From Giardia intestinalis (lineage: Eukaryota), in the NCBI GenBank assembly GCA_000002435.2, contig CM018790.1: 64,000 bases of DNA; one strand, given 5' to 3'. Below the pieces are notes generated by a model. The model did no database searches and was not told where the DNA came from. It worked only from the letters and a program-made list of their open reading frames with translations. Below are positions 1 to 64,000 of this stretch, piece by piece; positions within the stretch are counted from its first letter, which is position 1, and each line of letters starts with the position of its first letter. The translations under genes and the position numbers were made by a program.

Positions 1-941
1 ACCGCTGCTGAAGTCATATTCCCACTCTCAATGGAATATCCTGCTATGACGCTTTTAAGAGACGATGATCGTATTTCATATGGCATGGACATTGCTGAGA
101 TATTCGGTTGAACTATGAGGCACCCCGTCAAATTCACGCGATCACCAGGCTTGAGGACCCCTGCAAAGGTCTCTCGAAGGATGACATCATATGACGCGGG
201 TGTTATGCGGGTGGGGTCTCCCCCCTCTTCGCTGGTTGTTGTATCTGCAATGCTTTCTTGCAGGCGAACTCGTTGTGTGTCAGCAAAGGTGCACTGGTCA
301 GTCAGCAGCTCAAAGGTGGTGCCGCCAACACTGCTCCGAGCGGAGCACCGAGGACATGAGGCCGGCTCGGTGAACTTGTAGTCCTGGGCCACATTCGGTA
401 TTACCTCTCCACAACTAGCGCACCTGAAGGTTCCCAAAATAAGTTCTGGCTGTACATCAGATGTCCTGGTCACGGTTCCGACCAGCTCCACCAATTGGCC
501 AATGTGCGAGGACGTCAACTCAGAAAGCAGCAGAACATTATTCATTCCATAGCAGCTGATGTAAAGTGGTCGAAGCACCTGCTGTTGCCCGGATGTCAGG
601 ACCTGGAATGCAGCGCCTCTGTAAGGAGCTAGGGTGGTGTTGAGTACTATCCTGATCGCCTCTACAATCAAAGGCTCAAAGACATAGAATTGCTTGCGAA
701 CAGTCTCGCAGTATGCCTGCGTGCGAATATTATCGTACAAGTGGCTGAAGTTAATGTAAAGGGTGTTGGAGTCGTTGTCAATCATTTGTCGCATCCGCCT
801 TAGATAAATGGCCGTTGAAACATCCGGCTCCTTGTCTGGATCTCCTGTGTACGTGTTAAAGAACTCTACAAAAAGCTGGATATGCCCATCCCGAAGCTCC
901 TGCGCGCTCTGGCCGCCAGAGGTATCCATTTTTATAGACAT
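1..941 (-). CDS. MCM6: DNA replication licensing factor MCM6, N-terminal portion; 3' part runs off the window start
   Basis: Manual translation of the minus strand from an ATG at ~939-941 gives MSIKMD...LSELTSSHIGQLVELVGTVTRTSDVQPELILGTFRCASCGEVIPNVAQDYKFTEPASCPRCS...VRLQESIADT... This has the MCM N-terminal zinc-finger and OB-fold pattern and aligns best with MCM6 (IRELTSSRIG...HPELVSGTF.C..C...QQFKYTQP.C). It is absent from the ORF track because it has no in-window stop. A second in-frame ATG lies 4 codons downstream (~929). Confidence 0.7.
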   Translation of the reverse strand, partial: MSIKMDTSGGQSAQELRDGHIQLFVEFFNTYTGDPDKEPDVSTAIYLRRMRQMIDNDSNTLYINFSHLYDNIRTQAYCETVRKQFYVFEPLIVEAIRIVLNTTLAPYRGAAFQVLTSGQQQVLRPLYISCYGMNNVLLLSELTSSHIGQLVELVGTVTRTSDVQPELILGTFRCASCGEVIPNVAQDYKFTEPASCPRCSARSSVGGTTFELLTDQCTFADTQRVRLQESIADTTTSEEGGDPTRITPASYDVILRETFAGVLKPGDRVNLTGCLIVQPNISAMSMPYEIRSSSLKSVIAGYSIESGNMTSAA

Positions 942-1076
942 TAAAGGTATGATAGATGTGTACTTGATACTCCAGCTTACGAAAAGCTCTCTCTGGAAGC
1001 TCTTAGAGCTAACAGCCCTCCTCAGATTGCTGTAAGCACAGATATAATTTATTCTTAGTTTGAGGATTGGTGTAGC

Positions 1077-2513
1077 TTAATAAATCACCGGCTGGATGTT
1101 AAAATCGACTACGTGCCGCTCCCCCATGCTCTTTGCAAGGTCCTCATAGCCATGTCTGACCAGATCAACTATTCTGCTCCGTTCCTCAATGTCCTCCGGA
1201 CTCATATAATTGGTGTAGTGATGCAAGAAAGTGCGCGTCTTGTACATCTTATCGAAGGCTTGCTTGAGATGCGTAATGCTTCCTAGAATCTGAGGAGTGT
1301 TTCTGAGACAAACAGCGTCACAGTCAGCATGCGGAGGCTTGTTATTGCACAGCCCAACCTTGAACCCCTGCGAGCCCCAGCTCGGATGCTTGACATGCTC
1401 CTTTTGAATGAGTGCCTCCACTGCTGATGCTAGACGCCCGCTATCAGCGTTGGCCGACCTTCCCAGGATCGCAGACGCCAAGGAGAAATTGTGGGCCCCA
1501 ATAGGTCCTGCACTGTATTCCATGAGAAGCTGGTTATTGTTATTCAAGAGCTCCCTGACAGCAGCCTCAAGCGTACGATACGGAGGGGCCATTGGCAGGG
1601 GAGCCAGACTCGTACAAACTAGGTTCAGTTCTGGGAACGGAACCAGGTTGACGGATAGCTCGTTCAGGTCGACGTTCAGCTCTCCTCCAAAACGCATGCT
1701 TGCTGTAATGCAGCTCAGTGCGGTAGTAATTGTCTGGTTGACGTCTCTGAATGGTCTGTGCTTATTTCCAATGTCCCCTTGGCCTACAAGGGGGTCATTT
1801 GCAAGTCTTTTTGCATTGACCCGGACAGTCTTGTCCGGGTTTACCCGCTTATTTCCGAGGTTCTCCACACAACGCATAATGGACTCGTTGTCAAAGGGTA
1901 GTATGACATCTGCAGACTGCAAGAGGGAAGACAGAGCAAATACACTGTTGTATGGCGATGTTATGACATCGTTCGCGTTTCTACTTGGGATAATGGGCGC
2001 AGAAAGAATGGAGAGCCCGTGAAAGGCATCTGCTGTAAGCTCTAGCAATTTGCTTCCTAGCCCAGACCCTGTGCCACCTCCGAGAGACGAAAAGAAAAGG
2101 AAGCCCTGTGGTGAGTCACAACTTTCAAGGGCATGTTGGATTATGTTCAGGGCACGCTGACCATGCTCCTCGCCATATCCTGCGTACCCTGCGCCAAAAT
2201 TGTTCCCTGCCCCGGTACCAACCCGATCTTTAACCAAAAGAGTCTCATCAAAGATGGAATTAATATCGCTTGTCAGCAGACTGTTGAGTACGCCTTCTTC
2301 CATATCGATGAGCACAGCACGAGCTTTAAGCTTGGTTATGGGGGAATAGAGGCCTAAGTCCCTGCCTCGTGCGTCCACATTCCGGAAGAAAGTTGACATA
2401 GAATCGCTATAGTCCTTTCCATATGTGCTATGCTCGCCCAAGATGGTTCTCCAGAACTCTGCCCCTATTTGGTTTCCACACTGCCCCGTTTGAACGACCA
2501 AAATTTCACGCAT
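1077..2513 (-). CDS. epsilon-tubulin
   Basis: Starts MREILVVQTGQCGNQIGAEFW. It has the GGGTGSG nucleotide-binding signature. It also carries the epsilon-specific blocks FFRNVDARG...KLKARAVLIDMEEGV and DVITSPYNS...NLVPFP, which match epsilon-tubulin rather than alpha/beta/gamma/delta. An ATG start codon is confirmed in the sequence. Confidence 0.8.
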   Translation of the reverse strand: MREILVVQTGQCGNQIGAEFWRTILGEHSTYGKDYSDSMSTFFRNVDARGRDLGLYSPITKLKARAVLIDMEEGVLNSLLTSDINSIFDETLLVKDRVGTGAGNNFGAGYAGYGEEHGQRALNIIQHALESCDSPQGFLFFSSLGGGTGSGLGSKLLELTADAFHGLSILSAPIIPSRNANDVITSPYNSVFALSSLLQSADVILPFDNESIMRCVENLGNKRVNPDKTVRVNAKRLANDPLVGQGDIGNKHRPFRDVNQTITTALSCITASMRFGGELNVDLNELSVNLVPFPELNLVCTSLAPLPMAPPYRTLEAAVRELLNNNNQLLMEYSAGPIGAHNFSLASAILGRSANADSGRLASAVEALIQKEHVKHPSWGSQGFKVGLCNNKPPHADCDAVCLRNTPQILGSITHLKQAFDKMYKTRTFLHHYTNYMSPEDIEERSRIVDLVRHGYEDLAKSMGERHVVDFNIQPVIY

Positions 2514-2531
2514 CCGGACTAGGTCCCAGAA

Positions 2532-3242
2532 TTAAGCCAAATTTATTATCGCTAAATCGTCCTCCACCTCGGCGAGACAGGCGGATGGATCCAAAAGCCA
2601 AGGCTCAAGCACTCGATCAAAAAGGATACGGAACCACGGGGTCATCTCTTCCCAATGGGCACGGATCTCAACCGTATTTGCCCACAATAACTCTGAGACT
2701 TCATCCTTATTATATGCTGTGGACTTAATAACGTCATTGATTAGGGCCACCTGCGTGCTATCGGCCACATGGAGCAGAACATAGTCTATCTCATGTTCGC
2801 ACAGATCTACCTTCTCCTCTCTGCCTGATGTCTGAACGGACAAAGCAACCGGAGACGTCGCCGCATACCTAAAGATCCATACGCAGCTCAGCGTGTCCTC
2901 AGGGTGTTGTAGAGGAACCCCAAGCTCAAACTGATACCGTCTACATGCGGCACGCTTGACACCAGCGATACCCTCGGCATCACTGGGGATTGAGGCGAGG
3001 GGATGGGAACAACATGTGTTTGATAGCATGCTGGGAAACGAAGCTTTGGTTGAGGCTCTGCGCTGAAGAAGAACCCTTTTTTGGTTGTCTACGGTAACAA
3101 CAGAAAATGCACGGTGGAGCAGCCCGCCGCGCGTATGTGCAACAAACTTTGGGGCTCTGCCAATTATCTTGTTTTCCTCATCAACAAGAATAACATCGTC
3201 TGTAGCTGGCTCTGCATGTGCCTTCATCTGGGGGCTCAGCAT
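2532..3242 (-). CDS. IDI: isopentenyl-diphosphate delta-isomerase (Nudix/IDI type 1)
   Basis: LHRAFSVVTVDNQKRVLLQRRASTKASFPSMLSNTCCSHP...GVKRAACRR matches the IDI-1 core (HRAFS..F....LLQQR...K.TFP....NTCCSHP). Confidence 0.75.
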   Translation of the reverse strand: MLSPQMKAHAEPATDDVILVDEENKIIGRAPKFVAHTRGGLLHRAFSVVTVDNQKRVLLQRRASTKASFPSMLSNTCCSHPLASIPSDAEGIAGVKRAACRRYQFELGVPLQHPEDTLSCVWIFRYAATSPVALSVQTSGREEKVDLCEHEIDYVLLHVADSTQVALINDVIKSTAYNKDEVSELLWANTVEIRAHWEEMTPWFRILFDRVLEPWLLDPSACLAEVEDDLAIINLA

Positions 3243-3709
3243 CTCCTGAAAAGACTCGTGGACCAGAACTTAGAGCTTAGACTTGTAACCTGTGCTTGAT
3301 AACTTATTTGACAATTTAAATGAAATTCTAAGTTTTGCATTGGACAGAAACAAATGAAGCAATCTAGATGCACCAACGCTTGGACCGATAGGGATAGCAA
3401 GCTACTACATCCCGATTGCCTATCAACTATCCGCTCCTTCGTCTCTGAACAAGAGCCTGGCGTGGAGCCTCTCGAGATATTTGGAGCTCGCAGTAAAATC
3501 GTAGAAGTTGGCTATGATACAATGGTAAATGTTAGAACAACGTCTACTTCCACTTATAAGATAGTGCTGTGGTTCGATCTGGAGCGTTTCCACGTCAAGG
3601 AGTTTGAGAAGCTCTAACGGTGTAAACACTGGTCGAGACAAGGATATGCGAAGTCTTTATGCCTAGCGTTGCCTAATGCAATGTTGCAAGCTACTCTACT
3701 CTTGCTTAC

Positions 3710-6700
3710 CTAAGTCAATCTTAAAACTGGAAGAAGCATCTCAGACACTATGGGGGTTTGGTCTTCCGGTAAATCATTCGCCAAGAGGTCATCGGGGAGG
3801 TCGCTTGACAATAGGCTGCCATATTCTCGTGCTGCGCGGAATATTGGGTCCAGTATTCTCTTGCGCAAGAACCCGTCGATAAAGCACTCCACAGGGAGGG
3901 AGGAAATTACCGACAGAAGCACAACTGGTTCGTTTCCAAAGCTCACAAGTTGCCTGACAACCTTGTGCTTTAGCTGCAGTGCATTCCTCATGAACACAAG
4001 TCCGCACAGGAGCGCTGGGCTGAGACTAGTGTACATGCAATCATGCACCACCGCTTCAAATGGATACACGTTCGCCTGAAAAATGACCTGAGGAGATCCT
4101 GTGATGCGCAGTGCAGAGAGCATGAGCGTTGGCTCCTTGCTTTTTGTGCAGTAAGTGGTGCCAACTCCATATGAATTGGGCTTGCTGGCCATGCCCTCAT
4201 CTGCCGACACAATATAGTATCGTGGAAAACAGATGCAATATGGGGTCTGCATATTCACGTAGAGAGACGGTTCATCTGCAAATAGAGCGCCGGGTAGGGG
4301 CAGAACTGAAAGAGAATGGGACATCTCTAACAGGACGACTTCATCCCTTGAGAGAGCATCTATGAAGACAGTGGGAAACTTTGTGACGAGATGAGCAAGC
4401 AGGGTAAAGCACTCTGCGACTATCGACTGCAGATCGACCGACAAGACGTGGTCTTCAACGCCCCTCTGGTGCCGAGAAAACAGCTGAGAGGATGTCAGGT
4501 CGCCCATATCGATGTTATCGGTTATGTGACGGGCAAAGGACCTTAGACGGAAGTGTTTCCTCTCCTTAGAGTGGCTTGCAAAAGATGTGGACGATAGAAG
4601 AAGTTGGGAAAGACAGCTAATAGCTGCCTTACATAGACACGATAAGCCTGGCCCAAAGTACGAGTTAAAACCTTCTTGGTCATATAGTAGAAAGCTGTCG
4701 ATTGCTATGCGCAAAGCCTGCTGAACTGCAGAAAAATTATCGTGCACTATTGCCAGCTCAGTGCAGCAAGCATCACTACGGGTCAAGAATGACTCGCTCG
4801 GTATTATCGGTATACTTATCCGGGCCCATACGCCATCGACTATAAACCTGTCCTTGAAGAATGCATCCAATATGGCTGCTGCCCGCACATTGGCTGTCAG
4901 GTGGACCATCTTAAGTGCTACGGAGAGAAAGCTGTACACCAATGCCTCTTTACATACACCAGGAGTCTTATTCAGATACCTCGTAATGTTGGTTAACGGT
5001 ACAGAGGTGGCAGTATAGATTGATTTGAGCTCCGGGTGCTCATGGCATTGTGGGAGAAAGATTGCGCTAAAGCGGAGATAGGTAGATGCAAGAAAGAGTG
5101 CCAGAGTAGAGGCATCTATTAGGAGGCTTATCTCATCAGTGGAATAACCCCCTCGTTCTAAAAGGGGTATTATCTCTTGGGCTGCAGCAACGCACTTATG
5201 CAAGTAGTTGGTAGTGAGTGCTGCGATTGACAGCATAACTGCGTACGTATATGTATGAATTTCGGAGTGATCGTGCCCTATGATGGCAATGGTGTCTGAG
5301 AAGATGGACTCTGCGTTGTTAGCGTCCTTGAGCTTGTAGCGGCTGCCAGGCCAGGATAGCAGATACTGTACCCAAGCCTGCTTATCTATTGGTTCGGAAG
5401 TTGTTGCTCTATCTCTAGTTGCTTCTTCTTGCGCTTGAACAGGAGCCCCTACAAGAATCTTCTCTGCACGAATCACCACTTTGGAGGTATATTCTCGAAG
5501 AGGAAAGGCTGTGTCAGTATAGAATCTCGAGACATTCCTGATGGCCACCATTGCCAACTGTTGCAGTGCTATCCACTGCAGCGTGAGTGTTTCATGCAAC
5601 TCGATGCTTTCAGTCAAAGCCGTGGCCTCAGAAAGGCTATGAATTGATGCAGATATCTTTCCATTGGTATGCTCAGTAGAAGCAGCCCCATGTATGCCAT
5701 AGTTTATGCTCGGAGGCCATACGGTATCAACCTGTTTGTAAACCAGCTCACTGCCCTGCACAGTAAGCGACCCCGATAGAAGTTGGGGGCTGCTATCCTT
5801 GGAGTCTCGCGTGGACTCCTTCATATTTTCCTTGTAGCGTGTAGTCGACGAGAGTGCCTTTTCTTTTATGCGCTTGTTGAACTCCTCTCGTCTGTTGTGT
5901 ATGAGCTCGTACCTTGCCTTGAGGCTCTTCATGGTTTGCTCAGCGTACTGTGCACGTCTTTGGCTGGCGAGAGTAACTCGCTGGATGCTATTTTTCGCAG
6001 CCTCCTGGACCGCCAGCAGCTGAGATTCCCGTAAGACCTGTGCACGGGTTTGCCGTTCAGTAAACTGCGTCTGCAAAAGAGCATTCTCCTCCTCTAGTTG
6101 CTTTCGAACCTGTGCTGTCTTTGTGATGACCTCATCTAACTCCTTTTTCAGCCTAGTGTTCCTGGTCTTTAGAAGGCTGTTCCGTCTCTTCTCGGCTTCT
6201 TTGTACTTTGCCTCCAGCTTAGCTTTTGAAGTATCTAAGTCCACTGTGGACCCAGTAACCCATTTATTCGGGCTGAATGGTGCTCGCAGCTGTGAAGAAG
6301 TTGGGGACCCCGGAAGACTAGTTACTCTCTTGGGTGTTGTGGGGGCCTTCCTGGACTCGGTTGATGGAAAGTCTATCTCTAGGTACTCAAAGGCCGGGGC
6401 CGTGACTTGCCTTTCACTCTTGTCTGATGCCTCGGCGTCCGACCCATTGAAGTACCTGAAGGGAGGAATGGCAGTTTCAACAGGCTGGAGTCCTGGTGGT
6501 GGAAAGGAAAAGACATTTGCAGAGGACGACGGTTGCCCCAGGATGGGTATACTCGGGATGGGAGGAAGCGGCTGAGTTAACCCCGGCGGAGGCAGAAGCG
6601 GTATCTGGAAAGGAAATTGGTTGGATGATGTAGAGATAGCAGGATATAGAGGCAGCCCTGTGGAAAAGAAAGGAGGATAACCCATAGCAGAAAAAGCATC

Positions 6701-6931
6701 CATACTATTAGTGCTTGAACCACAAGGGCTAGGGAACGTCCCCTCAGCATCTTGCACTAGTACAAGCAACTCCATCAGAAGCTGACACACAGTGCTCTGA
6801 AAGGCAGCATAACCAGGAGCAGAGATAAGCTCTCTTTTGTTAACAATGCTAGACACATCATGGAGGACCCCTTTCAGTGTACGCACAATGTTGCCAAAAA
6901 GTAGCTCGACATAGCTAGACACAAAAGTCAT
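3710..6931 (-). CDS. large hypothetical protein, Pro-rich N-terminal region plus long coiled coil
   Basis: 1073-aa uninterrupted ORF. The central region is heptad-rich (KAKLEAKYKEAEKRRNSLLKTRNTRLKKELDEVITKTAQVRKQLEEENALLQTQ). No recognisable catalytic motif. Confidence 0.6.
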   Translation of the reverse strand: MTFVSSYVELLFGNIVRTLKGVLHDVSSIVNKRELISAPGYAAFQSTVCQLLMELLVLVQDAEGTFPSPCGSSTNSMDAFSAMGYPPFFSTGLPLYPAISTSSNQFPFQIPLLPPPGLTQPLPPIPSIPILGQPSSSANVFSFPPPGLQPVETAIPPFRYFNGSDAEASDKSERQVTAPAFEYLEIDFPSTESRKAPTTPKRVTSLPGSPTSSQLRAPFSPNKWVTGSTVDLDTSKAKLEAKYKEAEKRRNSLLKTRNTRLKKELDEVITKTAQVRKQLEEENALLQTQFTERQTRAQVLRESQLLAVQEAAKNSIQRVTLASQRRAQYAEQTMKSLKARYELIHNRREEFNKRIKEKALSSTTRYKENMKESTRDSKDSSPQLLSGSLTVQGSELVYKQVDTVWPPSINYGIHGAASTEHTNGKISASIHSLSEATALTESIELHETLTLQWIALQQLAMVAIRNVSRFYTDTAFPLREYTSKVVIRAEKILVGAPVQAQEEATRDRATTSEPIDKQAWVQYLLSWPGSRYKLKDANNAESIFSDTIAIIGHDHSEIHTYTYAVMLSIAALTTNYLHKCVAAAQEIIPLLERGGYSTDEISLLIDASTLALFLASTYLRFSAIFLPQCHEHPELKSIYTATSVPLTNITRYLNKTPGVCKEALVYSFLSVALKMVHLTANVRAAAILDAFFKDRFIVDGVWARISIPIIPSESFLTRSDACCTELAIVHDNFSAVQQALRIAIDSFLLYDQEGFNSYFGPGLSCLCKAAISCLSQLLLSSTSFASHSKERKHFRLRSFARHITDNIDMGDLTSSQLFSRHQRGVEDHVLSVDLQSIVAECFTLLAHLVTKFPTVFIDALSRDEVVLLEMSHSLSVLPLPGALFADEPSLYVNMQTPYCICFPRYYIVSADEGMASKPNSYGVGTTYCTKSKEPTLMLSALRITGSPQVIFQANVYPFEAVVHDCMYTSLSPALLCGLVFMRNALQLKHKVVRQLVSFGNEPVVLLSVISSLPVECFIDGFLRKRILDPIFRAAREYGSLLSSDLPDDLLANDLPEDQTPIVSEMLLPVLRLT

Positions 6932-7390
6932 ACAATTTATTAAAGGGCTTATGGAGAAACTTTACACGTATATTGAGCAGACCCATGCCGCTCTGGAAGC
7001 TGGTGCCGTGCGGCCAAACACGCTGCTAGACAGCTTGCCGCCCGAACACAGCCACCTGAAGCAAGATATTCTTTTGCTATTTTCTAGCCAAATCGAGAAA
7101 ACAAAGGGCCTTTCAGACCCTCTTTCGAGGTTTCATACACCGTGCCTAACCGTACAAGAGAATTTGGAGGTGGCATGCATTGTTCGCAATGGGTTGGAGA
7201 TGAAGGCGGCGCGGCTTCCATCCCCCATCCACCCGCTTTTTCGCCTCTCAGTCCCTCAGGAGAATCTTATATCTATTGCTAAAAGAAGCTGGAGAAAGGG
7301 CTAATCTTCGTATCGCACAACCGGTGAGCCCCTGGAATTTCTGGGCACAATTCAAAAATTGTAGCGAAAATAAATATAGTAATAAAATAA

Positions 7391-8206
7391 ATGGCATCCA
7401 AAGAGCCCTCGCGCAAGCAACAGATGACAGCCCAGGAGGCCGCGATTTCCGCATTAAAGGGCGTTCCGCTTGGAGAGAAGGGCGAGGCTCTTCTACAAGA
7501 TCTTAGAAGCAACGAGAAGTGTGCTGCAGCAGCACTTGCACTTCTCAGGATCTTGTCTGCACAGGTCGCCGAGGAAGACCAGCATGCAGAGGCACTGTCT
7601 ATGTTACGAGAGTTGATAGATTCTTCTGGCAGGGGATCCTTCGAGGTTTCAAGCGGAAAGATAGCTATGGATAACGTTTTAGGAACTAGCACCTATTCGG
7701 GCGCTGCGCTTGATGGCACATGGAATTTCCTCATAGATGACAACGAGGACGGGGACGCACGTGTCTGTAGATGCTATCACTCCTCGTACCCCCTGCTGGA
7801 CGCAGAGAAGGAGGCGGATAGGACGGCAATGGACAAGACCTTTACGGGAGAAGAAACAACCTTGTCCGGAGATCATGGGTTCATGTTCATCTGCGACGGT
7901 GCGGTCCACAATACGGATGAGGCCGTGCCAAAGGACACCGCTATCTGGCTCAAAGGTGACAGAGCGACAAAATGGTATAGCTACCATGCTGCCCTTGCTA
8001 CAGATCTGCTGCTCGTGCATGCGGCGACGGAAAAGCCGTACGGCTTTATGATCGAAATTCCGGATGAGCAGGTTGTCACCGTGCAGAAGGATTCAAACGG
8101 CGTTATTGTTGGCTTCTACTTTGAGACAAGCTACGGGGACGAGGACGATGAGGACGACTTCGAGGGCTCACTTGCTTCTGAAGGCTCTGACGAGGAGGCA
8201 AACTAA
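7391..8206 (+). CDS. hypothetical protein with acidic C-terminal tail
   Basis: 271-aa ORF beginning at an ATG preceded by the AT-rich initiator 'aaaataaATGgc'. The C-terminus is Asp/Glu-rich (GDEDDEDDFEGSLASEGSDEEAN). Confidence 0.55.
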   Translation: MASKEPSRKQQMTAQEAAISALKGVPLGEKGEALLQDLRSNEKCAAAALALLRILSAQVAEEDQHAEALSMLRELIDSSGRGSFEVSSGKIAMDNVLGTSTYSGAALDGTWNFLIDDNEDGDARVCRCYHSSYPLLDAEKEADRTAMDKTFTGEETTLSGDHGFMFICDGAVHNTDEAVPKDTAIWLKGDRATKWYSYHAALATDLLLVHAATEKPYGFMIEIPDEQVVTVQKDSNGVIVGFYFETSYGDEDDEDDFEGSLASEGSDEEAN

Positions 8207-8277
8207 TTCTAAGGTAAATCAAACTCTGTGCGGTGTGTTTACATTACAACCTGCTCTGCTTCCAGACCCGGTTCTGA

Positions 8278-9873
8278 TCACGAGTCTTCTACGTCGCTGT
8301 CTTTCTCTATTTCATCGTACTCTATCCCCACGTTGATTGGCTTAAAGAGCTGGATCCCATTGGCATCTGTGACAAACATAGCTCCCGAAACCTGCGGGTG
8401 GAACGCAAGCTCCTTCGGTTCCTGAAGGTTCATATGGAGGAAAAGAAGTTCCTTGGGTAGCTGATTCAACTGTGACACAGCGTCCGTGGTGAAGGTATCT
8501 GCACCAGCTATTTCAACATCATCGTTTTCTATCTCATGATCCCAAATGCTCAGCACACCATCGTCAGATGTCGCTGCAAAGAGAGATGGGTCATTAGGGG
8601 AGAACTTCACACTTGTTATGGCCTGTGAGTGGTAGGGGAAAGCTCCTGCAGGGGCTGTGGTGCTCCGTATGTCCCACAGGCACAACTGACCAGCATCGTC
8701 GCCAGTAACGAGAAGATTTTCGTTAAAAAAGTTCCAGTCACAAACATTGACGTCGGCACTACCGACATTAAAGGCGTATGTGCTTGCTGCAGTCCTGGGG
8801 TCATGGATAATAAGCCTGCCGTCGCAGCTACACGTGGCAAAGCAGCTACTCTCTAAGAGAGCGCCTGTCTTGGCAAACACTATGTCCTCTATAGAGTCAT
8901 TGTGTGGTTGCTTCCTATTGGTGTCAACCGCTACAGAGCCATCTGGCCGCATGTGAAAAGCTCTGAGGAACCCCTGGCAATCCCCTGCAAGCCACAAGGA
9001 ACGGACAGGATTACATGCCAGAGCATAGCCTTCTATTCCATTATTGTCGGTGGCATGAATACACAGGGGGTTGGCGAGGTGTACCTCCAATGTGCTGCGA
9101 CCCTTTGCCCGCTTTGACTTCTGGGGCTTCTTGGTTAAGCCAACGGGCATGCTTGTCTCTGTATGAATTGGCGGAATCTGTATTGCTCCTGCACCCGCGA
9201 GGCTGGCCCCTGTACTTGTGTGCCAGTATTCCCCAGAAGCAAAAGCTCCCACCCCTGCGCTCTTGAGCAACGGCGCACAGTTTATAAAGCTAATCACACC
9301 GTCATCCGTCCAAAGGCCGGCGATTGCGGCACTTCCCGCCGGGTAACAGTTACTATAGAAGGATGTCCCTGAGCGAATGCGGTTGACAGTCGCTGGGATA
9401 TCTATCTTACGCTGAATAAGGGTGGGATCCAGCGAGCTGTCCTCCTCAAAGCGCGTCGAGGAGACGTCTGTGAAATGGTAAAGCACCAGCTCTCCCATCT
9501 CAGTGCAGTTCCTATCAACCTGGCAGCCCCCCAGCAACAATAGCTGATGAGGAAACTCGGACCGATTGAGGCCAAAGTTGTCGACAATGGGGTCTAGGGA
9601 GAGAACGGGCCAGACGACAGTAAAGCGATGCAGGTAGTCATAGGTGCTTGGGTTGTATTCCAGCTCCTCGTGCTGGCTGTTGGGCTGCTTTTGGGCTGTG
9701 TGAGGGAGGTAGATCTCTCGCCGGGGCTCGGGAGAGTCAACGTCGAAGTCTGCCTTGTAGTTGGGGAGATCTGCAACGCTCTTGAGCTCGACAAGCTCTT
9801 CCCCGCCGAGCGCGCACTCTGGGTGCTCGTCGGCGCTGGATCCGAGGCTGTCCTCGCGGTCGGACATTTGCAT
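8278..9873 (-). CDS. glutamate-rich WD-repeat protein (GRWD1/Rrb1-like)
   Basis: N-terminal YDYLHRFTVVWPVLSLD motif typical of GRWD1/Rrb1. WD40-like repeats follow (LLVTGDDAGQLCLWDIR, VLSIWDHE). Acidic termini. Confidence 0.6.
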   Translation of the reverse strand: MQMSDREDSLGSSADEHPECALGGEELVELKSVADLPNYKADFDVDSPEPRREIYLPHTAQKQPNSQHEELEYNPSTYDYLHRFTVVWPVLSLDPIVDNFGLNRSEFPHQLLLLGGCQVDRNCTEMGELVLYHFTDVSSTRFEEDSSLDPTLIQRKIDIPATVNRIRSGTSFYSNCYPAGSAAIAGLWTDDGVISFINCAPLLKSAGVGAFASGEYWHTSTGASLAGAGAIQIPPIHTETSMPVGLTKKPQKSKRAKGRSTLEVHLANPLCIHATDNNGIEGYALACNPVRSLWLAGDCQGFLRAFHMRPDGSVAVDTNRKQPHNDSIEDIVFAKTGALLESSCFATCSCDGRLIIHDPRTAASTYAFNVGSADVNVCDWNFFNENLLVTGDDAGQLCLWDIRSTTAPAGAFPYHSQAITSVKFSPNDPSLFAATSDDGVLSIWDHEIENDDVEIAGADTFTTDAVSQLNQLPKELLFLHMNLQEPKELAFHPQVSGAMFVTDANGIQLFKPINVGIEYDEIEKDSDVEDS

Positions 9874-9934
9874 TTATTGACAACCAACGAGAAAAAGGAG
9901 GACTCGCATATCGAGCCTTGTTTGGCGGGCTGCA

Positions 9935-10006
9935 GGGAGCATGGTCTAGCGGTATGATTCTCCGTTCGGGTCGGAGAGGTTCCGGGTTCGACTCCCGGTG
10001 CTCCCC
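9935..10006 (+). tRNA. tRNA-Pro (anticodon CGG)
   Basis: Hand-folded cloverleaf. Acceptor GGGAGCA/TGCTCCC. D-arm TGGTCTAGCGGTATGAT (A-box). Anticodon stem CTCCG/CGGAG with loop TTCGGGT, giving anticodon CGG. T-arm CCGGG-TTCGACT-CCCGG (B-box GGTTCGACTCC). Near-identical in layout to eukaryotic tRNA-Pro. Confidence 0.85.
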
Positions 10007-10008
10007 GT

Positions 10009-11118
10009 TTACTCGACCCAGCGGCCGCTTGCCGCCCGGAAGAGCCGGTCGAGGAGCGCGTCGGCAAGCCCCCGGGCAGGCTCTGGAGGCAGCGCGAGGA
10101 TGCACGCGGGCCCAAGCTTATCTGCCCGCCGCAGCGTCTCGAAGAGGCTTTGCGCAGCGGCCTCGAGTGTCGGCACGCTGTAGGCTCGCAAGATCCGTGC
10201 CGGCTCTGTGCCTTCTGGAAGAAGTCCGGCTAGACTTCTGAGGAGGGCATCAGGCTCCAGCTCTGCGAGAGCAGGATTGCAGTCAAGAATGACGACGAAG
10301 CCGTCGAGACGGGCCGGCAGGATGGCTCTAACAGCGCCTGGAAGCATAGGGCCTCCTTTCATGACAAGGTAACATTCAGTTCGCGGAGAGTAGTGTCGCA
10401 GAAACTGACCCGGCGAAGAGACTGCTTTCGTCTGAAGACCAGAGCTGGAAAGAGCACGTGTCTCAACGCGTATATAGTCCAAGGCGTTTGTCGGAAGAGT
10501 TGCAACTAGCATTTCTTCATTGACTTGGCCTCGACGCAGGATCGTCAAGCAATCCTTCTCGACCAACAGAACAGTGGACTCAATCCCTATGTCACAGCGT
10601 CCGCCATCGATGATCAGGAGGTCGCTATTAACAAACTCTGCAGCGACATCCTCTGCCTGCGTGGGAGAGATGCTCCCAAACATATTCGCGGAAGGGGCAG
10701 CGAGGGGCCGCGCAGCAAGCTCTAGAATAGCGCAGGCAACGGGGTGGCGAGGCATCCGTACACCGATTGTTTGGCTACCCGCTGTGACAATGGATGGGAC
10801 ACAAGGTGCGGCTGGAAGCACCATGGTGAGCGGACCCGGCCAAAATGCGGCTGCAAGGGCGTCGACTATTGAAGACAGCTCTACAGAAACCACAGCGACC
10901 ATAGGCAGTTGGGAAATATGCGATATATGAACAATGAGGGGATCGTTTGCGGGACGTTGTTTTAAGGTGAAGATCTTCGCGCATGCAGCTTCTGAAAGCG
11001 CGTCTGCAGCCAAGCCATACACTGTCTCTGTTGGTATAGCAACCAGCTCTCCACGCTGAAGGGCTCCTGCGGCATCAGCAAGCTCTGATTGGGTCGTGCC
11101 AAGGATGCGCGGAGGCAT
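10009..11118 (-). CDS. SUA5: threonylcarbamoyl-AMP synthase Sua5/YrdC (tRNA t6A biosynthesis)
   Basis: VAIPTETVYGLAADA, NDPLIVHI, FWPGPLTMVL, APSANMFG and IIDGG.CDIGIESTV are YrdC-domain motifs, followed by a C-terminal Sua5 domain. The track ORF extends to 11229 and overlaps the 3' end of the kinase gene. I place the start at the internal Met (MPPRILGTTQSELADAAGAL) at ~11118. Confidence 0.75.
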   Translation of the reverse strand: MPPRILGTTQSELADAAGALQRGELVAIPTETVYGLAADALSEAACAKIFTLKQRPANDPLIVHISHISQLPMVAVVSVELSSIVDALAAAFWPGPLTMVLPAAPCVPSIVTAGSQTIGVRMPRHPVACAILELAARPLAAPSANMFGSISPTQAEDVAAEFVNSDLLIIDGGRCDIGIESTVLLVEKDCLTILRRGQVNEEMLVATLPTNALDYIRVETRALSSSGLQTKAVSSPGQFLRHYSPRTECYLVMKGGPMLPGAVRAILPARLDGFVVILDCNPALAELEPDALLRSLAGLLPEGTEPARILRAYSVPTLEAAAQSLFETLRRADKLGPACILALPPEPARGLADALLDRLFRAASGRWVE

Positions 11119-11131
11119 TGAATTTTTCAGG

Positions 11132-12040
11132 CTATATTGCGAAGAACTGGTGCATAAGGGCGCGCTGAGCAGTAATACGGTCCTCAGGATTCCACGCAAG
11201 CATGTGTGCGAGGAGATCTGCCAACACATGACTGCAGCCGAGCTCTCTGCGAAGAGCTTCTCTAGCTTCAGCTAGCGTATAAATGTCGGCATCTGACACT
11301 GTCATGTTTTCGGTTATGAAGCGAGGCAAGGCATGCATGGCGCCTTTGCAGGCATCCGGCTTTAGGGGTTTTAGGAAGGCACAGATGAGCTGCAGCTGCT
11401 GAATCTCGGTGTCGCCGGGGAACAGAGGATCGCCCGTAAGCAGCTCAGCAAAGCAACAACCTGCTGCCCAGATGTCGATTGGAGGGCCATATCCGCTATA
11501 GTGCAGAAGGAGCTCAGGTGCTCTATACCACCGCGTGCTAACATAATCGGTATTTTGACGGGATCCCTGTGCCCTTGAAAGGCCAAAGTCAGCTATCTTT
11601 ACCCCAACAATGTCTCCGTTGGCATCTCCCGTCTCGCTCGTTAATAGAATGTTCTCTAGTTTCAAATCCCGGTGAATCACGCTGTTCGTATGGATGTGAT
11701 AGAGGCCCTGGAGAATGCGGAATGCAATGTTTCGTAGCATGTGCTCTTTGAGTGGTCCCGAAGATCGAAGAAAATTCAGGAGGGTACCTCCACCTGCGTA
11801 TTCGAAGATCAAGTGTGTGTGGTCCCTAGTGACAACTACTCGAATAAGGCGAATGATATTTGGATGGGGTGGAAGCCTCCGGAGCGTAGCTACTTCGGGC
11901 AGCTGGAGAGGATCAGAGACACAGAGGGTGTGACTGTTCATGATCTTGATGGCGACGAAATCCCCCTTCGTATCCACTGCGTGCAGGACATCCCCGTACG
12001 TGCCAGACCCCACGCGACGCACCGGCGTGTAGGCATCCAT
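11132..12040 (-). CDS. CMGC Ser/Thr protein kinase, RCK (MAK/ICK/LF4)-like
   Basis: GSGTYGDV...VAIKIM, HRDLKLENILL, DFGLSR and DYVSTRWYRAPELLL (the RCK/MAK-type activation segment) are present. The track ORF (to 12268) has a 76-aa non-kinase extension running through the RPL37 gene. The likely start is MDAYTPVRRVGSGTYG at ~12040. Confidence 0.7.
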   Translation of the reverse strand: MDAYTPVRRVGSGTYGDVLHAVDTKGDFVAIKIMNSHTLCVSDPLQLPEVATLRRLPPHPNIIRLIRVVVTRDHTHLIFEYAGGGTLLNFLRSSGPLKEHMLRNIAFRILQGLYHIHTNSVIHRDLKLENILLTSETGDANGDIVGVKIADFGLSRAQGSRQNTDYVSTRWYRAPELLLHYSGYGPPIDIWAAGCCFAELLTGDPLFPGDTEIQQLQLICAFLKPLKPDACKGAMHALPRFITENMTVSDADIYTLAEAREALRRELGCSHVLADLLAHMLAWNPEDRITAQRALMHQFFAI

Positions 12041-12060
12041 CGGACCGACCTCGTGCAAAT

Positions 12061-12330
12061 TTACTTGGCAAGGTACTTCCTGGCGTTTGCCTTGAGCGTT
12101 CCCGAGTTGTAGGCCCTGTAGACCTTGCGCATGTGGGACATGCTGCCCGTCCCCTGTGTCCTTCTGCGGAGAGACTTGTAGCTCCAGTTGTACCTGCGCA
12201 TCTTGGCAGACGGGTACCCGCAAGACGCACACTCGTGCTTCTGTAGGTGGAAGGAGTGCTTGCCGCACCGGCGGCAGCTGCCGTGAATGCGCGTGTGGCG
12301 CTTACCGAACGACGCTGTGCCCTTGGACAT
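12061..12330 (-). CDS. RPL37: 60S ribosomal protein L37e
   Basis: MSKGTASFGKRHTRIHGSCRRCGKHSFHLQKHECASCGYPSAKMRRYNWSYKSLRRRTQGTG has the C4 zinc-ribbon pattern of L37e. The track ORF begins at an alternative TTG 11 codons upstream. The first ATG is at ~12330, preceded by 'gttaaaaacgggaactcg'. Confidence 0.8.
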   Translation of the reverse strand: MSKGTASFGKRHTRIHGSCRRCGKHSFHLQKHECASCGYPSAKMRRYNWSYKSLRRRTQGTGSMSHMRKVYRAYNSGTLKANARKYLAK

Positions 12331-12514
12331 CGAGTTCCCGTTTTTAACAGCGACTAATTCCAATTTAAAATGCTATGTCCGGCATGGAGGTATGGAGGAG
12401 TGAGGCCCGGCGCATGCTGAAAGGGTCAGGACACAAAGCTACCTATCGATTGCTCACTACACAACCCAACTAGCCGCTTCGCAGATATTTGGCGTTCAGT
12501 AAATTTCAACTTTA

Positions 12515-15500
12515 GTGTTCATGGACACTTTGCGTCAGTTCTTCACGGATCCCCAGCTTTTTTATGACTCTGAGCGACAGTGCCGAGCACTTGAAATGGC
12601 AATCACCATCCGCGAGGCTGAGCCGCTGTACTACATCGAGTGCAGACCTTTCAGTCAGCTCCTCGATGCCATCGATAGAAACGTTTTAGAACGCTTTTCA
12701 TTATCAGAACTTTCAAGCTTTAAGCACAACAAGAGAGACCAGCGGGTGTTGAGCGCGGGGATTCGAACCGCAGAAGAACACAATCCAGTCATGGCCGGGA
12801 TCTTTGGCTGCTTTGAAGAGTATCTTGATGAAGCCAGAAACGCGCTGCTGCAGGACGGAGCAGATGCAGGCTCGATCAAAGACCTTGTGGTGCTTAAGCA
12901 GCTCGACGCTAAGAGCACCAGAACCCAAGAAGAGCTCCAGCGTGATCTGTGCATGTTGGTCGCACCGCTGTGTCGCTTTCTGTATGTAACCTTGAGCAAA
13001 GGTATTTATTTGACCACCTCTACAGACGAATTCAGGGACGTCCATGCTGTCGAGGTCCTATTCCAGAGCATTGCAAGACTCTTTCTTCACACACTACCTC
13101 ATTTACTATTTAACTTTGGCACGGATGTGGAGGACCCGGCACAGTTTTCCTTTAACAACGAAAGCGTCTGCCTTATGATGAAGGCTGCTTTGGAGATGCT
13201 TGCGTCTTTAATGGCTCTCATCAACTATCACAATAAGTACGGACCAATACTATTGGTTCCTGATGCTCGGCAAGATGTGATTGATGCGCAAAATAGCCTC
13301 GAACACATCCTGCCAACCAAAACGGACTATAGTCAGGTGGTGAAGCTATCGTCTCTCGATCACCTATTGTTTTCTATAGGGAAGGGTGTGATGCCTATCC
13401 TTGGGGAATACCTTATGCAATGCAATAAGTTTCTCTCCGCTTTGTACACCGTCACCAACCCACACCGCACAAGGTTGAGCCAGCTAAATGCTGCGCTGAG
13501 TAGCATAAGTATAGGCATCTTATTCTTTATTCACGAGCTCTTGTCAATGACGTACGTCGACTCTTCCTGCCTTGTGTATGAGCAGCCCTCAGTTCCTGTG
13601 GATGATACTGTCGGAACGCTGCGCAATAAGAGCTTTAGAAAAATCAGAAACTCGAGTAACCCCAGAGACAATGAATTTTTAACTAGGAGAGCTATATCCA
13701 AGAACTTACCCAACAAAACCGCTGTCGCTAGCTTTAAGACTCGAGAAGAGGTCCACGAGTGCATCATATCTACCATGGTTGTCAACAAAATGATAGATCA
13801 GATCTTTGTCTTTCTTCAGGCCTCTGAAGGAAGCAGACCCTACCTGCTAGCTCTTTCCATTTTGCACATTCTTCCTTTGGATCGCATGAGCTCCACACAT
13901 TATGCATGTACCGTCCTTGCGCGGCTATGCGTTGACAAATTTCACCACTACTTTGTTGTCAAGGGACATGACTTCGCATATAAACGGCTTAACCGCAAAG
14001 AAATAGACCTTCAGCTTTCATACCTCCACCTAATAGCCAAGGCGTCCACTCTCAAGTCCTCCTTCATATCTGTTCTATGCGAATTCATACGGCTTACACC
14101 CGAGAAGGAATCTGTTAATAAACCTAGGAAGACATCAACAATGGATAAGGATGCAGAGCCAGAACAGTTAGTGTTCAATTTTGTCTCTGACTATGTCATA
14201 GAACTTCTTTCTCGCTACGGACGCCACGAATTTCATCCCGTTCGGCACGCTCTTGTGTATCTAAATGGTCCAGCACAGCTTGAGGCTATCATGCAAGCAG
14301 GAATGACAATAGCCAAGGAGACTCTTGTCTTCGAAAGGCCTCCAATATATAATGATGCAACTATGACCGGGTTGTCCTTCAACAAGAATCTTGTTAAAGA
14401 AGAGAACACGAAAAATACCTCTGCAGCCGGACGCAGCATAGGATCAGGGAGATCTTCAGCCTTGTTTCGTCACCAAGCCACCCACCCTGTCTCAGGAAGC
14501 ACAGGAGGAAGAGATTCAGGGCTTAATCTATTTAATAGCAGCGCCCGAAACGTACCTTTATCTAATACCCTACATAAGAATAGCCTACCCGAAAGCGACC
14601 GTGTTGCAGGAACAACTGTCTCTATCATAAAATCGTGTGCTGGAACGGCGTCCACCGCAATTCCCAAATCTTCTGTTAAACCCATAATTGATAGCAAGGT
14701 GATGAAAGCTCTTACAGAAGAATATATTCATGTGTCCAAAACCGCAAAGACCTCTGGCACGGCTACAAACACTGGCAGAAGACAGTTAGAATACCACAGA
14801 CCAGCGAAGAACTTCCGAAGCAATGTCCCCGAGGGATACACTGTTAACTACATTGAGCTGAACAAGCAGCGGTTGTCAGAAGGCAAGCTTGTAGAAGAGG
14901 ACTACCAGCGTCAGGTGAAGCTTGCCGCTCAGCAGGATGAAGAAGAGGACTACTATATTCTTCATAGCAGCGACATACCAAATCATATGAGGACCGTAAA
15001 GATGTATGAGGCGCTTGAGGAGCGCGAAAAGCGGAACAGAAGGATGTTCAACGCCTGCAAGGCCAAAATCTTCACTGACATGCGCAAGGGAATGTCGGTG
15101 ATAATGCACAATGGCACCTACGAAAACGAGCACTTCGACGAATGCGTTAAGATTAAGAATAAGGGGAGCTTAATGGGAAAACTGACAGCAGCATTGGGTG
15201 GCGGAGCGCTGGATTCGAATATGCCCCTGGTTACCAACGCGCTGGACCAGATTGACCCCGTCTATGAAGTTTTATACATATACCACAGCCTTGTGATTCT
15301 GCGCAACCTGATCTGCCACTCTTCGACAATGGCTGACAACAAGACACGATCTATCCTTGCCACTATAAAGCCAGATCTCCTCAAAGCTCTGGTGTACTTT
15401 ATCTCTACCCAAAACCCGGTCCTCTTAAGCGTAAGCTTTGATCTACTCTTCGAAATCATCACCTATCCCGAGGGCCTTTCTGAGTACCTTCAGTACGGCA

Positions 15501-17533
15501 TTAATATCGATCTAAGCTCTCAAGAAGAAGCCAACGCCCTTGCAAATATGGGAGAGAAGATGGATTATTCTGCATCCGTCTGGGAAATATTGATGTTCTC
15601 TAACTTTGTTGATATTTTACGCGACATGATTTCCGTGGGCCAGATAGACGCTATCAATTTCATTATGCGCTTTTTCCAACAGTCTCAGATTAGGAGCTTT
15701 GCTGCAGCAGGACTTGCGCAAGCTGCCACACACGATGACCCAGCGCCGATCCTCCGTCTTAACGAGAAGGTCATTAAAGAGTTTGCCGTCTTTATAGATC
15801 CATTGATCCAGTTCTTCTACATGACTAGTGACATCGAAATGCAGCAGATTGCGTTGATTGCTGTTTCCTTCCTTTCGTTCACATGTGGCCCTTCTACTCG
15901 GCCGCTTCTTGGTTCATACATCAGCAACCACTCCTTGGATGTGCTTTCGGGCACAATCATCGATGTGAGTAGGGTTCCAAATCATTTTAATATGCTAGCA
16001 GTAATTGTCGCTGCTTATGGTGTCTTCGCTGGATCCAACGATAGCCGTGCTGCAGCGGCTTGTGTTCAGAGCAACGTCCTCTCAACTATATGCGAGACGT
16101 TTGTGTCCCGCTTCACAGACACTAAGAAAGACAGTGCAAAGTTAGCCTTTGTTGATATTATTCTAATACGGTTCCTTACAGATATCCTTGGTAGCGGAAA
16201 CGCAGAGGTATTAGCCTATCTCCAAGAAAACACGACTCTGCAATCAGCAATTTGCGGACTGTATCGGCGGTGGCTACAGACCAACAAGATGATGCATGTT
16301 GATGAGGATACGTTAGTCCTTTTACCAGGAACGGAGCGAAAGGCCGCTAAGCGTAATATTCCCCGTGGTTGTTTCTATGATCTGACAACAGACTTCATAT
16401 CTGCCGTCTCAATGCTGAAACGCTCAGGGTCGCCGGCAAACGTTGTCGAATCTCTACGCTCTGGAAGTACGCGCACCACAGCAACGTCTCGTGGACGGCC
16501 AGTAAAAAACTATATCCACCAATACAGTAACATCGTGGCCATACAGTCGCAAATTTGTGATGCTATGGGTAATGATGAGTCGTTTGAGCTGCTAGACCTT
16601 TTCCAAAATAAAGATTGCGAAGAAAGCGTCTCAGGATCCCGCTCATTCACCGCCACGAAAACATTGGGAACATTAAATGAAGGGGTTCTTGAAGATAATG
16701 GATCAGGTGAAGGCTGCAGAGATACACATATGAAAGGAAGATATAGTGAGCTCCTAAACCTGAATAGCCGTTTCAAGTACAAGGATTGGTTTCCACCCAT
16801 TCTGGACTCTCCAACTGTCGAAAGAAGTCAACTTGAGATACCTCCAGAGCTTACCAATATGATGCTTACAGATTTCAATAGTCTCGTTCTAGCGTTCTTC
16901 AAGGCCTTATATCACAACCTTGGCTCATTAGAATGCAAGATAATCAAATATGAACCCAAACGCGAGTCCCTCCTTCAGTCAGCGCTTATGCAAGCATCTG
17001 TAAGAAGCGAGGCACCAAGTCTCAACGCTTCGCTAGTGTCAACTAAGCATACCAAAGCCACAGTCAGCGATCTTAATCTAAGCAGCCTGGGAGGGCCAAC
17101 CGTTACACTTCCATCGCTGCCCACTCCAGCGTCAATGACGGTTCCTGAGAGTCTTACAGGCACTGCAAAGCCTAGTCTGGGCCTTTGCCTTCCTATCGTT
17201 CCCAAGCTTGGAAGCGGTAAGATGGACATCGCTTTAAGTACTAAAGCCACCACTCCTCCAGCAGCTCCAGAGGTAGTGCTGCACCTTCCAACCGTCGATG
17301 TCCTGAGCATCATAGCTATGCTTGGGTATGGTCTGAAAAGCACCCTCGAGATTTATCAAAAAACAAGTGCTGTCGAGTTCATAGCAGCCGACAGAGAGTT
17401 CGTCACCGCAGCAGCTACCCGAATCGAAGAGCGGATTATGGCGCTATCTGAGCAAGGGGCTGCACTGGTTCGGGAGGAGAGGGATGCGCAGCTGGGCGGA
17501 GAAGCTGAATACTACACGAGTATGCTGAAGTAA
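12515..17533 (+). CDS. very large hypothetical protein (1672 aa), probably helical-repeat
   Basis: Uninterrupted 5-kb ORF with a protein-like composition throughout. No catalytic motif recognised. A Ser/Thr-rich low-complexity stretch lies mid-protein. Confidence 0.6.
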   Translation: MFMDTLRQFFTDPQLFYDSERQCRALEMAITIREAEPLYYIECRPFSQLLDAIDRNVLERFSLSELSSFKHNKRDQRVLSAGIRTAEEHNPVMAGIFGCFEEYLDEARNALLQDGADAGSIKDLVVLKQLDAKSTRTQEELQRDLCMLVAPLCRFLYVTLSKGIYLTTSTDEFRDVHAVEVLFQSIARLFLHTLPHLLFNFGTDVEDPAQFSFNNESVCLMMKAALEMLASLMALINYHNKYGPILLVPDARQDVIDAQNSLEHILPTKTDYSQVVKLSSLDHLLFSIGKGVMPILGEYLMQCNKFLSALYTVTNPHRTRLSQLNAALSSISIGILFFIHELLSMTYVDSSCLVYEQPSVPVDDTVGTLRNKSFRKIRNSSNPRDNEFLTRRAISKNLPNKTAVASFKTREEVHECIISTMVVNKMIDQIFVFLQASEGSRPYLLALSILHILPLDRMSSTHYACTVLARLCVDKFHHYFVVKGHDFAYKRLNRKEIDLQLSYLHLIAKASTLKSSFISVLCEFIRLTPEKESVNKPRKTSTMDKDAEPEQLVFNFVSDYVIELLSRYGRHEFHPVRHALVYLNGPAQLEAIMQAGMTIAKETLVFERPPIYNDATMTGLSFNKNLVKEENTKNTSAAGRSIGSGRSSALFRHQATHPVSGSTGGRDSGLNLFNSSARNVPLSNTLHKNSLPESDRVAGTTVSIIKSCAGTASTAIPKSSVKPIIDSKVMKALTEEYIHVSKTAKTSGTATNTGRRQLEYHRPAKNFRSNVPEGYTVNYIELNKQRLSEGKLVEEDYQRQVKLAAQQDEEEDYYILHSSDIPNHMRTVKMYEALEEREKRNRRMFNACKAKIFTDMRKGMSVIMHNGTYENEHFDECVKIKNKGSLMGKLTAALGGGALDSNMPLVTNALDQIDPVYEVLYIYHSLVILRNLICHSSTMADNKTRSILATIKPDLLKALVYFISTQNPVLLSVSFDLLFEIITYPEGLSEYLQYGINIDLSSQEEANALANMGEKMDYSASVWEILMFSNFVDILRDMISVGQIDAINFIMRFFQQSQIRSFAAAGLAQAATHDDPAPILRLNEKVIKEFAVFIDPLIQFFYMTSDIEMQQIALIAVSFLSFTCGPSTRPLLGSYISNHSLDVLSGTIIDVSRVPNHFNMLAVIVAAYGVFAGSNDSRAAAACVQSNVLSTICETFVSRFTDTKKDSAKLAFVDIILIRFLTDILGSGNAEVLAYLQENTTLQSAICGLYRRWLQTNKMMHVDEDTLVLLPGTERKAAKRNIPRGCFYDLTTDFISAVSMLKRSGSPANVVESLRSGSTRTTATSRGRPVKNYIHQYSNIVAIQSQICDAMGNDESFELLDLFQNKDCEESVSGSRSFTATKTLGTLNEGVLEDNGSGEGCRDTHMKGRYSELLNLNSRFKYKDWFPPILDSPTVERSQLEIPPELTNMMLTDFNSLVLAFFKALYHNLGSLECKIIKYEPKRESLLQSALMQASVRSEAPSLNASLVSTKHTKATVSDLNLSSLGGPTVTLPSLPTPASMTVPESLTGTAKPSLGLCLPIVPKLGSGKMDIALSTKATTPPAAPEVVLHLPTVDVLSIIAMLGYGLKSTLEIYQKTSAVEFIAADREFVTAAATRIEERIMALSEQGAALVREERDAQLGGEAEYYTSMLK

Positions 17534-18102
17534 AGGATATCTCTGCTTAACCAGCTAGAGACCTTAGCTTGTTGGAGTTCTTGGGCGGTTGTAGCTATCA
17601 TGTATACAAGTTGATTGATACAGGGGCATAAATCTGTCAAAAGATAGAAGCTGACACATTGGCAACCTACTGAGTACGACATAACTGCCCCTTGCTAAAC
17701 CGAAATTTAGACTCGTGACACACAAATATGCAATCGGATTATTGCACATGCATGTTTTCAAAATTAATTGGCACAGGGGAGCAGGAAATCTGCCTTCCCA
17801 TGAATCAGTTCTTTTGGGCCAGCAATTAGTTTTGGGTATACACGTGGAGGCGAGATAGATTTGAACGTCCGCGCTCTATTATTTTCCAGGAGTGTCTTCC
17901 GGCATGTTAGTCGAGCAAAGTTTGTGTCGATAAGGTGAAACATGTGTGTAAAGCACACATGGACAAAAGCCGCGGCATTCTTTATCTCAATTGAAGCATA
18001 AGGTCGATAGGCTAGAGCAACTTTTCCGTCTATCTTCAAGAATCACGTTATATTAGCAACGCCTTTAAGAAAGAGTTTGTGTTGACCGGGAATAATTTTC
18101 GG

Positions 18103-18768
18103 ATGCTCTTTCGACAGCAGCAACAGCTCCCTTTGACGACTCAGAACCAATGGATTATAAACTATCAAAGGGGGGATATACAGTATGCCGTAGCTCGCGC
18201 CCTTGCGATGTTCTTAAGCACCGGTCTTTTCGCAAATGGATACGATTGGCCTGAAGAGAAGGCCCGGAGAGAGCAGCTCCAGGCCCTGGTTGATCAGATG
18301 GATGCGTTCCTCGGGTATATTTCCGATGCAATCCACTTCACTGATACGGAGCTAGTTTATGCCCTGGTCCTCTTGTCGCGGATCCACGTGCGAGGCGACT
18401 CCTGTGTTAGTGTGTTTACCGTACGGCGGTTTTTACTGGTATGTCTTCACATTTCTATTCAGATGACTCGAGACTATGAGCTGACATTCTGGCGGTGGCC
18501 CGAGCTTCTCTCCAATCTAGATCTCGCAGCGTACACGGCTATGTACGCTGAAGCCCTGAAGATCCTCGACTGGAATACTCACGTCGTAAGTGAGGAGTTA
18601 GCGACAACGCATGCACATATCTCTTCATTTCTCATTGTGCATGACGAACGGATACAGCGGTACGCGGACCCATACACGCCCTACTTGATGCATCAGTATT
18701 GGCATCCGAATTCGTGCTACTTTTCCCCTATGCCCGTTTACAATTTACCACAGGTCTATATGTGGTAG
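18103..18768 (+). CDS. PHO80-like cyclin (cyclin-fold CDK regulator), tentative
   Basis: VYALVLLSRIHVRGDSCVSVFTVRRFLLVCLHISIQMTRDYELTFWRWPELLSNLDLAAYTAMYAEALKILDWNTHV follows the PHO80-cyclin box pattern (YLdRi...f.l...vhRlflv.l.vAsK..dD..y.n..wa.v.Gi...ELn.lE..fL..ldw.L). The track ORF starts at an alternative GTG at 18079. The first ATG is at ~18103 (MLFRQQQQ). Confidence 0.45.
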   Translation: MLFRQQQQLPLTTQNQWIINYQRGDIQYAVARALAMFLSTGLFANGYDWPEEKARREQLQALVDQMDAFLGYISDAIHFTDTELVYALVLLSRIHVRGDSCVSVFTVRRFLLVCLHISIQMTRDYELTFWRWPELLSNLDLAAYTAMYAEALKILDWNTHVVSEELATTHAHISSFLIVHDERIQRYADPYTPYLMHQYWHPNSCYFSPMPVYNLPQVYMW

Positions 18769-18788
18769 CCAATAGCATTTCCGCGAAT

Positions 18789-19079
18789 TTATTTATTCGT
18801 GTCGCTTTCCCTGCCCTCTCCCTGCTCCGGGAAGTCTGCAGGGAGAGCCCCGCCTAGTTGTAAATTACAAGGTCTGTATTCGTGCTCAAACATGTACCAT
18901 GCAACGAGGAAGCATATCGAGAGAACTAGGAAGGGAAGCCCCAGGAGCGGCTGGTGGTAGGTGATATATGCTCCCAGCCCGATCAACATCACAGAGGACA
19001 GGTAGACACATCCGATAACCTTTGCGCCAGCACCCTCCTGAAGCCATTTTGGGAGCCCGTCCTCGGGAGAAACTGACAT
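18789..19079 (-). CDS. small hypothetical membrane protein (two predicted TM helices)
   Basis: 96-aa ORF with two hydrophobic segments (VIGCVYLSSVMLIGLGAYITY, LPFLVLSICFLVAWYMF). Confidence 0.35.
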   Translation of the reverse strand: MSVSPEDGLPKWLQEGAGAKVIGCVYLSSVMLIGLGAYITYHQPLLGLPFLVLSICFLVAWYMFEHEYRPCNLQLGGALPADFPEQGEGRESDTNK

Positions 19080-19157
19080 TTTAAATTGATTCGGAACCAG
19101 CTTGAGGGTCAGAACGATCGCACGCCAAGCCCCGCTCTAATAATTTACTATCTGCGG

Positions 19158-21884
19158 CTACTTCCGATGCTTTTCTGTCGTGGTGGCGGCGAGCTCGCCC
19201 ATCTCCCTGACAAGGTCAAGAATCTCTGTGATTCGAAGCTCGGCCTCGTCAACGCGTTCTCCTGTCTGTTGGAGGCTTGCAGCAACGTTAGAAAGCGTCT
19301 CTGCGGTCCTTATGCGGAAGGATTCAACCATGGCCAACATGTTGTTGCAGGAGAAAACAGTCGTGCGAACCTTTTCATTACACTCTTCCTGAGTATTAGT
19401 GAGCTCTTGGGTGGTTACCTCGCGCTTCTTGGCCAACTCGGCCAATTCTTGATCTAGATTTTTGATCTGAAGATTCAGATCGACCTTCCTTTTAGAAAGA
19501 TCGCGTATCTGCCCGAGGACGGCCATCGCTTTTTCGTTTTTCGCATCTTGTTCATAGTTTTTAGCAGCCTCGAAATTAGAATACCGGGCCGCGACAATGT
19601 CGCACTGATCCTTCCACTTTTTGTTCTTGGTCTCCAAGCTAGCTATTTCTGCTTGAATCGCAACATCCTCTTTTTCTGCTGCCTTCTGCTTTTTTTCAAT
19701 ATCCTTTTGGGCGAGATTAAGTAGATGGATCAGCTGGCCACAGGTCATACTTAGCCCCGTACAGAGATCAGAAAACTTGCGCGGCTCTCCTGTTTGGTTC
19801 GCACTTCTTACGTTACACATCTGCTCGATAGCATTAACTGTTCCATTTCTGTCCAATGGAACAACGATGTCAGAGGAACTTGCGTCTGAAAAATTCCTGA
19901 ATACACTCTCGAAACTCTGGATGTCTTTTACGTTATAGATGCCAGAAATTTCCATAAACTTAGCCAAAGTGGGTGACTCTGAGACTTTTTTCTGCAGTGC
20001 AGAGAGCTCAATGGCCAATCCATATGCAGACTGGGAAAGCAAGCTCTTGGAGGAGAGAATCTTTTCCTGCAATTCTACAATTTGTGCTGACTTGTTCTTG
20101 TTGTTCTGATTAATCGCTTCCAGCTTTCCTATATGCATGCTATAGAGATGATGGCTAACATAATCTGTTGCATGCGCCAGCTTCTCCTCTTGTATCTGGG
20201 CCACTTGATTAGCGATGCCACTAATTTTCTCTCGAAGCTCTGTCTTCTGACGCATTAGATCAGCGACCTTCTGCGAAAGAATCTCTTTTTTGTTCTGATT
20301 GCTAAGAAGGCTCAAGGCACCCTCCAATGCCTCCACCCGTTGCGCTAAGAACGTGAAAAATGAGTCTACGGAGTCTGTGCATACGTTATACATGGTATAA
20401 AAGTCCTGCGAACGTGCCACGATGCTTTGTATGGTAAGGTCCATATACTGATCTGTTACTTGTAACTTTCTAAACAGATCCACAAGGGCGGCATCTCTCT
20501 GTGGCGGGTCTATCTTCTCAATTCTTATGATTTCTTCTGTTGGAACAAACTTGGCCTTCTTCAAAAAGTTGAAGATTTGAGTGTGTACGTGTTGATCTGA
20601 GACGTTAGTGTTAGAAATAAACACTAACAGTTCTGTCATTTTACTGCAAAGGACCTCCAGGTGACCCTTTAGCTGAGACTTCAACTCTGTATTCTCGTGG
20701 CTGATTGCATCTAGGCGAGCCATATAGGTCACCTGACAGTCGCTTGCCTTTTGCTGAAACGCTTCTAGCGTCTCGGTAGTGGCGCGAGGCGACATGTTGG
20801 TATATAACGATAAGATCATCCCACTGTAGGGAGGTGTGACCACCAGATTTTTGTCTGGAAACATCTGGAATGCGTAGTCTATCATGTCCTTTACCATACT
20901 ATCATCAAATGTTCCTTCACTGTCTGCTCCCAATAATATTGTCTTATCTTCAATCACTTCTTGTCCATTCTTGTTTAGAGCAGTGGAAGGACCATCGGTG
21001 ATAGGATAAAGCCCCTGTACGTCTTGCAAGGTTTTCCTCTGCTCTGGTGTCAGGTCCGCAATTATCTCATCCCAGACGACTGTGGCGTTGTTGTCTGATC
21101 TCGTGCTCTTTCTGATCTGTATGCGCTCAGAGATAAACTTGTGATAGGCCTTCTTGACGAACTCTAGGTAGTGTATCAAAAGAAGCATCCGCCACGAGTC
21201 TCTCGTAAGAAAAGATATAGCTTTCGGGCCTAAGGTCTTTTTAGCACCACTGTCGAGAATGGTTTGGAGTGTTGCAAGTTCTGTGTTGATATCCTTAAGC
21301 ACATCTGTCGCCCGCTCAAAGGGGTTGGACTTTGGGTTGAAGACTGGGTTGAAAGCATGCAAGAAGGATTTTAGCTGTGCTGATAGGTTGTCATATGGCG
21401 GATTCATTAGAATGTACCACATTGCACCTATAAACTGGATAACGTTGGACCGGATGGTACTTTGCTTATTTTGTTGGTTAGATCCCAAGGGCTGGTTGAT
21501 ATTAAAGCTCTGCAGGATCGCAAGATGGGCTCTAGAAATAAGTTTCAGTCCGCTGATATCGTGTAAGAAGAGGAAGCACTCCACGTAATCATTCATGGTG
21601 TTCCATTGGCCACTCTTTAGTACTTTCCCTTTGGACCTAAGAAATTCCACGATGTCTGTCTGCATAGATACTATCGTTGACTGACTGTCTTGCCGCTCTT
21701 TGCCACGGGTGTTGTGGACCCAGGCGGACTGTCTAACAGAATCACCCCTAACGCTCGTTTGGGGATGAGAGTGCTGCTGAACAACAGTACTTCTGCGATT
21801 TGTGTTGGCTGATTCAGCACGGGGTTGAAAAGATTGGGCCGACACTTGTCGCGTTTGCTGCATGAACGACTGGCGGTTGGACAT
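19158..21884 (-). CDS. large coiled-coil hypothetical protein (908 aa)
   Basis: Long ORF whose C-terminal third has extended heptad character (KKQKAAEKEDVAIQAEIASLETKNKKWKDQ...LQIKNLDQELAELAKKREV). No motor or enzymatic motifs seen. Confidence 0.6.
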   Translation of the reverse strand: MSNRQSFMQQTRQVSAQSFQPRAESANTNRRSTVVQQHSHPQTSVRGDSVRQSAWVHNTRGKERQDSQSTIVSMQTDIVEFLRSKGKVLKSGQWNTMNDYVECFLFLHDISGLKLISRAHLAILQSFNINQPLGSNQQNKQSTIRSNVIQFIGAMWYILMNPPYDNLSAQLKSFLHAFNPVFNPKSNPFERATDVLKDINTELATLQTILDSGAKKTLGPKAISFLTRDSWRMLLLIHYLEFVKKAYHKFISERIQIRKSTRSDNNATVVWDEIIADLTPEQRKTLQDVQGLYPITDGPSTALNKNGQEVIEDKTILLGADSEGTFDDSMVKDMIDYAFQMFPDKNLVVTPPYSGMILSLYTNMSPRATTETLEAFQQKASDCQVTYMARLDAISHENTELKSQLKGHLEVLCSKMTELLVFISNTNVSDQHVHTQIFNFLKKAKFVPTEEIIRIEKIDPPQRDAALVDLFRKLQVTDQYMDLTIQSIVARSQDFYTMYNVCTDSVDSFFTFLAQRVEALEGALSLLSNQNKKEILSQKVADLMRQKTELREKISGIANQVAQIQEEKLAHATDYVSHHLYSMHIGKLEAINQNNKNKSAQIVELQEKILSSKSLLSQSAYGLAIELSALQKKVSESPTLAKFMEISGIYNVKDIQSFESVFRNFSDASSSDIVVPLDRNGTVNAIEQMCNVRSANQTGEPRKFSDLCTGLSMTCGQLIHLLNLAQKDIEKKQKAAEKEDVAIQAEIASLETKNKKWKDQCDIVAARYSNFEAAKNYEQDAKNEKAMAVLGQIRDLSKRKVDLNLQIKNLDQELAELAKKREVTTQELTNTQEECNEKVRTTVFSCNNMLAMVESFRIRTAETLSNVAASLQQTGERVDEAELRITEILDLVREMGELAATTTEKHRK

Positions 21885-21905
21885 AGTTTTTTGGAAATCC
21901 CAGCA

Positions 21906-23297
21906 TCACGCCTTGGTTGGTGGAAGTCCAGAAGGTCGAGCTAAGGGAAGGTCGGCGGGCCTACCAGAAGATCTTCCCTTAATAATGCGTTGTCCTTCGG
22001 TCGATGGTGCACGAGTGCCAGTCGGAGAGGTGCTGGTCAGCCAAGCCTGCGTAGAGCTGCGAGTTCCCTTGCCGGCAAGAATGGGAGACGCATCCCGAAC
22101 GTACGCAGTGCGAAGAGATGCTCCAAGACAGGCGAATGCATCATCAGATTGCGAGATACAAGAAGGAACAAGAGCAGATGACGCAGAGGATTCATCATCA
22201 CTCATGCCGGGAATTACCTCAAATGTCCTGGCAGCCTCCACAGTTGGAAAGGTGCGAGAAACCGAAGGCTTATCTGTAAGGGCGTGAGATCCAACGTGCA
22301 TAAGAAGATTTTGCTCTGGAGCAATTACAGACGCAGATGCAAATGTAGACGCAGCACTGAGATTTGCGCGTGACCTGTAGGAGTATGGTTGTGGAAGTGA
22401 TCCCTGTGCAGTAAGTTGTCCAGACCCATATCCAGCAACGGTAGATGGACGCGGATATGCTTTATAAATGTGGCTAGCTGAGCCTGGCCTTTTGCTGGTA
22501 CCAGATGGAACTGCTGGTGGAACGGGTGCCAAGGAGCTAGTTACTGGTTCTGCAGAACTTATGCTTTTTTCCCGTTGTTGTGTCTGCATCGACCCACTAT
22601 CTTTGTCAACGTCTATTGTGCTCGTAAAGGCTTCTATGTCATTGACCTCATTCCCCAAATTCTGAAGCTCGTGTATTTCTGTGCAAGAAAGTTCACACCG
22701 TGGCCCAGATCGCACTGCCATAGAGTTGGCGCTCAAGGATTCGCGTCTGCCATTCTTCACACTGGGCGTAACATCTGGTCTAACATGACTTTGGGGTGTG
22801 TTGATCTTTCGGGCCTTTGGCGTTATATATGTATTGGACGGCTCAGCACTTGATGCTGATTGATATTCAGGACTATTACTTCTGGATTTTGAAATGCGGG
22901 CTAACAGTCTGTTGAACTTCTCAGCAAAGCTGTCAAAGCGTTGCTCTAAAACTGTGATTCTTGCTAACATCTCCTCCTGTTGGCGGAGGACCTTCTGCTC
23001 TACGATCTCTTGCGTTTGTTTTGCTATTTTACTCTTCAGTTTTCGTGGAAGCTCAGTTGAAAGCATCTTGCAATAGGCTGCTACTTTATCTGTAATTTCT
23101 TCTAGAGCAAGCATTCGTCTCTCAAGGGTCAAGTGATCCTTTAGGATAGACTTTCCGTAGCCACTAACAGGCCCCTCCTCGGGGAGAATTGGAGCAAATT
23201 CTGTTAGCATTGGTGCAGGAGGAAGAACATCTGAGTGTGAGGGCTCATATAACTGCGTTGTTGTGAAGAGACCGGTGCGCTCAACCAATTGAGACAT
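21906..23297 (-). CDS. hypothetical Ser/Thr-rich protein with N-terminal coiled coil
   Basis: 463-aa ORF. N-terminal coiled-coil (LALEEITDKVAAYCKMLSTELPRKLKSKIAKQTQEIVEQKVLRQQEEMLARITVLEQRFDSFAEKFNRLLARI) followed by a Ser/Pro/Thr-rich low-complexity tail. Confidence 0.55.
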   Translation of the reverse strand: MSQLVERTGLFTTTQLYEPSHSDVLPPAPMLTEFAPILPEEGPVSGYGKSILKDHLTLERRMLALEEITDKVAAYCKMLSTELPRKLKSKIAKQTQEIVEQKVLRQQEEMLARITVLEQRFDSFAEKFNRLLARISKSRSNSPEYQSASSAEPSNTYITPKARKINTPQSHVRPDVTPSVKNGRRESLSANSMAVRSGPRCELSCTEIHELQNLGNEVNDIEAFTSTIDVDKDSGSMQTQQREKSISSAEPVTSSLAPVPPAVPSGTSKRPGSASHIYKAYPRPSTVAGYGSGQLTAQGSLPQPYSYRSRANLSAASTFASASVIAPEQNLLMHVGSHALTDKPSVSRTFPTVEAARTFEVIPGMSDDESSASSALVPSCISQSDDAFACLGASLRTAYVRDASPILAGKGTRSSTQAWLTSTSPTGTRAPSTEGQRIIKGRSSGRPADLPLARPSGLPPTKA

Positions 23298-23312
23298 ACT
23301 TTAAAATTTGGT

Positions 23313-24017
23313 TCACAAATAATCATCGTAAGGGGAAGCATCGTACGCGCCATCATCCACATCATCATCGTAGCCACACGAGTCAAAGTACTCTTCGTCA
23401 GCGGTAAAGTTGCCCGGGTCGTCAAGGCCGGGCTGCAAGGCAAACTCAACAGAGGCCATAGCTCCAACGGCCTCGCAATTTTGGACATTGTGCCGCAGCT
23501 GTTTCCCTGTACAAGGTGCAGGTGGGATTACCTGGCCGTTGAATCCTGGCAAGAGTGGAAGATTGGCGGTTTGGAGCTCCTGCAACAAAGACCAGTCCCC
23601 ATGTATTGAATAGGCATATCCATCTATGAGCCACCGAGCTACAGCGAAATCTGAGTCGTCCTCAACGTCTGTATTGAAATCTTCTGCCAAAACTTGGATT
23701 AGAAACCCAGCCACCTCTGATTCGCAGGCGTCGCTTCCACATGACTGGAAGAAGGTTACGATCTCTCGGGCCATAGTATCGGCCTTCTCTGAAAACCGAG
23801 AGAATGATATAATGTTGTGTTCATAAATGGCACGGAAGACGTGCCAAGAGGACAAAAGCATGCAGACGTAGCTGTAAAACAACTCCCAGTTCATTGCGTT
23901 ATTACAGCCGCGCGAACTGTACGGACACTCCTGTCTAGGGTACACGATCTGTGAGAGATCTCCGGTGAGAATCATCCCTCTAAAGCACAAAGACAATGTT
24001 TTAATTAAAGAATCCAT
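23313..24017 (-). CDS. hypothetical protein with acidic Tyr/Asp-rich C-terminus
   Basis: 234-aa ORF packed 15 nt from the upstream gene. The C-terminus is DDVDDGAYDASPYDDYL. No family assignment made. Confidence 0.5.
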   Translation of the reverse strand: MDSLIKTLSLCFRGMILTGDLSQIVYPRQECPYSSRGCNNAMNWELFYSYVCMLLSSWHVFRAIYEHNIISFSRFSEKADTMAREIVTFFQSCGSDACESEVAGFLIQVLAEDFNTDVEDDSDFAVARWLIDGYAYSIHGDWSLLQELQTANLPLLPGFNGQVIPPAPCTGKQLRHNVQNCEAVGAMASVEFALQPGLDDPGNFTADEEYFDSCGYDDDVDDGAYDASPYDDYL

Positions 24018-24084
24018 TGGTCACTGGCAGTCATTGACGCGACGCGATACGTATTTACTACTAGGAGAGGCAGAGACCCAACGG

Positions 24085-24405
24085 CTAATCCACCTTGACA
24101 ATGTGCATCTTCCTGAGCTGCTGCCTTGAGAGTTTGTTAACCTTGGCATTGGATATCTTCTGCTCGCCGCTCGCTGCCCGTGCGTTCTTTTCACGCCTTT
24201 CACGGTTCTTCTTGCGCTGCTTCCTGGCTGCTTCTTCTCGCTTGGCGTTGGCCTCCTTGAGCTGCCTGTCAAGTTCTCTGGTCTCCTGGAGCTCACGAGT
24301 TAGCTTCATCTTGATAGCCGTTGTCCGGCAGCTCCTCCGAATGGGTTTGACTGGTGTGCGCCAGCTCTGGGACAAAGCTGCGCCCGACACGTGACCATTC
24401 CCCAT
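24085..24405 (-). CDS. small basic coiled-coil protein, Cgr1/CCDC86-like (tentative)
   Basis: The C-terminal ~100 aa (GHVSGAALSQSWRTPVKPIRR...MKLTRELQETRELDRQLKEANAKREEAARKQRKKNRERREKNARA...LRKMHIVKV) resembles the Cgr1/cyclon family (vsGk.WK...SW..K...R..e....kE.). The track ORF is longer (to 24600). The proposed start is the internal MGNGHVSG at ~24405. Confidence 0.3.
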   Translation of the reverse strand: MGNGHVSGAALSQSWRTPVKPIRRSCRTTAIKMKLTRELQETRELDRQLKEANAKREEAARKQRKKNRERREKNARAASGEQKISNAKVNKLSRQQLRKMHIVKVD

Positions 24406-24426
24406 CTGTAATAACTTTAAAAAGGA

Positions 24427-24819
24427 ATGCAAATTATAAACCGCGAGCACCCGACCTTGGTGACGAACATCGAGGTCTATCACATACTGCGGCATCGGTA
24501 TTACCGCCAGGCCACTGGCTCTGCAGAAGGTGGCCTCTTTAAGAAGCAGCTGGCTATGGAGCTCCAGATGCATCACTATCTCAAACCGAAAGTCAAGCAT
24601 ATTACCAAGGAAATGCTTATCCGATTATGGAACTACCTAGGACCAGAAAACCATTTTACAGACCTCCACCGCTTCCAGATTCTCAACGACATACCGCAAA
24701 GCCCTGCAGAGCTCTCTGCAATTCTCCAGGACTCTGACTACTTTACTGAGGACCGCATAGAAGAGGCGTTTGCGTACCTCAGTCAGTTCCTGAAATCCCC
24801 TGAGCCCGCTACGCACTAG
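24427..24819 (+). CDS. RNA polymerase Rpb4/RPC9(C17)-family subunit
   Basis: TLVTNIEVYHILRHR matches the N-terminal '.L.N.EV..lL' motif. FQILNDIPQSPAELSAILQDSDYFTEDRIEEAFAYL matches the C-terminal HRDC-like 'LqiiN.rP....EL..iiee...rf.eeqieeiL' motif. 130 aa. Confidence 0.5.
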   Translation: MQIINREHPTLVTNIEVYHILRHRYYRQATGSAEGGLFKKQLAMELQMHHYLKPKVKHITKEMLIRLWNYLGPENHFTDLHRFQILNDIPQSPAELSAILQDSDYFTEDRIEEAFAYLSQFLKSPEPATH

Positions 24820-25011
24820 CATTGAAGATAAGGCTAACTCTGCATGGATCCATAAACGTGCATACAGTAGTGATAGGTTTACTCTCTGCTATAAGCAGGC
24901 AACTCCATATAAACTCGAATGAGTAAACTGTCCATGATTGAGTCTGTTCATGGGATGAGCAGCTCGGCGCATGAAGTTAGCTAAAGAACCCCTCTATTAG
25001 GGCAATCGAAA

Positions 25012-26031
25012 TTAAGATCCGTTCTTTTTGGTATAATCCGGCTTCTCGCGTTCGTTGTCCGGAACGGCGTCGAACTGTAAGAAGCAAATTCCGCCACCAC
25101 CATTTGTGTCCACCTCCATCACTGCAGCCAAGTTCTTGCACTTGTAGAAATAGTTAGGACAGCTCCAGCAAGTACAACACTTGTTGTTAAAGAACCACTG
25201 GTAGCCTTGGGGAGCAAGTTGGTGGGCCCTGGTTATGATTTCTACGCCATTATCGGAGTTGAACTTATCTACGGCCTGGGCGCCAAACAAGAATCCGGCT
25301 CCACGCGTGGAAGGCGAGAAGAGTGATACCTTAGTCTCTGGGTCGCTCCAGCAAAGGTCTGTGAAGCTTCCTTCACTAGGTATTTCAATTGATCTCTGAA
25401 TCACGCGAATGGTATCTATCAGAGGGCACTTTGGCGACAGACCGCCGTGAACCCCGAAGATCCTATCGTCCACAACAGCCGAAATGGGAAGGTAGTCAAA
25501 GGAATCAACAAAGAGCTTCCAGACTGCAGAGTGGGAATAGTAACGCTGGCACTGTTCGTAGAAGCCATAGACCTGTGTGATTGACCTGCACTCATGGTTG
25601 CCACGGATAAGGTAGATCTGTGTGGGGTACATAAGCTTTAGAAGATAAAGCAGGGTTATCGTCTCTAAGCTGAAATATCCACGATCGACGTAGTCTCCGA
25701 GGAAGAGGTACTTTTTGGGCGTAGGATGCACTCGCAGGGCCTTGGCGTTAGAACTCATGGAGGTGTTAGGCTTAAGGTTAGCCGGAACCACGGTCGTGTT
25801 TGCCTCCTTCGGAGTTGAATTGTCGATGCGTCCACCAACGTCAAAAAGCTTGACAACGTCGTAGAACTGACCGTGTAGATCACCGCATATGTTGACTGGT
25901 CCGGAAATGTTTAAGACGTTTGGCTCTTGAGCTAGAATGGCCTGAACGCGCCAAACCAACTCTCTGATATCGTCCTCAGCTAGCATTTGGCGCTGCCACG
26001 TCATAGTAAGAAGCTTGGCTGGGTCTATCAT
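25012..26031 (-). CDS. PPP-family Ser/Thr protein phosphatase, PP2A-like catalytic subunit (with ~35-aa insertion)
   Basis: ICGDLHGQFYDVVKLF, GDYVDRGYFSLETITLLYLLKLMYP, LIRGNHECRSITQVYGFYEQC and the downstream SAPNYCY-like region are PPP catalytic motifs. There is an insertion between the GDxHG and GDxVDRG boxes. Confidence 0.8.
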   Translation of the reverse strand: MIDPAKLLTMTWQRQMLAEDDIRELVWRVQAILAQEPNVLNISGPVNICGDLHGQFYDVVKLFDVGGRIDNSTPKEANTTVVPANLKPNTSMSSNAKALRVHPTPKKYLFLGDYVDRGYFSLETITLLYLLKLMYPTQIYLIRGNHECRSITQVYGFYEQCQRYYSHSAVWKLFVDSFDYLPISAVVDDRIFGVHGGLSPKCPLIDTIRVIQRSIEIPSEGSFTDLCWSDPETKVSLFSPSTRGAGFLFGAQAVDKFNSDNGVEIITRAHQLAPQGYQWFFNNKCCTCWSCPNYFYKCKNLAAVMEVDTNGGGGICFLQFDAVPDNEREKPDYTKKNGS

Positions 26032-26105
26032 CCTTCAAAATTTTGCTGTTTCGAGAATTAAAGTAATTTTTGACCCAGGAAGGCATCGGTATCTCGCCAT
26101 ACAAT

Positions 26106-27830
26106 ATGGAAGAAGAACTGTTAGACGTTAATAGACAAAACGTGCGTCTGAAGCAATTGCTAGGAGAGGCTCAACGTACATTTGAGTTGATCGACGAACA
26201 GCGCCGTAAAGCAGCGAGTATCATTGAATCACACGAGCAAGTGATGGCCCAAAAGGCTCTTGAAAATAGCCAGCTCCAGGAACGGTTGACAGAGATGGAG
26301 CGCGCCACTCGGTCCATGGCGTCCATTGAACACCAACTGGAATTCAACAAGGCAGAGCTCTCCCGTCTTGCTGCTGAAAATGAGTCACTGAAGCAGGAGC
26401 TCAAAGCCTCTGCTAAAAAGAACACTGACCTCACTCAATACAAATATCAAGCAGCAGCCTTAATGTCTGAATTGGCTGCAGTTAAAAAAGATTTAGAAAC
26501 TACCAATGTGGATGCATCCAGGACTAAGGAAGAGCTATCTGCTACAATAGAGACGAACAAGGAGCTTCGCATGGCACTGAGCTCATCCACAGACCAATTG
26601 ACTGTCCTTTTAGCCCTCTTGCTCGAAAGGAGTGATCAAGCAAAAAGCGGTGGAGATGGTGCTACTGCTAGCTGTGATATTGATGATTCTGATAATCGGA
26701 AGCATCTTTATGACATTCTTAGCTGTCAGTCGACTATTCTGAGTCATTTTGTACTTTTCAGCTCCTCTGCGGGTGCATCTCCTTTGCCAATCTTTCTTCT
26801 AACTTGTACTCTTTTCACCCAGCGGCTCCTTCTTCGGCGATTGTGCGCTTTTATTAACCAGGGAACACTAAGCCTGTCTGACAATTCAGAGCGCCTGAAC
26901 TTCTTATTAAGTTCCTTTGCATTATCGCTTGTGGAAGATTTCATATCAGTTTTTCTCACCCAAGGAGAGAAGTTCTATCTTGCTGCAACCGAGATGCCCA
27001 GTCCTGAAGTATTTAAGGCAGCATTGAGTCTATCGTCGTCATTGCAGGATGCTTGTGGGGACTCACTTGCAGCCCTAGAAGAGGTGATCCTGACCGGCGC
27101 CTTGCCGAGTCACTTACAGCCCAACCTTAGCGCGTCCAGGATTCGCGGGTTTTTTGGTCAGGTACTTCCTGTACTATTTTCCAGTATGGATATATTAACA
27201 GGTGCAGACACAGGTTTGTACGCTTATTCAACTTTCCTCTCTGCACCTTCATTAATTGAAAGGCTTATTTTTGTCGTCACAGCATACATCTATCGCACCG
27301 TCTCATTTGGCTTTCAACAGCCATTTATAACGCTTTCGTCAAGATTCTTCCTCGATGCAATGACTTTGTTGTGCCCTGCTCAGAATGCATTTCTGGATCA
27401 TGCTAGTCAATCGGGGTTCTCAGTTGGCCAAGTGGATTGCTTGCTGGCAGCTTTTTCCGATCAGCTCTCTATCGATCAATCGTCGTCCCTCTTAGATCTC
27501 ATAAGTAAGACTAGAGATTCATTATCTAAAACCCTTAGTAGCGATAGTATGATGGCACAGCAGAAACGAACAAAGGACCAGGCTCATGTAGATATAAAAA
27601 CGTTATTGACCAATATTCAGGCAGAGGCGTCTCAACAGTTCAAAAAGCTAGTCTGTGCGCAGGATGAGCTCAGAGTGGAGCTGGATCACACTCGGACAGA
27701 ATTGGCCAGCCTTCGTGAGGAGCATGCTAAGACCATTGGATTGTTAAGAATAGCAAATGATCGGATATCGGTTGCTGAAGAGACAACTACTGCATTACGA
27801 AATGCGTTATCTGCTCAGCTGATTACTTAA
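26106..27830 (+). CDS. coiled-coil hypothetical protein
   Basis: N- and C-terminal coiled coils (QLQERLTEMERATRSMASIEHQLEFNKAELSRLAAENESLKQELK..., ...ELRVELDHTRTELASLREEHAKTIGLL) flank a hydrophobic/Leu-rich middle. The track ORF starts at an alternative TTG (26070). The first ATG (MEEELLDV) is at ~26106. Confidence 0.55.
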   Translation: MEEELLDVNRQNVRLKQLLGEAQRTFELIDEQRRKAASIIESHEQVMAQKALENSQLQERLTEMERATRSMASIEHQLEFNKAELSRLAAENESLKQELKASAKKNTDLTQYKYQAAALMSELAAVKKDLETTNVDASRTKEELSATIETNKELRMALSSSTDQLTVLLALLLERSDQAKSGGDGATASCDIDDSDNRKHLYDILSCQSTILSHFVLFSSSAGASPLPIFLLTCTLFTQRLLLRRLCAFINQGTLSLSDNSERLNFLLSSFALSLVEDFISVFLTQGEKFYLAATEMPSPEVFKAALSLSSSLQDACGDSLAALEEVILTGALPSHLQPNLSASRIRGFFGQVLPVLFSSMDILTGADTGLYAYSTFLSAPSLIERLIFVVTAYIYRTVSFGFQQPFITLSSRFFLDAMTLLCPAQNAFLDHASQSGFSVGQVDCLLAAFSDQLSIDQSSSLLDLISKTRDSLSKTLSSDSMMAQQKRTKDQAHVDIKTLLTNIQAEASQQFKKLVCAQDELRVELDHTRTELASLREEHAKTIGLLRIANDRISVAEETTTALRNALSAQLIT

Positions 27831-27968
27831 TGCTCTGAAGCAATACTTTGATTCGACCAGTAAACACATCGCTACAGCTCGAGAATTTATTATTCTAAAG
27901 AGGACTCCCGGAGTCATTCCCGGAACCGTTCCCTGCGCCGGGTCTTGCGCATATCGAATCATATACAA

Positions 27969-28832
27969 ATGATTATTTATGGATTTCTTTTTCTGTTGCT
28001 TCGCATCAGAGATATCTGTTCTACACGCTCCCAGCGAGTGCTTTCCATAAGCATTCTTCTTCTTATAAGTGTGATGCTTTCAACAAGCAGTTTAGAGAAT
28101 ATACTTGCCTTACTTCTTGGGATTGGCGAGATTCTATACACAGTTCGTCCTATTATATTCTTCAAGACGTGCACTACTTCACACTTGGCTCTTCTGCGAG
28201 CTAAGAACCCCGGGGTAATTCTTACAATTAGAAGCAGAGGCGCACAAAGTCAGGGATTAAGGCCAGGGCTGGATCATCCAATCTATCCTCGCCAGCGAAA
28301 ACACATTACAGAGGAACAGGTATTCCTAGGCGCACGTAGGTCTCAGAATTATGTAGACAGCCTAATTGAGGCCCTACTCAGAAACGACAGATCAAAAGCT
28401 CTGCGTTCTTCAAGAACGTTCTTCAGTCGTACTTCTAACTCTGAGTTTATTCTACAAATGATACGAGCCTTTGTATCACGCATGTGTAACAAGAAGGATG
28501 CAATGTTGTCTTCGGGAAAACCTGTGGTAGTAACAGAGCTATCGACAAGTGCGTCTGCTGCTAGCTACGAGTCTGAGGTGGAGCAAATACATGTGCTGAG
28601 CAGTGGGCATCAATTTGAGAATCACCGGTCTCAGTTTTCTGGTTTTCTTGAGCGCGTTCGCCTCATATATGAAGCGCGCCAAAGTAGACGATTGACTAAG
28701 TTCCTCCGGAGACAAGGAAGGCCCACAGACAAAAGAAAAACGCAAATCCCATTCACATCAGAGTGGATAGCAGGAGAAGATAGTGGCCTTGAAGCCCTTA
28801 CCCCATCGTCAGTGAGCAAACAGGATTGTTAA
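27969..28832 (+). CDS. hypothetical protein (weakly supported)
   Basis: 288-aa ORF after trimming the alternative-start extension (TTG at 27945). Hydrophobic N-terminus. No recognisable domains. Coding status uncertain. Confidence 0.35.
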   Translation: MIIYGFLFLLLRIRDICSTRSQRVLSISILLLISVMLSTSSLENILALLLGIGEILYTVRPIIFFKTCTTSHLALLRAKNPGVILTIRSRGAQSQGLRPGLDHPIYPRQRKHITEEQVFLGARRSQNYVDSLIEALLRNDRSKALRSSRTFFSRTSNSEFILQMIRAFVSRMCNKKDAMLSSGKPVVVTELSTSASAASYESEVEQIHVLSSGHQFENHRSQFSGFLERVRLIYEARQSRRLTKFLRRQGRPTDKRKTQIPFTSEWIAGEDSGLEALTPSSVSKQDC

Positions 28833-28867
28833 AGGAAAAGAGAAGATACTCGGAGCCAGAAAGATTC

Positions 28868-29722
28868 TCAACCATTTATGGTCCAACCGTTCTCATCGAC
28901 CGTCTTCTTCGCAGCAGACCTTCTTGACGCGAAGGACGATAGCTGTGGTGGTTGGTACGTTCGTTTCTGCTGGGCTGGCTGGTAACTAGAAATGCAGGAA
29001 GTCCCGGAGCGCATGCTGCCAAGGTCTCCAGACAGACCCTTTTGGCGGAATGCCAGATCAAGGTCTGGAGGTTTTGAAAATGCAACTGGAAGAGACGCTT
29101 TACCAGAGTCTCGAAAGTTAAGAAGTGGAGCACTCGTGGATGCATTATCAACGGATGCACCATCAGACATAGCAAACCTTGCTCTATCCAGTGTAGAAGA
29201 ACCGTGGTCAGCTGCCCCCATGTTCTCCCTGGAAAACCCGGACGTTCCTGCGCGAGAGTCGGCAGTTCGAAAGACAAAGTCACCAGCTCCCGCCCCCTGA
29301 AGCATATCCCTCGTCAGCTCGGTAGGAGGGTAGTGATTATTGTATCTTGATTCGTATAGCACACGAACCTTAATAGGGGGGTCGTCCTCTCCATGTTCCT
29401 CGTCATAGTATTCTCCGTCCAAGGAGACGATAAAAGCAAGATCGTCCGGTGTCTGAACTTCCACACAGAATCCATTGTGTTCTTCGAGCTTCACGATAGA
29501 GATTCCAGAATCTGTCAAAAAACTTCGAAAGTCTTCGCAGGTTAGCTGAGAAAGATTATAGATCTTCGCCTTGTAGGGCGGGTTAGCTGGGATCTCATTG
29601 TTTTTATAACTTGTACGTTCGGCCCAGCCCTCAGGTTGCATGCCATCGGAACGCACTCTCTCCTCGGAGACAATATCGATAATCTTGTCCCCAGATTCTA
29701 AATTCCTGCACAAGTCATCCAT
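28868..29722 (-). CDS. hypothetical protein
   Basis: 284-aa ORF with an ATG start. Structured N-terminal ~140 aa followed by a Ser/Gly-rich tail. No family recognised. Confidence 0.5.
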   Translation of the reverse strand: MDDLCRNLESGDKIIDIVSEERVRSDGMQPEGWAERTSYKNNEIPANPPYKAKIYNLSQLTCEDFRSFLTDSGISIVKLEEHNGFCVEVQTPDDLAFIVSLDGEYYDEEHGEDDPPIKVRVLYESRYNNHYPPTELTRDMLQGAGAGDFVFRTADSRAGTSGFSRENMGAADHGSSTLDRARFAMSDGASVDNASTSAPLLNFRDSGKASLPVAFSKPPDLDLAFRQKGLSGDLGSMRSGTSCISSYQPAQQKRTYQPPQLSSFASRRSAAKKTVDENGWTING

Positions 29723-29866
29723 GAGGGCGAGCGCTAACGGAATAGGGTAGTTTTTAATGGAGACAAACAGATTTAATTACGCATATAATATCGAAATTTC
29801 ATCTTTCTGTCCCAAAAAGAGGCACATCGAGCACTAGTTTACCGATCGCTAGAGCCCGTACCGCGG

Positions 29867-30946
29867 ATGGACATAGAAGAGCTACGCAGTGAGGATGTTG
29901 TTAGGAAACTCAAGGAGTCTGAGGCTCTCGTTCTATACCTCCGCACGGTTGTCGAGTCCAAAGACGACAAGATTGCCCACTTGGAGCAGGAAATGCGGCT
30001 GGCTGCGTCTCGCCACTCTGACGCTCTCACGAACCTGGGCGAAATCCACGATGCAGCCATCGTGACCTTGAAAAATGAGATCAGTCAACTTCACGACACC
30101 ATTGAGCGAATGAATGGTGAGATGGAGGTCATGCAAGTAGCTGCACGGGAAAATTCCCTCTTGCGGGCACAGATTGTCCGGCTCAAGAATGATGCTGCCG
30201 TGGAAGTGAAAACGCATCAAGACAAAATGCATGAACTCCGTAGTGAGATTAGTCGCGTTAGGGCTAGTTTGGCAACAGAGTTTCACACCCAGCTGGAAAG
30301 TGTGTTGAGGGAGAAGACGGCCGAGCACCTTATGGCATTGCCTGTGAAGGCTCGAGAGGCCTTGGCCGAGAAAGAACTGCTGCGCTTTCAGTTGGCTAAT
30401 CAGGATAAAGAAATTTTTGAGATCTGTACCGAGTCATTTAATCTACGGAAGCAGTTGAAGGACAAAGAGTTTGAACTAGAGACTCTCAAGGAAGAGATTC
30501 AGGCGTTTAGCAAAAGCAATGCTCAACAGAAGAAAAAGTTTCAGGCGCAGCAGAAGCGGATGAATGAAATTTTGGAGGAAAACTCAGATCTCCGTGGGCA
30601 AAGTACCGCTCTGCAGGTCACAGCGAAACAATTACAAGATGCTAACACTAAGCTTGACGTTAGCCTAAGGGAACTTCAAGAAATGAAACTCCGATACTCA
30701 CTGCTGATGAAGGGGATGCTCAAGGTCTGCCACCGCTTTTCTGTTTCTGTCGACATGTTTTATTCTGACCCGTTTGAATCAGCTGCTGCGCAGATTGATG
30801 TACCAGCCCAAAAACCGCAATCCAAAAGGTCTTCTGGTTATGGAGAACCAGGTGCTAGACCCAAACCACCAGCAGATATACGTGATAAGTCTGGTCGCCT
30901 GCGAAAGGCTGACGGATCGCTGCGATTTATCCTTCCAGAAATATAG
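29867..30946 (+). CDS. coiled-coil hypothetical protein (359 aa)
   Basis: Heptad-rich almost throughout (EQEMRLAASRHSDALTNLGEIHDAAIVTLKNEISQLHDTIERMNGEMEVMQVAARENSLLRAQIVRLKND...). ATG start confirmed at 29867. Confidence 0.55.
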   Translation: MDIEELRSEDVVRKLKESEALVLYLRTVVESKDDKIAHLEQEMRLAASRHSDALTNLGEIHDAAIVTLKNEISQLHDTIERMNGEMEVMQVAARENSLLRAQIVRLKNDAAVEVKTHQDKMHELRSEISRVRASLATEFHTQLESVLREKTAEHLMALPVKAREALAEKELLRFQLANQDKEIFEICTESFNLRKQLKDKEFELETLKEEIQAFSKSNAQQKKKFQAQQKRMNEILEENSDLRGQSTALQVTAKQLQDANTKLDVSLRELQEMKLRYSLLMKGMLKVCHRFSVSVDMFYSDPFESAAAQIDVPAQKPQSKRSSGYGEPGARPKPPADIRDKSGRLRKADGSLRFILPEI

Positions 30947-31711
30947 GGGCTTCCTGACTATGCTTTTTGTATTCTTTTACGCAACCAGAGCCGCAGTTAT
31001 AAATGCTAGCATCTGGTGCGTTGTCAAGGTTGGTTCTTTGAGCCTTTTGCTCAGAACTAAGATTAGATAAAGAATGGCGATACTGCCTGTGTTCTAAGGC
31101 TGAGCAAAGTGGAATGACCTCCAATTCGTTCAGCCCAAGCTCTGTAACTCTCTTTCACAGGAACCACGCTTGGATATTTTTAATATGCATTAAGCTCCAT
31201 CCTCAGCACTCCTCACTGTCTTCTTTGGAACTAGACTCAAAAGAGCAGAGAGCACATCTAGGTCCTGGCAGCCAGATCACCTTTCGTACTAAACATCCTA
31301 CTTACGTCTCTCTCCTAAGTCGGGGCACTTCGAGGTTATCGATGGAATTCTACTCCCCTGGGGAGGTCTTAATAACTCCTCCGTATATCTTTTACTAAGT
31401 TTTTTCCATTTTTCAATCTTGATTGAGTTATTTTAAGATTGCTTTTTGAAAACTTTAAACATATTGCATCACCTCAATTCACTGGTTTACGGTACATTAC
31501 TCAAGCATGCAACACCTGCCGTCTTGCTTCTATACCTCTTATCCCCATATTAGGGAAATTAATTGTAAATGAAGCAAAGATGTGTCTGCATTCTGCATAA
31601 GAGCTGCTCACGTGCTGCGATGTCAGGTTGTTACCACAGTTGCTCCTTTGCGTTTCAGATGGAGATTTGGCCTAACGATGAAAAATTGCACTTATTTCTC
31701 TCCCTCTCTTG

Positions 31712-34700
31712 ATGCCAAAATCTCGTAAAGAGCGCATGGAGGCGCGTATATTGCGCATGAAACAGAATAGAGAGCGTCAGGGAGAGTACATAGCCCAGAT
31801 GAATGCCATCAAACTCACTGACGAGCAGAAGGCCTTAATGAAGTCGACAAAGCATTTCGGACAAAAGCCAGCCAAAAAAGACCAGCTCCGTGAAGACTTA
31901 ACCCGGGAGCGCGTCGGTCTAAAACCTATACATATGCATTTATATCGAGAGGTCGTCGTGGATGACAATCTCTTTTGTGAGACTTCTCTTACCCTGCCCA
32001 ACTCTTTATCCAATACACTGTCTGAGCCACTTGATAACGTTAACATTAGGGAGCCTGCACCTAAACTAGGTCCTGAACTACACAACTCAGAACCAGAACC
32101 AGATGCAAATGCAAATGCAGAATTAGAAGCAAGCAATCAACAGGCACATGCGACCAAGGTAGTGTATGATGCTCAAGGAGATGTTGTTGAGATTGAAGGG
32201 CTGCCAGCAGATCTTTACCCAGAGCTCATTATAGACTCCTTGTTGCACAACGACGACGTTGCCTTCCCCCGCTTTTCTAGAGTCGATACTATTGAAGCCG
32301 AGCGAGCAAATCTGCCCTCTTTTGGCATGCAGTATTCTTTTCTCGAGCTACTGGGGAAGACAGATGTCCTGTTGATCAAGGGCTCGACTGGCTCTGGAAA
32401 ATCGACCCAGATACCTCAGTTTCTTCTAGAGGGTGGATACTCATCTCTTGCATATCCTTATATGATGGCTGGAGCTTCCTGTCTTAAGCCCCAAAGGGAC
32501 GCGCGGTATGGCTATGGGGGAAAGATTGTTGTGACCCAGCCACGACGCATTGCAGCTATTGGTGTAAGCAGTCGCATTGCAGAGGAGCTTGGACAAGCTG
32601 TTGGGGACACTGCAGGCTATGTTATCAAGCAAAACAGTCGTGTCGACAACGGCGGAAAAGACAGCACCAGAGTGGTATTTGTAACAGAGGGTGTTTTACT
32701 CAAGATGATAGAGGCAGATTTTTTGGTGTCTGACACGTCTATCATCATACTGGACGAAGCCCATGAGCGCACCATTAACCTAGATCTGCTTATAGGATTA
32801 TTAGGAAGGATATGTGCTGCCAGACGATCTCTCTTTAACAACTGGTTGGCGAAATATAAAGATTTAATTCTCAATCTAACTTCCCAGTACACTAACTTCT
32901 GCTCTGAGCCTAACTCACAGAAATCTAGAAATGGAAGGGTGTTTGGGGACGTTGGAGGGGGAGATGCCCTGGCTGCACAGCGATATTATGAAAAGGATAG
33001 GGACGCAGAACAAGAAGAGCAGGATGAAGATGAAGATGAGGATGACGAAGGGGAGAATGAAGAAGACGAAGAAGATAGCGAAGATCCAGATACTAGTAAT
33101 GAATCTATATCATGTCGTGAGACAACTGACTTGTCAAAGCTTACATTCCAGCGCTCTCGGTCGTTCTTTCAAGCAGCATTCTCGGAAAAGGAGGACCTAT
33201 CGCTGCCTGAGTACTTTGACTCAAAAGAATATACCACCCTTTTGAAAGAGTTCGCTGTGCTGTGCCGTGATCCGCCTCCAGCAACGCCACTAAAACTTAT
33301 AATCATGTCTGCCACGCTCCATCAAAAGGAGCTTTTAGAAAACGATGCACTGTTTCATTGCAAACCGTTAGTATTCGAGATCCCTATGCGTACATATCCT
33401 GTTGCCATTCACTACGAAATTGCGACAGAGCCCAATTATGTGCAAGCTGCAATCGACAAGGCGATTACGATACACAAATACTATGATCCAGGGTCAATAC
33501 TCATATTCCTAAGTGGAAAGAGAGAAATAGAGAGGTGCATAGATGGCCTTAACAGTAACTTGCTCCATAAAGGCACGCACGTGGAGAAGAAACACAATGA
33601 TAAAGCGCTGCGTAAACACCTCCATGACAAGCGTGCGTACAGAGACACTTTTGATAATACCATATTCGACCCAGTACAAGATGTAAGTGATGACGACGGA
33701 GAAGAAGGATATGAGTCTAATCCTGTACTAAGAATGCTCCAGGACTACGCTAACGAGGTCAAGGGAGAAGCACGACGAAACGAGCTAGAGGCCGCAGACC
33801 GATCTGTAGAGCCTTCACAACCTCTAACGCAAAACAGCCCAGCGTTCACGACTAACGACGCCATCTTCAACACATATAACACCGTGCTAACTTCAAATAA
33901 GATATCCAGCACAGGTCAGCAACAGGATGAACAAGAGGTTGAGCAGTTGATAAAAGAGTTTAAGGAATGCGAGGCGCAAAGGCACACAGGAGTCGTCAAG
34001 GCTGCACCTCCAGAACCTATAATCTTGCCGCTCTATGGAACCCTTGATATTGTCGAACAGTCTCGAATATTCTCTAAAGAATACCAAGACAAGGCTAAGC
34101 ACCGTCTTATTATTGTGTCTACAAACGTGGCAGAAGCGTCAATCACTATCCCCAACATTCGATATGTAGTGGACGCTGGCAAGGCAAAGGAGAAACAAGA
34201 GTACAATGCAGTTACCGCCCTCACTGTGCAGTTCATTTCAAAGGCAAATGCGGACCAGCGTGCTGGACGAGCTGGGAGAACAGCGCCAGGTCACTGCTTC
34301 CGGCTGTATTCTCCTGGCTTGTTTCAACGAATGCACGACTTTCCTGTTCCAGAGATCCTGCGCTTGCCTATAACAGGGCTTATTCTTGCAATGCTGAAAC
34401 TAGGGGCGTCAGATGTTCGGTCCTTCCCGTTTGTGACCCACCCAGGACCTGACAGACTTGACAAGGCACTTGCAGAGCTCGTAGTGCTGGATGCTATTCG
34501 AGAAAGGTCGGGGACCACGACCCTTATCGATCTGTACACCGGATCCTTCATCTCTACGGATAAAGAGAGTGGCACTAACACAAAGACCACCAAAACAAAC
34601 TATGCTCTTTCAAAGTTGGGCAACTTAATGGCTGCAATTCCCCTTTGTCCGAGGATGAGCAAGCTAGTCGTCAAGTCAGTGTTGTACTTCCACAAACAGC

Positions 34701-36148
34701 CCACAGCCCACGGGTCCTCATTTCTCATATATGCCGTTCTTCTTGCTAGTGGCTACTACAGTCAGCTGTCCACGATTGCGCCCATTCGCTGGCCCGTCAC
34801 AAGCGGCAGTGGGGATGCCCTCTCAAAGCTATTCACCATCTGTGCTCTTCTTTGCTTCAAGGATAAGCACTCTGCGTCGCGCTTTTGTAAGGAGTACTGT
34901 CTGCGCTATGACGAAGCGCATCAGGTACTTACCACCGCCATACAGATCTTCAATATCATTAATATCCCCCCATTCGATGATCTTTTCAAACAAGTGTATG
35001 CGCAGGCTCCCAATAAGGAGGTGATAATGTCGACTATAAAGGTGACAACGCCGGCCACATTTACCCCGGAGCTTAGAATGGTCATCAATTGGCTTCTGAT
35101 GCAGTCCTTTCCAGACCAGCTTGCATTCAGAGAATCCACAGACAGCGGGAAATATATCTTTCAAGGTGTGTCGGCCCGTGAACTCCTGAAAACGCCTAGT
35201 GAATACAGGGACCTGCAAGCGGTCGACAAGATACAGGGGAGTAACCGGTTCAACTTGACAACCCAGCAGGTAGACTTGTTCTTACAGTATAAGCCTTACA
35301 CAAACACTGGGGCCCTTTCTCACACGTCAGACATCTATTGCTGTGCTGATTCCATCCAGTCACTGCCACCTTGTGTCTTGTACACATCGGCTAGAGTAGA
35401 ACTCTACGTCAATAAGACGCTAGAGATGTCTGCGACCAACATTGAAGAAATCAAGAAGGCCCTTCGTATCTCTGTCCACTTGGAGGGCGTTGTGGAGGTT
35501 AGCAAAGCACTCCTCTGCCAAACACAGGACTTTCTGATCAGTCCGTGCTTCACTATGATGGAGCAAACCAAGCAGCGCTACGACAGACAAAAAGACATGC
35601 TGGTTGGGGAGTCCATGCTGCATTATGTGGGACTACCGTTGGTGGATGGGAGTAGCGAAGAGCCAGCTTTCTCCATGGGGTCCGTTCTTGTCGGATCTTG
35701 TACAGAGCTCTATCCGGGACGAAAGTACATTGATGAGCAACTGGAGGCAAAGATGTCCCCATGCATCCTGAGTACACTACTAAGATCTATCTATCACAGG
35801 AGGTTCCTGGCTGCAATTCTGGCAGGAGATATACTACCAGATCTTAAGTGCATCAGCGAAAAGGTCTCTGTGGCAATGAGGGATCTTTCAAATCCCCGCT
35901 GTAGGAAGTCCTCTAGAGAACTGGATATTGCTCTCCTCAACATACAGGAGTGTGAAGCTTACTCCAGGACTGGAATCATAAAGTATTATGAGGCACGCTG
36001 CGCAGGCCTGGACCAAAAACAACAGGAAGAACTAATAGGAAATGACCGCCTAACGACGAGCATCTCCCGCTGCTACAGGGCTGACTATAGCAAGGCATTT
36101 GTAGCCATTTGGAAGAGAAATGTTCAATTTATATTAAATGAAACCTGA
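31712..36148 (+). CDS. DEAH-box ATP-dependent RNA helicase, DHX37/Dhr1 (Ecm16)-like
   Basis: Helicase motifs present: motif I LLIKGSTGSGKSTQIPQFLLE, motif II IILDEAHERT, motif III MSATL, motif V IVSTNVAEASITIPNIRYVVDAGKAKEK, motif VI QRAGRAGRTAPGHCFRLYS. The following ...RLPITGLILAMLKLGASDVRSFPFVTHP closely tracks DHX37 (…QMKALNVEKVINFPFPTPP). A Lys-rich stretch and a long acidic insertion (EEQDEDEDEDDEGENEEDEEDSEDPD) fall in the DHX37-typical position. The track start is an alternative TTG at 31709; the first ATG is at ~31712. Confidence 0.8.
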   Translation: MPKSRKERMEARILRMKQNRERQGEYIAQMNAIKLTDEQKALMKSTKHFGQKPAKKDQLREDLTRERVGLKPIHMHLYREVVVDDNLFCETSLTLPNSLSNTLSEPLDNVNIREPAPKLGPELHNSEPEPDANANAELEASNQQAHATKVVYDAQGDVVEIEGLPADLYPELIIDSLLHNDDVAFPRFSRVDTIEAERANLPSFGMQYSFLELLGKTDVLLIKGSTGSGKSTQIPQFLLEGGYSSLAYPYMMAGASCLKPQRDARYGYGGKIVVTQPRRIAAIGVSSRIAEELGQAVGDTAGYVIKQNSRVDNGGKDSTRVVFVTEGVLLKMIEADFLVSDTSIIILDEAHERTINLDLLIGLLGRICAARRSLFNNWLAKYKDLILNLTSQYTNFCSEPNSQKSRNGRVFGDVGGGDALAAQRYYEKDRDAEQEEQDEDEDEDDEGENEEDEEDSEDPDTSNESISCRETTDLSKLTFQRSRSFFQAAFSEKEDLSLPEYFDSKEYTTLLKEFAVLCRDPPPATPLKLIIMSATLHQKELLENDALFHCKPLVFEIPMRTYPVAIHYEIATEPNYVQAAIDKAITIHKYYDPGSILIFLSGKREIERCIDGLNSNLLHKGTHVEKKHNDKALRKHLHDKRAYRDTFDNTIFDPVQDVSDDDGEEGYESNPVLRMLQDYANEVKGEARRNELEAADRSVEPSQPLTQNSPAFTTNDAIFNTYNTVLTSNKISSTGQQQDEQEVEQLIKEFKECEAQRHTGVVKAAPPEPIILPLYGTLDIVEQSRIFSKEYQDKAKHRLIIVSTNVAEASITIPNIRYVVDAGKAKEKQEYNAVTALTVQFISKANADQRAGRAGRTAPGHCFRLYSPGLFQRMHDFPVPEILRLPITGLILAMLKLGASDVRSFPFVTHPGPDRLDKALAELVVLDAIRERSGTTTLIDLYTGSFISTDKESGTNTKTTKTNYALSKLGNLMAAIPLCPRMSKLVVKSVLYFHKQPTAHGSSFLIYAVLLASGYYSQLSTIAPIRWPVTSGSGDALSKLFTICALLCFKDKHSASRFCKEYCLRYDEAHQVLTTAIQIFNIINIPPFDDLFKQVYAQAPNKEVIMSTIKVTTPATFTPELRMVINWLLMQSFPDQLAFRESTDSGKYIFQGVSARELLKTPSEYRDLQAVDKIQGSNRFNLTTQQVDLFLQYKPYTNTGALSHTSDIYCCADSIQSLPPCVLYTSARVELYVNKTLEMSATNIEEIKKALRISVHLEGVVEVSKALLCQTQDFLISPCFTMMEQTKQRYDRQKDMLVGESMLHYVGLPLVDGSSEEPAFSMGSVLVGSCTELYPGRKYIDEQLEAKMSPCILSTLLRSIYHRRFLAAILAGDILPDLKCISEKVSVAMRDLSNPRCRKSSRELDIALLNIQECEAYSRTGIIKYYEARCAGLDQKQQEELIGNDRLTTSISRCYRADYSKAFVAIWKRNVQFILNET

Positions 36149-36464
36149 GCGAATTAAATGTTACCGCAGGCACAGGGGAACACGAATGAGATAAGCCTCA
36201 GAGCTCCAGAAGGCGGCCGTAACATGGTCCTAGCTAAGCCTGACTTCAGTAATGCGCCGCAGACTGACGTGAAAAACCGTATAAGGTGTTTCCTAGATCG
36301 TGCTCGTGCTCTTCCAGAGTGTGCACCCAACGCTTCGGAGCCTATTGTGTTGGACAGTAACAGTGATTATTCGGGCGGTGAGCATGATGGGTCCCTTGGA
36401 GTGATCATGGATGTAATAGAAATAGGTCCCGCAGAATCACGGGAGAGGATTGAAGGCGGAGAAG

Positions 36465-39400
36465 CTACATGAGCCCAAAGCCTTCGCAGCACTCGATGGC
36501 GCAGAGAAGCCTGTTCATGAGTGTTTCCTTTGAGCTGTAAGAAGGCAGACAAAGTATGTTAAAACAGGTATGGGCACCAGGCAATCGAGAGTCATCATCT
36601 CCATTTGGAATTATTTTAAGTCCTATGTTCTGCACGCCGCCAGCTGGCACCCTGTCGGAGCCGGTGATGAAGCGAAGGAGCCGCCGCTGCTGCTCTTGAG
36701 TCAGCTCTGCAACAATCCTCCAGAAGTTCTTTATATTAGGATGAGAGCTAGAATATGGGTTCTCGTAAGCTGTGAACGGCTCTAGAAGAGAGAAGTTCAG
36801 GTCTACTTCTCCGGTCAATGCCAGGTCCAGGTCAGACGCTGTGAACATGGCTAACGAGCGTGCCTTAGCCATACTAAGGAAGCCCGATCGGATGAATTCA
36901 AATATCTTTTTATTATATATCGTTGCAATTTGTTTGAGACGAATAAATAATGGTAAGGTTCGCAGATTGACCGGCAAAAGCTCTATATCATAAGGGGCTG
37001 TCAAGATATGGTGTCTATCTTTGACCAGCTCCTTAAGCTGCCACAGGATAGAGTTGGGAGGAAAACTATTAGAACAGAGAAAATCGCCGAAGTGTGAGAT
37101 TGTACGAACGCTGACAGTCCGGTTCATGGATACCAGTTCTTCGCTGACGATTTCTGTTAAGATGGCTCCGAGACCGACAAAAGTGAGAATAGGGTCACTA
37201 GACTCTTGTAAATTGACAGTCAACTGTGAGTCTTCGTTGTGAGCGTGTTTCCAGAGATTAGTGAGCGAGAAATACAGCTCCTCATCAACATCGTGCAAAT
37301 CCTCTCGTGTAATTACTGTGTAAGAGTGCCCTAGTAAAAGCTTGAAGAAGATAGGAGGAAATATTGAGGAAACGGTAGCGCCACTCACAAGCGAGATCCC
37401 CAACATGGCCCCAAGCTGGCAAAAGAGATTACGTAGATCATAGAGATAGCGTTCCTGAGTTGGTGACAGTGCATACTTCTCCGTAGTAAGAAAGTATGGG
37501 TCGTGGTTGGTACAATCTCTGATGCGCTGCCAATTAATATAATAGTATTGTGTCTCTGAATTAAACGTGAAATAGCCCTTGTGGTCAGTAATGAATGCTG
37601 GGAGCAAGTCATTGAATAGCTCTCGAGACGGGCCGCCAAAGTCTACGGCCGCCTCTCCCGAGAACTGAACTCTGATGGGTCTTCTAAGCAGAAGCCGGTG
37701 GACCGGGGAGAGCCACTCGTAAGATAGTTCTTCAGCTGCAAAGGACATGAAATACGCCAGGAAGTCTCCTGCAAGGGTCTTCCTCTCAGCGTTGATGCAG
37801 AGGAACGGGGATTGCCTCGAGCAGCGAATCATATACCCCAGTTCATACAACAAGATATTCAGCTTCGTCTGAGGATTCAGTAGAAACGGATATGAGCAGA
37901 AGGTGAAGAGTTTGGAAATAGCATGCTTATTTGTTTCCACTTCGCCGACTTTACCTACTATATTTTGATCAGCGTGTCTCGGTATGGCCAAGTGCAGCAT
38001 GTCTAGCATTCTTTCGTGGTTAGAATTGTAGATAGATGCAACAGTATCCGTAGTTGCGGTATTGCGAGGTACACTGATAATCGATCCTTCCACCAGACGA
38101 AAGGAACTTGTTTTGCGCTGAACAGGAGCGCTCGGCTTACGTAGCTTGTAGTAGCATCTAGGGCCTAAATATTGCTGCAGACGGGAAATCTCATATCCCA
38201 ACAGCTGGTCTAGAAGAGCTTCATCTAGGTCGAGGCTCGCAGTGACTATGTCCTCGTTGACATCCTGCAACGCTGTTCTTAACTCTTGAGGTATCAAGCT
38301 TTCTAATTGCAAATAAGCTTTGCTGGCCCTCAAAAAGTAGTTGTCTGGGTCGAACAATATTGCAAGGCATTGAGCATCGATTCTCCAATCGTAGGACGGT
38401 GATGATAGGAACTTATTGTGGAAGAGATCATTTGGAATAATTGGAACCATGTCCAGGCGCTGCACATCATCAGTAGCTCCTGCTAAGAATATTGTTTGCT
38501 GCAAGTTAGGTGGTAGAAGAAAAGATAGTGCGTCTGCTATAGATCTGAGATTACCATCGTTTAGGCACTGATGCTGTTGAGATATCCGTTCATAGATTTG
38601 TGGAGAGAGTTGGTTGTAGTTCAAGAGGCTCTTCAGTTGATTAGCTATTTCAGAATTAGCCAGTTGTGGAGTGGAATAACTGATTTCGAACAGCACCTGC
38701 GGTGCGATAAATGGAAACGTATAGCTTGTGAAGTTGTTGGACACGTAGAGTAACCTAGAAAGCTCACAAAGAGAACTCAGTGTGTGGTTAAAGTCCAGGA
38801 TGTCCACGAGAGTAAGCCTGTTGACATCATACGTATACTTTGACTGAGAATTCTCAGACCAAAATATCGGATCGTTAATCGGATAAACGATGCAGTGCTC
38901 CGCTCCAATTATTCTAGTGAACTGCCTAGGCTGGTCAAAACTATACACGTGGGCATTCCTGATAGGAGCACTGGGCTTTTGTTGAAGAATTCTTTCTAAG
39001 GTATTATTAATTGCAGCATTAGATAGGCGAACTAATGTGGTCAGTATGTGTACTGAAGTGTCTAGAGGAAGCGTGTTAAGAAAGGCACGCATCTTAATGC
39101 AAAGACGTAGACGTATGCCTGTATTTTCTTGCAGCGCTAAAAGGACGCTAGCTATTGAGTCTAAAAGGTGTGAACTAAGATTGAAGTAGCGTTCTGTCGA
39201 GAAGAGAAGCAGAAGAAGCATAAAAACATGCGCATCGGAACAGAAAAGAGACGGCTTGACGGCAATTGTTGCGAGAGCAGATTTGAAAAGGTCACCAAGC
39301 TTATTCATGAAGGCCAGTATGGGGAGCGGATCCTCACACTTATCATACTGCAAAAGAATTATCTCTTGAAAGAGTGTATAATTAAGATAGGCGTCGTGGA

Positions 39401-39941
39401 ACGTGGCGCAATTGTCCAGCAAAAAGTGCACGACTCCATCAGGACTGCCGCATCCGTGACACAGAGAAGTAACCAGATTAGCTAGCGCATCAAGGCTAAA
39501 AAACCTTCCCAGCACTTGCTTGTTATATGTCAAGAGCTTAGGCATATATTGCTCTAGAAATGCCCTATTAGAAGAGGACGGGTCCTGGAAGTTAACATGC
39601 CAAATAAGATGATTGAGCGGCCTGGCTGAATAGACGGTTGCAGAGAAGATGTCTGGATCGTCAAGATTGCGGACAACATGCATGACTCCTCTTTGCCACA
39701 TAAGCAGAATATGGCGGATAGACGGCTTGCATATGATGGAAGAACCGTGCGACCCAAGAAGCTCCTTCGCCAGATGCACTGTATCTTGAGGTGTCCACCC
39801 TTCTCCTCTGTGTCCACCATAGCTAAATCCAGAGGATGAAGCGCAATAGGAGTTGCTGCACTCTGCACTGCCACAGCCCTTCAGCAGCTGGACAGACAGG
39901 ATCGCCACCTCCATCGACGTAGGGGTGTGCTTGGCTTTCAT
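36465..39941 (-). CDS. HECT-domain E3 ubiquitin-protein ligase
   Basis: C-terminal HECT domain: ...VDFGGPSRELFNDLL... ending LPGAHTCFNILCLPSYSSKETLMNRLLCAIECCEGFGLM, with the catalytic Cys in the 'HTCFN' context. The long N-terminal region has no recognised domains. Confidence 0.8.
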   Translation of the reverse strand: MKAKHTPTSMEVAILSVQLLKGCGSAECSNSYCASSSGFSYGGHRGEGWTPQDTVHLAKELLGSHGSSIICKPSIRHILLMWQRGVMHVVRNLDDPDIFSATVYSARPLNHLIWHVNFQDPSSSNRAFLEQYMPKLLTYNKQVLGRFFSLDALANLVTSLCHGCGSPDGVVHFLLDNCATFHDAYLNYTLFQEIILLQYDKCEDPLPILAFMNKLGDLFKSALATIAVKPSLFCSDAHVFMLLLLLFSTERYFNLSSHLLDSIASVLLALQENTGIRLRLCIKMRAFLNTLPLDTSVHILTTLVRLSNAAINNTLERILQQKPSAPIRNAHVYSFDQPRQFTRIIGAEHCIVYPINDPIFWSENSQSKYTYDVNRLTLVDILDFNHTLSSLCELSRLLYVSNNFTSYTFPFIAPQVLFEISYSTPQLANSEIANQLKSLLNYNQLSPQIYERISQQHQCLNDGNLRSIADALSFLLPPNLQQTIFLAGATDDVQRLDMVPIIPNDLFHNKFLSSPSYDWRIDAQCLAILFDPDNYFLRASKAYLQLESLIPQELRTALQDVNEDIVTASLDLDEALLDQLLGYEISRLQQYLGPRCYYKLRKPSAPVQRKTSSFRLVEGSIISVPRNTATTDTVASIYNSNHERMLDMLHLAIPRHADQNIVGKVGEVETNKHAISKLFTFCSYPFLLNPQTKLNILLYELGYMIRCSRQSPFLCINAERKTLAGDFLAYFMSFAAEELSYEWLSPVHRLLLRRPIRVQFSGEAAVDFGGPSRELFNDLLPAFITDHKGYFTFNSETQYYYINWQRIRDCTNHDPYFLTTEKYALSPTQERYLYDLRNLFCQLGAMLGISLVSGATVSSIFPPIFFKLLLGHSYTVITREDLHDVDEELYFSLTNLWKHAHNEDSQLTVNLQESSDPILTFVGLGAILTEIVSEELVSMNRTVSVRTISHFGDFLCSNSFPPNSILWQLKELVKDRHHILTAPYDIELLPVNLRTLPLFIRLKQIATIYNKKIFEFIRSGFLSMAKARSLAMFTASDLDLALTGEVDLNFSLLEPFTAYENPYSSSHPNIKNFWRIVAELTQEQQRRLLRFITGSDRVPAGGVQNIGLKIIPNGDDDSRLPGAHTCFNILCLPSYSSKETLMNRLLCAIECCEGFGLM

Positions 39942-40033
39942 GCGCAGATTATTTTTTGAAATTGCTCGTGATCTATTACATAGTTACTGCGGATTGCTCG
40001 GGAGTACAAAAGATTTAAACTGCCAGAAAGTGT

Positions 40034-42298
40034 TTACGTTACATCATGTTCCTTCTGCTCAAGAAATCCATCAAGTAGAATGAGCATAGGTTTGAACACG
40101 TACTCAGACTCTTTCTTTAGAGACGCTAGCTCATTATTCTGAAGAGGCTTGGCTGAGTACAGTGCATCTAGAAAGACAGCCATCAAAACCAAAAGAGGCA
40201 CAAGCGCCCAGATACACACCATGGTTAGAGTGTTAGTTGCTAGCCGCTGCAAGCCCAGCACTCCTATCTCATATAAAAGGACACAGATTGCCATCTCCAA
40301 AGCGCTGCCATCAAACCGTCCACCCTCAAAGATCCTGTGCCGTTCTAGATGGTGTACGTGACAGCGTGCATACAGAAAATCGGCACCAAAGAGCTGTGCG
40401 GCAGAGGCCATCATAAAGCAGAGCAGAATGGCCAGCGTGATCATAAGAATGCGAAGAAGAGTAAGAAACGCGTTTTTGCGCTTAATCCGCCGCACTGCCC
40501 GGATATTATATTCCAGCCGCCTTAGAATGCTAACGATCACTGCGTGGCAATCCCTGAGAATACGTTCGTTGTCAACAAAAATGGATTGCTCAAGGGACCA
40601 ACAGAGCTCATCGGTAGATGCTAAGAGCTCACCGATTCGGCTGGTAGAGGCACAACTTTGGTGTAAGCCGTTTCCAAGACCAACCTCTGAGCTTGCTGGG
40701 CCCTGAGAAATGATAGAGTGAGCATCATAAGTATTTGGGTTTACGACCCGGAGCATGGTGCCGCATTGGCTAATGAGCTTTCCGGCCATTGCGTTAACGA
40801 TTGCTTGTGAAGCAGCAAGGGTCTTAACTACATTTGACTGCTGCAGCGAATCAGCTAGTGTATAGTTCTGCTGCTGAGAGGGTGCCACTGACGAAGAAAG
40901 GAACTTATCCTGCTTGTCTGCAGATAAGGTCAAAGTAGAGATGCCCAAATGTGTTGGCTCCTGCGAGAGCTGTGGCAGTGCACCTGTTTCTACTTCGCTA
41001 GCTCCATACTGTTGCGGTCTGTTGCTTAGAGTAGCACTCAATTTAGTGACTTCAAGAACTATGTTTGACGTGTCGACAAGCGCTCTTGTTTGCTCATTAA
41101 GACATCTTATAGTATCGCATATATCTTGTTTTAGCCTCGTCGTTTTAGCCTGCTGGTTTGCCATTTTTGCATTGCCATAATGGGGGATACAGACTAGATT
41201 CATTTTGAAACGTCTGTATGGGGAGAGCAATATGAGTGACGAGGCGTACTCCTGAATGGCGTCAATACACGATTGTTTATCTGTAAGACGATCACACTTA
41301 GTAATTAGAATAGTTGTTTTTCCAAAAAGCTCATTTGATGAACTGATGTAGTGTAGTAGCCTTCCATTTTCCACAGAAAAGCCTTCGGTTTTTGTATCTA
41401 TACCACAGCTTGTTGTAAAAAGGATCTTATCAACTTGATGAAAGAGCGCCTTGATTGTGTTTTCAAACACTCGAGTTTCTGCCTTAGAAAAAAGCGAGCT
41501 CGGCTTGGCTTGTTTGCCTCGCTTGGACAGGTTGCTCAGAGAGCTGAGAATTCCTTTTGAAGTCGACGACTCTATCACGTAGCGGTAGAAAAATGGTACT
41601 TCGATGAAAATAAAGGGACACGTAGGCCCCATTAACTGGTCAGATGCTCCATGAAGTATGTTGTTACTCTGTGGTAAATGTGAGACAGACTTTTCTAACT
41701 TATCTATCGAATTATAGAGGGTAGCAGAATTAGACGAGACATCTTTATATCTAGAAGCCGAAGTAGATGAAGAATCACGTCCCCTTGGCAGCTGCTTAGT
41801 GCCCTCAGCAGTCGACTTAGTAGAGTAGTACATGGATTTCCCGGTGGGGGAGAGGTTCGCGTTGTGAAACCCACTTTGTAATTGGCTCTGGTCTGTTGAA
41901 AGCACCGATCCAGGAGTCTGCTTACTATATGAATTAAAAGCGCTGCAACGAATATGCGAGCCTGGGAATCCGTTTTCACGAAAGCAAGCATGGATGGATG
42001 GCAGTGTGTCTGCAAGACTGTCTGTAAAATAGGCAACATCGTTGACGCAAGGCACGTATATATTGATGCACATTCCCTCTGAGCGAAGCCTTGATCCGGT
42101 GATGTGACTTATAAGCGACGATTTTCCGCTGTAGTCCTCGCCAAGAACCAAAATCACTGGTCGTGGATTGGGAGCCTTAAAGGGGGTTGTAATGCGAAGT
42201 CTTTGACCAGCTGAGATTATGTGATGTACATATAGGTCTGAGATGGCTGCTCGTGTTTGCAAAGCCACATCTAAGCCTTGATCTGTATTAGAGATCAT
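40034..42298 (-). CDS. putative P-loop GTPase (dynamin/EHD/Sey1-like G domain) with C-terminal transmembrane hairpin
   Basis: P-loop PVILVLGEDYSGKSSLISHITG (compare EHD 'LVGQYSTGKTT' and Sey1 'GSQSTGKSTLLN'). Candidate G4 'ITKCDRL'. Two hydrophobic helices near the C-terminus (FLTLLRILMITLAILLCFMMASAAQLF, CIWALVPLLVLMAVFLDALY). Family assignment is tentative. Confidence 0.45.
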   Translation of the reverse strand: MISNTDQGLDVALQTRAAISDLYVHHIISAGQRLRITTPFKAPNPRPVILVLGEDYSGKSSLISHITGSRLRSEGMCINIYVPCVNDVAYFTDSLADTLPSIHACFRENGFPGSHIRCSAFNSYSKQTPGSVLSTDQSQLQSGFHNANLSPTGKSMYYSTKSTAEGTKQLPRGRDSSSTSASRYKDVSSNSATLYNSIDKLEKSVSHLPQSNNILHGASDQLMGPTCPFIFIEVPFFYRYVIESSTSKGILSSLSNLSKRGKQAKPSSLFSKAETRVFENTIKALFHQVDKILFTTSCGIDTKTEGFSVENGRLLHYISSSNELFGKTTILITKCDRLTDKQSCIDAIQEYASSLILLSPYRRFKMNLVCIPHYGNAKMANQQAKTTRLKQDICDTIRCLNEQTRALVDTSNIVLEVTKLSATLSNRPQQYGASEVETGALPQLSQEPTHLGISTLTLSADKQDKFLSSSVAPSQQQNYTLADSLQQSNVVKTLAASQAIVNAMAGKLISQCGTMLRVVNPNTYDAHSIISQGPASSEVGLGNGLHQSCASTSRIGELLASTDELCWSLEQSIFVDNERILRDCHAVIVSILRRLEYNIRAVRRIKRKNAFLTLLRILMITLAILLCFMMASAAQLFGADFLYARCHVHHLERHRIFEGGRFDGSALEMAICVLLYEIGVLGLQRLATNTLTMVCIWALVPLLVLMAVFLDALYSAKPLQNNELASLKKESEYVFKPMLILLDGFLEQKEHDVT

Positions 42299-42372
42299 CT
42301 AGCTTTTATTTCTCATTCACTGGTTAATTTCGAGCTAAGTTCCACCCGTGCAGCGGACCAGCCCTTCCCGCG

Positions 42373-43997
42373 CTTTGGGCCCGGGCGGGCACGCTCTGGC
42401 CTGCAGCGCCGCGACCTTCCAGGGCGTCTCCGGGGCCCGGCGAGGCACACCCGCCGCCGCGGGCTGTGCCGGCCGGCCACAGGCGGCTGCTGTTCGCTTC
42501 CTCGCGACCGCTTGCCACCCAGGGTCCTGCCTGTCGCTGAGGGTCCTCGGATCAGGCCCTGTCTCCGGCCAGCCGATCGAGCCGCTACCGGATCACCAGG
42601 AAGAGCAGACCCACCCATTCTGCGGCCGACACACTACCACTCTCGGAAGCGCTACGCACATAGAGAGTCTACAGCGCACTCAGCCTGACAGCTGTGATGA
42701 GCCAATACTCGACAACGCAGCATAGACAAGGGCACCGTCACGCATAGACGCCTCCACATAGTTTGCTTTGGTTCATTACGGCAAGCTTGCCAGCTGCTGT
42801 CCGACTAAATTACTCAAAGAGAACGGCTGCGGTGGACAACATTCTTGCTCATTGAATTTGAGATCCGATGATTCGGATGCCATCTAGTTCTGGTGGAGAA
42901 AGAGATCTCCATGAGTCCCTGCTGCAGGAATCACCAGTTCAGCTCTTGCACTACTGTTTCAGGGACACTCCGTCCCCTTTGCTTACTCCCCTTGGGCGCT
43001 AGAACTTGGGCACTGCCTATGTCTTGTTACATGGGTCGATGGCGCCCCCAACTTCCGTCGCAATGTCTCGTAGGGACCACCGACGTTAGTAGAGGCGTAG
43101 CTCAGATGGCGAGAGGCTGGGGCCTAACGATTAACATTGCTAAGCGTAAGAGCATCCAGAAGGTATGAAAAGTTTTCTTCCTGGGAACCCAGTCTCGAAA
43201 GAGCGGCTATCTGCAGCCCTCAGGGCGATCGCGAGTACATCAAAGCATCTGAAGCTGGTAATTGATACGCCATATGACTTCTACGAATCCTTCAACGGAC
43301 TGGTCAGGGTCTCTAGCTGAGATACTTGTTTCGGACCTGAAGAAGCCCATTGCGTTTTTGGCTATACAGGACAGCGGCAGCCTGGGGGTCCACCTACTGG
43401 GCGTCTACTACAGCAGCTGGCGGTGCCTGACATCATCGAGTAGATGGGTGCCGGTTGTAGAGAGAGACGGCCTAACGACGAACCGGTCCTGATCGCTTCT
43501 GATGCTTTGGATGACGCCTCGACAGACCGAAGCATCACCCCAAGTGTGCTGTGCAGATGGACCAGCCCACACGTCACTGAGCCAGACACACTGCACAGGA
43601 TGGGCGCCGATGCGGTCTCGTGCTGGGTGACGGAGCACCTCTGCGACCCATGAACCGAGGACTGGACCTCTCCCCTGATACCAGCGCATGGGAGTACTCC
43701 ATCGACATCCACGAATGCGTACCACAACCTCAAGATAGAGGCGCATGGGGAGCGCGCCCTCCCGGTCATACTCGGAACCGATGATCGCTTCATGGGGAGA
43801 CGAAGAGGCACCCGAGGAACGGGGTAGACACCGGGGTCGTGGCGTGCGATCTTTGTCGTAGAGCACCAAGACCTTGAAGTACATGGCCAGAGTCAACTGC
43901 TCTGAGGCCAGATCGCCGTGGATGATGCAGACCCGAGACAACGGATGCTCACTAGACATCAGACGAGAATTGACCCCGACGGGCCAGAGAGAAGGGA
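42373..43997. repeat. left arm of a ~1.6-kb inverted repeat (partner 50146-51770)
   Basis: Track ORF pairs are identical and mirror-imaged: 42893-43168(+) = 50975-51250(-), 43262-43492(+) = 50651-50881(-), and 42348-42725(+) ≈ 51418-51768(-). Paired coordinates sum to a constant (~94143). The outer ~350 bp are ~75% GC. Identity decays toward the inner end. Confidence 0.85.
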
Positions 43998-44523
43998 GGA
44001 ATCCTAGAGGCACCGCAAGAAACAGCAGGGACTCTTAAAAGAGACGGGGCATAGGAGTTCTTCCGCCGGGATTCGAGAACACCCGACTCTCGGATTTCTG
44101 ATCTCAGCTAATGTATGAGTGAGAGACTTGCCTAGAGTGGTGGTGGCTCGCATGAGAGACCACTCAGATAGCAAATGAGAGTAAATTAGGGGACCTTATT
44201 GAAAAAGAAACGGTGACCCGAGCTTCACCCATCGTGAAACAAGACCAAGGAGAAGCGCCATGGGTAGAGCAGAGAGTCTGCGAGAAGGCCTGAACCCCGA
44301 AAGGACCGATGTACGCATTCGGTCTGAGCATGCACCCATGAAACGGTAGAGAAATGTACCGGGCCCTGGATGTATCACTGGAGAGGACCCTCTTGTTATG
44401 TTATCAATGACCAACAGTCGTCTCTGAACTGGTCAGAGCTTGAGCGAGGATCACACGCAAGATCTCTGGACAATCCTCAGATAGCCCCAGCAGCATAGTG
44501 TAATAAGCTACATACAACAATGC

Positions 44524-44530
44524 GTTTACT
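44524..44530 (-). promoter_or_regulatory. Giardia polyadenylation signal AGTAAAC, 12 nt downstream of the VSP stop codon
   Basis: Minus-strand read after the stop: ...TGC CGC GGG AAG GCG TAG atgtacttaggtAGTAAACgcatt. This matches the AGTRAAY consensus of Giardia mRNA 3' ends. Confidence 0.6.
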
Positions 44531-44542
44531 ACCTAAGTACAT

Positions 44543-47245
44543 CTACGCCTTCCCGCGGCAGAGGAACCACCAACACAAGAAGCCCACAAGACCACCTACA
44601 ACAACGATCACAGCAACAGAGATGCCCGCGATCGCGCCAGTGCTGAGCCCGCTCTTGTTGACGCTTCCGCCGTTGTCAGTGCCATCCGTCTTGACGTAGC
44701 AGATGACAGAACCACTATTACCAGTTGGAGGATCGCAGCTTGCGCAGTTAGCGACACCCTGGATGCTACCGCTTGTCTCTGTACACAGCTTGCATGCTTT
44801 ACTGGCGTCCAAGTAACGGCCAGGTGGACAGGCGCTGCACTTATCGGGTTGATTGGCCACGGTGCATGTGGCACAAGTGGAATCGCATAATGGACACATG
44901 TTCGAGACAGCTGTCAAGCCATTCGCACATGTTTGGCATTTTCCATCCCCAGTGGGCGTTGTGCAGATGCTCTTCCCGGGGAGCCTGTCAGTCTTGTAGC
45001 ATCCGCCCTCCTGGATGAAGTATCCGGCGGCGCAGACCGTGCAAGCACCGTTAGCGGCAGTGGTGCAGAACAGAGTCCTGGCCGCATTGCTCGTGCAGAC
45101 GCCATTGAGCGGCACGTTGCTCCCCTTGCACTTCGAGCAGTACTTGGTACCTCCAATTGTTAGGCCGCACGTCTCGCACTCCGGGCCTTCCACGCATTGC
45201 TCCACGCACGTGCCGCCCTCATTAAGCTTGCTTTCGTCGGCGTACCTCAGCATCTTCCCGGCGGGACAGGCCGTGCACTTGGAAGCGCCGGCCCCGCTGC
45301 ACTCCGCACAGGAGGGGTCGCAGGGCGCGCACGTTTGTCCGGATAGATACGTTCCGACAGGGCAGGCATCTAAGCATGCCTTCTTCGTCGGGGTCAGATG
45401 CTTGCCTGGTTCACACGCCTCGCAAGTCTGCTTGTCCGAGGAGCACGTCTGGCAGTTCTCGATCGGGCAGTCGGCCGGCGCTGGGTTGCACGCCCTGTTA
45501 TCCCCGCTGGCCACGAATCCCGGCTTGCACGCCTCGCACGTCGCCTTGTCCGAGGAGCACGTCTGGCAGTTCTCGATCGGGCAGTCGGCCGGCGCTGGGT
45601 TGCACGCCCTGTTATCCCCGCTGGCCACGAATCCCGGCTTGCACGCCTCGCACGTCGCCTTGTCCGAGGAGCACGTCTGGCAGTTCTCGATCGGGCAGTC
45701 GGCCGGCGCTGGGTTGCACGCCCTGTTATCCCCGCTGGCCACGAATCCCGGCTTGCACGCCTCGCACGTCGCCTTGTCCGAGGAGCACGTCTGGCAGTTC
45801 TCGATCGGGCAGTCGGCCGGCGCTGGGTTGCACGCCCTGTTATCCCCGCTGGCCACGAATCCCGGCTTGCACGCCTCGCACGTCGCCTTGTCCGAGGAGC
45901 ACGTCTGGCAGTTCTCGATCGGGCAGTCGGCCGGCGCTGGGTTGCACGCCCTGTTATCCCCGCTGGCCACGAATCCCGGCTTGCACGCCTCGCACGTCGC
46001 CTTGTCCGAGGAGCACGTCTGGCAGTTCTCGATCGGGCAGTCGGCCGGCGCTGGGTTGCACGCCCTGTTATCCCCGCTGGCCACGAATCCCGGCTTGCAC
46101 GCCTCGCACGTCGCCTTGTCCGAGGAGCACGTCTGGCAGTTCTCGATCGGGCAGTCGGCCGGCGCTGGGTTGCACGCCCTGTTATCCCCGCTGGCCACGA
46201 ATCCCGGCTTGCACGCCTCGCACGTCGCCTTGTCCGAGGAGCACGTCTGGCAGTTCTCGATCGGGCAGTCGGCCGGCGCTGGGTTGCACGCCCTGTTATC
46301 CCCGCTGGCCACGAATCCCGGCTTGCACGCCTCGCACGTCGCCTTGTCCGAGGAGCACGTCTGGCAGTTCTCGATCGGGCAGTCGGCCGGCGCTGGGTTG
46401 CACGCCCTGTTATCCCCGCTGGCCACGAATCCCGGCTTGCACGCCTCGCACGTCGCCTTGTCCGAGGAGCACGTCTGGCAGTTCTCGATCGGGCAGTCGG
46501 CCGGCGCTGGGTTGCACGCCCTGTTATCCCCGCTGGCCACGAATCCCGGCTTGCACGCCTCGCACGTCGCCTTGTCCGAGGAGCACGTCTGGCAGTTCTC
46601 GATCGGGCAGTCGGCCGGCGCTGGGTTGCACGCCCTGTTATCCCCGCTGGCCACGAATCCCGGCTTGCACGCCTCGCACGTCGCCTTGTCCGAGGAGCAC
46701 GTCTGGCAGTTCTCGATCGGGCAGTCGGCCGGCGCTGGGTTGCACGCCCTGTTATCCCCGCTGGCCACGAATCCCGGCTTGCACGCCTCGCACGTCGCCT
46801 TGTCCGAGGAGCACGTCTGGCAGTTCTCGATCGGGCAGTCGGCCGGCGCTGGGTTGCACGCCCTGTTATCCCCGCTGGCCACGAATCCCGGCTTGCACGC
46901 CTCGCACGTCGCCTTGTCCGAGGAGCACGTCTGGCAGTTCTCGATCGGGCAGTCGGCCGGCGCTGGGTTGCACGCCCTGTTATCCCCGCTGGCCACGAAT
47001 CCCGGCTTGCACGCCTCGCACGTCGCCTTGTCCGAGGAGCACGTCTGGCAGTTCTCGATCGGGCAGTCGGCCGGCGCTGGGTTGCACGCCCTGTTATCCC
47101 CGCTGGCCACGAATCCCGGCTTGCACGCCTCGCACGTCGCCTTGTCCGAGGAGCACGTCTGGCAGTTCTCGATCGGGCAGTCGGTCGATACTGATGTACG
47201 GTGAGCCTGTGTCACTGTAAAAACTAGGAGAAATCCTACCAACAT
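44543..47245 (-). CDS. variant-specific surface protein (VSP) with ~15 tandem 38-aa repeats
   Basis: N-terminal signal peptide MLVGFLLVFTVTQA. Abundant CXXC motifs. Repeat unit CPIENCQTCSSDKATCEACKPGFVASGDNRACNPAPAD iterated about 15 times. C-terminal TM helix followed by the invariant VSP tail CRGKA*. Confidence 0.9.
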   Translation of the reverse strand: MLVGFLLVFTVTQAHRTSVSTDCPIENCQTCSSDKATCEACKPGFVASGDNRACNPAPADCPIENCQTCSSDKATCEACKPGFVASGDNRACNPAPADCPIENCQTCSSDKATCEACKPGFVASGDNRACNPAPADCPIENCQTCSSDKATCEACKPGFVASGDNRACNPAPADCPIENCQTCSSDKATCEACKPGFVASGDNRACNPAPADCPIENCQTCSSDKATCEACKPGFVASGDNRACNPAPADCPIENCQTCSSDKATCEACKPGFVASGDNRACNPAPADCPIENCQTCSSDKATCEACKPGFVASGDNRACNPAPADCPIENCQTCSSDKATCEACKPGFVASGDNRACNPAPADCPIENCQTCSSDKATCEACKPGFVASGDNRACNPAPADCPIENCQTCSSDKATCEACKPGFVASGDNRACNPAPADCPIENCQTCSSDKATCEACKPGFVASGDNRACNPAPADCPIENCQTCSSDKATCEACKPGFVASGDNRACNPAPADCPIENCQTCSSDKATCEACKPGFVASGDNRACNPAPADCPIENCQTCSSDKATCEACKPGFVASGDNRACNPAPADCPIENCQTCSSDKQTCEACEPGKHLTPTKKACLDACPVGTYLSGQTCAPCDPSCAECSGAGASKCTACPAGKMLRYADESKLNEGGTCVEQCVEGPECETCGLTIGGTKYCSKCKGSNVPLNGVCTSNAARTLFCTTAANGACTVCAAGYFIQEGGCYKTDRLPGKSICTTPTGDGKCQTCANGLTAVSNMCPLCDSTCATCTVANQPDKCSACPPGRYLDASKACKLCTETSGSIQGVANCASCDPPTGNSGSVICYVKTDGTDNGGSVNKSGLSTGAIAGISVAVIVVVGGLVGFLCWWFLCRGKA
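45420..47200. repeat. perfect 114-bp tandem repeat array (~15.5 copies) inside the VSP coding sequence
   Basis: The motif 'cagttctcgatcgggcagtcgg' recurs at 45453, 45567, 45681 ... 47163, exactly 114 nt apart (15 intervals). Copies appear identical at nucleotide level. This produces the long periodic spurious ORFs on the opposite strand (45015-47204, 45376-47220, 45398-47194). Confidence 0.9.
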
Positions 47246-47878
47246 TAGCCGGGTTAGTATGCCACTGCTCTTCTGTCAGGCCGGTGTATTGGCCGCGAGC
47301 AGTGAGAGACAGCCGCTCTTGCTCTCTCGATCAGTTGGACTGAAGAAGGATAAGATAGGAGCACGCCCACCGGAGGCCGGCTGATAGTGCAGTTCCCCCT
47401 GACTTCGATAGGAACAGGACCAGTGATGACTAGACTCAGACCGCACCTCTCTTGTGGAATGATTGTTCGGGGCGCACTCCTGTACATTGCTGTCACTGTA
47501 TCACTGGGCCCGCCTGCAAGTGCGCTCAGAGATCCCACGGGTAAGCTGCGCCCACTTCTCGACCGTCCGGAGACGATGGCTAGTTGTGGATAACATACTA
47601 AGAGCTCCTCTCCATCGATGCATCCAGAGCTCAGTGTGGTCCCAGTCGGCGTGCCCTGTCGAGGGTGCTCCATGTCGGCCTCCAGGATCCGGCCTGCTCA
47701 GGGCCATACAAGCCGTTAGTATGCCTCTCCTTGGCCTGCCATCGACAGCTCGCACTGGCCGCCCTGCTCGGGTAGTAGCCAAGGTCACTCCAAAGGGTGG
47801 CTCCGGATTGCAGTTAAGATTAGCGATGGCTGTTGGCTCCACTCCCCGTTCCAACTGCCGCGGAGGGCGCCCTGGGAG

Positions 47879-50016
47879 ATGCTAGTAACAGTGCAGTTAG
47901 CGGCTTTGCAGAGCCGATGGGCGCTGGTGGCATCCCCGTGCTCAGCGGGGGCCTTCAGTGTTATCTACTCTCCCAAGGGATGCCCCTACCTCGCCGTGAG
48001 AGAGATCCGGCTCGACGGTCTGGATCAGCACGGTGTGGATGCTAAAGCGTGGGCTGGTCGCCCTTCTTAACATCTTTCACCTGGGAGTCCTCAAGCACTA
48101 TCAAGTGATTGAAGACGAGGGCCTCATCTACGTCGTCACGGACCGGCACGACAAGACCCTTGAGCGCCTCCTCACCGAGCACAAACGAAGGAAGATCCCC
48201 GTCCCTATCGCTGTGATCCTCTCTGTCATGAAGCAGGTCGCTGCCGCCCTCGCCTACCTCCACGGCCTCAGCGGAGTGGGTGCCGACGGTCGCCCCTACA
48301 AGGGCCTCGTCCACCGCGACCTCAAGCTTGCGAACGTCCTCGTCAGCGCAGATGGTGAACACTTCATCATCGCCGACTTCGGCCTCTGTAAGGACGCCCT
48401 GAGATGCGGGAGCACCATTGCAGGCACGGCAGTATACATGGCCCCCGAGATTCTCCTCCGTAATGAGACCAGCCATGCTTCCGACGTGTGGAGCCTCGGG
48501 GTCATCATTTATGAATTAGTAACTCTGAGGAGACCGGACTTCTTGGGGGGCAAGGAGCCAGCAGAGGTCTTCGTCGACGGGTGGAGGCCGGACCTGAGCG
48601 GTGTCACTGATGGCTTCATAAAGAGTGTTCTGGAGAGGATATTCGTGCTGGAACCAGAGGAAAGACTGACGGCCAGGGAGCTGCACGAGACGCTCACTGC
48701 GGCTGACATCCCAGTTAGTGAGCTGAGGGGCAGTGCGTGATGCTGAGGTACAAGTGCGGATCCTTGGAGGCTGCGCTGAATGGCGCTAACGCCAGGATCG
48801 CGCTGCTGGAAGAGGAGGTTAAGACTAAGTCTACTAAGATTGACGCACTCGAAGAGCAAGGTAAGGAGCACCTAGCCATGATTAAGGCACTGGAGAGTAG
48901 GCTTGCACAGTTCGGTGACAGGATGAACACGACTGACCCTCAGTCCAGCCTCCTTTTGCTGCCCAGGCTGATGCGTGCCGCGCATACGAATAGCATGGAA
49001 ACCGTCTGGATGCTGCTTGAAGAAGGACTCGGCGTTGGCTAGCGTGACGAGCAGGGGCACGTCAGTCCCGTCGAGTTGCTTGTTGGGGAGGAGAGGGGCC
49101 TCCAGGACAGGAACGGCTGGACCCCCTGATGATCACCACAGAGGAGGGCTATGCAAGAGCTGCCTCCCTTCTGGTCCCATATGAGAAGGACCGGATCGGC
49201 AGCGAAGGCAAGACGGCCTTGGTGATTGCGGCAGAGGCAGGACATGGAACTGTGGTGGAGGCCATCGACCCAACCGATGAGAATGGCGTCACGGCGCTCA
49301 TGCGAGCTGTTAATAGAAACTACGTGGGGCCTGTGAAGGCAGTCATACTTAGCCAGAGAAGGAGGAAAACATACAAAGAGGTCATAGCAAGCGGATGGTA
49401 CATGCGCACAGGAACAGCTCTGATGATGGCTGCGGCACATGGATACGCAGAAATAGTAGAACTGCTAGTGGAACACGAAAAGGGGAGAAAGTAGGCGGTT
49501 GGGCCGCTCTCATATTCGCGGCACGGTGCGACCGTTCCAATGACCCCCTGGTGGACTATATTGGGCGCGTTGAGCTTTTGATGGAGTATGAGAGCAATAT
49601 CTCAGGGTGGACGGAGCTCATGTATGCAGTAGCACGAGGGCAGAAGGGAGTGTAGAGCTGCTCAAGCAGGAGACTGGGATACAGAATAACGATCATCAGA
49701 CTGTCCTCACGTGGACGGTGTGCAATGATCACCCAGAGTGTGTCAGGCCCCTGCTGAAGGACGAAGGCTGCATGCAAACGACCAAGGGGGGACCGCCCTT
49801 ATGAACGCAGCATATAGCAACACCGTGGAATGTGCAAGACTTCCTAAAGAAAACGAGAAGGAGCTGAAGACAATTTCTAGCTGCCATGGTCACTCGCCCG
49901 GTACCACTGCCCTCAATATCGCTAAGAAGAAGGATCGCAAAGAGATAGTAGACATCCTCCCAAACGAGATCTACTCTGCTTCATCAAGGTCGGCTTGCCA
50001 GCTCCTGTCCGAGTAA
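47879..50016 (+). pseudogene. NEK-type kinase / coiled-coil / ankyrin-repeat gene disrupted by multiple frameshifts (pseudogene)
   Basis: Kinase N-lobe fragment (GAFSVIYSPKGCPYLAVREIRL, 47879-48070, frame 2) overlaps out of frame with the C-lobe (HRDLKLANVLVSADGEHFIIADFGLCKD...YMAPEIL...DVWSLGVIIYEL, 48033-48740, frame 0). Next comes a coiled coil (48737-49042, frame 2). Ankyrin-repeat pieces follow in frames 1, 0, 2 and 1 (49129-49494, 49395-49655, 49607-49804, 49738-50016; e.g. GKTALVIAAEAGHGTVVEAI, GTALMMAAAHGYAEIVELLVEH, GGTALMNAAYSNTVECARL, TALNIAKKKDRKEIVDIL). At least 6 frame changes in ~2.1 kb. The VAIK lysine is replaced (LAVRE). Confidence 0.6.
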
Positions 50017-50145
50017 ATCCGTCCAGGATCCGGAGTCCGGATGCCGCCCACTCTGGAGAAGAGCCTTGTGCATCCCGCCTAGGAGCCATTGGGTGCTCCA
50101 CTATATGCTTCGGGGCGTCCCTTCTCTCTGGCCCGTCGGGGTCAG

Positions 50146-51770
50146 CCATCGCCTGATATCTAGTGAGCACCCGTTGTCCCGGGCCTTGCGTCGGTCACGG
50201 CGATCCTGTCTCAAGAGCAATTGACTCTGGCCATGTACTCTGGAGTAGCTTTGTGGTGCTGATGCTCCATGACGAAGATCGCGCCCCACGACCCCGGGTG
50301 TCGACTCCCGTTCCTCGGGGTGCCTCTTCATCTTCTCGTGGAGGGCACCATCTGTTCCATTATCAAGGATGCGCTCCCCGTGCGCCTCTGTCTTGGAGTC
50401 ATAGTACGCATTCGTGGATGCCAGCGGAGCACTCCCATGCGGTGGTGTCGGGGGAGAAGTATGGCCCTCCTATTCATGGATCGAAGGGCGCTCTTGCAGG
50501 CGGTCCGTCACCCAGCACGAGACCGCATCGGCGCCCATCCTGTGCAGTGCGTCTGGCTCAGTGACGTGTGGGCTGGTCCATCTGCACCGCAAAGCACGCT
50601 TGGGGGAATGATTCGGTCTGTCGAGGCGTCATCCAAAGCATCAGAAGCGATCAGGACCGGTTCGTCGTTAGGCCGTCTCTCTCTACAACCGGCACCCATC
50701 TACTCGATGATGTCAGGCACCGCCAGCTGCTGTAGTAGACGCCCAGTAGGTGGACCCCCAGGCTGCCGCTGTCCTGTATAGCCAAAAACGCAATGGGCTT
50801 CTTCAGGTCCGAAACAAGTATCTCAGCTAGAGACCCTGACCAGTCCGTTGAAGGATTCGTAGAAGTCATATGGCGTATCAATTACCAGCTTCAGATGCTT
50901 TGATGTACTCGCGATCGCCCTGAGGGCTGCAGATAGCCGCTCTTTCGAGACTGGGTTCCCAGGAAGAAAACTTTTCATACCTTCTGGATGCTCTTACGCT
51001 TAGCAATGTTAATCGTTAGGCCCCAGCCTCTCGCCATCTGAGCTACGCCTCTACTAACGTCGGTGGTCCCTACGAGACATTGCGACGGAAGTTGGGGGCG
51101 CCATCGACCCATGTAACAAGACATAGGCAGTGCCCAAGTTCTAGCGCCCAAGGGGAGTAAGCAAAGGGGACGGAGTGTCCCTGAAACAGTAGTGCAAGAG
51201 CTGAACTGGTGATTCCTGCAGCAGGGACTCATGGAGATCTCTTTCTCCACCAGAACTAGATGGCATCCGAATCATCGGATCTCAAATTCAATGAGCAAGA
51301 ATGTTGTCCACCGCAGCCGTTCTCTTTGAGTAATTTAGTCGGACAGCAGCTGGCAAGCTTGCCGTAATGAACCAAAGCAAACTATGTGGAGGCGTCTATG
51401 CGTGACGGTGCCCTTGTCTATGCTGCGTTGTCGAGTATTGGCTCATCACAGCTGTCAGGCTGAGTGCGCTGTAGACTCTCTATGTGCGTAGCGCTTCCGA
51501 GAGTGGTAGTGTGTCGGCCGCAGAATGGGTGGGTCTGCTCTTCCTGGTGATCCGGTAGCGGCTCGATCGGCTGGCCGGAGACAGGGCCTGATCCGAGGAC
51601 CCTCAGCGACAGGCAGGACCCTGGGTGGCAAGCGGTCGCGAGGAAGCGAACAGCAGCCGCCTGTGGCCGGCCGGCACAGCCCGCGGCGGCGGGTGTGCCT
51701 CGCCGGGCCCCGGAGACGCCCTGGAAGGTCGCGGCGCTGCAGGCCAGAGCGTGCCCGCCCGGGCCCAAAG
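50146..51770. repeat. right arm of the ~1.6-kb inverted repeat (partner 42373-43997)
   Basis: Reverse complement of the left arm (see the left-arm entry). Inner boundary: both arms share '...gaccccgacgggccagagagaaggga' and then diverge. Outer boundary: shared 'gctttgggcccgggcgggc'. Confidence 0.85.
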
Positions 51771-51863
51771 CACAGATGATGGTTCATTTCATCTATTTAC
51801 TAGAAGGCAACTAGCCGAATAGTCTGATAAGTAGCCTCTTCTTATGCATGTTAACTGAATAAG

Positions 51864-54281
51864 TCATATAACTGGGATATAACAGCATCCAATAATAACC
51901 CAGACAGCCGCAATGGTTTCTGCATATCCAAAGACAGAAACGTGCAGTCCTATACGCAGTTTATCCCCATGTGCCTCAACTATACTACGACTTTTATCGT
52001 TTGAAAGAAGCGTCTCTACAATAGGTGGAGCATAGAATCTTAGGCTCCCCATGACCTGCAACGGATAAACTATCAGTGTTTCACGAGAAGAAACATAATT
52101 TTTGAGCGCTACCTTCAAAGTCTCATTGCCTAACTGGCCGATAGTTCCACCCATGAGGCGTGTCTGTTCCCAGGATGCTACTGTGGGCGCCAATATCATA
52201 GAAAGCTGTTCAGATCTGGGTGTTGTCAGTCCAAGTGTTTGCCTCCGTGCTTCAATAAGCCTCCATATATCTGCTGTTAAATAACTGGACAGTGTAGCGG
52301 CCAAGGAGGGGCCAAACGGTTTTAGTATATTCTGGTTTTGAAGCAAACGTGGAAGACGGGTAGAAGTCACTAGATAATCATCGTCATCCATGTTATAGTG
52401 ATAGACATAGCTATTATAGACGCGTTCTATCATGGACTGATTGAAAGCTTTCCAAAATAAGGGCCTGGATATATCTAGAGATATGCCATGTATAAGTTGT
52501 TTTTCAGGTATGTATTGTAGTCTATTTGTACTTTGAATATTAACAAAAAGCATGGTTTCATTGAAAATGCAGTCTATTGTCTCATACGGAAAATGAATAA
52601 CAGTTCCAGCAGAATCAGAGTGTTTATCTATCTTGTATTGACCTTCTGTTGGCAACGAGTGCAGCTCTATCATACCTCCATGATCCGATAACAAGCAGTC
52701 CCAGAATTGAATCACCTGTGCACAGAGTGTGATAACGAACGCAGAGCGGACACTCCTATTTCCAGACACATCCGATTTTAGCCCTGGAAGAGCGCATGTG
52801 CCCAGAGCAACGAATGCCGGTATCTGATATCCTCTCAGCATCGAGCACAAGAGAACTGCCTTGTCAAACGGTGTACCAGCACCGACAGATAGCGTGGTGA
52901 TAACTCGAGACCAGACTAGCTCGTTGTTTCCTGATAGTCCAGCGGTGGCTGGAGTTGATTGGCGTCCAGGTGCTGGCATAAGTTGGATAAAGCGCATGCA
53001 ATAGCTAGCCGTTGGAAGGTACGAGCTTGTAAAGGGAGTGATAAGAGTGGAAATAGGGACCACCATTCCATCATCCCGAAGAGCATGGAGCTGAACAAAA
53101 CGCTTGTCTAGTCCAACCGAACTGGGCTGCGAGCCAAGATAGTCTCTCATAAATACGCTTGCGGTCCTATCATATTCTGCAAGTGCTCTGGAGACTGATC
53201 TTTTTGAGGTTGTTAATATGTCTCTAAGGGAGCGGAAGGAGGCTTCTTCAGAGACATCTGCACTGGTCAGAAGGGGCGTGAAAGTGATTGAAACGTTAAG
53301 AGTACCTAGCCGTATTTTTTCGGTTGGAGTGTTGGGTCCTGGTGCTTGAGAATAAGGGTACATGGGAACACTAACTGCCCCAGCCAGCAGAGAATTGGCC
53401 TTGGTCAGCTCAGTGAAGAACTCCACAAAGCCAACTCGTCCATGTGCATGAAGATACTGCATTCCTGAATAGCTGTGGAACACCGCAAGAAAGGTAAGGT
53501 CAGTTACTTTGAGATCTGAAATTGCTCTGAAAGAAGTCAGCGGAGTGGAGGATATACAGAATCGAATCTTTGAAAACGCTAACGGTGCAAGCCCTATAGT
53601 AGCATCACTTCTTTCACACTTGATTGGCGGACAGACATGCCGCAAATTTCCAAGAGCTATTGTGAGGGTAATCACGCCTTCCTCACTGACGCCAGATTGC
53701 CCACCAAGATTGTTACTACACGGAGGAGCAAGCTCACCCGAGGTGATCTGAACCTCTAGATGTTGTTCTACAAGAGTTCTAGACTCTCTAGCAGCGTGAA
53801 GCGCTGTAAGCATTGAGACGGAATCTCTAACCACTTCACTCATAGCACGTGTTGCCTGACGCTCTGTACTATTTAAATCATCGTGTGTATTCATAGACAA
53901 TACATTAGGCTGTGTGCCCCCCTGGACAGACTCCAAATGGCGGCGAGCTTGCTCTCTTCTTTCCATACGTTCCTCTGCAGACATTGATATGCAATCTGTT
54001 GGCTCTGCAGTGGCCCCAGAGCACTTCGACCTGTGAATAGCATATGCCTCCTTCACTGTTTGCTTATCAAAGGCCTGGTCAAAGTATCTTTCTGCCAGTG
54101 AGTGTACTAAGTTGGACTTTTCCAGGTATACTAAGAGACGCTTTTCTACGTCCCGTGGGTTCATATCTCTATCTATCTTTAGCTCTGGGTCCTTGGACTC
54201 ACTGAGTTCCTGGAAAATGCTCTGCAGCTGCTCTTTTGTAAGCTCTCTTAGAACGAACGCCTTAATGCTCTGGGAGTCCAT
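51864..54281 (-). CDS. hypothetical protein; C-terminal region resembles the inactive transglutaminase-like fold of CEP76/CC2D2A-type ciliary proteins (tentative)
   Basis: 805-aa uninterrupted ORF. The segment ...TPFDKAVLLCSMLRGYQIPAFVALGTCALPG... resembles the TGL-domain core 'A.LLcslL.g.gi.A.v.lG' of CEP76/CC2D2A. Otherwise no motifs. Confidence 0.5.
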   Translation of the reverse strand: MDSQSIKAFVLRELTKEQLQSIFQELSESKDPELKIDRDMNPRDVEKRLLVYLEKSNLVHSLAERYFDQAFDKQTVKEAYAIHRSKCSGATAEPTDCISMSAEERMERREQARRHLESVQGGTQPNVLSMNTHDDLNSTERQATRAMSEVVRDSVSMLTALHAARESRTLVEQHLEVQITSGELAPPCSNNLGGQSGVSEEGVITLTIALGNLRHVCPPIKCERSDATIGLAPLAFSKIRFCISSTPLTSFRAISDLKVTDLTFLAVFHSYSGMQYLHAHGRVGFVEFFTELTKANSLLAGAVSVPMYPYSQAPGPNTPTEKIRLGTLNVSITFTPLLTSADVSEEASFRSLRDILTTSKRSVSRALAEYDRTASVFMRDYLGSQPSSVGLDKRFVQLHALRDDGMVVPISTLITPFTSSYLPTASYCMRFIQLMPAPGRQSTPATAGLSGNNELVWSRVITTLSVGAGTPFDKAVLLCSMLRGYQIPAFVALGTCALPGLKSDVSGNRSVRSAFVITLCAQVIQFWDCLLSDHGGMIELHSLPTEGQYKIDKHSDSAGTVIHFPYETIDCIFNETMLFVNIQSTNRLQYIPEKQLIHGISLDISRPLFWKAFNQSMIERVYNSYVYHYNMDDDDYLVTSTRLPRLLQNQNILKPFGPSLAATLSSYLTADIWRLIEARRQTLGLTTPRSEQLSMILAPTVASWEQTRLMGGTIGQLGNETLKVALKNYVSSRETLIVYPLQVMGSLRFYAPPIVETLLSNDKSRSIVEAHGDKLRIGLHVSVFGYAETIAAVWVIIGCCYIPVI

Positions 54282-54347
54282 GCTTCTGTCTGCTAAAAAC
54301 AGAAGGGCACAAAATCAATTTTTGGTAGTCTCTAGGATCTCGAAAGC

Positions 54348-57300
54348 ATGCGCTTGAATGAGCTTCTGGAGCAATACGGGCTTCAGAACCTTGAAAACTT
54401 ATCTCCAGGATCTTTTACTGATCTCCTAGACACATACTGTCGCGAGTTAAATGGATCCGCTGGTAATGCCATAGATGTCCTAGAGGAGCAAGAAGAGCTT
54501 CCTAAGGCGATCGTTGTATGCATAAGGAAAGCGACATCCCTTCTTCTAGATTCCAGTCATAACCTAGCTGTCTGTCCTTCATTTTGCAAGTTTTGCTCCC
54601 TTCTCTTTACCTTACTCTCTGAATTATCCAACAAGAAGCTTTTGTCTCAATATTCTATGCTTCTCCTTCAATCGTTGGCCAAAATTGCGCACTCTTTGTC
54701 ATCCAGTAGCTCCTTCAGTTCACTCTTTTCTGCTTCACCCTCATCTCGACGTTCACTTTACACCAAGGACACGTATCTTGCAAGCCTTTCTACGTCCAGT
54801 ACACTCCTTATCAGTCTCATTTCTTCGGGGACGGAGTTGGCCACAATTACCTTACTTTCTAACTCCAACAGGTCGGACGGACGAGTTGCTAATTACATAC
54901 AGCTTTTAGAATTTATAGCTACACACGGACCCTTGCTATACTTTATTGGATGTGCAGATTTAGATGACGTACAAACTGAACACGTACAGGTACAGATGCT
55001 TGCAATGGTAGAAAAGATTATACCGTCTTCTATCTTACACATATTGACACATAGAGCTAGTTGTCTGAAGGTCAACACATCAGATGCCCCGGCATCCTCC
55101 GAATTGAAGCGCCTACTTGCAGGGATAAAGCAGTACATGTTCTCTATGTATGCTCTCAGCATATATGCCCAAGGCCACGAAGCTAAGCAGGATGCAGAGG
55201 GTAGTGAGTCATATAGTGAGGACTCTGATCAAAGACTCGATATAAATAATCAAGACAGCACCACGAGTTATTGGCTGTCAGATATCGATGCAAACTTTTC
55301 TCTAGATGAAATGAGCTTTCTTAGATTATACGCCAGCACTGGACTGAGCTCTTTGAACAAAGCACTCGTCCTTTTCATTACTTCCACACTACGAAAGACC
55401 TCTATGGATAGCATGAAGGAGTGGCTTGGTGAACTGTACTCGTTTATCCCTCCATCTGGAAGGCAAATTACTGCGTTAGCTATTCTTTTGATCGAAAGGT
55501 TATTCTCTAGAGGCTTGAAAAGCTATGCACCCCTCTCTGGCTTCTTATTAGATCTGTCTGAGGTGTATTTCATGATGACTGATATGGGCGTATCTGTGCG
55601 CATCATAGATATCTTTGTAGAGATTCAAGCAAGCGGGCCAATAGGCAGGGAATATGTCAGCACCGTTCTTTACCGTAATTTGCTTCGAAATAGATTATCT
55701 GCAACATCACTACGCAGAAGGCAGGCCATATACCTTCTCCAAGAGTTATTTCCAGTTTCCGAAGAGGCAGAGCTGATATCTCTGGACATCGACTCCTTAA
55801 TTTCTGCACTTGGAGACAGTGACACAACGGTTCGGGAGGCCGCTATGGCATGTTCTATTGCCATTCTATCCAAATACTACGACTGTATGCCGTTTGCAGG
55901 GCGATCTAAGCTTCTTTCCAATCTTCTTGAGAGCACTTTCGATATCTCATCTACTATTCGATCCTTGGCCATCAACGGGCTTGTAGAGCTGCACAAAGTG
56001 CCCTCTCTTCGTGCAGATATTAGCTCGTTTGCTTATAATAACCGAGAAAAGCTTTCTCTTCTGCTGCTGGACAGTACACAAAGTGGCGAATCGAATATCA
56101 AAGCATCTGTTCAGCACGCATACATACGGTTCATTTGCAGCATTGCGCACGATGCTGCGCTCCTCTCCACCTCTGAGACCTCTTCTGGCACATCACAATA
56201 CAAAGTACTGACTACGAGTATGCGACTATTTTATTGCACTATCTACTCGCAACTGTTTAGTGGAAATCTTGCCATTTTAAATAACATCTTTCCGACGCCA
56301 ATACAAACGCTACTAGATGCCCGAGAAGAAAGCAGCACGAGCAAGGAAGGGGCAGATTCATCTGGAGGCGAAGTCTTCTTGTCGTTTTTGCGAAATATAA
56401 TTGTTTCGATGGGATACCTTTCAGGTCCTTTAGTCGAAGCTGTGGTAAAGTATCTCAGTGACGATATAGACTCCATGAAACAGCCAGAAACACGGTTGCT
56501 GGGACATGCTGCTGTGCTGAAACTACTTCTATCTCTAGCCTGCTATCTTTACGAAATTATAACTGTGTCTATGGAGAACGAAGAGGTTATACGGTATGTG
56601 ACATATGAGCGTGATCATGAGTATGATACTGGTCAAATAGAGACAAAGTCTATCGAATCCACTATGGAATTCTGCAATCCTTTGTCAATGCTCTTACGAC
56701 TAATACCAGAAGTCTATAGCCATGTCTCGTTGGAACAGACCAACGTCTCTAAGTCTGAACTGCGAGCAAGGCGCCGGAGTATGGCCCCGCTGGTTGGTGA
56801 CCTCACCAGAGAGTGGTGCTCTGGCTGTAGTGTTAAGTTGCTAGCTTTTTTAAAAGAAATATGTTACACAGGCACGGATTCTAAAGCCTCTATGCATGCA
56901 ATGGTGTTAGCCTTCCATTTAGAAAAGGTAGTCATGCAGTTAGATTCTGAGCTCCGTGATAATGAGCATACAGAGGGCCCTCCATTTAAAGAATCTTATA
57001 GCACTGAGTTCTCCAATGCTGCTGTTTCTTTCGCTCGGTCCATTGGCCAATCGTACTTGATAGAGCCGGCAACTTGGTACCTTGAATGCTTGTGCCACAC
57101 CCACGACTGTGCTTTTATAAACGCTGAATGTGTGGATGTCATAGACCTTTCTATACTCATTGCAGAGCGAACGGACTATGAAGTTGATGAATCTTTGTTA
57201 GGGCTCTCTGGCGCCACAAACTACAAAAGGATCATAATGCGATATTATAGCAAGGATTATAGCAAGAGCTTCATAGGTGCTAACAATGCTCTCGATGTTG

Positions 57301-58073
57301 TCAAGGAGACGATAGTGGAGATGGCTCAGTTGCTGGTTAGTGTCTACTCATGGAAAACGAACAAGACAGAGAACGACAATCACAAGTACATGGAGCGATT
57401 GATACTAGCGTGCTGTTGCAAAGCATGGTCACTGCTATGCTACTTGTACACACATTGGTTGCTTAGTGACGATGATGTCCTGCCACGGGAGCTTGAAGAC
57501 ATGTGGACAGCAGGTATCAGTCTGGTATTATTTTTCTGCACTTATCTATTCAAGACTGTCTATCGTAGCAGTCTGGGAGATTCTGACATAATCATCTCAG
57601 ATAGATCTTATAGCATGCTGTCACTGTTAGCTGGGATTGGAATAGATGCTATGATAATATCACTCTTGATCAATCTAAGCATATCGTATAGCCCTTTGGC
57701 GACGCAGATTATTATACAGTTTCATAATTACTTCATGAAGAATGATGTTCGTAGCAGTTCTTTTACCTTAAGGGCAATATGTATTAACAACGAGGGCGTG
57801 CTAGGGAAAGTATTTAGTACTGAAGAGCTGGAAACAGGGCCGGGAGCCCTTATGTCTCTGCTTTTACAAAAGTGCACTTCAATCATGCTTGAGCGAGCAA
57901 AAGCACATGGCGCAGAGCGTCAGAGGTGTATACTTTGTATCGTCGATAGGCTGATCACTTCGAAATCTCTTGAAGATTTGAGCCTCCGCGACGCTATTTT
58001 TACTTCAATGGAGCCAGATTCCAAAAAAGTCTATTATGACCTCCTCTTGCTAGCCAAGTGCTTAGATCATTAG
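54348..58073 (+). CDS. large hypothetical protein (1241 aa), likely helical/HEAT-like repeat
   Basis: Uninterrupted 3.7-kb ORF. Leu-rich amphipathic helices throughout (e.g. DTTVREAAMACSIAILSKYYD). No catalytic motif. Confidence 0.6.
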   Translation: MRLNELLEQYGLQNLENLSPGSFTDLLDTYCRELNGSAGNAIDVLEEQEELPKAIVVCIRKATSLLLDSSHNLAVCPSFCKFCSLLFTLLSELSNKKLLSQYSMLLLQSLAKIAHSLSSSSSFSSLFSASPSSRRSLYTKDTYLASLSTSSTLLISLISSGTELATITLLSNSNRSDGRVANYIQLLEFIATHGPLLYFIGCADLDDVQTEHVQVQMLAMVEKIIPSSILHILTHRASCLKVNTSDAPASSELKRLLAGIKQYMFSMYALSIYAQGHEAKQDAEGSESYSEDSDQRLDINNQDSTTSYWLSDIDANFSLDEMSFLRLYASTGLSSLNKALVLFITSTLRKTSMDSMKEWLGELYSFIPPSGRQITALAILLIERLFSRGLKSYAPLSGFLLDLSEVYFMMTDMGVSVRIIDIFVEIQASGPIGREYVSTVLYRNLLRNRLSATSLRRRQAIYLLQELFPVSEEAELISLDIDSLISALGDSDTTVREAAMACSIAILSKYYDCMPFAGRSKLLSNLLESTFDISSTIRSLAINGLVELHKVPSLRADISSFAYNNREKLSLLLLDSTQSGESNIKASVQHAYIRFICSIAHDAALLSTSETSSGTSQYKVLTTSMRLFYCTIYSQLFSGNLAILNNIFPTPIQTLLDAREESSTSKEGADSSGGEVFLSFLRNIIVSMGYLSGPLVEAVVKYLSDDIDSMKQPETRLLGHAAVLKLLLSLACYLYEIITVSMENEEVIRYVTYERDHEYDTGQIETKSIESTMEFCNPLSMLLRLIPEVYSHVSLEQTNVSKSELRARRRSMAPLVGDLTREWCSGCSVKLLAFLKEICYTGTDSKASMHAMVLAFHLEKVVMQLDSELRDNEHTEGPPFKESYSTEFSNAAVSFARSIGQSYLIEPATWYLECLCHTHDCAFINAECVDVIDLSILIAERTDYEVDESLLGLSGATNYKRIIMRYYSKDYSKSFIGANNALDVVKETIVEMAQLLVSVYSWKTNKTENDNHKYMERLILACCCKAWSLLCYLYTHWLLSDDDVLPRELEDMWTAGISLVLFFCTYLFKTVYRSSLGDSDIIISDRSYSMLSLLAGIGIDAMIISLLINLSISYSPLATQIIIQFHNYFMKNDVRSSSFTLRAICINNEGVLGKVFSTEELETGPGALMSLLLQKCTSIMLERAKAHGAERQRCILCIVDRLITSKSLEDLSLRDAIFTSMEPDSKKVYYDLLLLAKCLDH

Positions 58074-58159
58074 CTTAAATGGGGGCGCATAATTAAATAA
58101 ACCGGGAGACTCCCCTGACAGTTTCCCTGCGTTCCAATAAAAAATACTGTGGCCTGATT

Positions 58160-60427
58160 ATGCCAACTATACTTCCACGCTTCACTTATGTTAAACGGTC
58201 TGGAGACGCACTGACGCCTCTGGGCTCATTTGTTTGTCTTTTTCTCATGGCGATGGACCTGTTCTATGCGTATGCCCTGTCCTCGCAGCTAAGAGTCACG
58301 CAGGAACTTATGTTTTCTATGCCAGCCCACATAATTTCCTTGACTACGATAGTAGGCTTTATTCTTGCTGGGTATATTTCGTTGCCACTTCGCGGCCTTC
58401 TCACCTGTACGCTTGTGGGGTCGGCTATCCCTGTTTTAATCTGCGGAATCGTCTTGACAGCGGGGGCAGCTCCTGTAAGCTCCTGTAGCTATGGACTTGC
58501 CGCATTTGTGGGGATTGCGCTCGGGATTCGTGTCCCCGGCATCTTTGTCTATATGCTTGATGTGAGTCGGAGCCGATTGGGGAACCGTTCAGGGCTCGTG
58601 ATCTCTGGATATCTCTTTGCCTTTTGTCTATGTCTAGTGCAGCAAGCGTTTCTTTACCAAGCCATTGGAATGACAACCTTGAACAAGGCGACCTCGTCTA
58701 CAACTTCGTCTGAATTGTCAGCACTATATACAACTGCCATAACGCCACATATTTCCTATCTGACACTTTCTTATGGCATTGTTTTATCCCTGGGAAGTCT
58801 TATTTTCGTTATTAGTGCAATGCCACACAAGCTTGATCCTAAATCCGGGGATTACAAGCCGCAAACAAAGCGCCAAAAAATTTCATCGTTCAGAGCTGTA
58901 TCCTCTGAGGTTGCAGCCCCTATTGTCTCTCCATTTCACATTACTGGGGTTAAAGTGGGAGATCAGTACATCGCGAATTCCTCTTCGCACTTGAGCACTG
59001 CAAGCCCCCGGACAGCCTATTCTAGCACCATCAAGACGCCTCTAGATATTGCACAGGCAGAGTCAAATCCCCATGCGGTTCTCTCGTCAACTACCAATGG
59101 GTCGGTTATGTTTGCGGTCCATAGCGTTAATACCATGAAGAATATGACCTTTGCAGCATATGAAACATCCTTCAATAATAGCGGTAACGATGTCCGACAT
59201 AACGGAGTGAAGACTCTTCGCCTGTTCAACAAGGGTGTCCACAATAGACTTGCGTATCAAATATGCGCCTTGGTGTGCTTGTTAGCGTCTCTGGAGATTC
59301 TGTTTGCCGCGCTAGCTTACGTTCAGTACAATCTCTCGTCTATAGGGCACCTGAGGACGATATTCCTCCGCCTGGTACCGGATCTGGACAAAATAGGAGG
59401 CTCTACGGGCAGCACTGATCCGTCTAAAAGGCTATATTTACAAAACCTTTTTGCGCTGGCAATCTGGTGCGGAGTCTCCTGCTTTTTATTGTTTATTTTT
59501 TCCATTCTCGCTGCATTTGTCTCTCCCTTGTTTATTAGTTATCGTCAGCGTCTCCTAGAGCTTCCTGGCACCAAGAAGCTAATTTACACGCTCGTAACAC
59601 CAGCTATCCTCTCGTTTCTTCTTCTTTACCTCCCCAATCTGTTAGTTGCTTTCTTCTGTGGTACCACACAGTGCCCCGGATATGAAAATCCATTCACGAT
59701 CTATTTCGTTATTATAATATCAGTATTTGGCGGGTCCTGTGTTCTGTTTCTTGTCTCCCTTAGTATTGCACACATTTATGAGTTTACAGAACAGCTCAAT
59801 CGAAAGTTTAGCCGCCCCATTATTAGGCTCATGGCTCTCCCTTTGATTATCAATCCTCTTGTTGCTCGTCTGTTGGTGTTCGACTTATCTCGCATACCAT
59901 ACTTTTCGGTAGTTTACTCCGAGCTCAATAACAGTTCTACGTCACAGGCACTTGTTCTGGTTGGCATTCTTATTAGCATAAGTGGGCTGCTTACTGCCCT
60001 GGGACTGATACTGATAGTGGTCGGTAAGGGACACGAGCATACGGCACAAGTGGACTTTGAAAAGATAGGGATAACCCTTAAGTCTCCAAATGCATCTCGG
60101 AAGGGCGCAGGTAGTCTTCAGAAGAAGCCCTTAAAAGATGATGAAGTGCTCCATGAAATCCCGAAGCCTTTTTCACGCGTGCTCGTGGAGCCATCCGATC
60201 AGTCCCAGAGCCATGAAGAAGCTCAAAGCACGGGGGATCAAAGCCACTGTCTGGAAAAGGCACATCCTAATCATCCGACCACTGACAACGGTCCTTTAAG
60301 CCGATCAATTTATCAACACGAGGTTGTCTGCGACTCGTCGACTCCCGCGTCTCCAGCAAGCATTTCTCCAAACACTACTATGACTAGCCAGTTACGTAGG
60401 CCAAGAGACAGCCTCACAGACCCTTAG
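58160..60427 (+). CDS. multi-pass transmembrane protein, putative transporter
   Basis: ATG at 58160. At least 10 hydrophobic helices (e.g. IISLTTIVGFILAGYISL, LVGSAIPVLICGIVLTAGAA, LAAFVGIALGIRVPGIFVYML, LVISGYLFAFCLCLVQQAFLY, AIWCGVSCFLLFIFSILAAFVSPLFI, VIIISVFGGSCVLFLVSLSIA). Hydrophilic C-terminal tail. Confidence 0.6.
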   Translation: MPTILPRFTYVKRSGDALTPLGSFVCLFLMAMDLFYAYALSSQLRVTQELMFSMPAHIISLTTIVGFILAGYISLPLRGLLTCTLVGSAIPVLICGIVLTAGAAPVSSCSYGLAAFVGIALGIRVPGIFVYMLDVSRSRLGNRSGLVISGYLFAFCLCLVQQAFLYQAIGMTTLNKATSSTTSSELSALYTTAITPHISYLTLSYGIVLSLGSLIFVISAMPHKLDPKSGDYKPQTKRQKISSFRAVSSEVAAPIVSPFHITGVKVGDQYIANSSSHLSTASPRTAYSSTIKTPLDIAQAESNPHAVLSSTTNGSVMFAVHSVNTMKNMTFAAYETSFNNSGNDVRHNGVKTLRLFNKGVHNRLAYQICALVCLLASLEILFAALAYVQYNLSSIGHLRTIFLRLVPDLDKIGGSTGSTDPSKRLYLQNLFALAIWCGVSCFLLFIFSILAAFVSPLFISYRQRLLELPGTKKLIYTLVTPAILSFLLLYLPNLLVAFFCGTTQCPGYENPFTIYFVIIISVFGGSCVLFLVSLSIAHIYEFTEQLNRKFSRPIIRLMALPLIINPLVARLLVFDLSRIPYFSVVYSELNNSSTSQALVLVGILISISGLLTALGLILIVVGKGHEHTAQVDFEKIGITLKSPNASRKGAGSLQKKPLKDDEVLHEIPKPFSRVLVEPSDQSQSHEEAQSTGDQSHCLEKAHPNHPTTDNGPLSRSIYQHEVVCDSSTPASPASISPNTTMTSQLRRPRDSLTDP

Positions 60428-60470
60428 CACCCCTGAAATAAGCATCAAAAACAAAGAGATCAATTTACAG

Positions 60471-60947
60471 TCAATACTCCTCAGGGATCGTATAACAACC
60501 CTCAGATAACATAAAGAGATGGTCCACGCTGATGTCAAAGGTAAAAAACAGGTGTTTTTGGCTACATGTAACCTTGCGGAGATCCATCATCTCAGGGAAC
60601 GCTGAACAGAATGTTATTGACTGAAAAACGCTGCGACAAAGGCTATGGTAATCGCTTGCGGTGAACTGAGGAGATTTAGGAGGAGCCGCGGTGCATTTTT
60701 TTGAGGGCGCAAAAACATCATTGTTGGCACCTAGGGAGGGAGATTGCGTTATTGGGGATCTAATATCTCGTGTAGTGGTGATAATAGGCGAATCCACCTC
60801 CTCGTGGAGAAAGTCTGGCTCTAGGTCGGGGACACTCAAAGGTGCGTCTTCGTACGATATATTGCGCTTTAGAACAGGCTCGTGTTCGTGTACAGTTGGT
60901 GAAATAATACAAGAAGAAGGTTCTGCTGGGGTGGGTGTCTGATTCAT
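60471..60947 (-). CDS. hypothetical protein (158 aa), weak
   Basis: ORF between two better-supported genes. Ser/Pro/Thr-rich N-terminus. No motifs. Confidence 0.3.
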   Translation of the reverse strand: MNQTPTPAEPSSCIISPTVHEHEPVLKRNISYEDAPLSVPDLEPDFLHEEVDSPIITTTRDIRSPITQSPSLGANNDVFAPSKKCTAAPPKSPQFTASDYHSLCRSVFQSITFCSAFPEMMDLRKVTCSQKHLFFTFDISVDHLFMLSEGCYTIPEEY

Positions 60948-61226
60948 TTGGGTGTGATTTTTTGAAAGTCAAAATATGAAAAAGCGGAAGATTTTTTGAA
61001 GGTTAAAAGCGGGCTAGCTGACTTTGTCATAGGTTCTGTCTGCCAGCACTGTACCGCGCCCCAACCCTTCTGCTTGTCTGGGTTAGCTTTTAGATATCAA
61101 TCTTTTAATTTTTAACTATTATTTTTAGTGGATTAATTACATTCTAATCAACGTCCTACAAACTTACCAACGTATTCACGAAACTTCTGGTCCTAATTCA
61201 AGTATAATCTAGTCTAAAATTAGGGT

Positions 61227-63881
61227 CTAAATTTGGGACACGTCTCCCATGTCGCTTGCTAAAAGTCTTACACTATCTCCATCGAATCGGCGACGTTTAC
61301 GCTCCTCTAATTTCTTCTTGATAACGGTGAACCACAGAATAATGAACACAACGACGGCTACGAGCATGGCAACGCCAACGCCTATCCCAGCAGAGGCTTT
61401 TGCATTTAGCGTACAAGTGCCTGAATCATTTGTAAATCCACTATTACATATGCAGATGCCCTCTCCGCTATCAAAAAGTATGCTGCAAGATCCATGCCCG
61501 CTGCAAACGGTCCTTGAGGTAGATGAAGAGAAGCAGCCTAGCGGCATGCAAAATCCCGAAGTGTCATCCTTGCGAGAGCTGTCTCCCGAACAGAGGCACT
61601 CTGCCCCGTTTTCAGTAACAGCACAGCTGCCTTGTAAGCCACAAACACTCATGACACCGTCCCGCTGGTAGATGCAGGAGTCTGGGACACATCGGTCCGT
61701 CCCCAATGCGGTATATCCATAGTCGCACGAACAGATGTTCTCGGAAGAGCAAGATCCGTGACCACTACAGTATCCTTCCTCGCCCACACACGATCCTGGA
61801 ACACATTGTGCAACCCCATTGACAAAGACAATCGTGAATGGGAAGACACAGTCTTGGCACCACGCTCCAGAAAAACCTTCTTGGCACTTGCAGTAGTTTC
61901 CACCAGACGAAACCACACACTCCCCTCCGTGTTTGCAAGGAATGGTGGGGCACGACTGCTTATCGCATATGGCTCCAAACCAACCTTGCTCACACTTGCA
62001 AGCTGAGGTAGTTTCTCCTGTATTGGGGTCAGCAACTATCCGACAGGCTCCGTTACCAGAACACTCGGTCCCTTGTAGAGGGTCAATCTCGCATGGGTTT
62101 ATCTTACAGTCATGTCCATAAAAGTGCTCCAAGCACTCAGTGCACTCTCCGCTTTCAGAACACGTTCCCCCATTGCAGTTGGCATTGTCACCTTCGCAGT
62201 CATAGCGCTGGCAAAGGAGACCCTTGTAGTGCAGAGAGCACACACAACGGTGCAGAGAGACCTTTTTAACCACTGTACCGGCGCTAGTTGTAGAAACAAA
62301 CTCCTTCAGTGCACATGCCCCATTGCCAGAGCACTGCGGGGTGTCGGATCCGCAACCCTTGCGAGAGCAATCAGTCAAGTCTGACCCCGCAGGGCAGTTG
62401 CACGCCCAGCTTCCAAAGGAGTCTTGTACGCATGTCCCACCGTTACAGAGAGAATCCATACCATTGCAGCTGAACAGTTCGCATGCTGGACCACTGTATC
62501 CCGGTCTGCAGCGACATGTCAAGTCGCTACACGACCCACCGCCATTGCACTCTATATAGGTCTTTTGGACAGGAGCATCAGAAGATGTGAATTCCACTAT
62601 CTGGCAGGGGTTGTCCTGACACAGATTTCCTGTGTAGTTAGTTAAACACTTACAGGCATAAGAGCCTTCGACAAGCTTGCAGGCTCCACGACCCGAACAT
62701 ATGTTCTTCATGGAGTAATCTTTCTGATCATCTGGCAGCTGGGTGAGGCAATTTGTCGGAATGCAGTGCTGTGTCCCTATGAGCGCAGTATCGGGTGAAC
62801 AGCTACAGGACTTGGTGTCTGCATTACAGGATCCGTGGCCTGAGCAAACAATACCAGCGGAAATATCAGAGATGCATCCGTATGGGGTGCAGCTGTTGAT
62901 AGTCTTTGTAAAGTACTCCCCAATCCTGCAGGAATCGCAGTTTTCCCCAATCAGATTGTTCGGACATATGCACATGTGTAGAGCCTGGTCACAGATCAGT
63001 GGGGCAAAGCATACAGATGGATTAATAACGCAGTCCTCTAGGCTGCAGTCAGAGCCGACCCACCCTTCGTCGCAGTCACAGGTTGCATTATCAGGACCAT
63101 CATCACGACACGTGCCACGATCATTGCATTGCTTAACAATACTGTCCCCAATACTGTGGTAGATAATGCCACAGGGGTTCTTGCCACAGTCTGGTCCATA
63201 GTGATGGGGCTTGCACTTGCATTGCTTAGTCTGACGATCGCATGTATGCTTATCGTTGGTGCACACAAATAGGCCATTGGTGCAATCATAACTTTCGCAT
63301 GAGTGGCCATAGAAGCCAGCATTGCAATCACAGTAGTATCTAACGGGAGGAAGTTTCCCTGAGACCTCGGGGGCTTTCGTGCAAGTGCCACTACCACTGC
63401 AGTATTGATACTCCTTGGCAATGACATCATAGACAGGATTACATGTAGAAATGCTGCAATCGCCCTTATTGAAGCCAGGTTCACAGACACAAACGCCCGT
63501 CTCTGAGTCACATTTTTGCCCATTGCAGTCAGCAGGAGACGTACACATCTTCATCTCGCATGTATCCCCACTAAAGCCCTCCTCACAGACGCATTTATAC
63601 GTGCCATTGTCCTCTACGCACGTGCCAGCAAGGCTACATGCAACTGTCTTGTAAGGGCTTTCATGAAATATTGGCTGCTGCTCTCTGGGGTCTCTGTGAA
63701 TGCCACAAGGGTTAATCTCACACGAAATTCCGCTGACACCCTCAGGACACTTGCATCCAAACCAGTCGCACTGCCCAACATAACCACAGTCGTAATCAGT
63801 TAAACATGAAAAGGACGCCGCCGCGAATAGACTAATCACTAAAGTAATCATTAAAAAACTAATGTCATTTTTTCCTATCAT
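61227..63881 (-). CDS. high-cysteine membrane protein with EGF-like repeats (HCMP, not a VSP)
   Basis: Signal peptide MIGKNDISFLMITLVISLFAAASFS. Dozens of EGF/tenascin-like modules (C..G..C.....C.C..G..G..C). A single TM helix (IGVGVAMLVAVVVFIILWFTVI), then a basic cytoplasmic tail KKKLEERKRRRFDGDSVRLLASDMGDVSQI. It lacks the CRGKA terminus that defines VSPs. Confidence 0.8.
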   Translation of the reverse strand: MIGKNDISFLMITLVISLFAAASFSCLTDYDCGYVGQCDWFGCKCPEGVSGISCEINPCGIHRDPREQQPIFHESPYKTVACSLAGTCVEDNGTYKCVCEEGFSGDTCEMKMCTSPADCNGQKCDSETGVCVCEPGFNKGDCSISTCNPVYDVIAKEYQYCSGSGTCTKAPEVSGKLPPVRYYCDCNAGFYGHSCESYDCTNGLFVCTNDKHTCDRQTKQCKCKPHHYGPDCGKNPCGIIYHSIGDSIVKQCNDRGTCRDDGPDNATCDCDEGWVGSDCSLEDCVINPSVCFAPLICDQALHMCICPNNLIGENCDSCRIGEYFTKTINSCTPYGCISDISAGIVCSGHGSCNADTKSCSCSPDTALIGTQHCIPTNCLTQLPDDQKDYSMKNICSGRGACKLVEGSYACKCLTNYTGNLCQDNPCQIVEFTSSDAPVQKTYIECNGGGSCSDLTCRCRPGYSGPACELFSCNGMDSLCNGGTCVQDSFGSWACNCPAGSDLTDCSRKGCGSDTPQCSGNGACALKEFVSTTSAGTVVKKVSLHRCVCSLHYKGLLCQRYDCEGDNANCNGGTCSESGECTECLEHFYGHDCKINPCEIDPLQGTECSGNGACRIVADPNTGETTSACKCEQGWFGAICDKQSCPTIPCKHGGECVVSSGGNYCKCQEGFSGAWCQDCVFPFTIVFVNGVAQCVPGSCVGEEGYCSGHGSCSSENICSCDYGYTALGTDRCVPDSCIYQRDGVMSVCGLQGSCAVTENGAECLCSGDSSRKDDTSGFCMPLGCFSSSTSRTVCSGHGSCSILFDSGEGICICNSGFTNDSGTCTLNAKASAGIGVGVAMLVAVVVFIILWFTVIKKKLEERKRRRFDGDSVRLLASDMGDVSQI

Positions 63882-64000
63882 TTTTCCTGTTCTTTTCGTG
63901 CGCTCATCTCTCTTCGGCTCAACACTGTCTAATGATAAGCTCTCTGCTAATCATTCACGGGCTCACAGGTGGCATGGTGGCATACAGAGATTTCGTTCCC

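What the first reader, a model, noticed from the sequence alone, without database searches (positions are those of the whole stretch)
42373..51770. VSP gene sits in a ~9.4-kb cassette bracketed by a ~1.6-kb inverted repeat
Two arms (42373-43997 and 50146-51770) are exact reverse complements over most of their length. Independent track ORFs are identical in mirror positions, with coordinates summing to ~94143. Between the arms lie only lineage-specific, fast-evolving genes: a repeat-expanded VSP (minus strand) and a frameshifted NEK-ankyrin pseudogene (plus strand). Immediately outside both arms are conserved-type genes: the GTPase-like protein, whose ATG is ~75 nt from the left arm, and the 805-aa protein, whose stop is ~95 nt from the right arm. 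This looks like a discrete surface-antigen island inserted into core gene space. Arm identity is near-perfect at the outer ends and decays toward the inner ends, which suggests gene conversion or recent duplication seeded from the outer ends. Large inverted repeats can mediate inversion or fold-back of a read-through transcript into a long hairpin dsRNA. That is relevant because Giardia VSP switching is reported to involve RNAi on VSP transcripts. Whether this cassette inverts or yields hairpin RNA is my inference, not shown by the sequence.
Basis: partly seen in the sequence, partly recalled or inferred. Interest (0 to 1): 0.8.

Follow-up and report, generated by a model that had tools for sequence, protein, structure and literature searches.

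The report
Inverted duplication around a Giardia VSP
A real 1.6-kb inverted duplication made of decayed retrotransposon and intergenic DNA brackets one surface-antigen gene and a dead kinase gene in Giardia WB; it is one more example of the palindromic duplications already known in this parasite's variable gene islands, and nothing here shows that it acts as a switch.

Summary
The arms are 42372-43997 and 50118-51771. They are perfectly complementary for 1160 nt from the outer ends, then about 83% alike with indels. Between them lie an intact VSP (vsp100, GL50803_33279) and a frameshifted NEK/ankyrin pseudogene.

The window is Giardia intestinalis WB. The arms are non-coding and are not the ends of a mobile cassette:
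- The outer ~226 nt is the native 3' flank of the CEP76-like gene, contiguous with that gene in assemblage E.
- About 42900-43210 is a decayed non-LTR reverse-transcriptase remnant.

So this is a segmental inverted duplication kept alike by gene conversion. An independent A2 assembly (DH) has the same layout and orientation, with its inner arms 100% identical. Assemblage E (P15) carries homologous repeat copies next to both flanking genes. Their polarity is reversed and the content differs (GTPase, ankyrin and RT genes, no VSP). The locus is therefore an old, reused rearrangement site.

Published WB work already describes inverted VSP pairs with RT remnants or NEK genes between them; here the topology is the reverse. 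All three genes that point into an arm have poly(A) signals before the arm, and the arms hold no VSP sequence. This argues against the hairpin-RNA idea. Inversion is untested; only one orientation was seen.

Verdict: real, ordinary, new member of a known kind.

The parts
42372..43997 (+). Left arm of the inverted duplication, read outer to inner on the + strand. It is non-coding. Positions 42372-42597 copy the CEP76 3' flank, about 42900-43210 is a decayed RT remnant, and 43210-43997 is the tail of the retroelement remnant.
   Evidence: Searches give the alignment. One search finds no stop-free stretch longer than 208 codons. Searches find no protein or Pfam match. Searches show the RT match. 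Searches show the P15 homology.
50118..51771 (-). Right arm, read outer to inner on the - strand. Its outer 226 nt (51771-51546) is the ancestral 3' flank of the CEP76-like gene.
   Evidence: In one search, P15 L014 10001-12769 aligns without a break to window 54281-51546.
42372..43531 (.). Perfectly identical core of the arms (1160 nt). Its partner is 50612-51771. This is the presumed recent gene-conversion tract.
43532..43997 (.). Diverged inner part of the left arm. Its partner is 50118-50611. Identity is about 83.5% with indels.
   Evidence: WB-left, WB-right and DH are about equally distant from one another (81-83%).
43998..44542 (.). Spacer between the left arm and the VSP stop. Positions 44100-44173 continue the homology with the P15 retroelement tail beyond the arm boundary. 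This continuation is on the left side only.
44543..47245 (-). Intact VSP gene (vsp100 / GL50803_33279), 900 aa. It ends in CRGKA and has a TAATGTT initiator, the extended VSP poly(A) signal 4 nt after the stop, and 15.5 copies of a 114-nt repeat at 45414-47184.
   Evidence: (Pfam VSP, 3e-164), and (table of PMC2996952).
47879..50016 (+). NEK kinase / ankyrin pseudogene, split over several frames. It includes the old-annotation ORFs GL50803_104062 and GL50803_104063.
   Evidence: In DH the kinase part is one 411-aa ORF.
44363..44434 (.). One copy of a short, degenerate nested inverted repeat that brackets the VSP. Its partner is 47561-47630. Identity is 75% over 72 nt.
   Evidence: DH also has it (70 nt, 81%).
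40034..42298 (-). Left flanking core gene GL50803_17385 (754 aa). It has a P-loop-like motif and no Pfam hit.
51864..54281 (-). Right flanking core gene, a CEP76-like 'centrosomal protein' (805 aa). A poly(A)-like AGTAAAT lies at 51801, before the arm.

Best explanation
This is a segmental inverted duplication in a variable-gene island of Giardia intestinalis WB. The island lies between the CEP76-like gene and GL50803_17385.

Each arm is non-coding. It consists of about 226 nt of the CEP76-like gene's own 3' intergenic DNA, followed by about 1.4 kb of a 5'-truncated, decayed non-LTR retrotransposon (the end of the RT domain plus its tail).

Shown:
- The duplicate was made by copying DNA within the locus. 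It did not arise from two transposon insertions.
- The arm sequence and its association with a NEK gene predate the split of assemblages A and E.
- The full layout with the VSP is shared by sub-assemblages A1 and A2.

Inferred:
- Intrachromosomal gene conversion keeps the arms alike. In WB the tract now covers only the outer 1160 nt, and the inner 440 nt has drifted apart. In DH the inner arms, the only part held for both sides, are 100% identical.
- The structure is a by-product of the recombination-prone VSP / NEK / RT-remnant islands. It has no dedicated function.
- Its likely consequences are assembly breaks, local instability and a latent capacity for inversion of the 6.1-kb centre.
For: The arms are non-coding. 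There are no long ORFs, no homologs for a six-frame composite, no Pfam hit and no Rfam hit.

The outer arm is the native CEP76 flank. One P15 alignment spans the gene and runs 351 nt past the stop, through the arm boundary.

The RT remnant is supported by these results:
- Residues 329-371 of the P15 RVT_1 ORF match WB 43079-43207 and the DH arm.
- A P15 arm-like copy that is 75% identical to WB 42592-43314 keeps a degenerate YADD box.

Independent assemblies agree:
- The DH contig is collinear with 50510-42299 in the same orientation.
- DH has a 366-nt perfect inner inverted repeat.
- Short-read contigs break at the arm edges.

Concerted evolution is supported. The WB and DH arms are each more alike within a genome than between genomes in the outer part. 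Informative sites in the inner part give a star tree: 30 L-like, 36 R-like and 43 DH-private.

Published context:
- WB has 19 inverted VSP pairs. Four of the seven pairs that point away from each other have an RT remnant between them, and one has a NEK (PMC7000408).
- Identical inverted pairs show abrupt divergence points (PMC2996952).
- VSP, NEK, Protein 21.1 and RT sequences mark synteny breaks and GC-rich islands (PMC3091692).
Against: - The order of events cannot be reconstructed.
- The left arm carries the native continuation of the retroelement tail (44100-44173), while the right arm carries the native CEP76 junction. A single copy-and-paste does not explain both without a later flip or deletion.
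- In P15 the polarity of the copies relative to both flanking genes is reversed. No single inversion explains this.
- The P15 contigs are not joined, so their relative orientation is assumed from synteny.
- I could not search the whole WB genome for other arm copies.
- Lack of function is an inference from lack of coding, lack of conserved blocks and neutral-looking divergence. It was not tested.
Confidence: 0.75

Rival explanations
1. Invertible cassette. Homologous recombination between the arms flips the 6.1-7.1 kb centre at an appreciable rate. This changes the context of the VSP and may contribute to its on/off state.
For: - The 1160-nt perfect inverted homology is an adequate substrate.
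- The retroelement tail continues past the arm only on the left side, while the native CEP76 junction is on the right. This would be explained by an odd number of past flips (inference).
- Nanopore work predicts many inversions within Giardia isolates, with structural variants enriched for VSPs (PMC7048089).
Against: - WB and DH, which differ by about 5% in the outer arms, show the same orientation.
- No recombinase gene lies at the locus.
- Flipping would not move the VSP relative to its own promoter or poly(A) signal, since both flip with it.
- Published work describes VSP switching as epigenetic or post-transcriptional (PMC2996952 abstract).
- Short reads cannot test orientation, and the structural-variant tables held here were cut.
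Confidence: 0.12
2. Hairpin or trans double-stranded RNA source. Transcripts that cover both arms, or read-through RNAs from the VSP and from the CEP76-like gene, pair over the arms and feed Dicer, which silences this VSP.
For: - The arms are perfectly complementary over 1160 nt.
- VSP read-through RNA (- strand of the left arm) and CEP76 read-through RNA (- strand of the right arm) would be complementary to each other. This follows directly from the geometry.
- A review reports that Giardia retrotransposons yield small RNAs (PMC10999387).
Against: - The arms hold no VSP sequence, so arm-derived siRNAs would not match the VSP ORF.
- Each gene that points into an arm has a poly(A) signal before the arm: VSP at 44530, NEK pseudogene at 50012, CEP76-like gene at 51801.
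- One RNA covering both arms would need to be at least 9.4 kb and to read through two such signals.
- No RNA data were available here.
Confidence: 0.06
3. Two independent insertions of the same retrotransposon in opposite orientations, rather than a duplication of local DNA.
For: - The arms contain an RT remnant.
- P15 has several arm-like copies associated with RT ORFs.
- 5' truncation is typical of non-LTR elements (general knowledge).
Against: - The repeat includes 226 nt that is the native 3' flank of the CEP76-like gene in P15, so the copied unit is not an element.
- The element is dead, with stops, frameshifts and a YADD box lost, yet the arms are perfectly identical for 1160 nt.
- No target-site duplication or shared terminal motif is visible at the junctions.
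Confidence: 0.04
4. Assembly artefact: a false palindrome, or a collapse in the long-read assembly.
For: Perfect identity over 1160 nt could in principle come from polishing with multi-mapping reads.
Against: - The two arms have different unique flanks on both sides.
- Short-read contigs from 20 or more samples end about 30 nt (k-1) into the arm.
- Other contigs run 1.1-1.2 kb from the 754-aa gene into the arm.
- The independent DH assembly has both inner junctions.
- The old-annotation protein accessions on record run in order across the interval: XP_001706158, 706161, 706162 and 706166.
Confidence: 0.02

Closest known systems
Inverted pairs of identical VSP genes in Giardia WB (Adam et al. 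2010, PMC2996952; Xu et al. 2020, PMC7000408)
   Same: Same organism and the same kind of island. Both have near-perfect inverted copies a few kb apart with sharp outer divergence points. Both are associated with RT remnants and NEK genes, are thought to arise by duplication, and break short-read assemblies.
   Different: In those pairs the VSP ORFs are the arms, and the 2.2-3.8 kb spacer (up to 12.4 kb) is non-coding or holds an RT remnant or a NEK. Here the arms hold the RT remnant plus intergenic DNA, and the single VSP and the NEK pseudogene sit in the 6.1-kb spacer. The locus is not in either paper's list. At 1.66 kb it also falls below the >2 kb / >95% threshold of the self-similarity track in Xu et al.
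Dead non-LTR retrotransposon remnants of Giardia (the third, 'dead' family of Arkhipova and Morrison 2001, called GilD; annotated as RT remnants in the WB reference)
   Same: The arms contain a degenerate end of an RVT_1 domain followed by a long non-coding tail. They lie at an internal, non-telomeric site at a synteny break, as PMC3091692 reports for RT sequences.
   Different: Only about 300 nt of RT is recognisable. Assignment to GilD itself could not be tested because no reference sequence was available here. The repeat unit extends beyond the element into gene-flanking DNA.
Large inverted repeats kept alike by gene conversion, such as plastid inverted repeats and human Y-chromosome palindromes (general knowledge)
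   Same: Arm-to-arm identity is far higher than expected from the age of the structure. Homogenisation differs between lineages, and the spacer is unique.
   Different: Here homogenisation is partial and graded in WB. The arms carry no genes, so no gene-preserving role can be invoked.
DNA-inversion switches for surface antigens in bacteria, such as invertible promoters and shufflons (general knowledge)
   Same: Inverted repeats bracket a surface-antigen gene.
   Different: Those use short repeats and a dedicated site-specific recombinase, and inversion couples or uncouples a promoter. Here no recombinase is present, the VSP carries its own promoter and poly(A) signal inside the invertible part, and only one orientation has been seen.

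Membership tests
Giardia inverted identical VSP pairs | Each arm contains a VSP ORF, and the two ORFs are identical or nearly so | tested here: not met
   The arms have no ORF longer than 208 codons. They give no Pfam VSP hit and no protein homologs. The only VSP lies between the arms.
Giardia inverted identical VSP pairs | Two inverted copies a few kb apart, nearly identical up to a point of abrupt divergence | tested here: met
   The perfect run is 1160 nt. Identity drops to none at 42371/51772. The spacer is 6120 nt, which is within the published 2.2-12.4 kb range.
Giardia inverted identical VSP pairs | Association with an RT remnant or a NEK gene | tested here: met
   The RT remnant is in the arms and the NEK pseudogene is in the spacer. 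The positions are reversed relative to the published pairs.
Non-LTR retrotransposon remnant (dead Giardia family) | Homology to a reverse-transcriptase domain | tested here: met
   Residues 329-371 of the P15 RVT_1 ORF match WB 43079-43207 (E 0.001 against the window; 7e-6 against the arms). A P15 arm-like copy keeps 'PRLATWVDGILIFHS' and 'GLTINIDKCRSTQRGQEVSFLGA'. The match is weak: Pfam itself finds nothing in the WB arm.
Non-LTR retrotransposon remnant (dead Giardia family) | Sequence identity to the described GilD, GilM or GilT elements | not testable with these tools
   No Giardia genome or element sequences are in the searchable collections, and the defining paper is not held.
Non-LTR retrotransposon remnant (dead Giardia family) | The repeat unit coincides with the element (element ends, target-site duplication) | tested here: not met
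   The repeat runs 226 nt into the native CEP76 3' flank. No duplication or common motif is seen at the junctions.
VSP family (the gene in the centre) | C-terminal CRGKA after a hydrophobic anchor, CXXC-rich ectodomain, signal peptide, TAATGTT initiator, and extended poly(A) signal ACTTAGGTAGTRAAYGC within 15 nt of the stop | tested here: met
   The protein ends in ...FLCRGKA. Pfam VSP scores 3e-164. 'gcTAATGTTgg' is at the start. 'ACTTAGGTAGTAAACGC' lies 4 nt after TAG.
Invertible DNA switch | Both orientations present in a population or clone | not testable with these tools
   Only assemblies were available. WB and DH have the same orientation. Short-read contigs cannot bridge the 1160-nt core.
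Invertible DNA switch | A recombinase encoded at or near the locus | tested here: not met
   The ORFs between and beside the arms are the VSP, the NEK/Ank fragments, the CEP76-like gene, a protein with no Pfam hit, and a HECT ligase.
Hairpin / endo-siRNA locus | Both arms on one transcript, or convergent transcripts over an arm; small RNAs from both strands | not testable with these tools
   No expression data were available. The sequence argues against it, because poly(A) signals precede each arm.

The most novel reading that the evidence does not exclude
The palindrome is a long-lived, recombination-active module. It has been kept at this site since before assemblages A and E split. It either flips its centre or pairs VSP read-through RNA with CEP76 read-through RNA over the arms. 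Under this reading, a retrotransposon-derived repeat nucleates silencing or switching of the enclosed VSP.
Probability: 0.08. Interest if true: 0.7.

Novelty: new member of a known kind. Interest (0 to 1): 0.3.

Why it matters
Giardia's variable islands (VSP, NEK, ankyrin genes and RT remnants) are already known to be where synteny breaks and where inverted duplicates accumulate. This locus adds a clean, datable example.
- The same palindrome is seen in A1 and A2, with different extents of arm homogenisation.
- A rearranged homolog is present in assemblage E.
- Divergence rises in a gradient from about 1% in the flanks to 15-35% in the centre.

That makes it a convenient place to measure gene-conversion tract lengths and rearrangement rates near VSP genes. 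It is also a reminder that VSP-flanking repeats break short-read assemblies. As it stands, it does not change the current picture of antigenic variation.

Tried and rejected
- A six-frame composite of the left arm and spacer found no homolog at E <= 0.01 among 5.8 billion proteins.
- Pfam on arm translations from WB and P15 found nothing.
- Rfam found only sub-threshold snoRNA-like hits at E about 0.9.
- I tested whether the arm is a pseudogene of the gene that sits between the two flank orthologs in run ERR3333380. Only marginal hits appeared (E 0.017 in a 10-kb database, not collinear), so I rejected this.
- I looked for RT homology across the whole arm. Nothing was convincing left of about 42900, and tblastx gave only noise.
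- I tried to read cassette orientation in two nanopore assemblies from the supplementary GFF files of PMC7048089. The stored files are cut before the flank gene IDs, so only the internal ORFs were found.
- I looked for an 'empty site' with the two flank genes adjacent. None was found. Contigs of assemblages B, C/D(?) and E all break or differ just upstream of the 754-aa ortholog. The assemblage of runs ERR3333379 and ERR3333380 could not be verified.
- The papers on GilD and on Giardia endo-siRNAs are not held.
- An exact look-up of a 51-aa arm ORF found it only next to the 754-aa gene. This argues against identical copies elsewhere but cannot detect diverged ones.
Full report
**Observation**

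- Gapped blastn aligns 42372-43997 with 51771-50118 at 93.6% over 1660 columns with 24 gap openings.
- The perfect run is 1160 nt (42372-43531 / 50612-51771). The next 23 nt add 5 mismatches, so the '1183 nt, 100%' was rounded.
- Further in, blocks of 79-96% identity are offset by indels. The inner 440 nt is 83.5% identical overall.
- It is the only long inverted repeat in the window.
- The arm edges lie 73 nt from the ATG of the 754-aa gene and 92 nt from the stop of the 805-aa gene.

**Identity of the sequence**

Exact protein look-ups place the window on the 1.54-Mb chromosome of Giardia intestinalis WB.
- The left flank is GL50803_17385 (KAE8302294).
- The right flank is 'centrosomal protein' (KAE8302296).
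- The 805-aa protein has the CEP76 peptidase-like and C-terminal domains. The 754-aa protein has no Pfam hit.

**Content between the arms**

The 900-aa ORF at 44543-47245 (-) is a complete VSP.
- Pfam VSP scores 3e-164.
- It has the CRGKA end and the TAATGTT initiator.
- The extended VSP poly(A) signal ACTTAGGTAGTAAACGC lies 4 nt after the stop (motif as given in PMC3091692).
- It carries 15.5 copies of a 114-nt repeat.
- It matches vsp100 / GL50803_33279 in the table of Adam et al. (TR114, 748 aa, 11 copies, chromosome 2), since 748 + 4 x 38 = 900.

On the + strand, 47879-50016 holds protein-kinase and ankyrin fragments in several frames. This is a NEK pseudogene. The island is GC-rich (0.51-0.69) against flanks of 0.40-0.49.

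**What the arms are**

The arms are non-coding.
- There is no stop-free stretch over 208 codons.
- A six-frame composite found no protein homolog.
- There are no Pfam or Rfam matches.

Comparison with assemblage E (P15) resolves their origin.
- First, a single P15 alignment runs from the CEP76-like gene through 351 nt of downstream DNA. It corresponds to window 54281-51546 and crosses the arm boundary at 51771 without a break. The outer 226 nt of the right arm is therefore the gene's ancestral 3' flank, and its mirror copy next to GL50803_17385 is derived.
- Second, a 373-aa P15 ORF with an RVT_1 domain (annotated reverse transcriptase/endonuclease) overlaps the P15 arm homolog. Its residues 329-371 match WB 43079-43207 and the same place in DH.
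- Third, another P15 copy is 75% identical to WB 42592-43314. It still reads 'PRLATWVDGILIFHS ... GLTINIDKCRSTQRGQEVSFLGA', which is a degenerate YADD box and the motif that follows it.

The arm is thus a piece of gene flank plus a 5'-truncated, decayed non-LTR retroelement and its tail. The repeat is a segmental duplication, not a pair of element insertions. No block of the arm is unusually conserved between A and E.

**Reality and age**

Short-read assemblies of many WB-type samples end about 30 nt into the arm on the CEP76 side. On the other side they end either about 30 nt or 1.1-1.2 kb into the arm. This is the expected behaviour at an exact two-copy repeat.

The independent assembly of isolate DH (sub-assemblage A2, contig AHGT01000023) is collinear with window 50510-42299 in the same orientation. 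It runs inner right arm, NEK, VSP, left arm, GL50803_17385. In DH the first 366 nt are 100% complementary to the inner left arm, so DH has the palindrome as well, and its inner arms are fully alike.

WB versus DH identity falls steadily toward the centre:

| Region | WB vs DH identity |
|---|---|
| Flanking gene | about 99% |
| Outer arm | 95.3% |
| 43079-43554 | 91.8% |
| Inner arm | about 81% |
| Spacer | 64-89% |

At the 70 sites where the WB inner arms differ from each other, DH agrees with the left arm at 30, with the right arm at 36 and with neither at 4. At a further 43 sites DH alone differs from both WB arms. The three sequences therefore form a star. The simplest reading is that the arms were alike in the common ancestor, that conversion still covers the inner arm in DH, and that in WB it has been confined to the outer 1160 nt. 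This step is inferred. The excess divergence of the interior over the outer arm fits the published note that regions around VSPs carry more allelic variation (PMC7000408).

**Assemblage E**

P15 has homologous copies beside both flank genes, 90% alike over 1287 nt. Their polarity relative to the genes is the reverse of WB:
- The end that is inner in WB lies 23 nt from the ATG of the 754-aa ortholog.
- The same end lies about 535 nt from the CEP76 stop, after the conserved flank piece.

The genes next to them are an AIG1-like GTPase, a GTPase-ankyrin protein and the RT ORF, with no VSP. A third P15 contig carries the following:
- An arm-like copy next to a likely ortholog of the WB NEK pseudogene (70-75% nucleotide identity).
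- A 99% copy of the RT segment.
- A separate 1.3-kb inverted repeat around that NEK gene.

The P15 contigs are not joined, so their relative order is assumed. In assemblage B, three assemblies stop about 200-555 nt upstream of the 754-aa ortholog. In run ERR3333380 a different gene sits next to each flank ortholog. The interval is therefore a reused rearrangement site, and the arm-NEK association predates the A/E split.

One detail hints at a past flip. Homology with the P15 element tail continues about 175 nt beyond the arm only on the left side (44100-44173), whereas the native CEP76 junction is on the right. This is inference only.

**Mechanism and rivals**

The best-supported account is a passive palindromic duplication maintained by gene conversion in a recombination-prone island.

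- The arms have no VSP sequence.
- The VSP, the NEK pseudogene and the CEP76-like gene each have an AGTRAAY signal before the arm they face, at 44530, 50012 and 51801.

The geometry does mean that read-through RNAs from the VSP and from the CEP76-like gene would be complementary. The idea is therefore not excluded, only unsupported.

*Inversion.* Inversion between the arms is physically plausible. However, only one orientation is seen in WB and DH, there is no recombinase, and the VSP would carry its own signals with it.

*Assembly artefact.* This is essentially excluded.

**Comparison with what is known**

- Adam et al. described 14 inverted pairs of identical VSP genes with 2.2-3.8 kb between them and abrupt divergence points (PMC2996952).
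- Xu et al. list 19 pairs. [quoted passage not shown]
- Jerlström-Hultqvist et al. showed that VSP, NEK, Protein 21.1 and RT sequences mark synteny breaks and GC-rich islands (PMC3091692).

The present structure uses the same ingredients in the reverse arrangement: RT remnant in the arms, VSP and NEK in the spacer. It is not in either list, and it is too short for the self-similarity track of Xu et al. I file it as a new member of the known class of inverted segmental duplications in Giardia variable islands. It is not a member of the 'identical VSP pair' family, because the defining feature of that family (a VSP in each arm) was tested and not met.

**Verdict**

Interest is low to moderate (0.3). 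The most novel reading not excluded is a conserved recombination or RNA-pairing module acting on the enclosed VSP, at about 8% probability.

Noticed in passing
window 45414-47184: The VSP repeat array has 15.5 copies of 114 nt here, against 11 copies (748 aa) listed for vsp100 / GL50803_33279 in the 2010 table. The older assembly probably collapsed it, or copy number varies. The long ORFs on the opposite strand (729, 614 and 598 aa) are by-products of the repeat.
   Followed up: partly
window 44363-44434 and 47561-47630: A short, degenerate inverted repeat (75% over 72 nt) brackets the VSP gene itself, nested inside the large one. DH has the same pair (70 nt, 81%). It may be the trace of an older palindrome.
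   Followed up: partly
window 42300-44600 versus L020 (DH): Divergence between sub-assemblages A1 and A2 rises from about 1% in the flank gene to 5% in the outer arm and 15-35% in the inner arm and spacer. The interior is far more diverged than the flanks. This could reflect faster change or an older haplotype; I did not resolve which.
   Followed up: partly
L023 1-1322 and 4128-5449 (P15 contig ACVC01000363): P15 has a separate 1.3-kb inverted repeat (93-96%) around a NEK/ankyrin gene that is the likely ortholog of the WB NEK pseudogene. Each arm carries an ORF (394 aa and 299 aa) with no Pfam hit on record.
   Followed up: no
L007 2892-5189 and 1-2729; L014 14079-15200 (P15): Where WB has a VSP, P15 has an AIG1-like GTPase (765 aa), a GTPase-ankyrin protein and a dead RT ORF. 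This matches the published remark that GTP-binding and RT genes mark synteny breaks in P15.
   Followed up: partly
L009, L010, L011 (assemblage B); L012, L013, L016 (runs ERR3333379 and ERR3333380): Every assembly of every assemblage examined breaks or changes content within about 50-1000 nt upstream of the 754-aa ortholog. In ERR3333380 another gene, with a signal-peptide N-terminus, appears to lie between the two flank orthologs.
   Followed up: partly
window 42766-42810 and 49974-50018: A 45-nt direct similarity (80%) links the middle of the left arm to the 3' end of the NEK pseudogene, about 100 nt inside the right arm. It may be chance or a rearrangement scar.
   Followed up: no
window 58160-60427 and 61227-63881: The longest ORFs here (755 and 884 aa) are longer than the proteins in the current WB annotation (726 and 874 aa), so the start codons were chosen differently. 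The 884-aa form is what short-read gene calls and the DH annotation use.
   Followed up: no
L001 and L002 (Logan contigs), window 43465-43508: Some short-read contigs run from the 754-aa gene into the arm and stop 23-66 nt before the end of the perfect run, not at it. No contig from the CEP76 side enters the arm. I have no explanation for this asymmetry.
   Followed up: no

Follow-up and report, generated by a model that had tools for sequence, protein, structure and literature searches.

A decayed Nek-GL4 kinase-ankyrin gene beside an intact VSP gene in Giardia intestinalis WB

On the plus strand of a 64,000-nucleotide stretch of Giardia intestinalis DNA (assembly GCA_000002435.2, contig CM018790.1; hereafter the window), the parts of a NEK kinase with a coiled coil and ankyrin repeats follow one another in the proper order without sharing a reading frame. 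This raises the question of whether the locus is a dead gene, an intact gene obscured by errors in the sequence, a gene whose frame is restored during expression, or a set of fragments that still serve some function. The evidence makes it very probable that the locus is a non-functional, unprocessed Nek-GL4 pseudogene, already catalogued as GK140 / GL50803_104063.

A sequence-only reading of the window had proposed NEK-ankyrin pieces in N-to-C order in frames 2, 0, 2, 1, 0, 2 and 1, and three-frame translation of 47800-50100 reproduces that succession exactly. The tblastn comparison suggested at the time bears out the homology, with Giardia NEK queries reaching E-values down to 1e-177 against the locus, and frameshift-aware alignment of P0002, an intact 769-aa NEK of isolate P15, to 47700-50100 scored 1849 against 38-47 for four shuffles. 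In the stitched translation, Pfam recognizes Pkinase (3.8e-30) followed by Ank_2 (4.8e-48), and the best 113 database matches are all Giardia (mostly NEK or ankyrin-repeat proteins, along with related annotations and Giardia-like contigs). No frame stays open across the pseudogene for more than 246 of its 712 codons. Its parts are as follows:

47879-50016, plus strand: Nek-GL4 pseudogene of G. intestinalis WB, kinase / coiled-coil / TALM-ankyrin
47879-48043, plus strand: segment 1, frame 2, Gly-loop and beta3 region (SAGAFSVIYSPKGCPYLAVREIRLDGLDQHGVDA) after an out-of-frame leader
48044-48045, plus strand: frame break 1, a 2-nt deletion relative to isolate DH (GCTA--AAGCG against GCCATCAGGC)
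48045-48731, plus strand: segment 2, frame 0, core and C-lobe of the kinase (its 235-aa ORF gives Pfam Pkinase at 2.5e-31)
48731-48739, plus strand: frame break 2, one nucleotide lost from a G-run (GGGG-CAG against DH GGGGGGTCAG)
48740-49123, plus strand: segment 3, frame 2, coiled coil and remnant of the first ankyrin repeat, with an in-frame TAG
49117-49126, plus strand: frame break 3, one ankyrin repeat (~32 aa) missing in full along with 1 nt (GGACCCCCTGATG)
49126-49485, plus strand: segment 4, frame 1, ankyrin repeats (Pfam Ank_2 2.5e-13)
49483-49487, plus strand: frame break 4, a 1-nt deletion (AAGGG-GAG against DH AAGGGAGAG), placed less precisely, near 49469, by protein alignment
49486-49640, plus strand: segment 5, frame 0, ankyrin repeat (GGWAALIFAARCDRSNDPLVDYIGRVELLMEYESNISGWTELMYAVARG), from three-frame translation and protein alignment
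49638-49643, plus strand: frame break 5, 1 nt lost in WB; DH has its own larger deletion there
49643-49787, plus strand: segment 6, frame 2, ankyrin repeat (VELLKQETGIQNNDHQTVLTWTVCNDHPECVRPLLKDEGCMQTTK), from three-frame translation and protein alignment
49783-49790, plus strand: frame break 6, where GGGGTGGACC has lost its T and become AAGGGGGGACC; the DH sequence is identical
49789-50016, plus strand: segment 7, frame 1, last ankyrin repeat and native C-terminus (...EIYSASSRSACQLLSE), aligning to the end of P0002

At least six frameshifts had been claimed; six were mapped, and a seventh lies upstream of them near 47945. Protein alignment to P0002 puts the six frame changes near 48044, 48739, 49125, 49469, 49642 and 49788, and DNA alignment with DH sharpens four of the breaks to ~48731, 49122, 49485 and 49640. 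Six of the seven are gaps of 1-2 nt, the one near 47945 being a deletion of ~50 nt. Additionally, an in-frame TAG at 49040-49042 stands where homologues have Gln and DH has CAG, and a 33-nt in-frame deletion in segment 3, common to DH P0011, GK101, GK102, GK119 and P0037, takes out MTALMHAAQQG, the first TALM helix. The junction at break 3 is present in DH, where the WB-DH alignment is ungapped and the annotated 411-aa ORF ends. The pseudogene stops with TAA at 50014-50016, overlapped by an AGTAAA polyadenylation-type signal. Full-length homology broken by frameshifts or nonsense codons, here seven frame breaks and one TAG, characterizes an unprocessed pseudogene.

Assignment to Nek-GL4, a subfamily specific to Giardia, rests on both domain content and sequence, since the kinase domain is that of the GK140 entry in the GL4 kinase-domain alignment and the stitched pseudogene has the architecture of the group, namely an N-terminal kinase, a coiled coil and TALM-type ankyrin repeats, with repeat starts TALM, TALV and AALI in segments 4-7. 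Intact Nek-GL4 proteins (P15 P0002, 769 aa; DH P0004, 865 aa) have the same domain order at 53-56% identity to the stitched translation, and the C-terminus of P0002 (...CQLLSE) is that of the pseudogene. Unlike the pseudogene, both are open in one frame throughout, keep the beta3 Lys and the complete first ankyrin repeat, and have upstream sequence rich in A+T. P0002 was considered as a positional orthologue and rejected, its neighbours being reverse-transcriptase remnants, another NEK, a VSP and a lipase gene.

Within the kinase region, the reported reading of the beta3 motif as LAVREI, with loss of the catalytic Lys, holds: LAVREI occupies 47990-48007, and its Arg (47999-48001) takes the place of the Lys in the LAVKEI or LIVKAI of homologues. 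The reported retention of HRDLKLANV (48312-48338) and DFG (48375-48383) is likewise correct, and segment 2 carries a GRPYK insertion ahead of the HRD motif. Set against the residues of an active kinase (K72, D166, D184), the locus has HRD (48312-48320) and DFG, and K72 is replaced by Arg, so that even a repaired pseudogene would lack the beta3 Lys.

The N-terminus required separate treatment, and an ancestral remnant was recovered there:

47857-47946, plus strand: ancestral N-terminal remnant, frame 1 (PTAAEGALGDASNSAVSGFAEPMGAGGIPVLS), from frameshift-aware alignment to the WB paralogue GK145

In this alignment, for which the GK145 sequence was taken from the supplement of Manning et al. (2011), 25 of 32 residues are identical, followed by a 14-residue gap and a 1-nt shift; the ~50-nt deletion at 47945-47947, which is present in DH too, accounts for the seventh break. 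The ATG at 47879 (MLVTVQ...) was rejected as the true start because the stretch from 47879 to ~47945 (MLVTVQLAALQSRWALVASPC) is the old N-terminus read out of frame, and because the codon is TTG in DH and Leu in WB paralogues. This ATG is probably accidental, and the ATG at 47917-47919 in frame 1 is more likely to have been the ancestral start. Upstream of the ATG at 47879, A+T content is 25%. The corresponding figure is 55-68% in a set made up of two intact NEKs plus two neighbouring core genes, and 42% at the adjacent VSP; no AT-rich initiator was found before any plausible start of the pseudogene. A full-length protein cannot be made from the WB locus, given its breaks, its TAG, its lost ankyrin parts and its lack of an AT-rich initiator.

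These lesions bear directly on the idea that the gene is functional and that programmed ribosomal frameshifting, splicing or RNA editing restores its frame, a reading whose probability is close to negligible. No point in its favour was found for this pseudogene, and SAGE tags exist for some GL4 pseudogenes. Rescue would be needed for seven shifts and a nonsense codon, rather than at the one or few sites at which programmed frameshifting or an intron restores a conserved frame. Furthermore, the first TALM helix and one ankyrin repeat are deleted outright, and neither a conserved start codon nor an initiator is present. A search for inserted sequence at all seven frame junctions returned none; the 1-2-nt gaps have homologous protein abutting on both sides and therefore leave no room for an intron-sized insert. 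Recoding or splicing, named earlier as what would overturn the pseudogene reading, is thus not borne out.

The pseudogene was already known. Row G091 of Additional file 1 in Manning et al. (2011; Genome Biol 12:R66, PMC3218828) lists GL50803_104063 / GK140 as 'Nek-GL4 ... Pseudogene', with 1 coil and 6 Ank repeats and the remark 'multiple GiardiaDB'. The GK140 sequence equals the stitched WB translation, compared as far as just past the TAG, and marks a frame break after GVDA, a break at ELRxGQCVML and a stop in GVG*RDEQ, all as in the WB locus; there are no differences of substance. At frame break 1, GK140 is marked 'x' at the matching place, as are GK092, GK123, GK144 and GK148 (Manning 2011 supplements), and at frame break 2 it is marked 'x' again, with GK104 and GK126 breaking at the matching site. 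Deposited fragments tell the same story: in the 2007 RefSeq, the ORF at 49129-49494 (121 aa) is an exact match to XP_001706161.1, 'hypothetical protein GL50803_104063', the 71-aa C-terminal ORF is an exact match to XP_001706160.1 (GL50803_27583), and a 144-aa antisense ORF matches XP_001706162.1. The present analysis goes beyond the GK140 listing in placing the lesions at nucleotide level, detecting the break near 47945, comparing the locus with DH and describing the inverted repeat around it.

The syntenic locus in DH (assemblage A2; AHGT01000023.1) has the same layout, with a VSP head-to-head with a NEK that is split into ESU37665.1 (411 aa) and ORFs of 160 and 101 aa, and its left-flank genes are those of WB, ~98-100% identical in the stretch that precedes the left inverted-repeat arm described below. 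Three breaks (near 47945, 49122 and 49788) are common to WB and DH, as are the change of Lys to Arg and two in-frame deletions. DH lacks the WB breaks at 48044, 48731 and 49485 as well as the TAG, carries its own deletion near the 49640 site and has DFG mutated to GLG. In 500-column blocks, the two pseudogenes are only 79-92% identical.

Against this background, it is highly improbable that an intact gene underlies the locus and that errors of sequencing or assembly in a repeat-rich region produced the frame breaks. The PacBio draft did contain homopolymer frameshifts that called for Illumina correction (Xu et al., 2020), and the break at 48731 lies inside a G-run and that at 49485 beside a short G run. 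Moreover, no independent short-read contig of the region was found in Logan: an exact-protein look-up of the pseudogene-region ORFs in the Logan short-read assemblies found none carried, and among 20 ORFs sought by exact sequence, 5 were in the collection, three of them being the 121-aa, 71-aa and 144-aa ORFs with RefSeq matches, the 805-aa neighbouring gene alone having Logan records and a 170-aa ORF of the right inverted-repeat arm only a MetaClust record. On the other hand, matching breaks and the stop occur in a sequence curated from the Sanger assembly, and the 2007 RefSeq ORFs are bounded by those breaks, although this agreement is perhaps not fully independent of the sequence of the locus. 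DH, which is another isolate from another project and technology, has three of the breaks and both deletions, and both the 33-nt deletion and the out-of-frame leader are found again in WB paralogues. The TAG comes from a substitution rather than an indel, and neither the 2-nt deletion at 48044 nor the loss of T at 49788 alters the length of a homopolymer. The earlier preference for a genuine pseudogene over sequencing error is thus supported by the GK140 match, the identical RefSeq fragments and the three breaks common to DH.

How the pseudogene came to diverge as it has is a further matter. Between WB and DH, dS is 0.27 in the pseudogene versus 0.03 in the flanking genes, an excess of 5-14-fold, and dN/dS across the pseudogene is 0.37-0.68. 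Identity to WB paralogues is mosaic, from 100% down to 71%: segment 2 matches the paralogous pseudogene GK101 / GL50803_137735 at 135 of 135 residues, and outside the kinase core GK101, GK102 (137737) and GK119 (119989) are 71-93% identical to the GK140 locus. These three WB paralogous pseudogenes have the same out-of-frame leader, (L)LVTVQLAALQSRWALVASPCSAGAFSVIYS, and the same 11-aa deletion, RDEQG(H/R)(V/I)S, as the GK140 locus. They differ from it in breaking frame at FHPxVLKY, the GK140 locus breaking at GVDAxLKR, and in keeping the beta3 Lys (VKEI) and a Gln in place of the TAG. Because divergence from DH is high, omega is 0.37-0.68 and identity is mosaic, the pattern points to exchange of sequence by gene conversion or recombination among already-dead NEK-GL4 copies and not to local neutral decay alone. 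The cassette had been described as a zone of relaxed constraint, which is partly right; the adjoining VSP is intact, and relaxed constraint alone is rejected as the source of the high WB-DH divergence, because dS is raised while omega stays below 1 and because the match to paralogues is a mosaic.

Taken alone, a dN/dS below 1 could be read as residual constraint, and it figures among the points for a very improbable alternative, in which truncated fragments (the 235-aa kinase C-lobe ORF at 48033-48740, the WB 121-aa ankyrin ORF or the DH 411-aa ORF) are expressed with some function. The 411-aa ORF is kept in DH, among Giardia NEKs 71% have been retained although catalytically dead (PMC3218828), and GK140 has low non-zero values (2.14 and 7.9) in columns of the Manning table that presumably give SAGE data (PMC3218828), so some transcription is possible. 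However, neither DH nor the paralogues preserve the WB ORF boundaries, the 235-aa ORF has no N-lobe and would start at GTG or an internal ATG without an initiator, and the DH 411-aa ORF opens at a TTG inside the out-of-frame leader. The low omega itself would follow from tracts imported from paralogues, as the mosaic identity and the dS excess suggest.

The setting of the pseudogene also deserves mention. Its neighbours have the clean long ORFs ascribed to them, namely a 900-aa VSP at 44543-47245 and an 805-aa gene at 51864-54281, both on the minus strand, and the VSP and pseudo-NEK are bracketed by an inverted repeat:

44543-47245, minus strand: intact 900-aa VSP, head-to-head with the pseudogene across a 633-bp spacer
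42372-43997, no strand assigned: left inverted-repeat arm, bracketing the VSP and pseudo-NEK unit
50118-51771, no strand assigned: right inverted-repeat arm, beginning 102 nt past the pseudogene stop

A signal peptide and a CRGKA tail are present in the VSP, whose initiator is of the TAATGTT type described in PMC2996952, and a 114-bp repeat occurs in it in 15.5 copies (45414-47184, 99% matching). The arms (~1.65 kb) are 93% identical overall across 1660 nt; in the outer 1183 nt, 42372-43554 pairs with 50589-51771 at 100% complementarity, and inward the identity drops to 96%, 79% and 87%. A Pfam search of arms and spacer returned no domain, and a search of the same sequence for known RNAs with Rfam and ARAGORN returned only a distant tRNA-Pro. 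Logan contigs with the 805-aa neighbour all stop at ~51742, inside the right arm, and the DH contig also ends in the arm.

A dead NEK might have a non-coding role in the VSP cassette, as a recombination or conversion tract, a spacer, or a source of antisense or small RNA, which would be compatible with its being a pseudogene but is improbable. VSP-NEK adjacency recurs in DH (L003, L004) and P15 (L006), the unit is bounded by inverted repeats, and the kinase-core tract is 100% identical to another pseudogene. Yet the pseudogene gathers lineage-specific deletions, and a VSP next to a NEK is to be expected in any case, since the variable, non-syntenic regions are where both families are concentrated. 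Also unlikely is that the 9.4-kb unit at 42372-51771 (VSP, dead Nek-GL4 and inverted repeats) is an active recombination module. If so, the arms could drive inversion or ectopic exchange of the whole cassette, dead NEK copies would be dispersed homology tracts or conversion donors turning over VSP-linked regions and the GL4 family, and the pseudogene would spread as a hitch-hiker, not merely decay in place.

For the Nek-GL4 pseudogene itself, a plausible history would begin with an ancestral GL4 gene, head-to-head with a VSP, in which disabling lesions arose ahead of the A1/A2 split. The deletion and frameshift near 47945, the Lys-to-Arg change, the 33-nt deletion, the repeat deletion with the frameshift at 49122, and the frameshift at 49788 would belong to this phase because all are common to DH. 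The dead copy may later have been duplicated, or spread by recombination, within WB, since the 33-nt deletion and the out-of-frame leader recur in GK101, GK102 and GK119. Dead copies would then have gone on swapping patches by gene conversion, as the contrast between a kinase core 100% identical to GK101 and flanks at 71-93% suggests. The 1-2-nt deletions at 48044, 48731, 49485 and 49640 and the CAG to TAG change at 49040 would be later, WB-only lesions, and the pseudogene may have persisted through carriage with an intact VSP in an inverted-repeat-bounded unit rather than through selection.

The importance of the locus extends little beyond annotation hygiene: the 'hypothetical proteins' annotated in 2007 as GL50803_104063, GL50803_27583 and GL50803_104062 (antisense) all derive from a single pseudogene, as pieces or artefacts of it, and do not merit treatment as genes, and DH ESU37665.1 is a pseudogene fragment starting in the out-of-frame leader. 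As far as divergence of the cassette reflects exchange among paralogues, pseudogenes here would be unusable as neutral clocks. In the WB kinome, 29 of 30 kinase pseudogenes are GL4, a pattern described as 'rampant gene duplication and pseudogenization' (PMC3218828), and the locus fits the published view that Nek-GL4 kinases turn over fast, with many pseudogenes in the variable regions that hold VSPs.

The NEK-like pieces between 47879 and 50016 (+) are ordered N-to-C and, in a three-frame translation of 47800-50100, occupy coordinate-mod-3 frames 2, 0, 2, 1, 0, 2, 1, exactly as a sequence-only reading had described. The tblastn comparison proposed there, with Giardia NEKs as queries, gave E-values as low as 1e-177, and the stitched protein, joined across the frame breaks, matches Pfam Pkinase (3.8e-30) and Ank_2 (4.8e-48), with no open stretch in any frame exceeding 246 of 712 codons. 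The reported loss of the catalytic Lys and retention of the C-lobe motifs are likewise borne out.

Kinase motifs of the pseudogene
47990-48007, plus strand: LAVREI, with Arg where homologues carry the beta3 Lys
48312-48338, plus strand: HRDLKLANV, kinase motif read in the sequence
48375-48383, plus strand: DFG, kinase motif read in the sequence

The shifts were mapped with a protein-to-DNA aligner permitting frameshifts, written for this analysis. The intact 769-aa NEK of P15 (P0002) aligned to 47700-50100 with a score of 1849 (four DNA shuffles, 38-47), from the Gly-loop region to the common C-terminus ...CQLLSE, through six frame changes and one TAG at 49040-49042, where homologues carry Gln. 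Two in-frame losses accompany them: 11 aa (MTALMHAAQQG) forming the first TALM helix, and one entire ankyrin repeat of about 32 aa. Lesions of WB were defined by MAFFT alignment with the syntenic locus of DH, an assemblage A2 isolate, which, when aligned to P0002, also requires shifts at ~49122 and 49788.

Lesions of the WB pseudogene and their state in DH (plus strand)
48044: 2-nt deletion in WB (GCTA--AAGCG); DH intact
~48731: 1-nt deletion within a G-run in WB; DH intact
49040: CAG to TAG in WB; DH CAG
~49122: junction of the deleted ankyrin repeat; common to DH, no WB/DH gap
~49485: 1-nt deletion in WB; DH intact
~49640: 1-nt loss in WB; DH with its own larger deletion at the site
49788: T lost, giving AAGGGGGGACC; common to DH, no WB/DH gap

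A seventh break, beyond the at least six originally claimed, lies near 47945. Frame 1 of 47857-47946 (PTAAEGALGDASNSAVSGFAEPMGAGGIPVLS) is identical at 25 of 32 positions to the N-terminal segment of the WB paralogue GK145 (sequence from the Manning supplement), and alignment with GK145 places there a deletion of ~50 nt, present in DH too, across which this remnant and the Gly-loop region are joined in different frames. Because the deletion changes the frame, the frame-2 leader 'MLVTVQLAALQSRWALVASPC' is an out-of-frame reading. The ATG at 47879 was rejected as the true start, the leader being out of frame and the codon being TTG in DH and Leu in WB paralogues; the ATG at 47917 more probably marks the ancestral start. 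An AT-rich initiator of the short Giardia type seems to be absent, since the 40 nt 5' of 47879 contain 25% A+T, as against 55-68% before two core genes nearby and two intact NEKs, and 42% before the adjacent VSP. Separately, a spacer stretch at 47463-47559 (+) (LFGAHSCTLLSLYHWARLQVRSEIPRVSCAHF) matches the 5' ORF extension of GK145 at 25 of 32 residues; it lies ~300 nt from the N-terminal remnant, with stop-rich sequence between, in both WB and DH, and thus indicates homology between the 5' flanks of paralogous cassettes.

That the gene is a genuine pseudogene rather than a local sequencing error, as had been proposed, is supported by earlier records and by DH. Manning et al. 2011 (PMC3218828) count 30 kinase pseudogenes in WB, of which 29 belong to Nek-GL4, a fast-evolving subfamily, and one row of Additional file 1 of that work reads G091, GL50803_104063, GK140, Nek-GL4, Pseudogene, 'N - multiple GiardiaDB', 1 coil, 6 Ank. 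The GK140 sequence, curated from GiardiaDB release 2.3 and listed as EMLVTVQLAALQSRW...GVDAxLKRGL...SELRxGQCVMLRYK...LGVG*RDEQGHV... (PMC3218828), equals the stitched translation over the part compared, up to just past the stop, with the first two frame breaks and the stop coinciding. Exact look-ups identified the 121-aa ORF at 49129-49494 as XP_001706161.1 ('hypothetical protein GL50803_104063'), the 71-aa C-terminal ORF as XP_001706160.1 (GL50803_27583) and the antisense 144-aa ORF at 48042-48476 (-) as XP_001706162.1 ('hypothetical protein GL50803_104062'), so the frame boundaries are the same in older annotation; the last, opposite the kinase core, is almost certainly spurious, a reading of the pseudogene's other strand. 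Moreover, three of the breaks recur in the independently sequenced DH, along with Lys-to-Arg and both deletions, and the published sequence and the RefSeq ORFs lend support to the four WB-only indels. Recoding or splicing that restores a single frame can be dismissed: seven shifts and a nonsense codon would have to be overcome, homologous residues adjoin at every junction, leaving no insert able to be an intron, and structural elements are gone. The observation is correct and its interpretation right; the locus had been catalogued before, among the well-described Nek-GL4 pseudogenes of WB.

Over 36287-50510 the sequence is collinear with the DH contig AHGT01000023.1. The two are 97-100% identical up to ~42800, 74-94% in the VSP and the left arm of the inverted repeat, and 76-92% across the spacer, pseudogene and beginning of the right arm. 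In DH, ESU37665.1 (411 aa) and ORFs of 160 and 101 aa (10001-12079 of the locus) are pieces of the orthologous pseudogene, the first having a TTG start in the out-of-frame leader, the Lys-to-Arg change and GLG in place of DFG.

WB-DH divergence (Nei-Gojobori, codons aligned through P0002)
Pseudogene, whole: dS 0.27, dN/dS 0.48
Kinase part: dS 0.44, dN/dS 0.37
Coiled coil and first ankyrin: dS 0.22, dN/dS 0.54
C-terminal ankyrins: dS 0.15, dN/dS 0.68
Two flanking genes: dS 0.03, dN/dS 0.18

Under drift alone since the A1/A2 split, dS should be ~0.03 and omega ~1. Divergence well above that, at an omega below 1, implies that other family members supplied most of the WB-DH differences. Mosaic identity to paralogues is consistent with such import: the kinase core is identical at 135 of 135 aa to the paralogous pseudogene GK101 (GL50803_137735), with adjacent segments at 71-93%, and other mosaics involve GK102, GK119 and DH. 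The 'zone of relaxed constraint' suggested earlier thus explains the locus only in part. Both the out-of-frame leader and the 11-aa deletion are also present in GK101, GK102 and GK119, so the copy had probably died before it multiplied. In addition, GK092, GK123, GK144 and GK148 also have the GVDAxLKRGL break, and GK104 and GK126 the ELGxGQ break. Conversion is one possible explanation, recurrent slippage another.

The neighbouring ORFs are clean, as had been stated. The VSP (44543-47245, -; 900 aa) is intact, stands head-to-head with the pseudogene and has a TAATGTT-type initiator, a CRGKA tail, an AGTAAA signal and a tandem repeat at 45414-47184 (15.5 copies of 114 bp, or 38 aa, 99% matching); its exact sequence had no match in the protein collection searched, and the VSP at the syntenic DH site has only 392 aa. 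The other neighbour, an 805-aa ORF (51864-54281, -), matches XP_001706158.1 / KAE8302296.1 of Giardia intestinalis WB clone C6 exactly, which identifies the window as WB DNA. A 1.65-kb inverted repeat (42372-43997 and 50118-51771), without a recognisable Pfam domain, flanks the VSP-pseudogene pair and occupies all the space to the conserved neighbours (left start codon 42298, right stop 51864). Its outer 1183 nt are 100% complementary, suggesting that the arms are still being homogenised and that inversion is possible, and identity drops inward to 96%, 79% and 87%. Short-read Logan contigs with the 805-aa gene (the two shown represent at least 20 samples) all end at ~51742, in the right arm and ~120 nt beyond the gene's stop, and the DH contig likewise terminates within that arm; the repeat is therefore real and collapsed in short-read assemblies, and the cassette is systematically missing or fragmented in those of Giardia.

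The inner ~330 bp of the arms (43687-44034, 50118-50439) recurs at 68-73% identity in a non-syntenic P15 locus (8719-9082 and 16395-16772), as an inverted pair ~0.5-1 kb upstream of two convergent NEKs, and on sequence grounds looks like a dispersed element tied to NEK and VSP cassettes. VSP-NEK adjacency also occurs at that locus and at another DH locus, which fits the published clustering of VSP, NEK, Protein 21.1 and HCMP genes at synteny breaks. A G+C island at ~42-52 kb (0.53-0.68, against 0.43-0.51 over 13-42 kb and 52-64 kb) coincides with the cassette and agrees with the published description of VSP-containing islands. A separate G+C-rich patch (up to 0.58) lies at 9-13 kb, and the sole Rfam/ARAGORN match within the window is:

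9935-10006, plus strand: tRNA-Pro (CGG)

It is improbable that the unit is an active recombination module. Of some note are the unit of VSP and pseudogene within its inverted repeat and the evidence for continuing sequence exchange among dead NEK copies.
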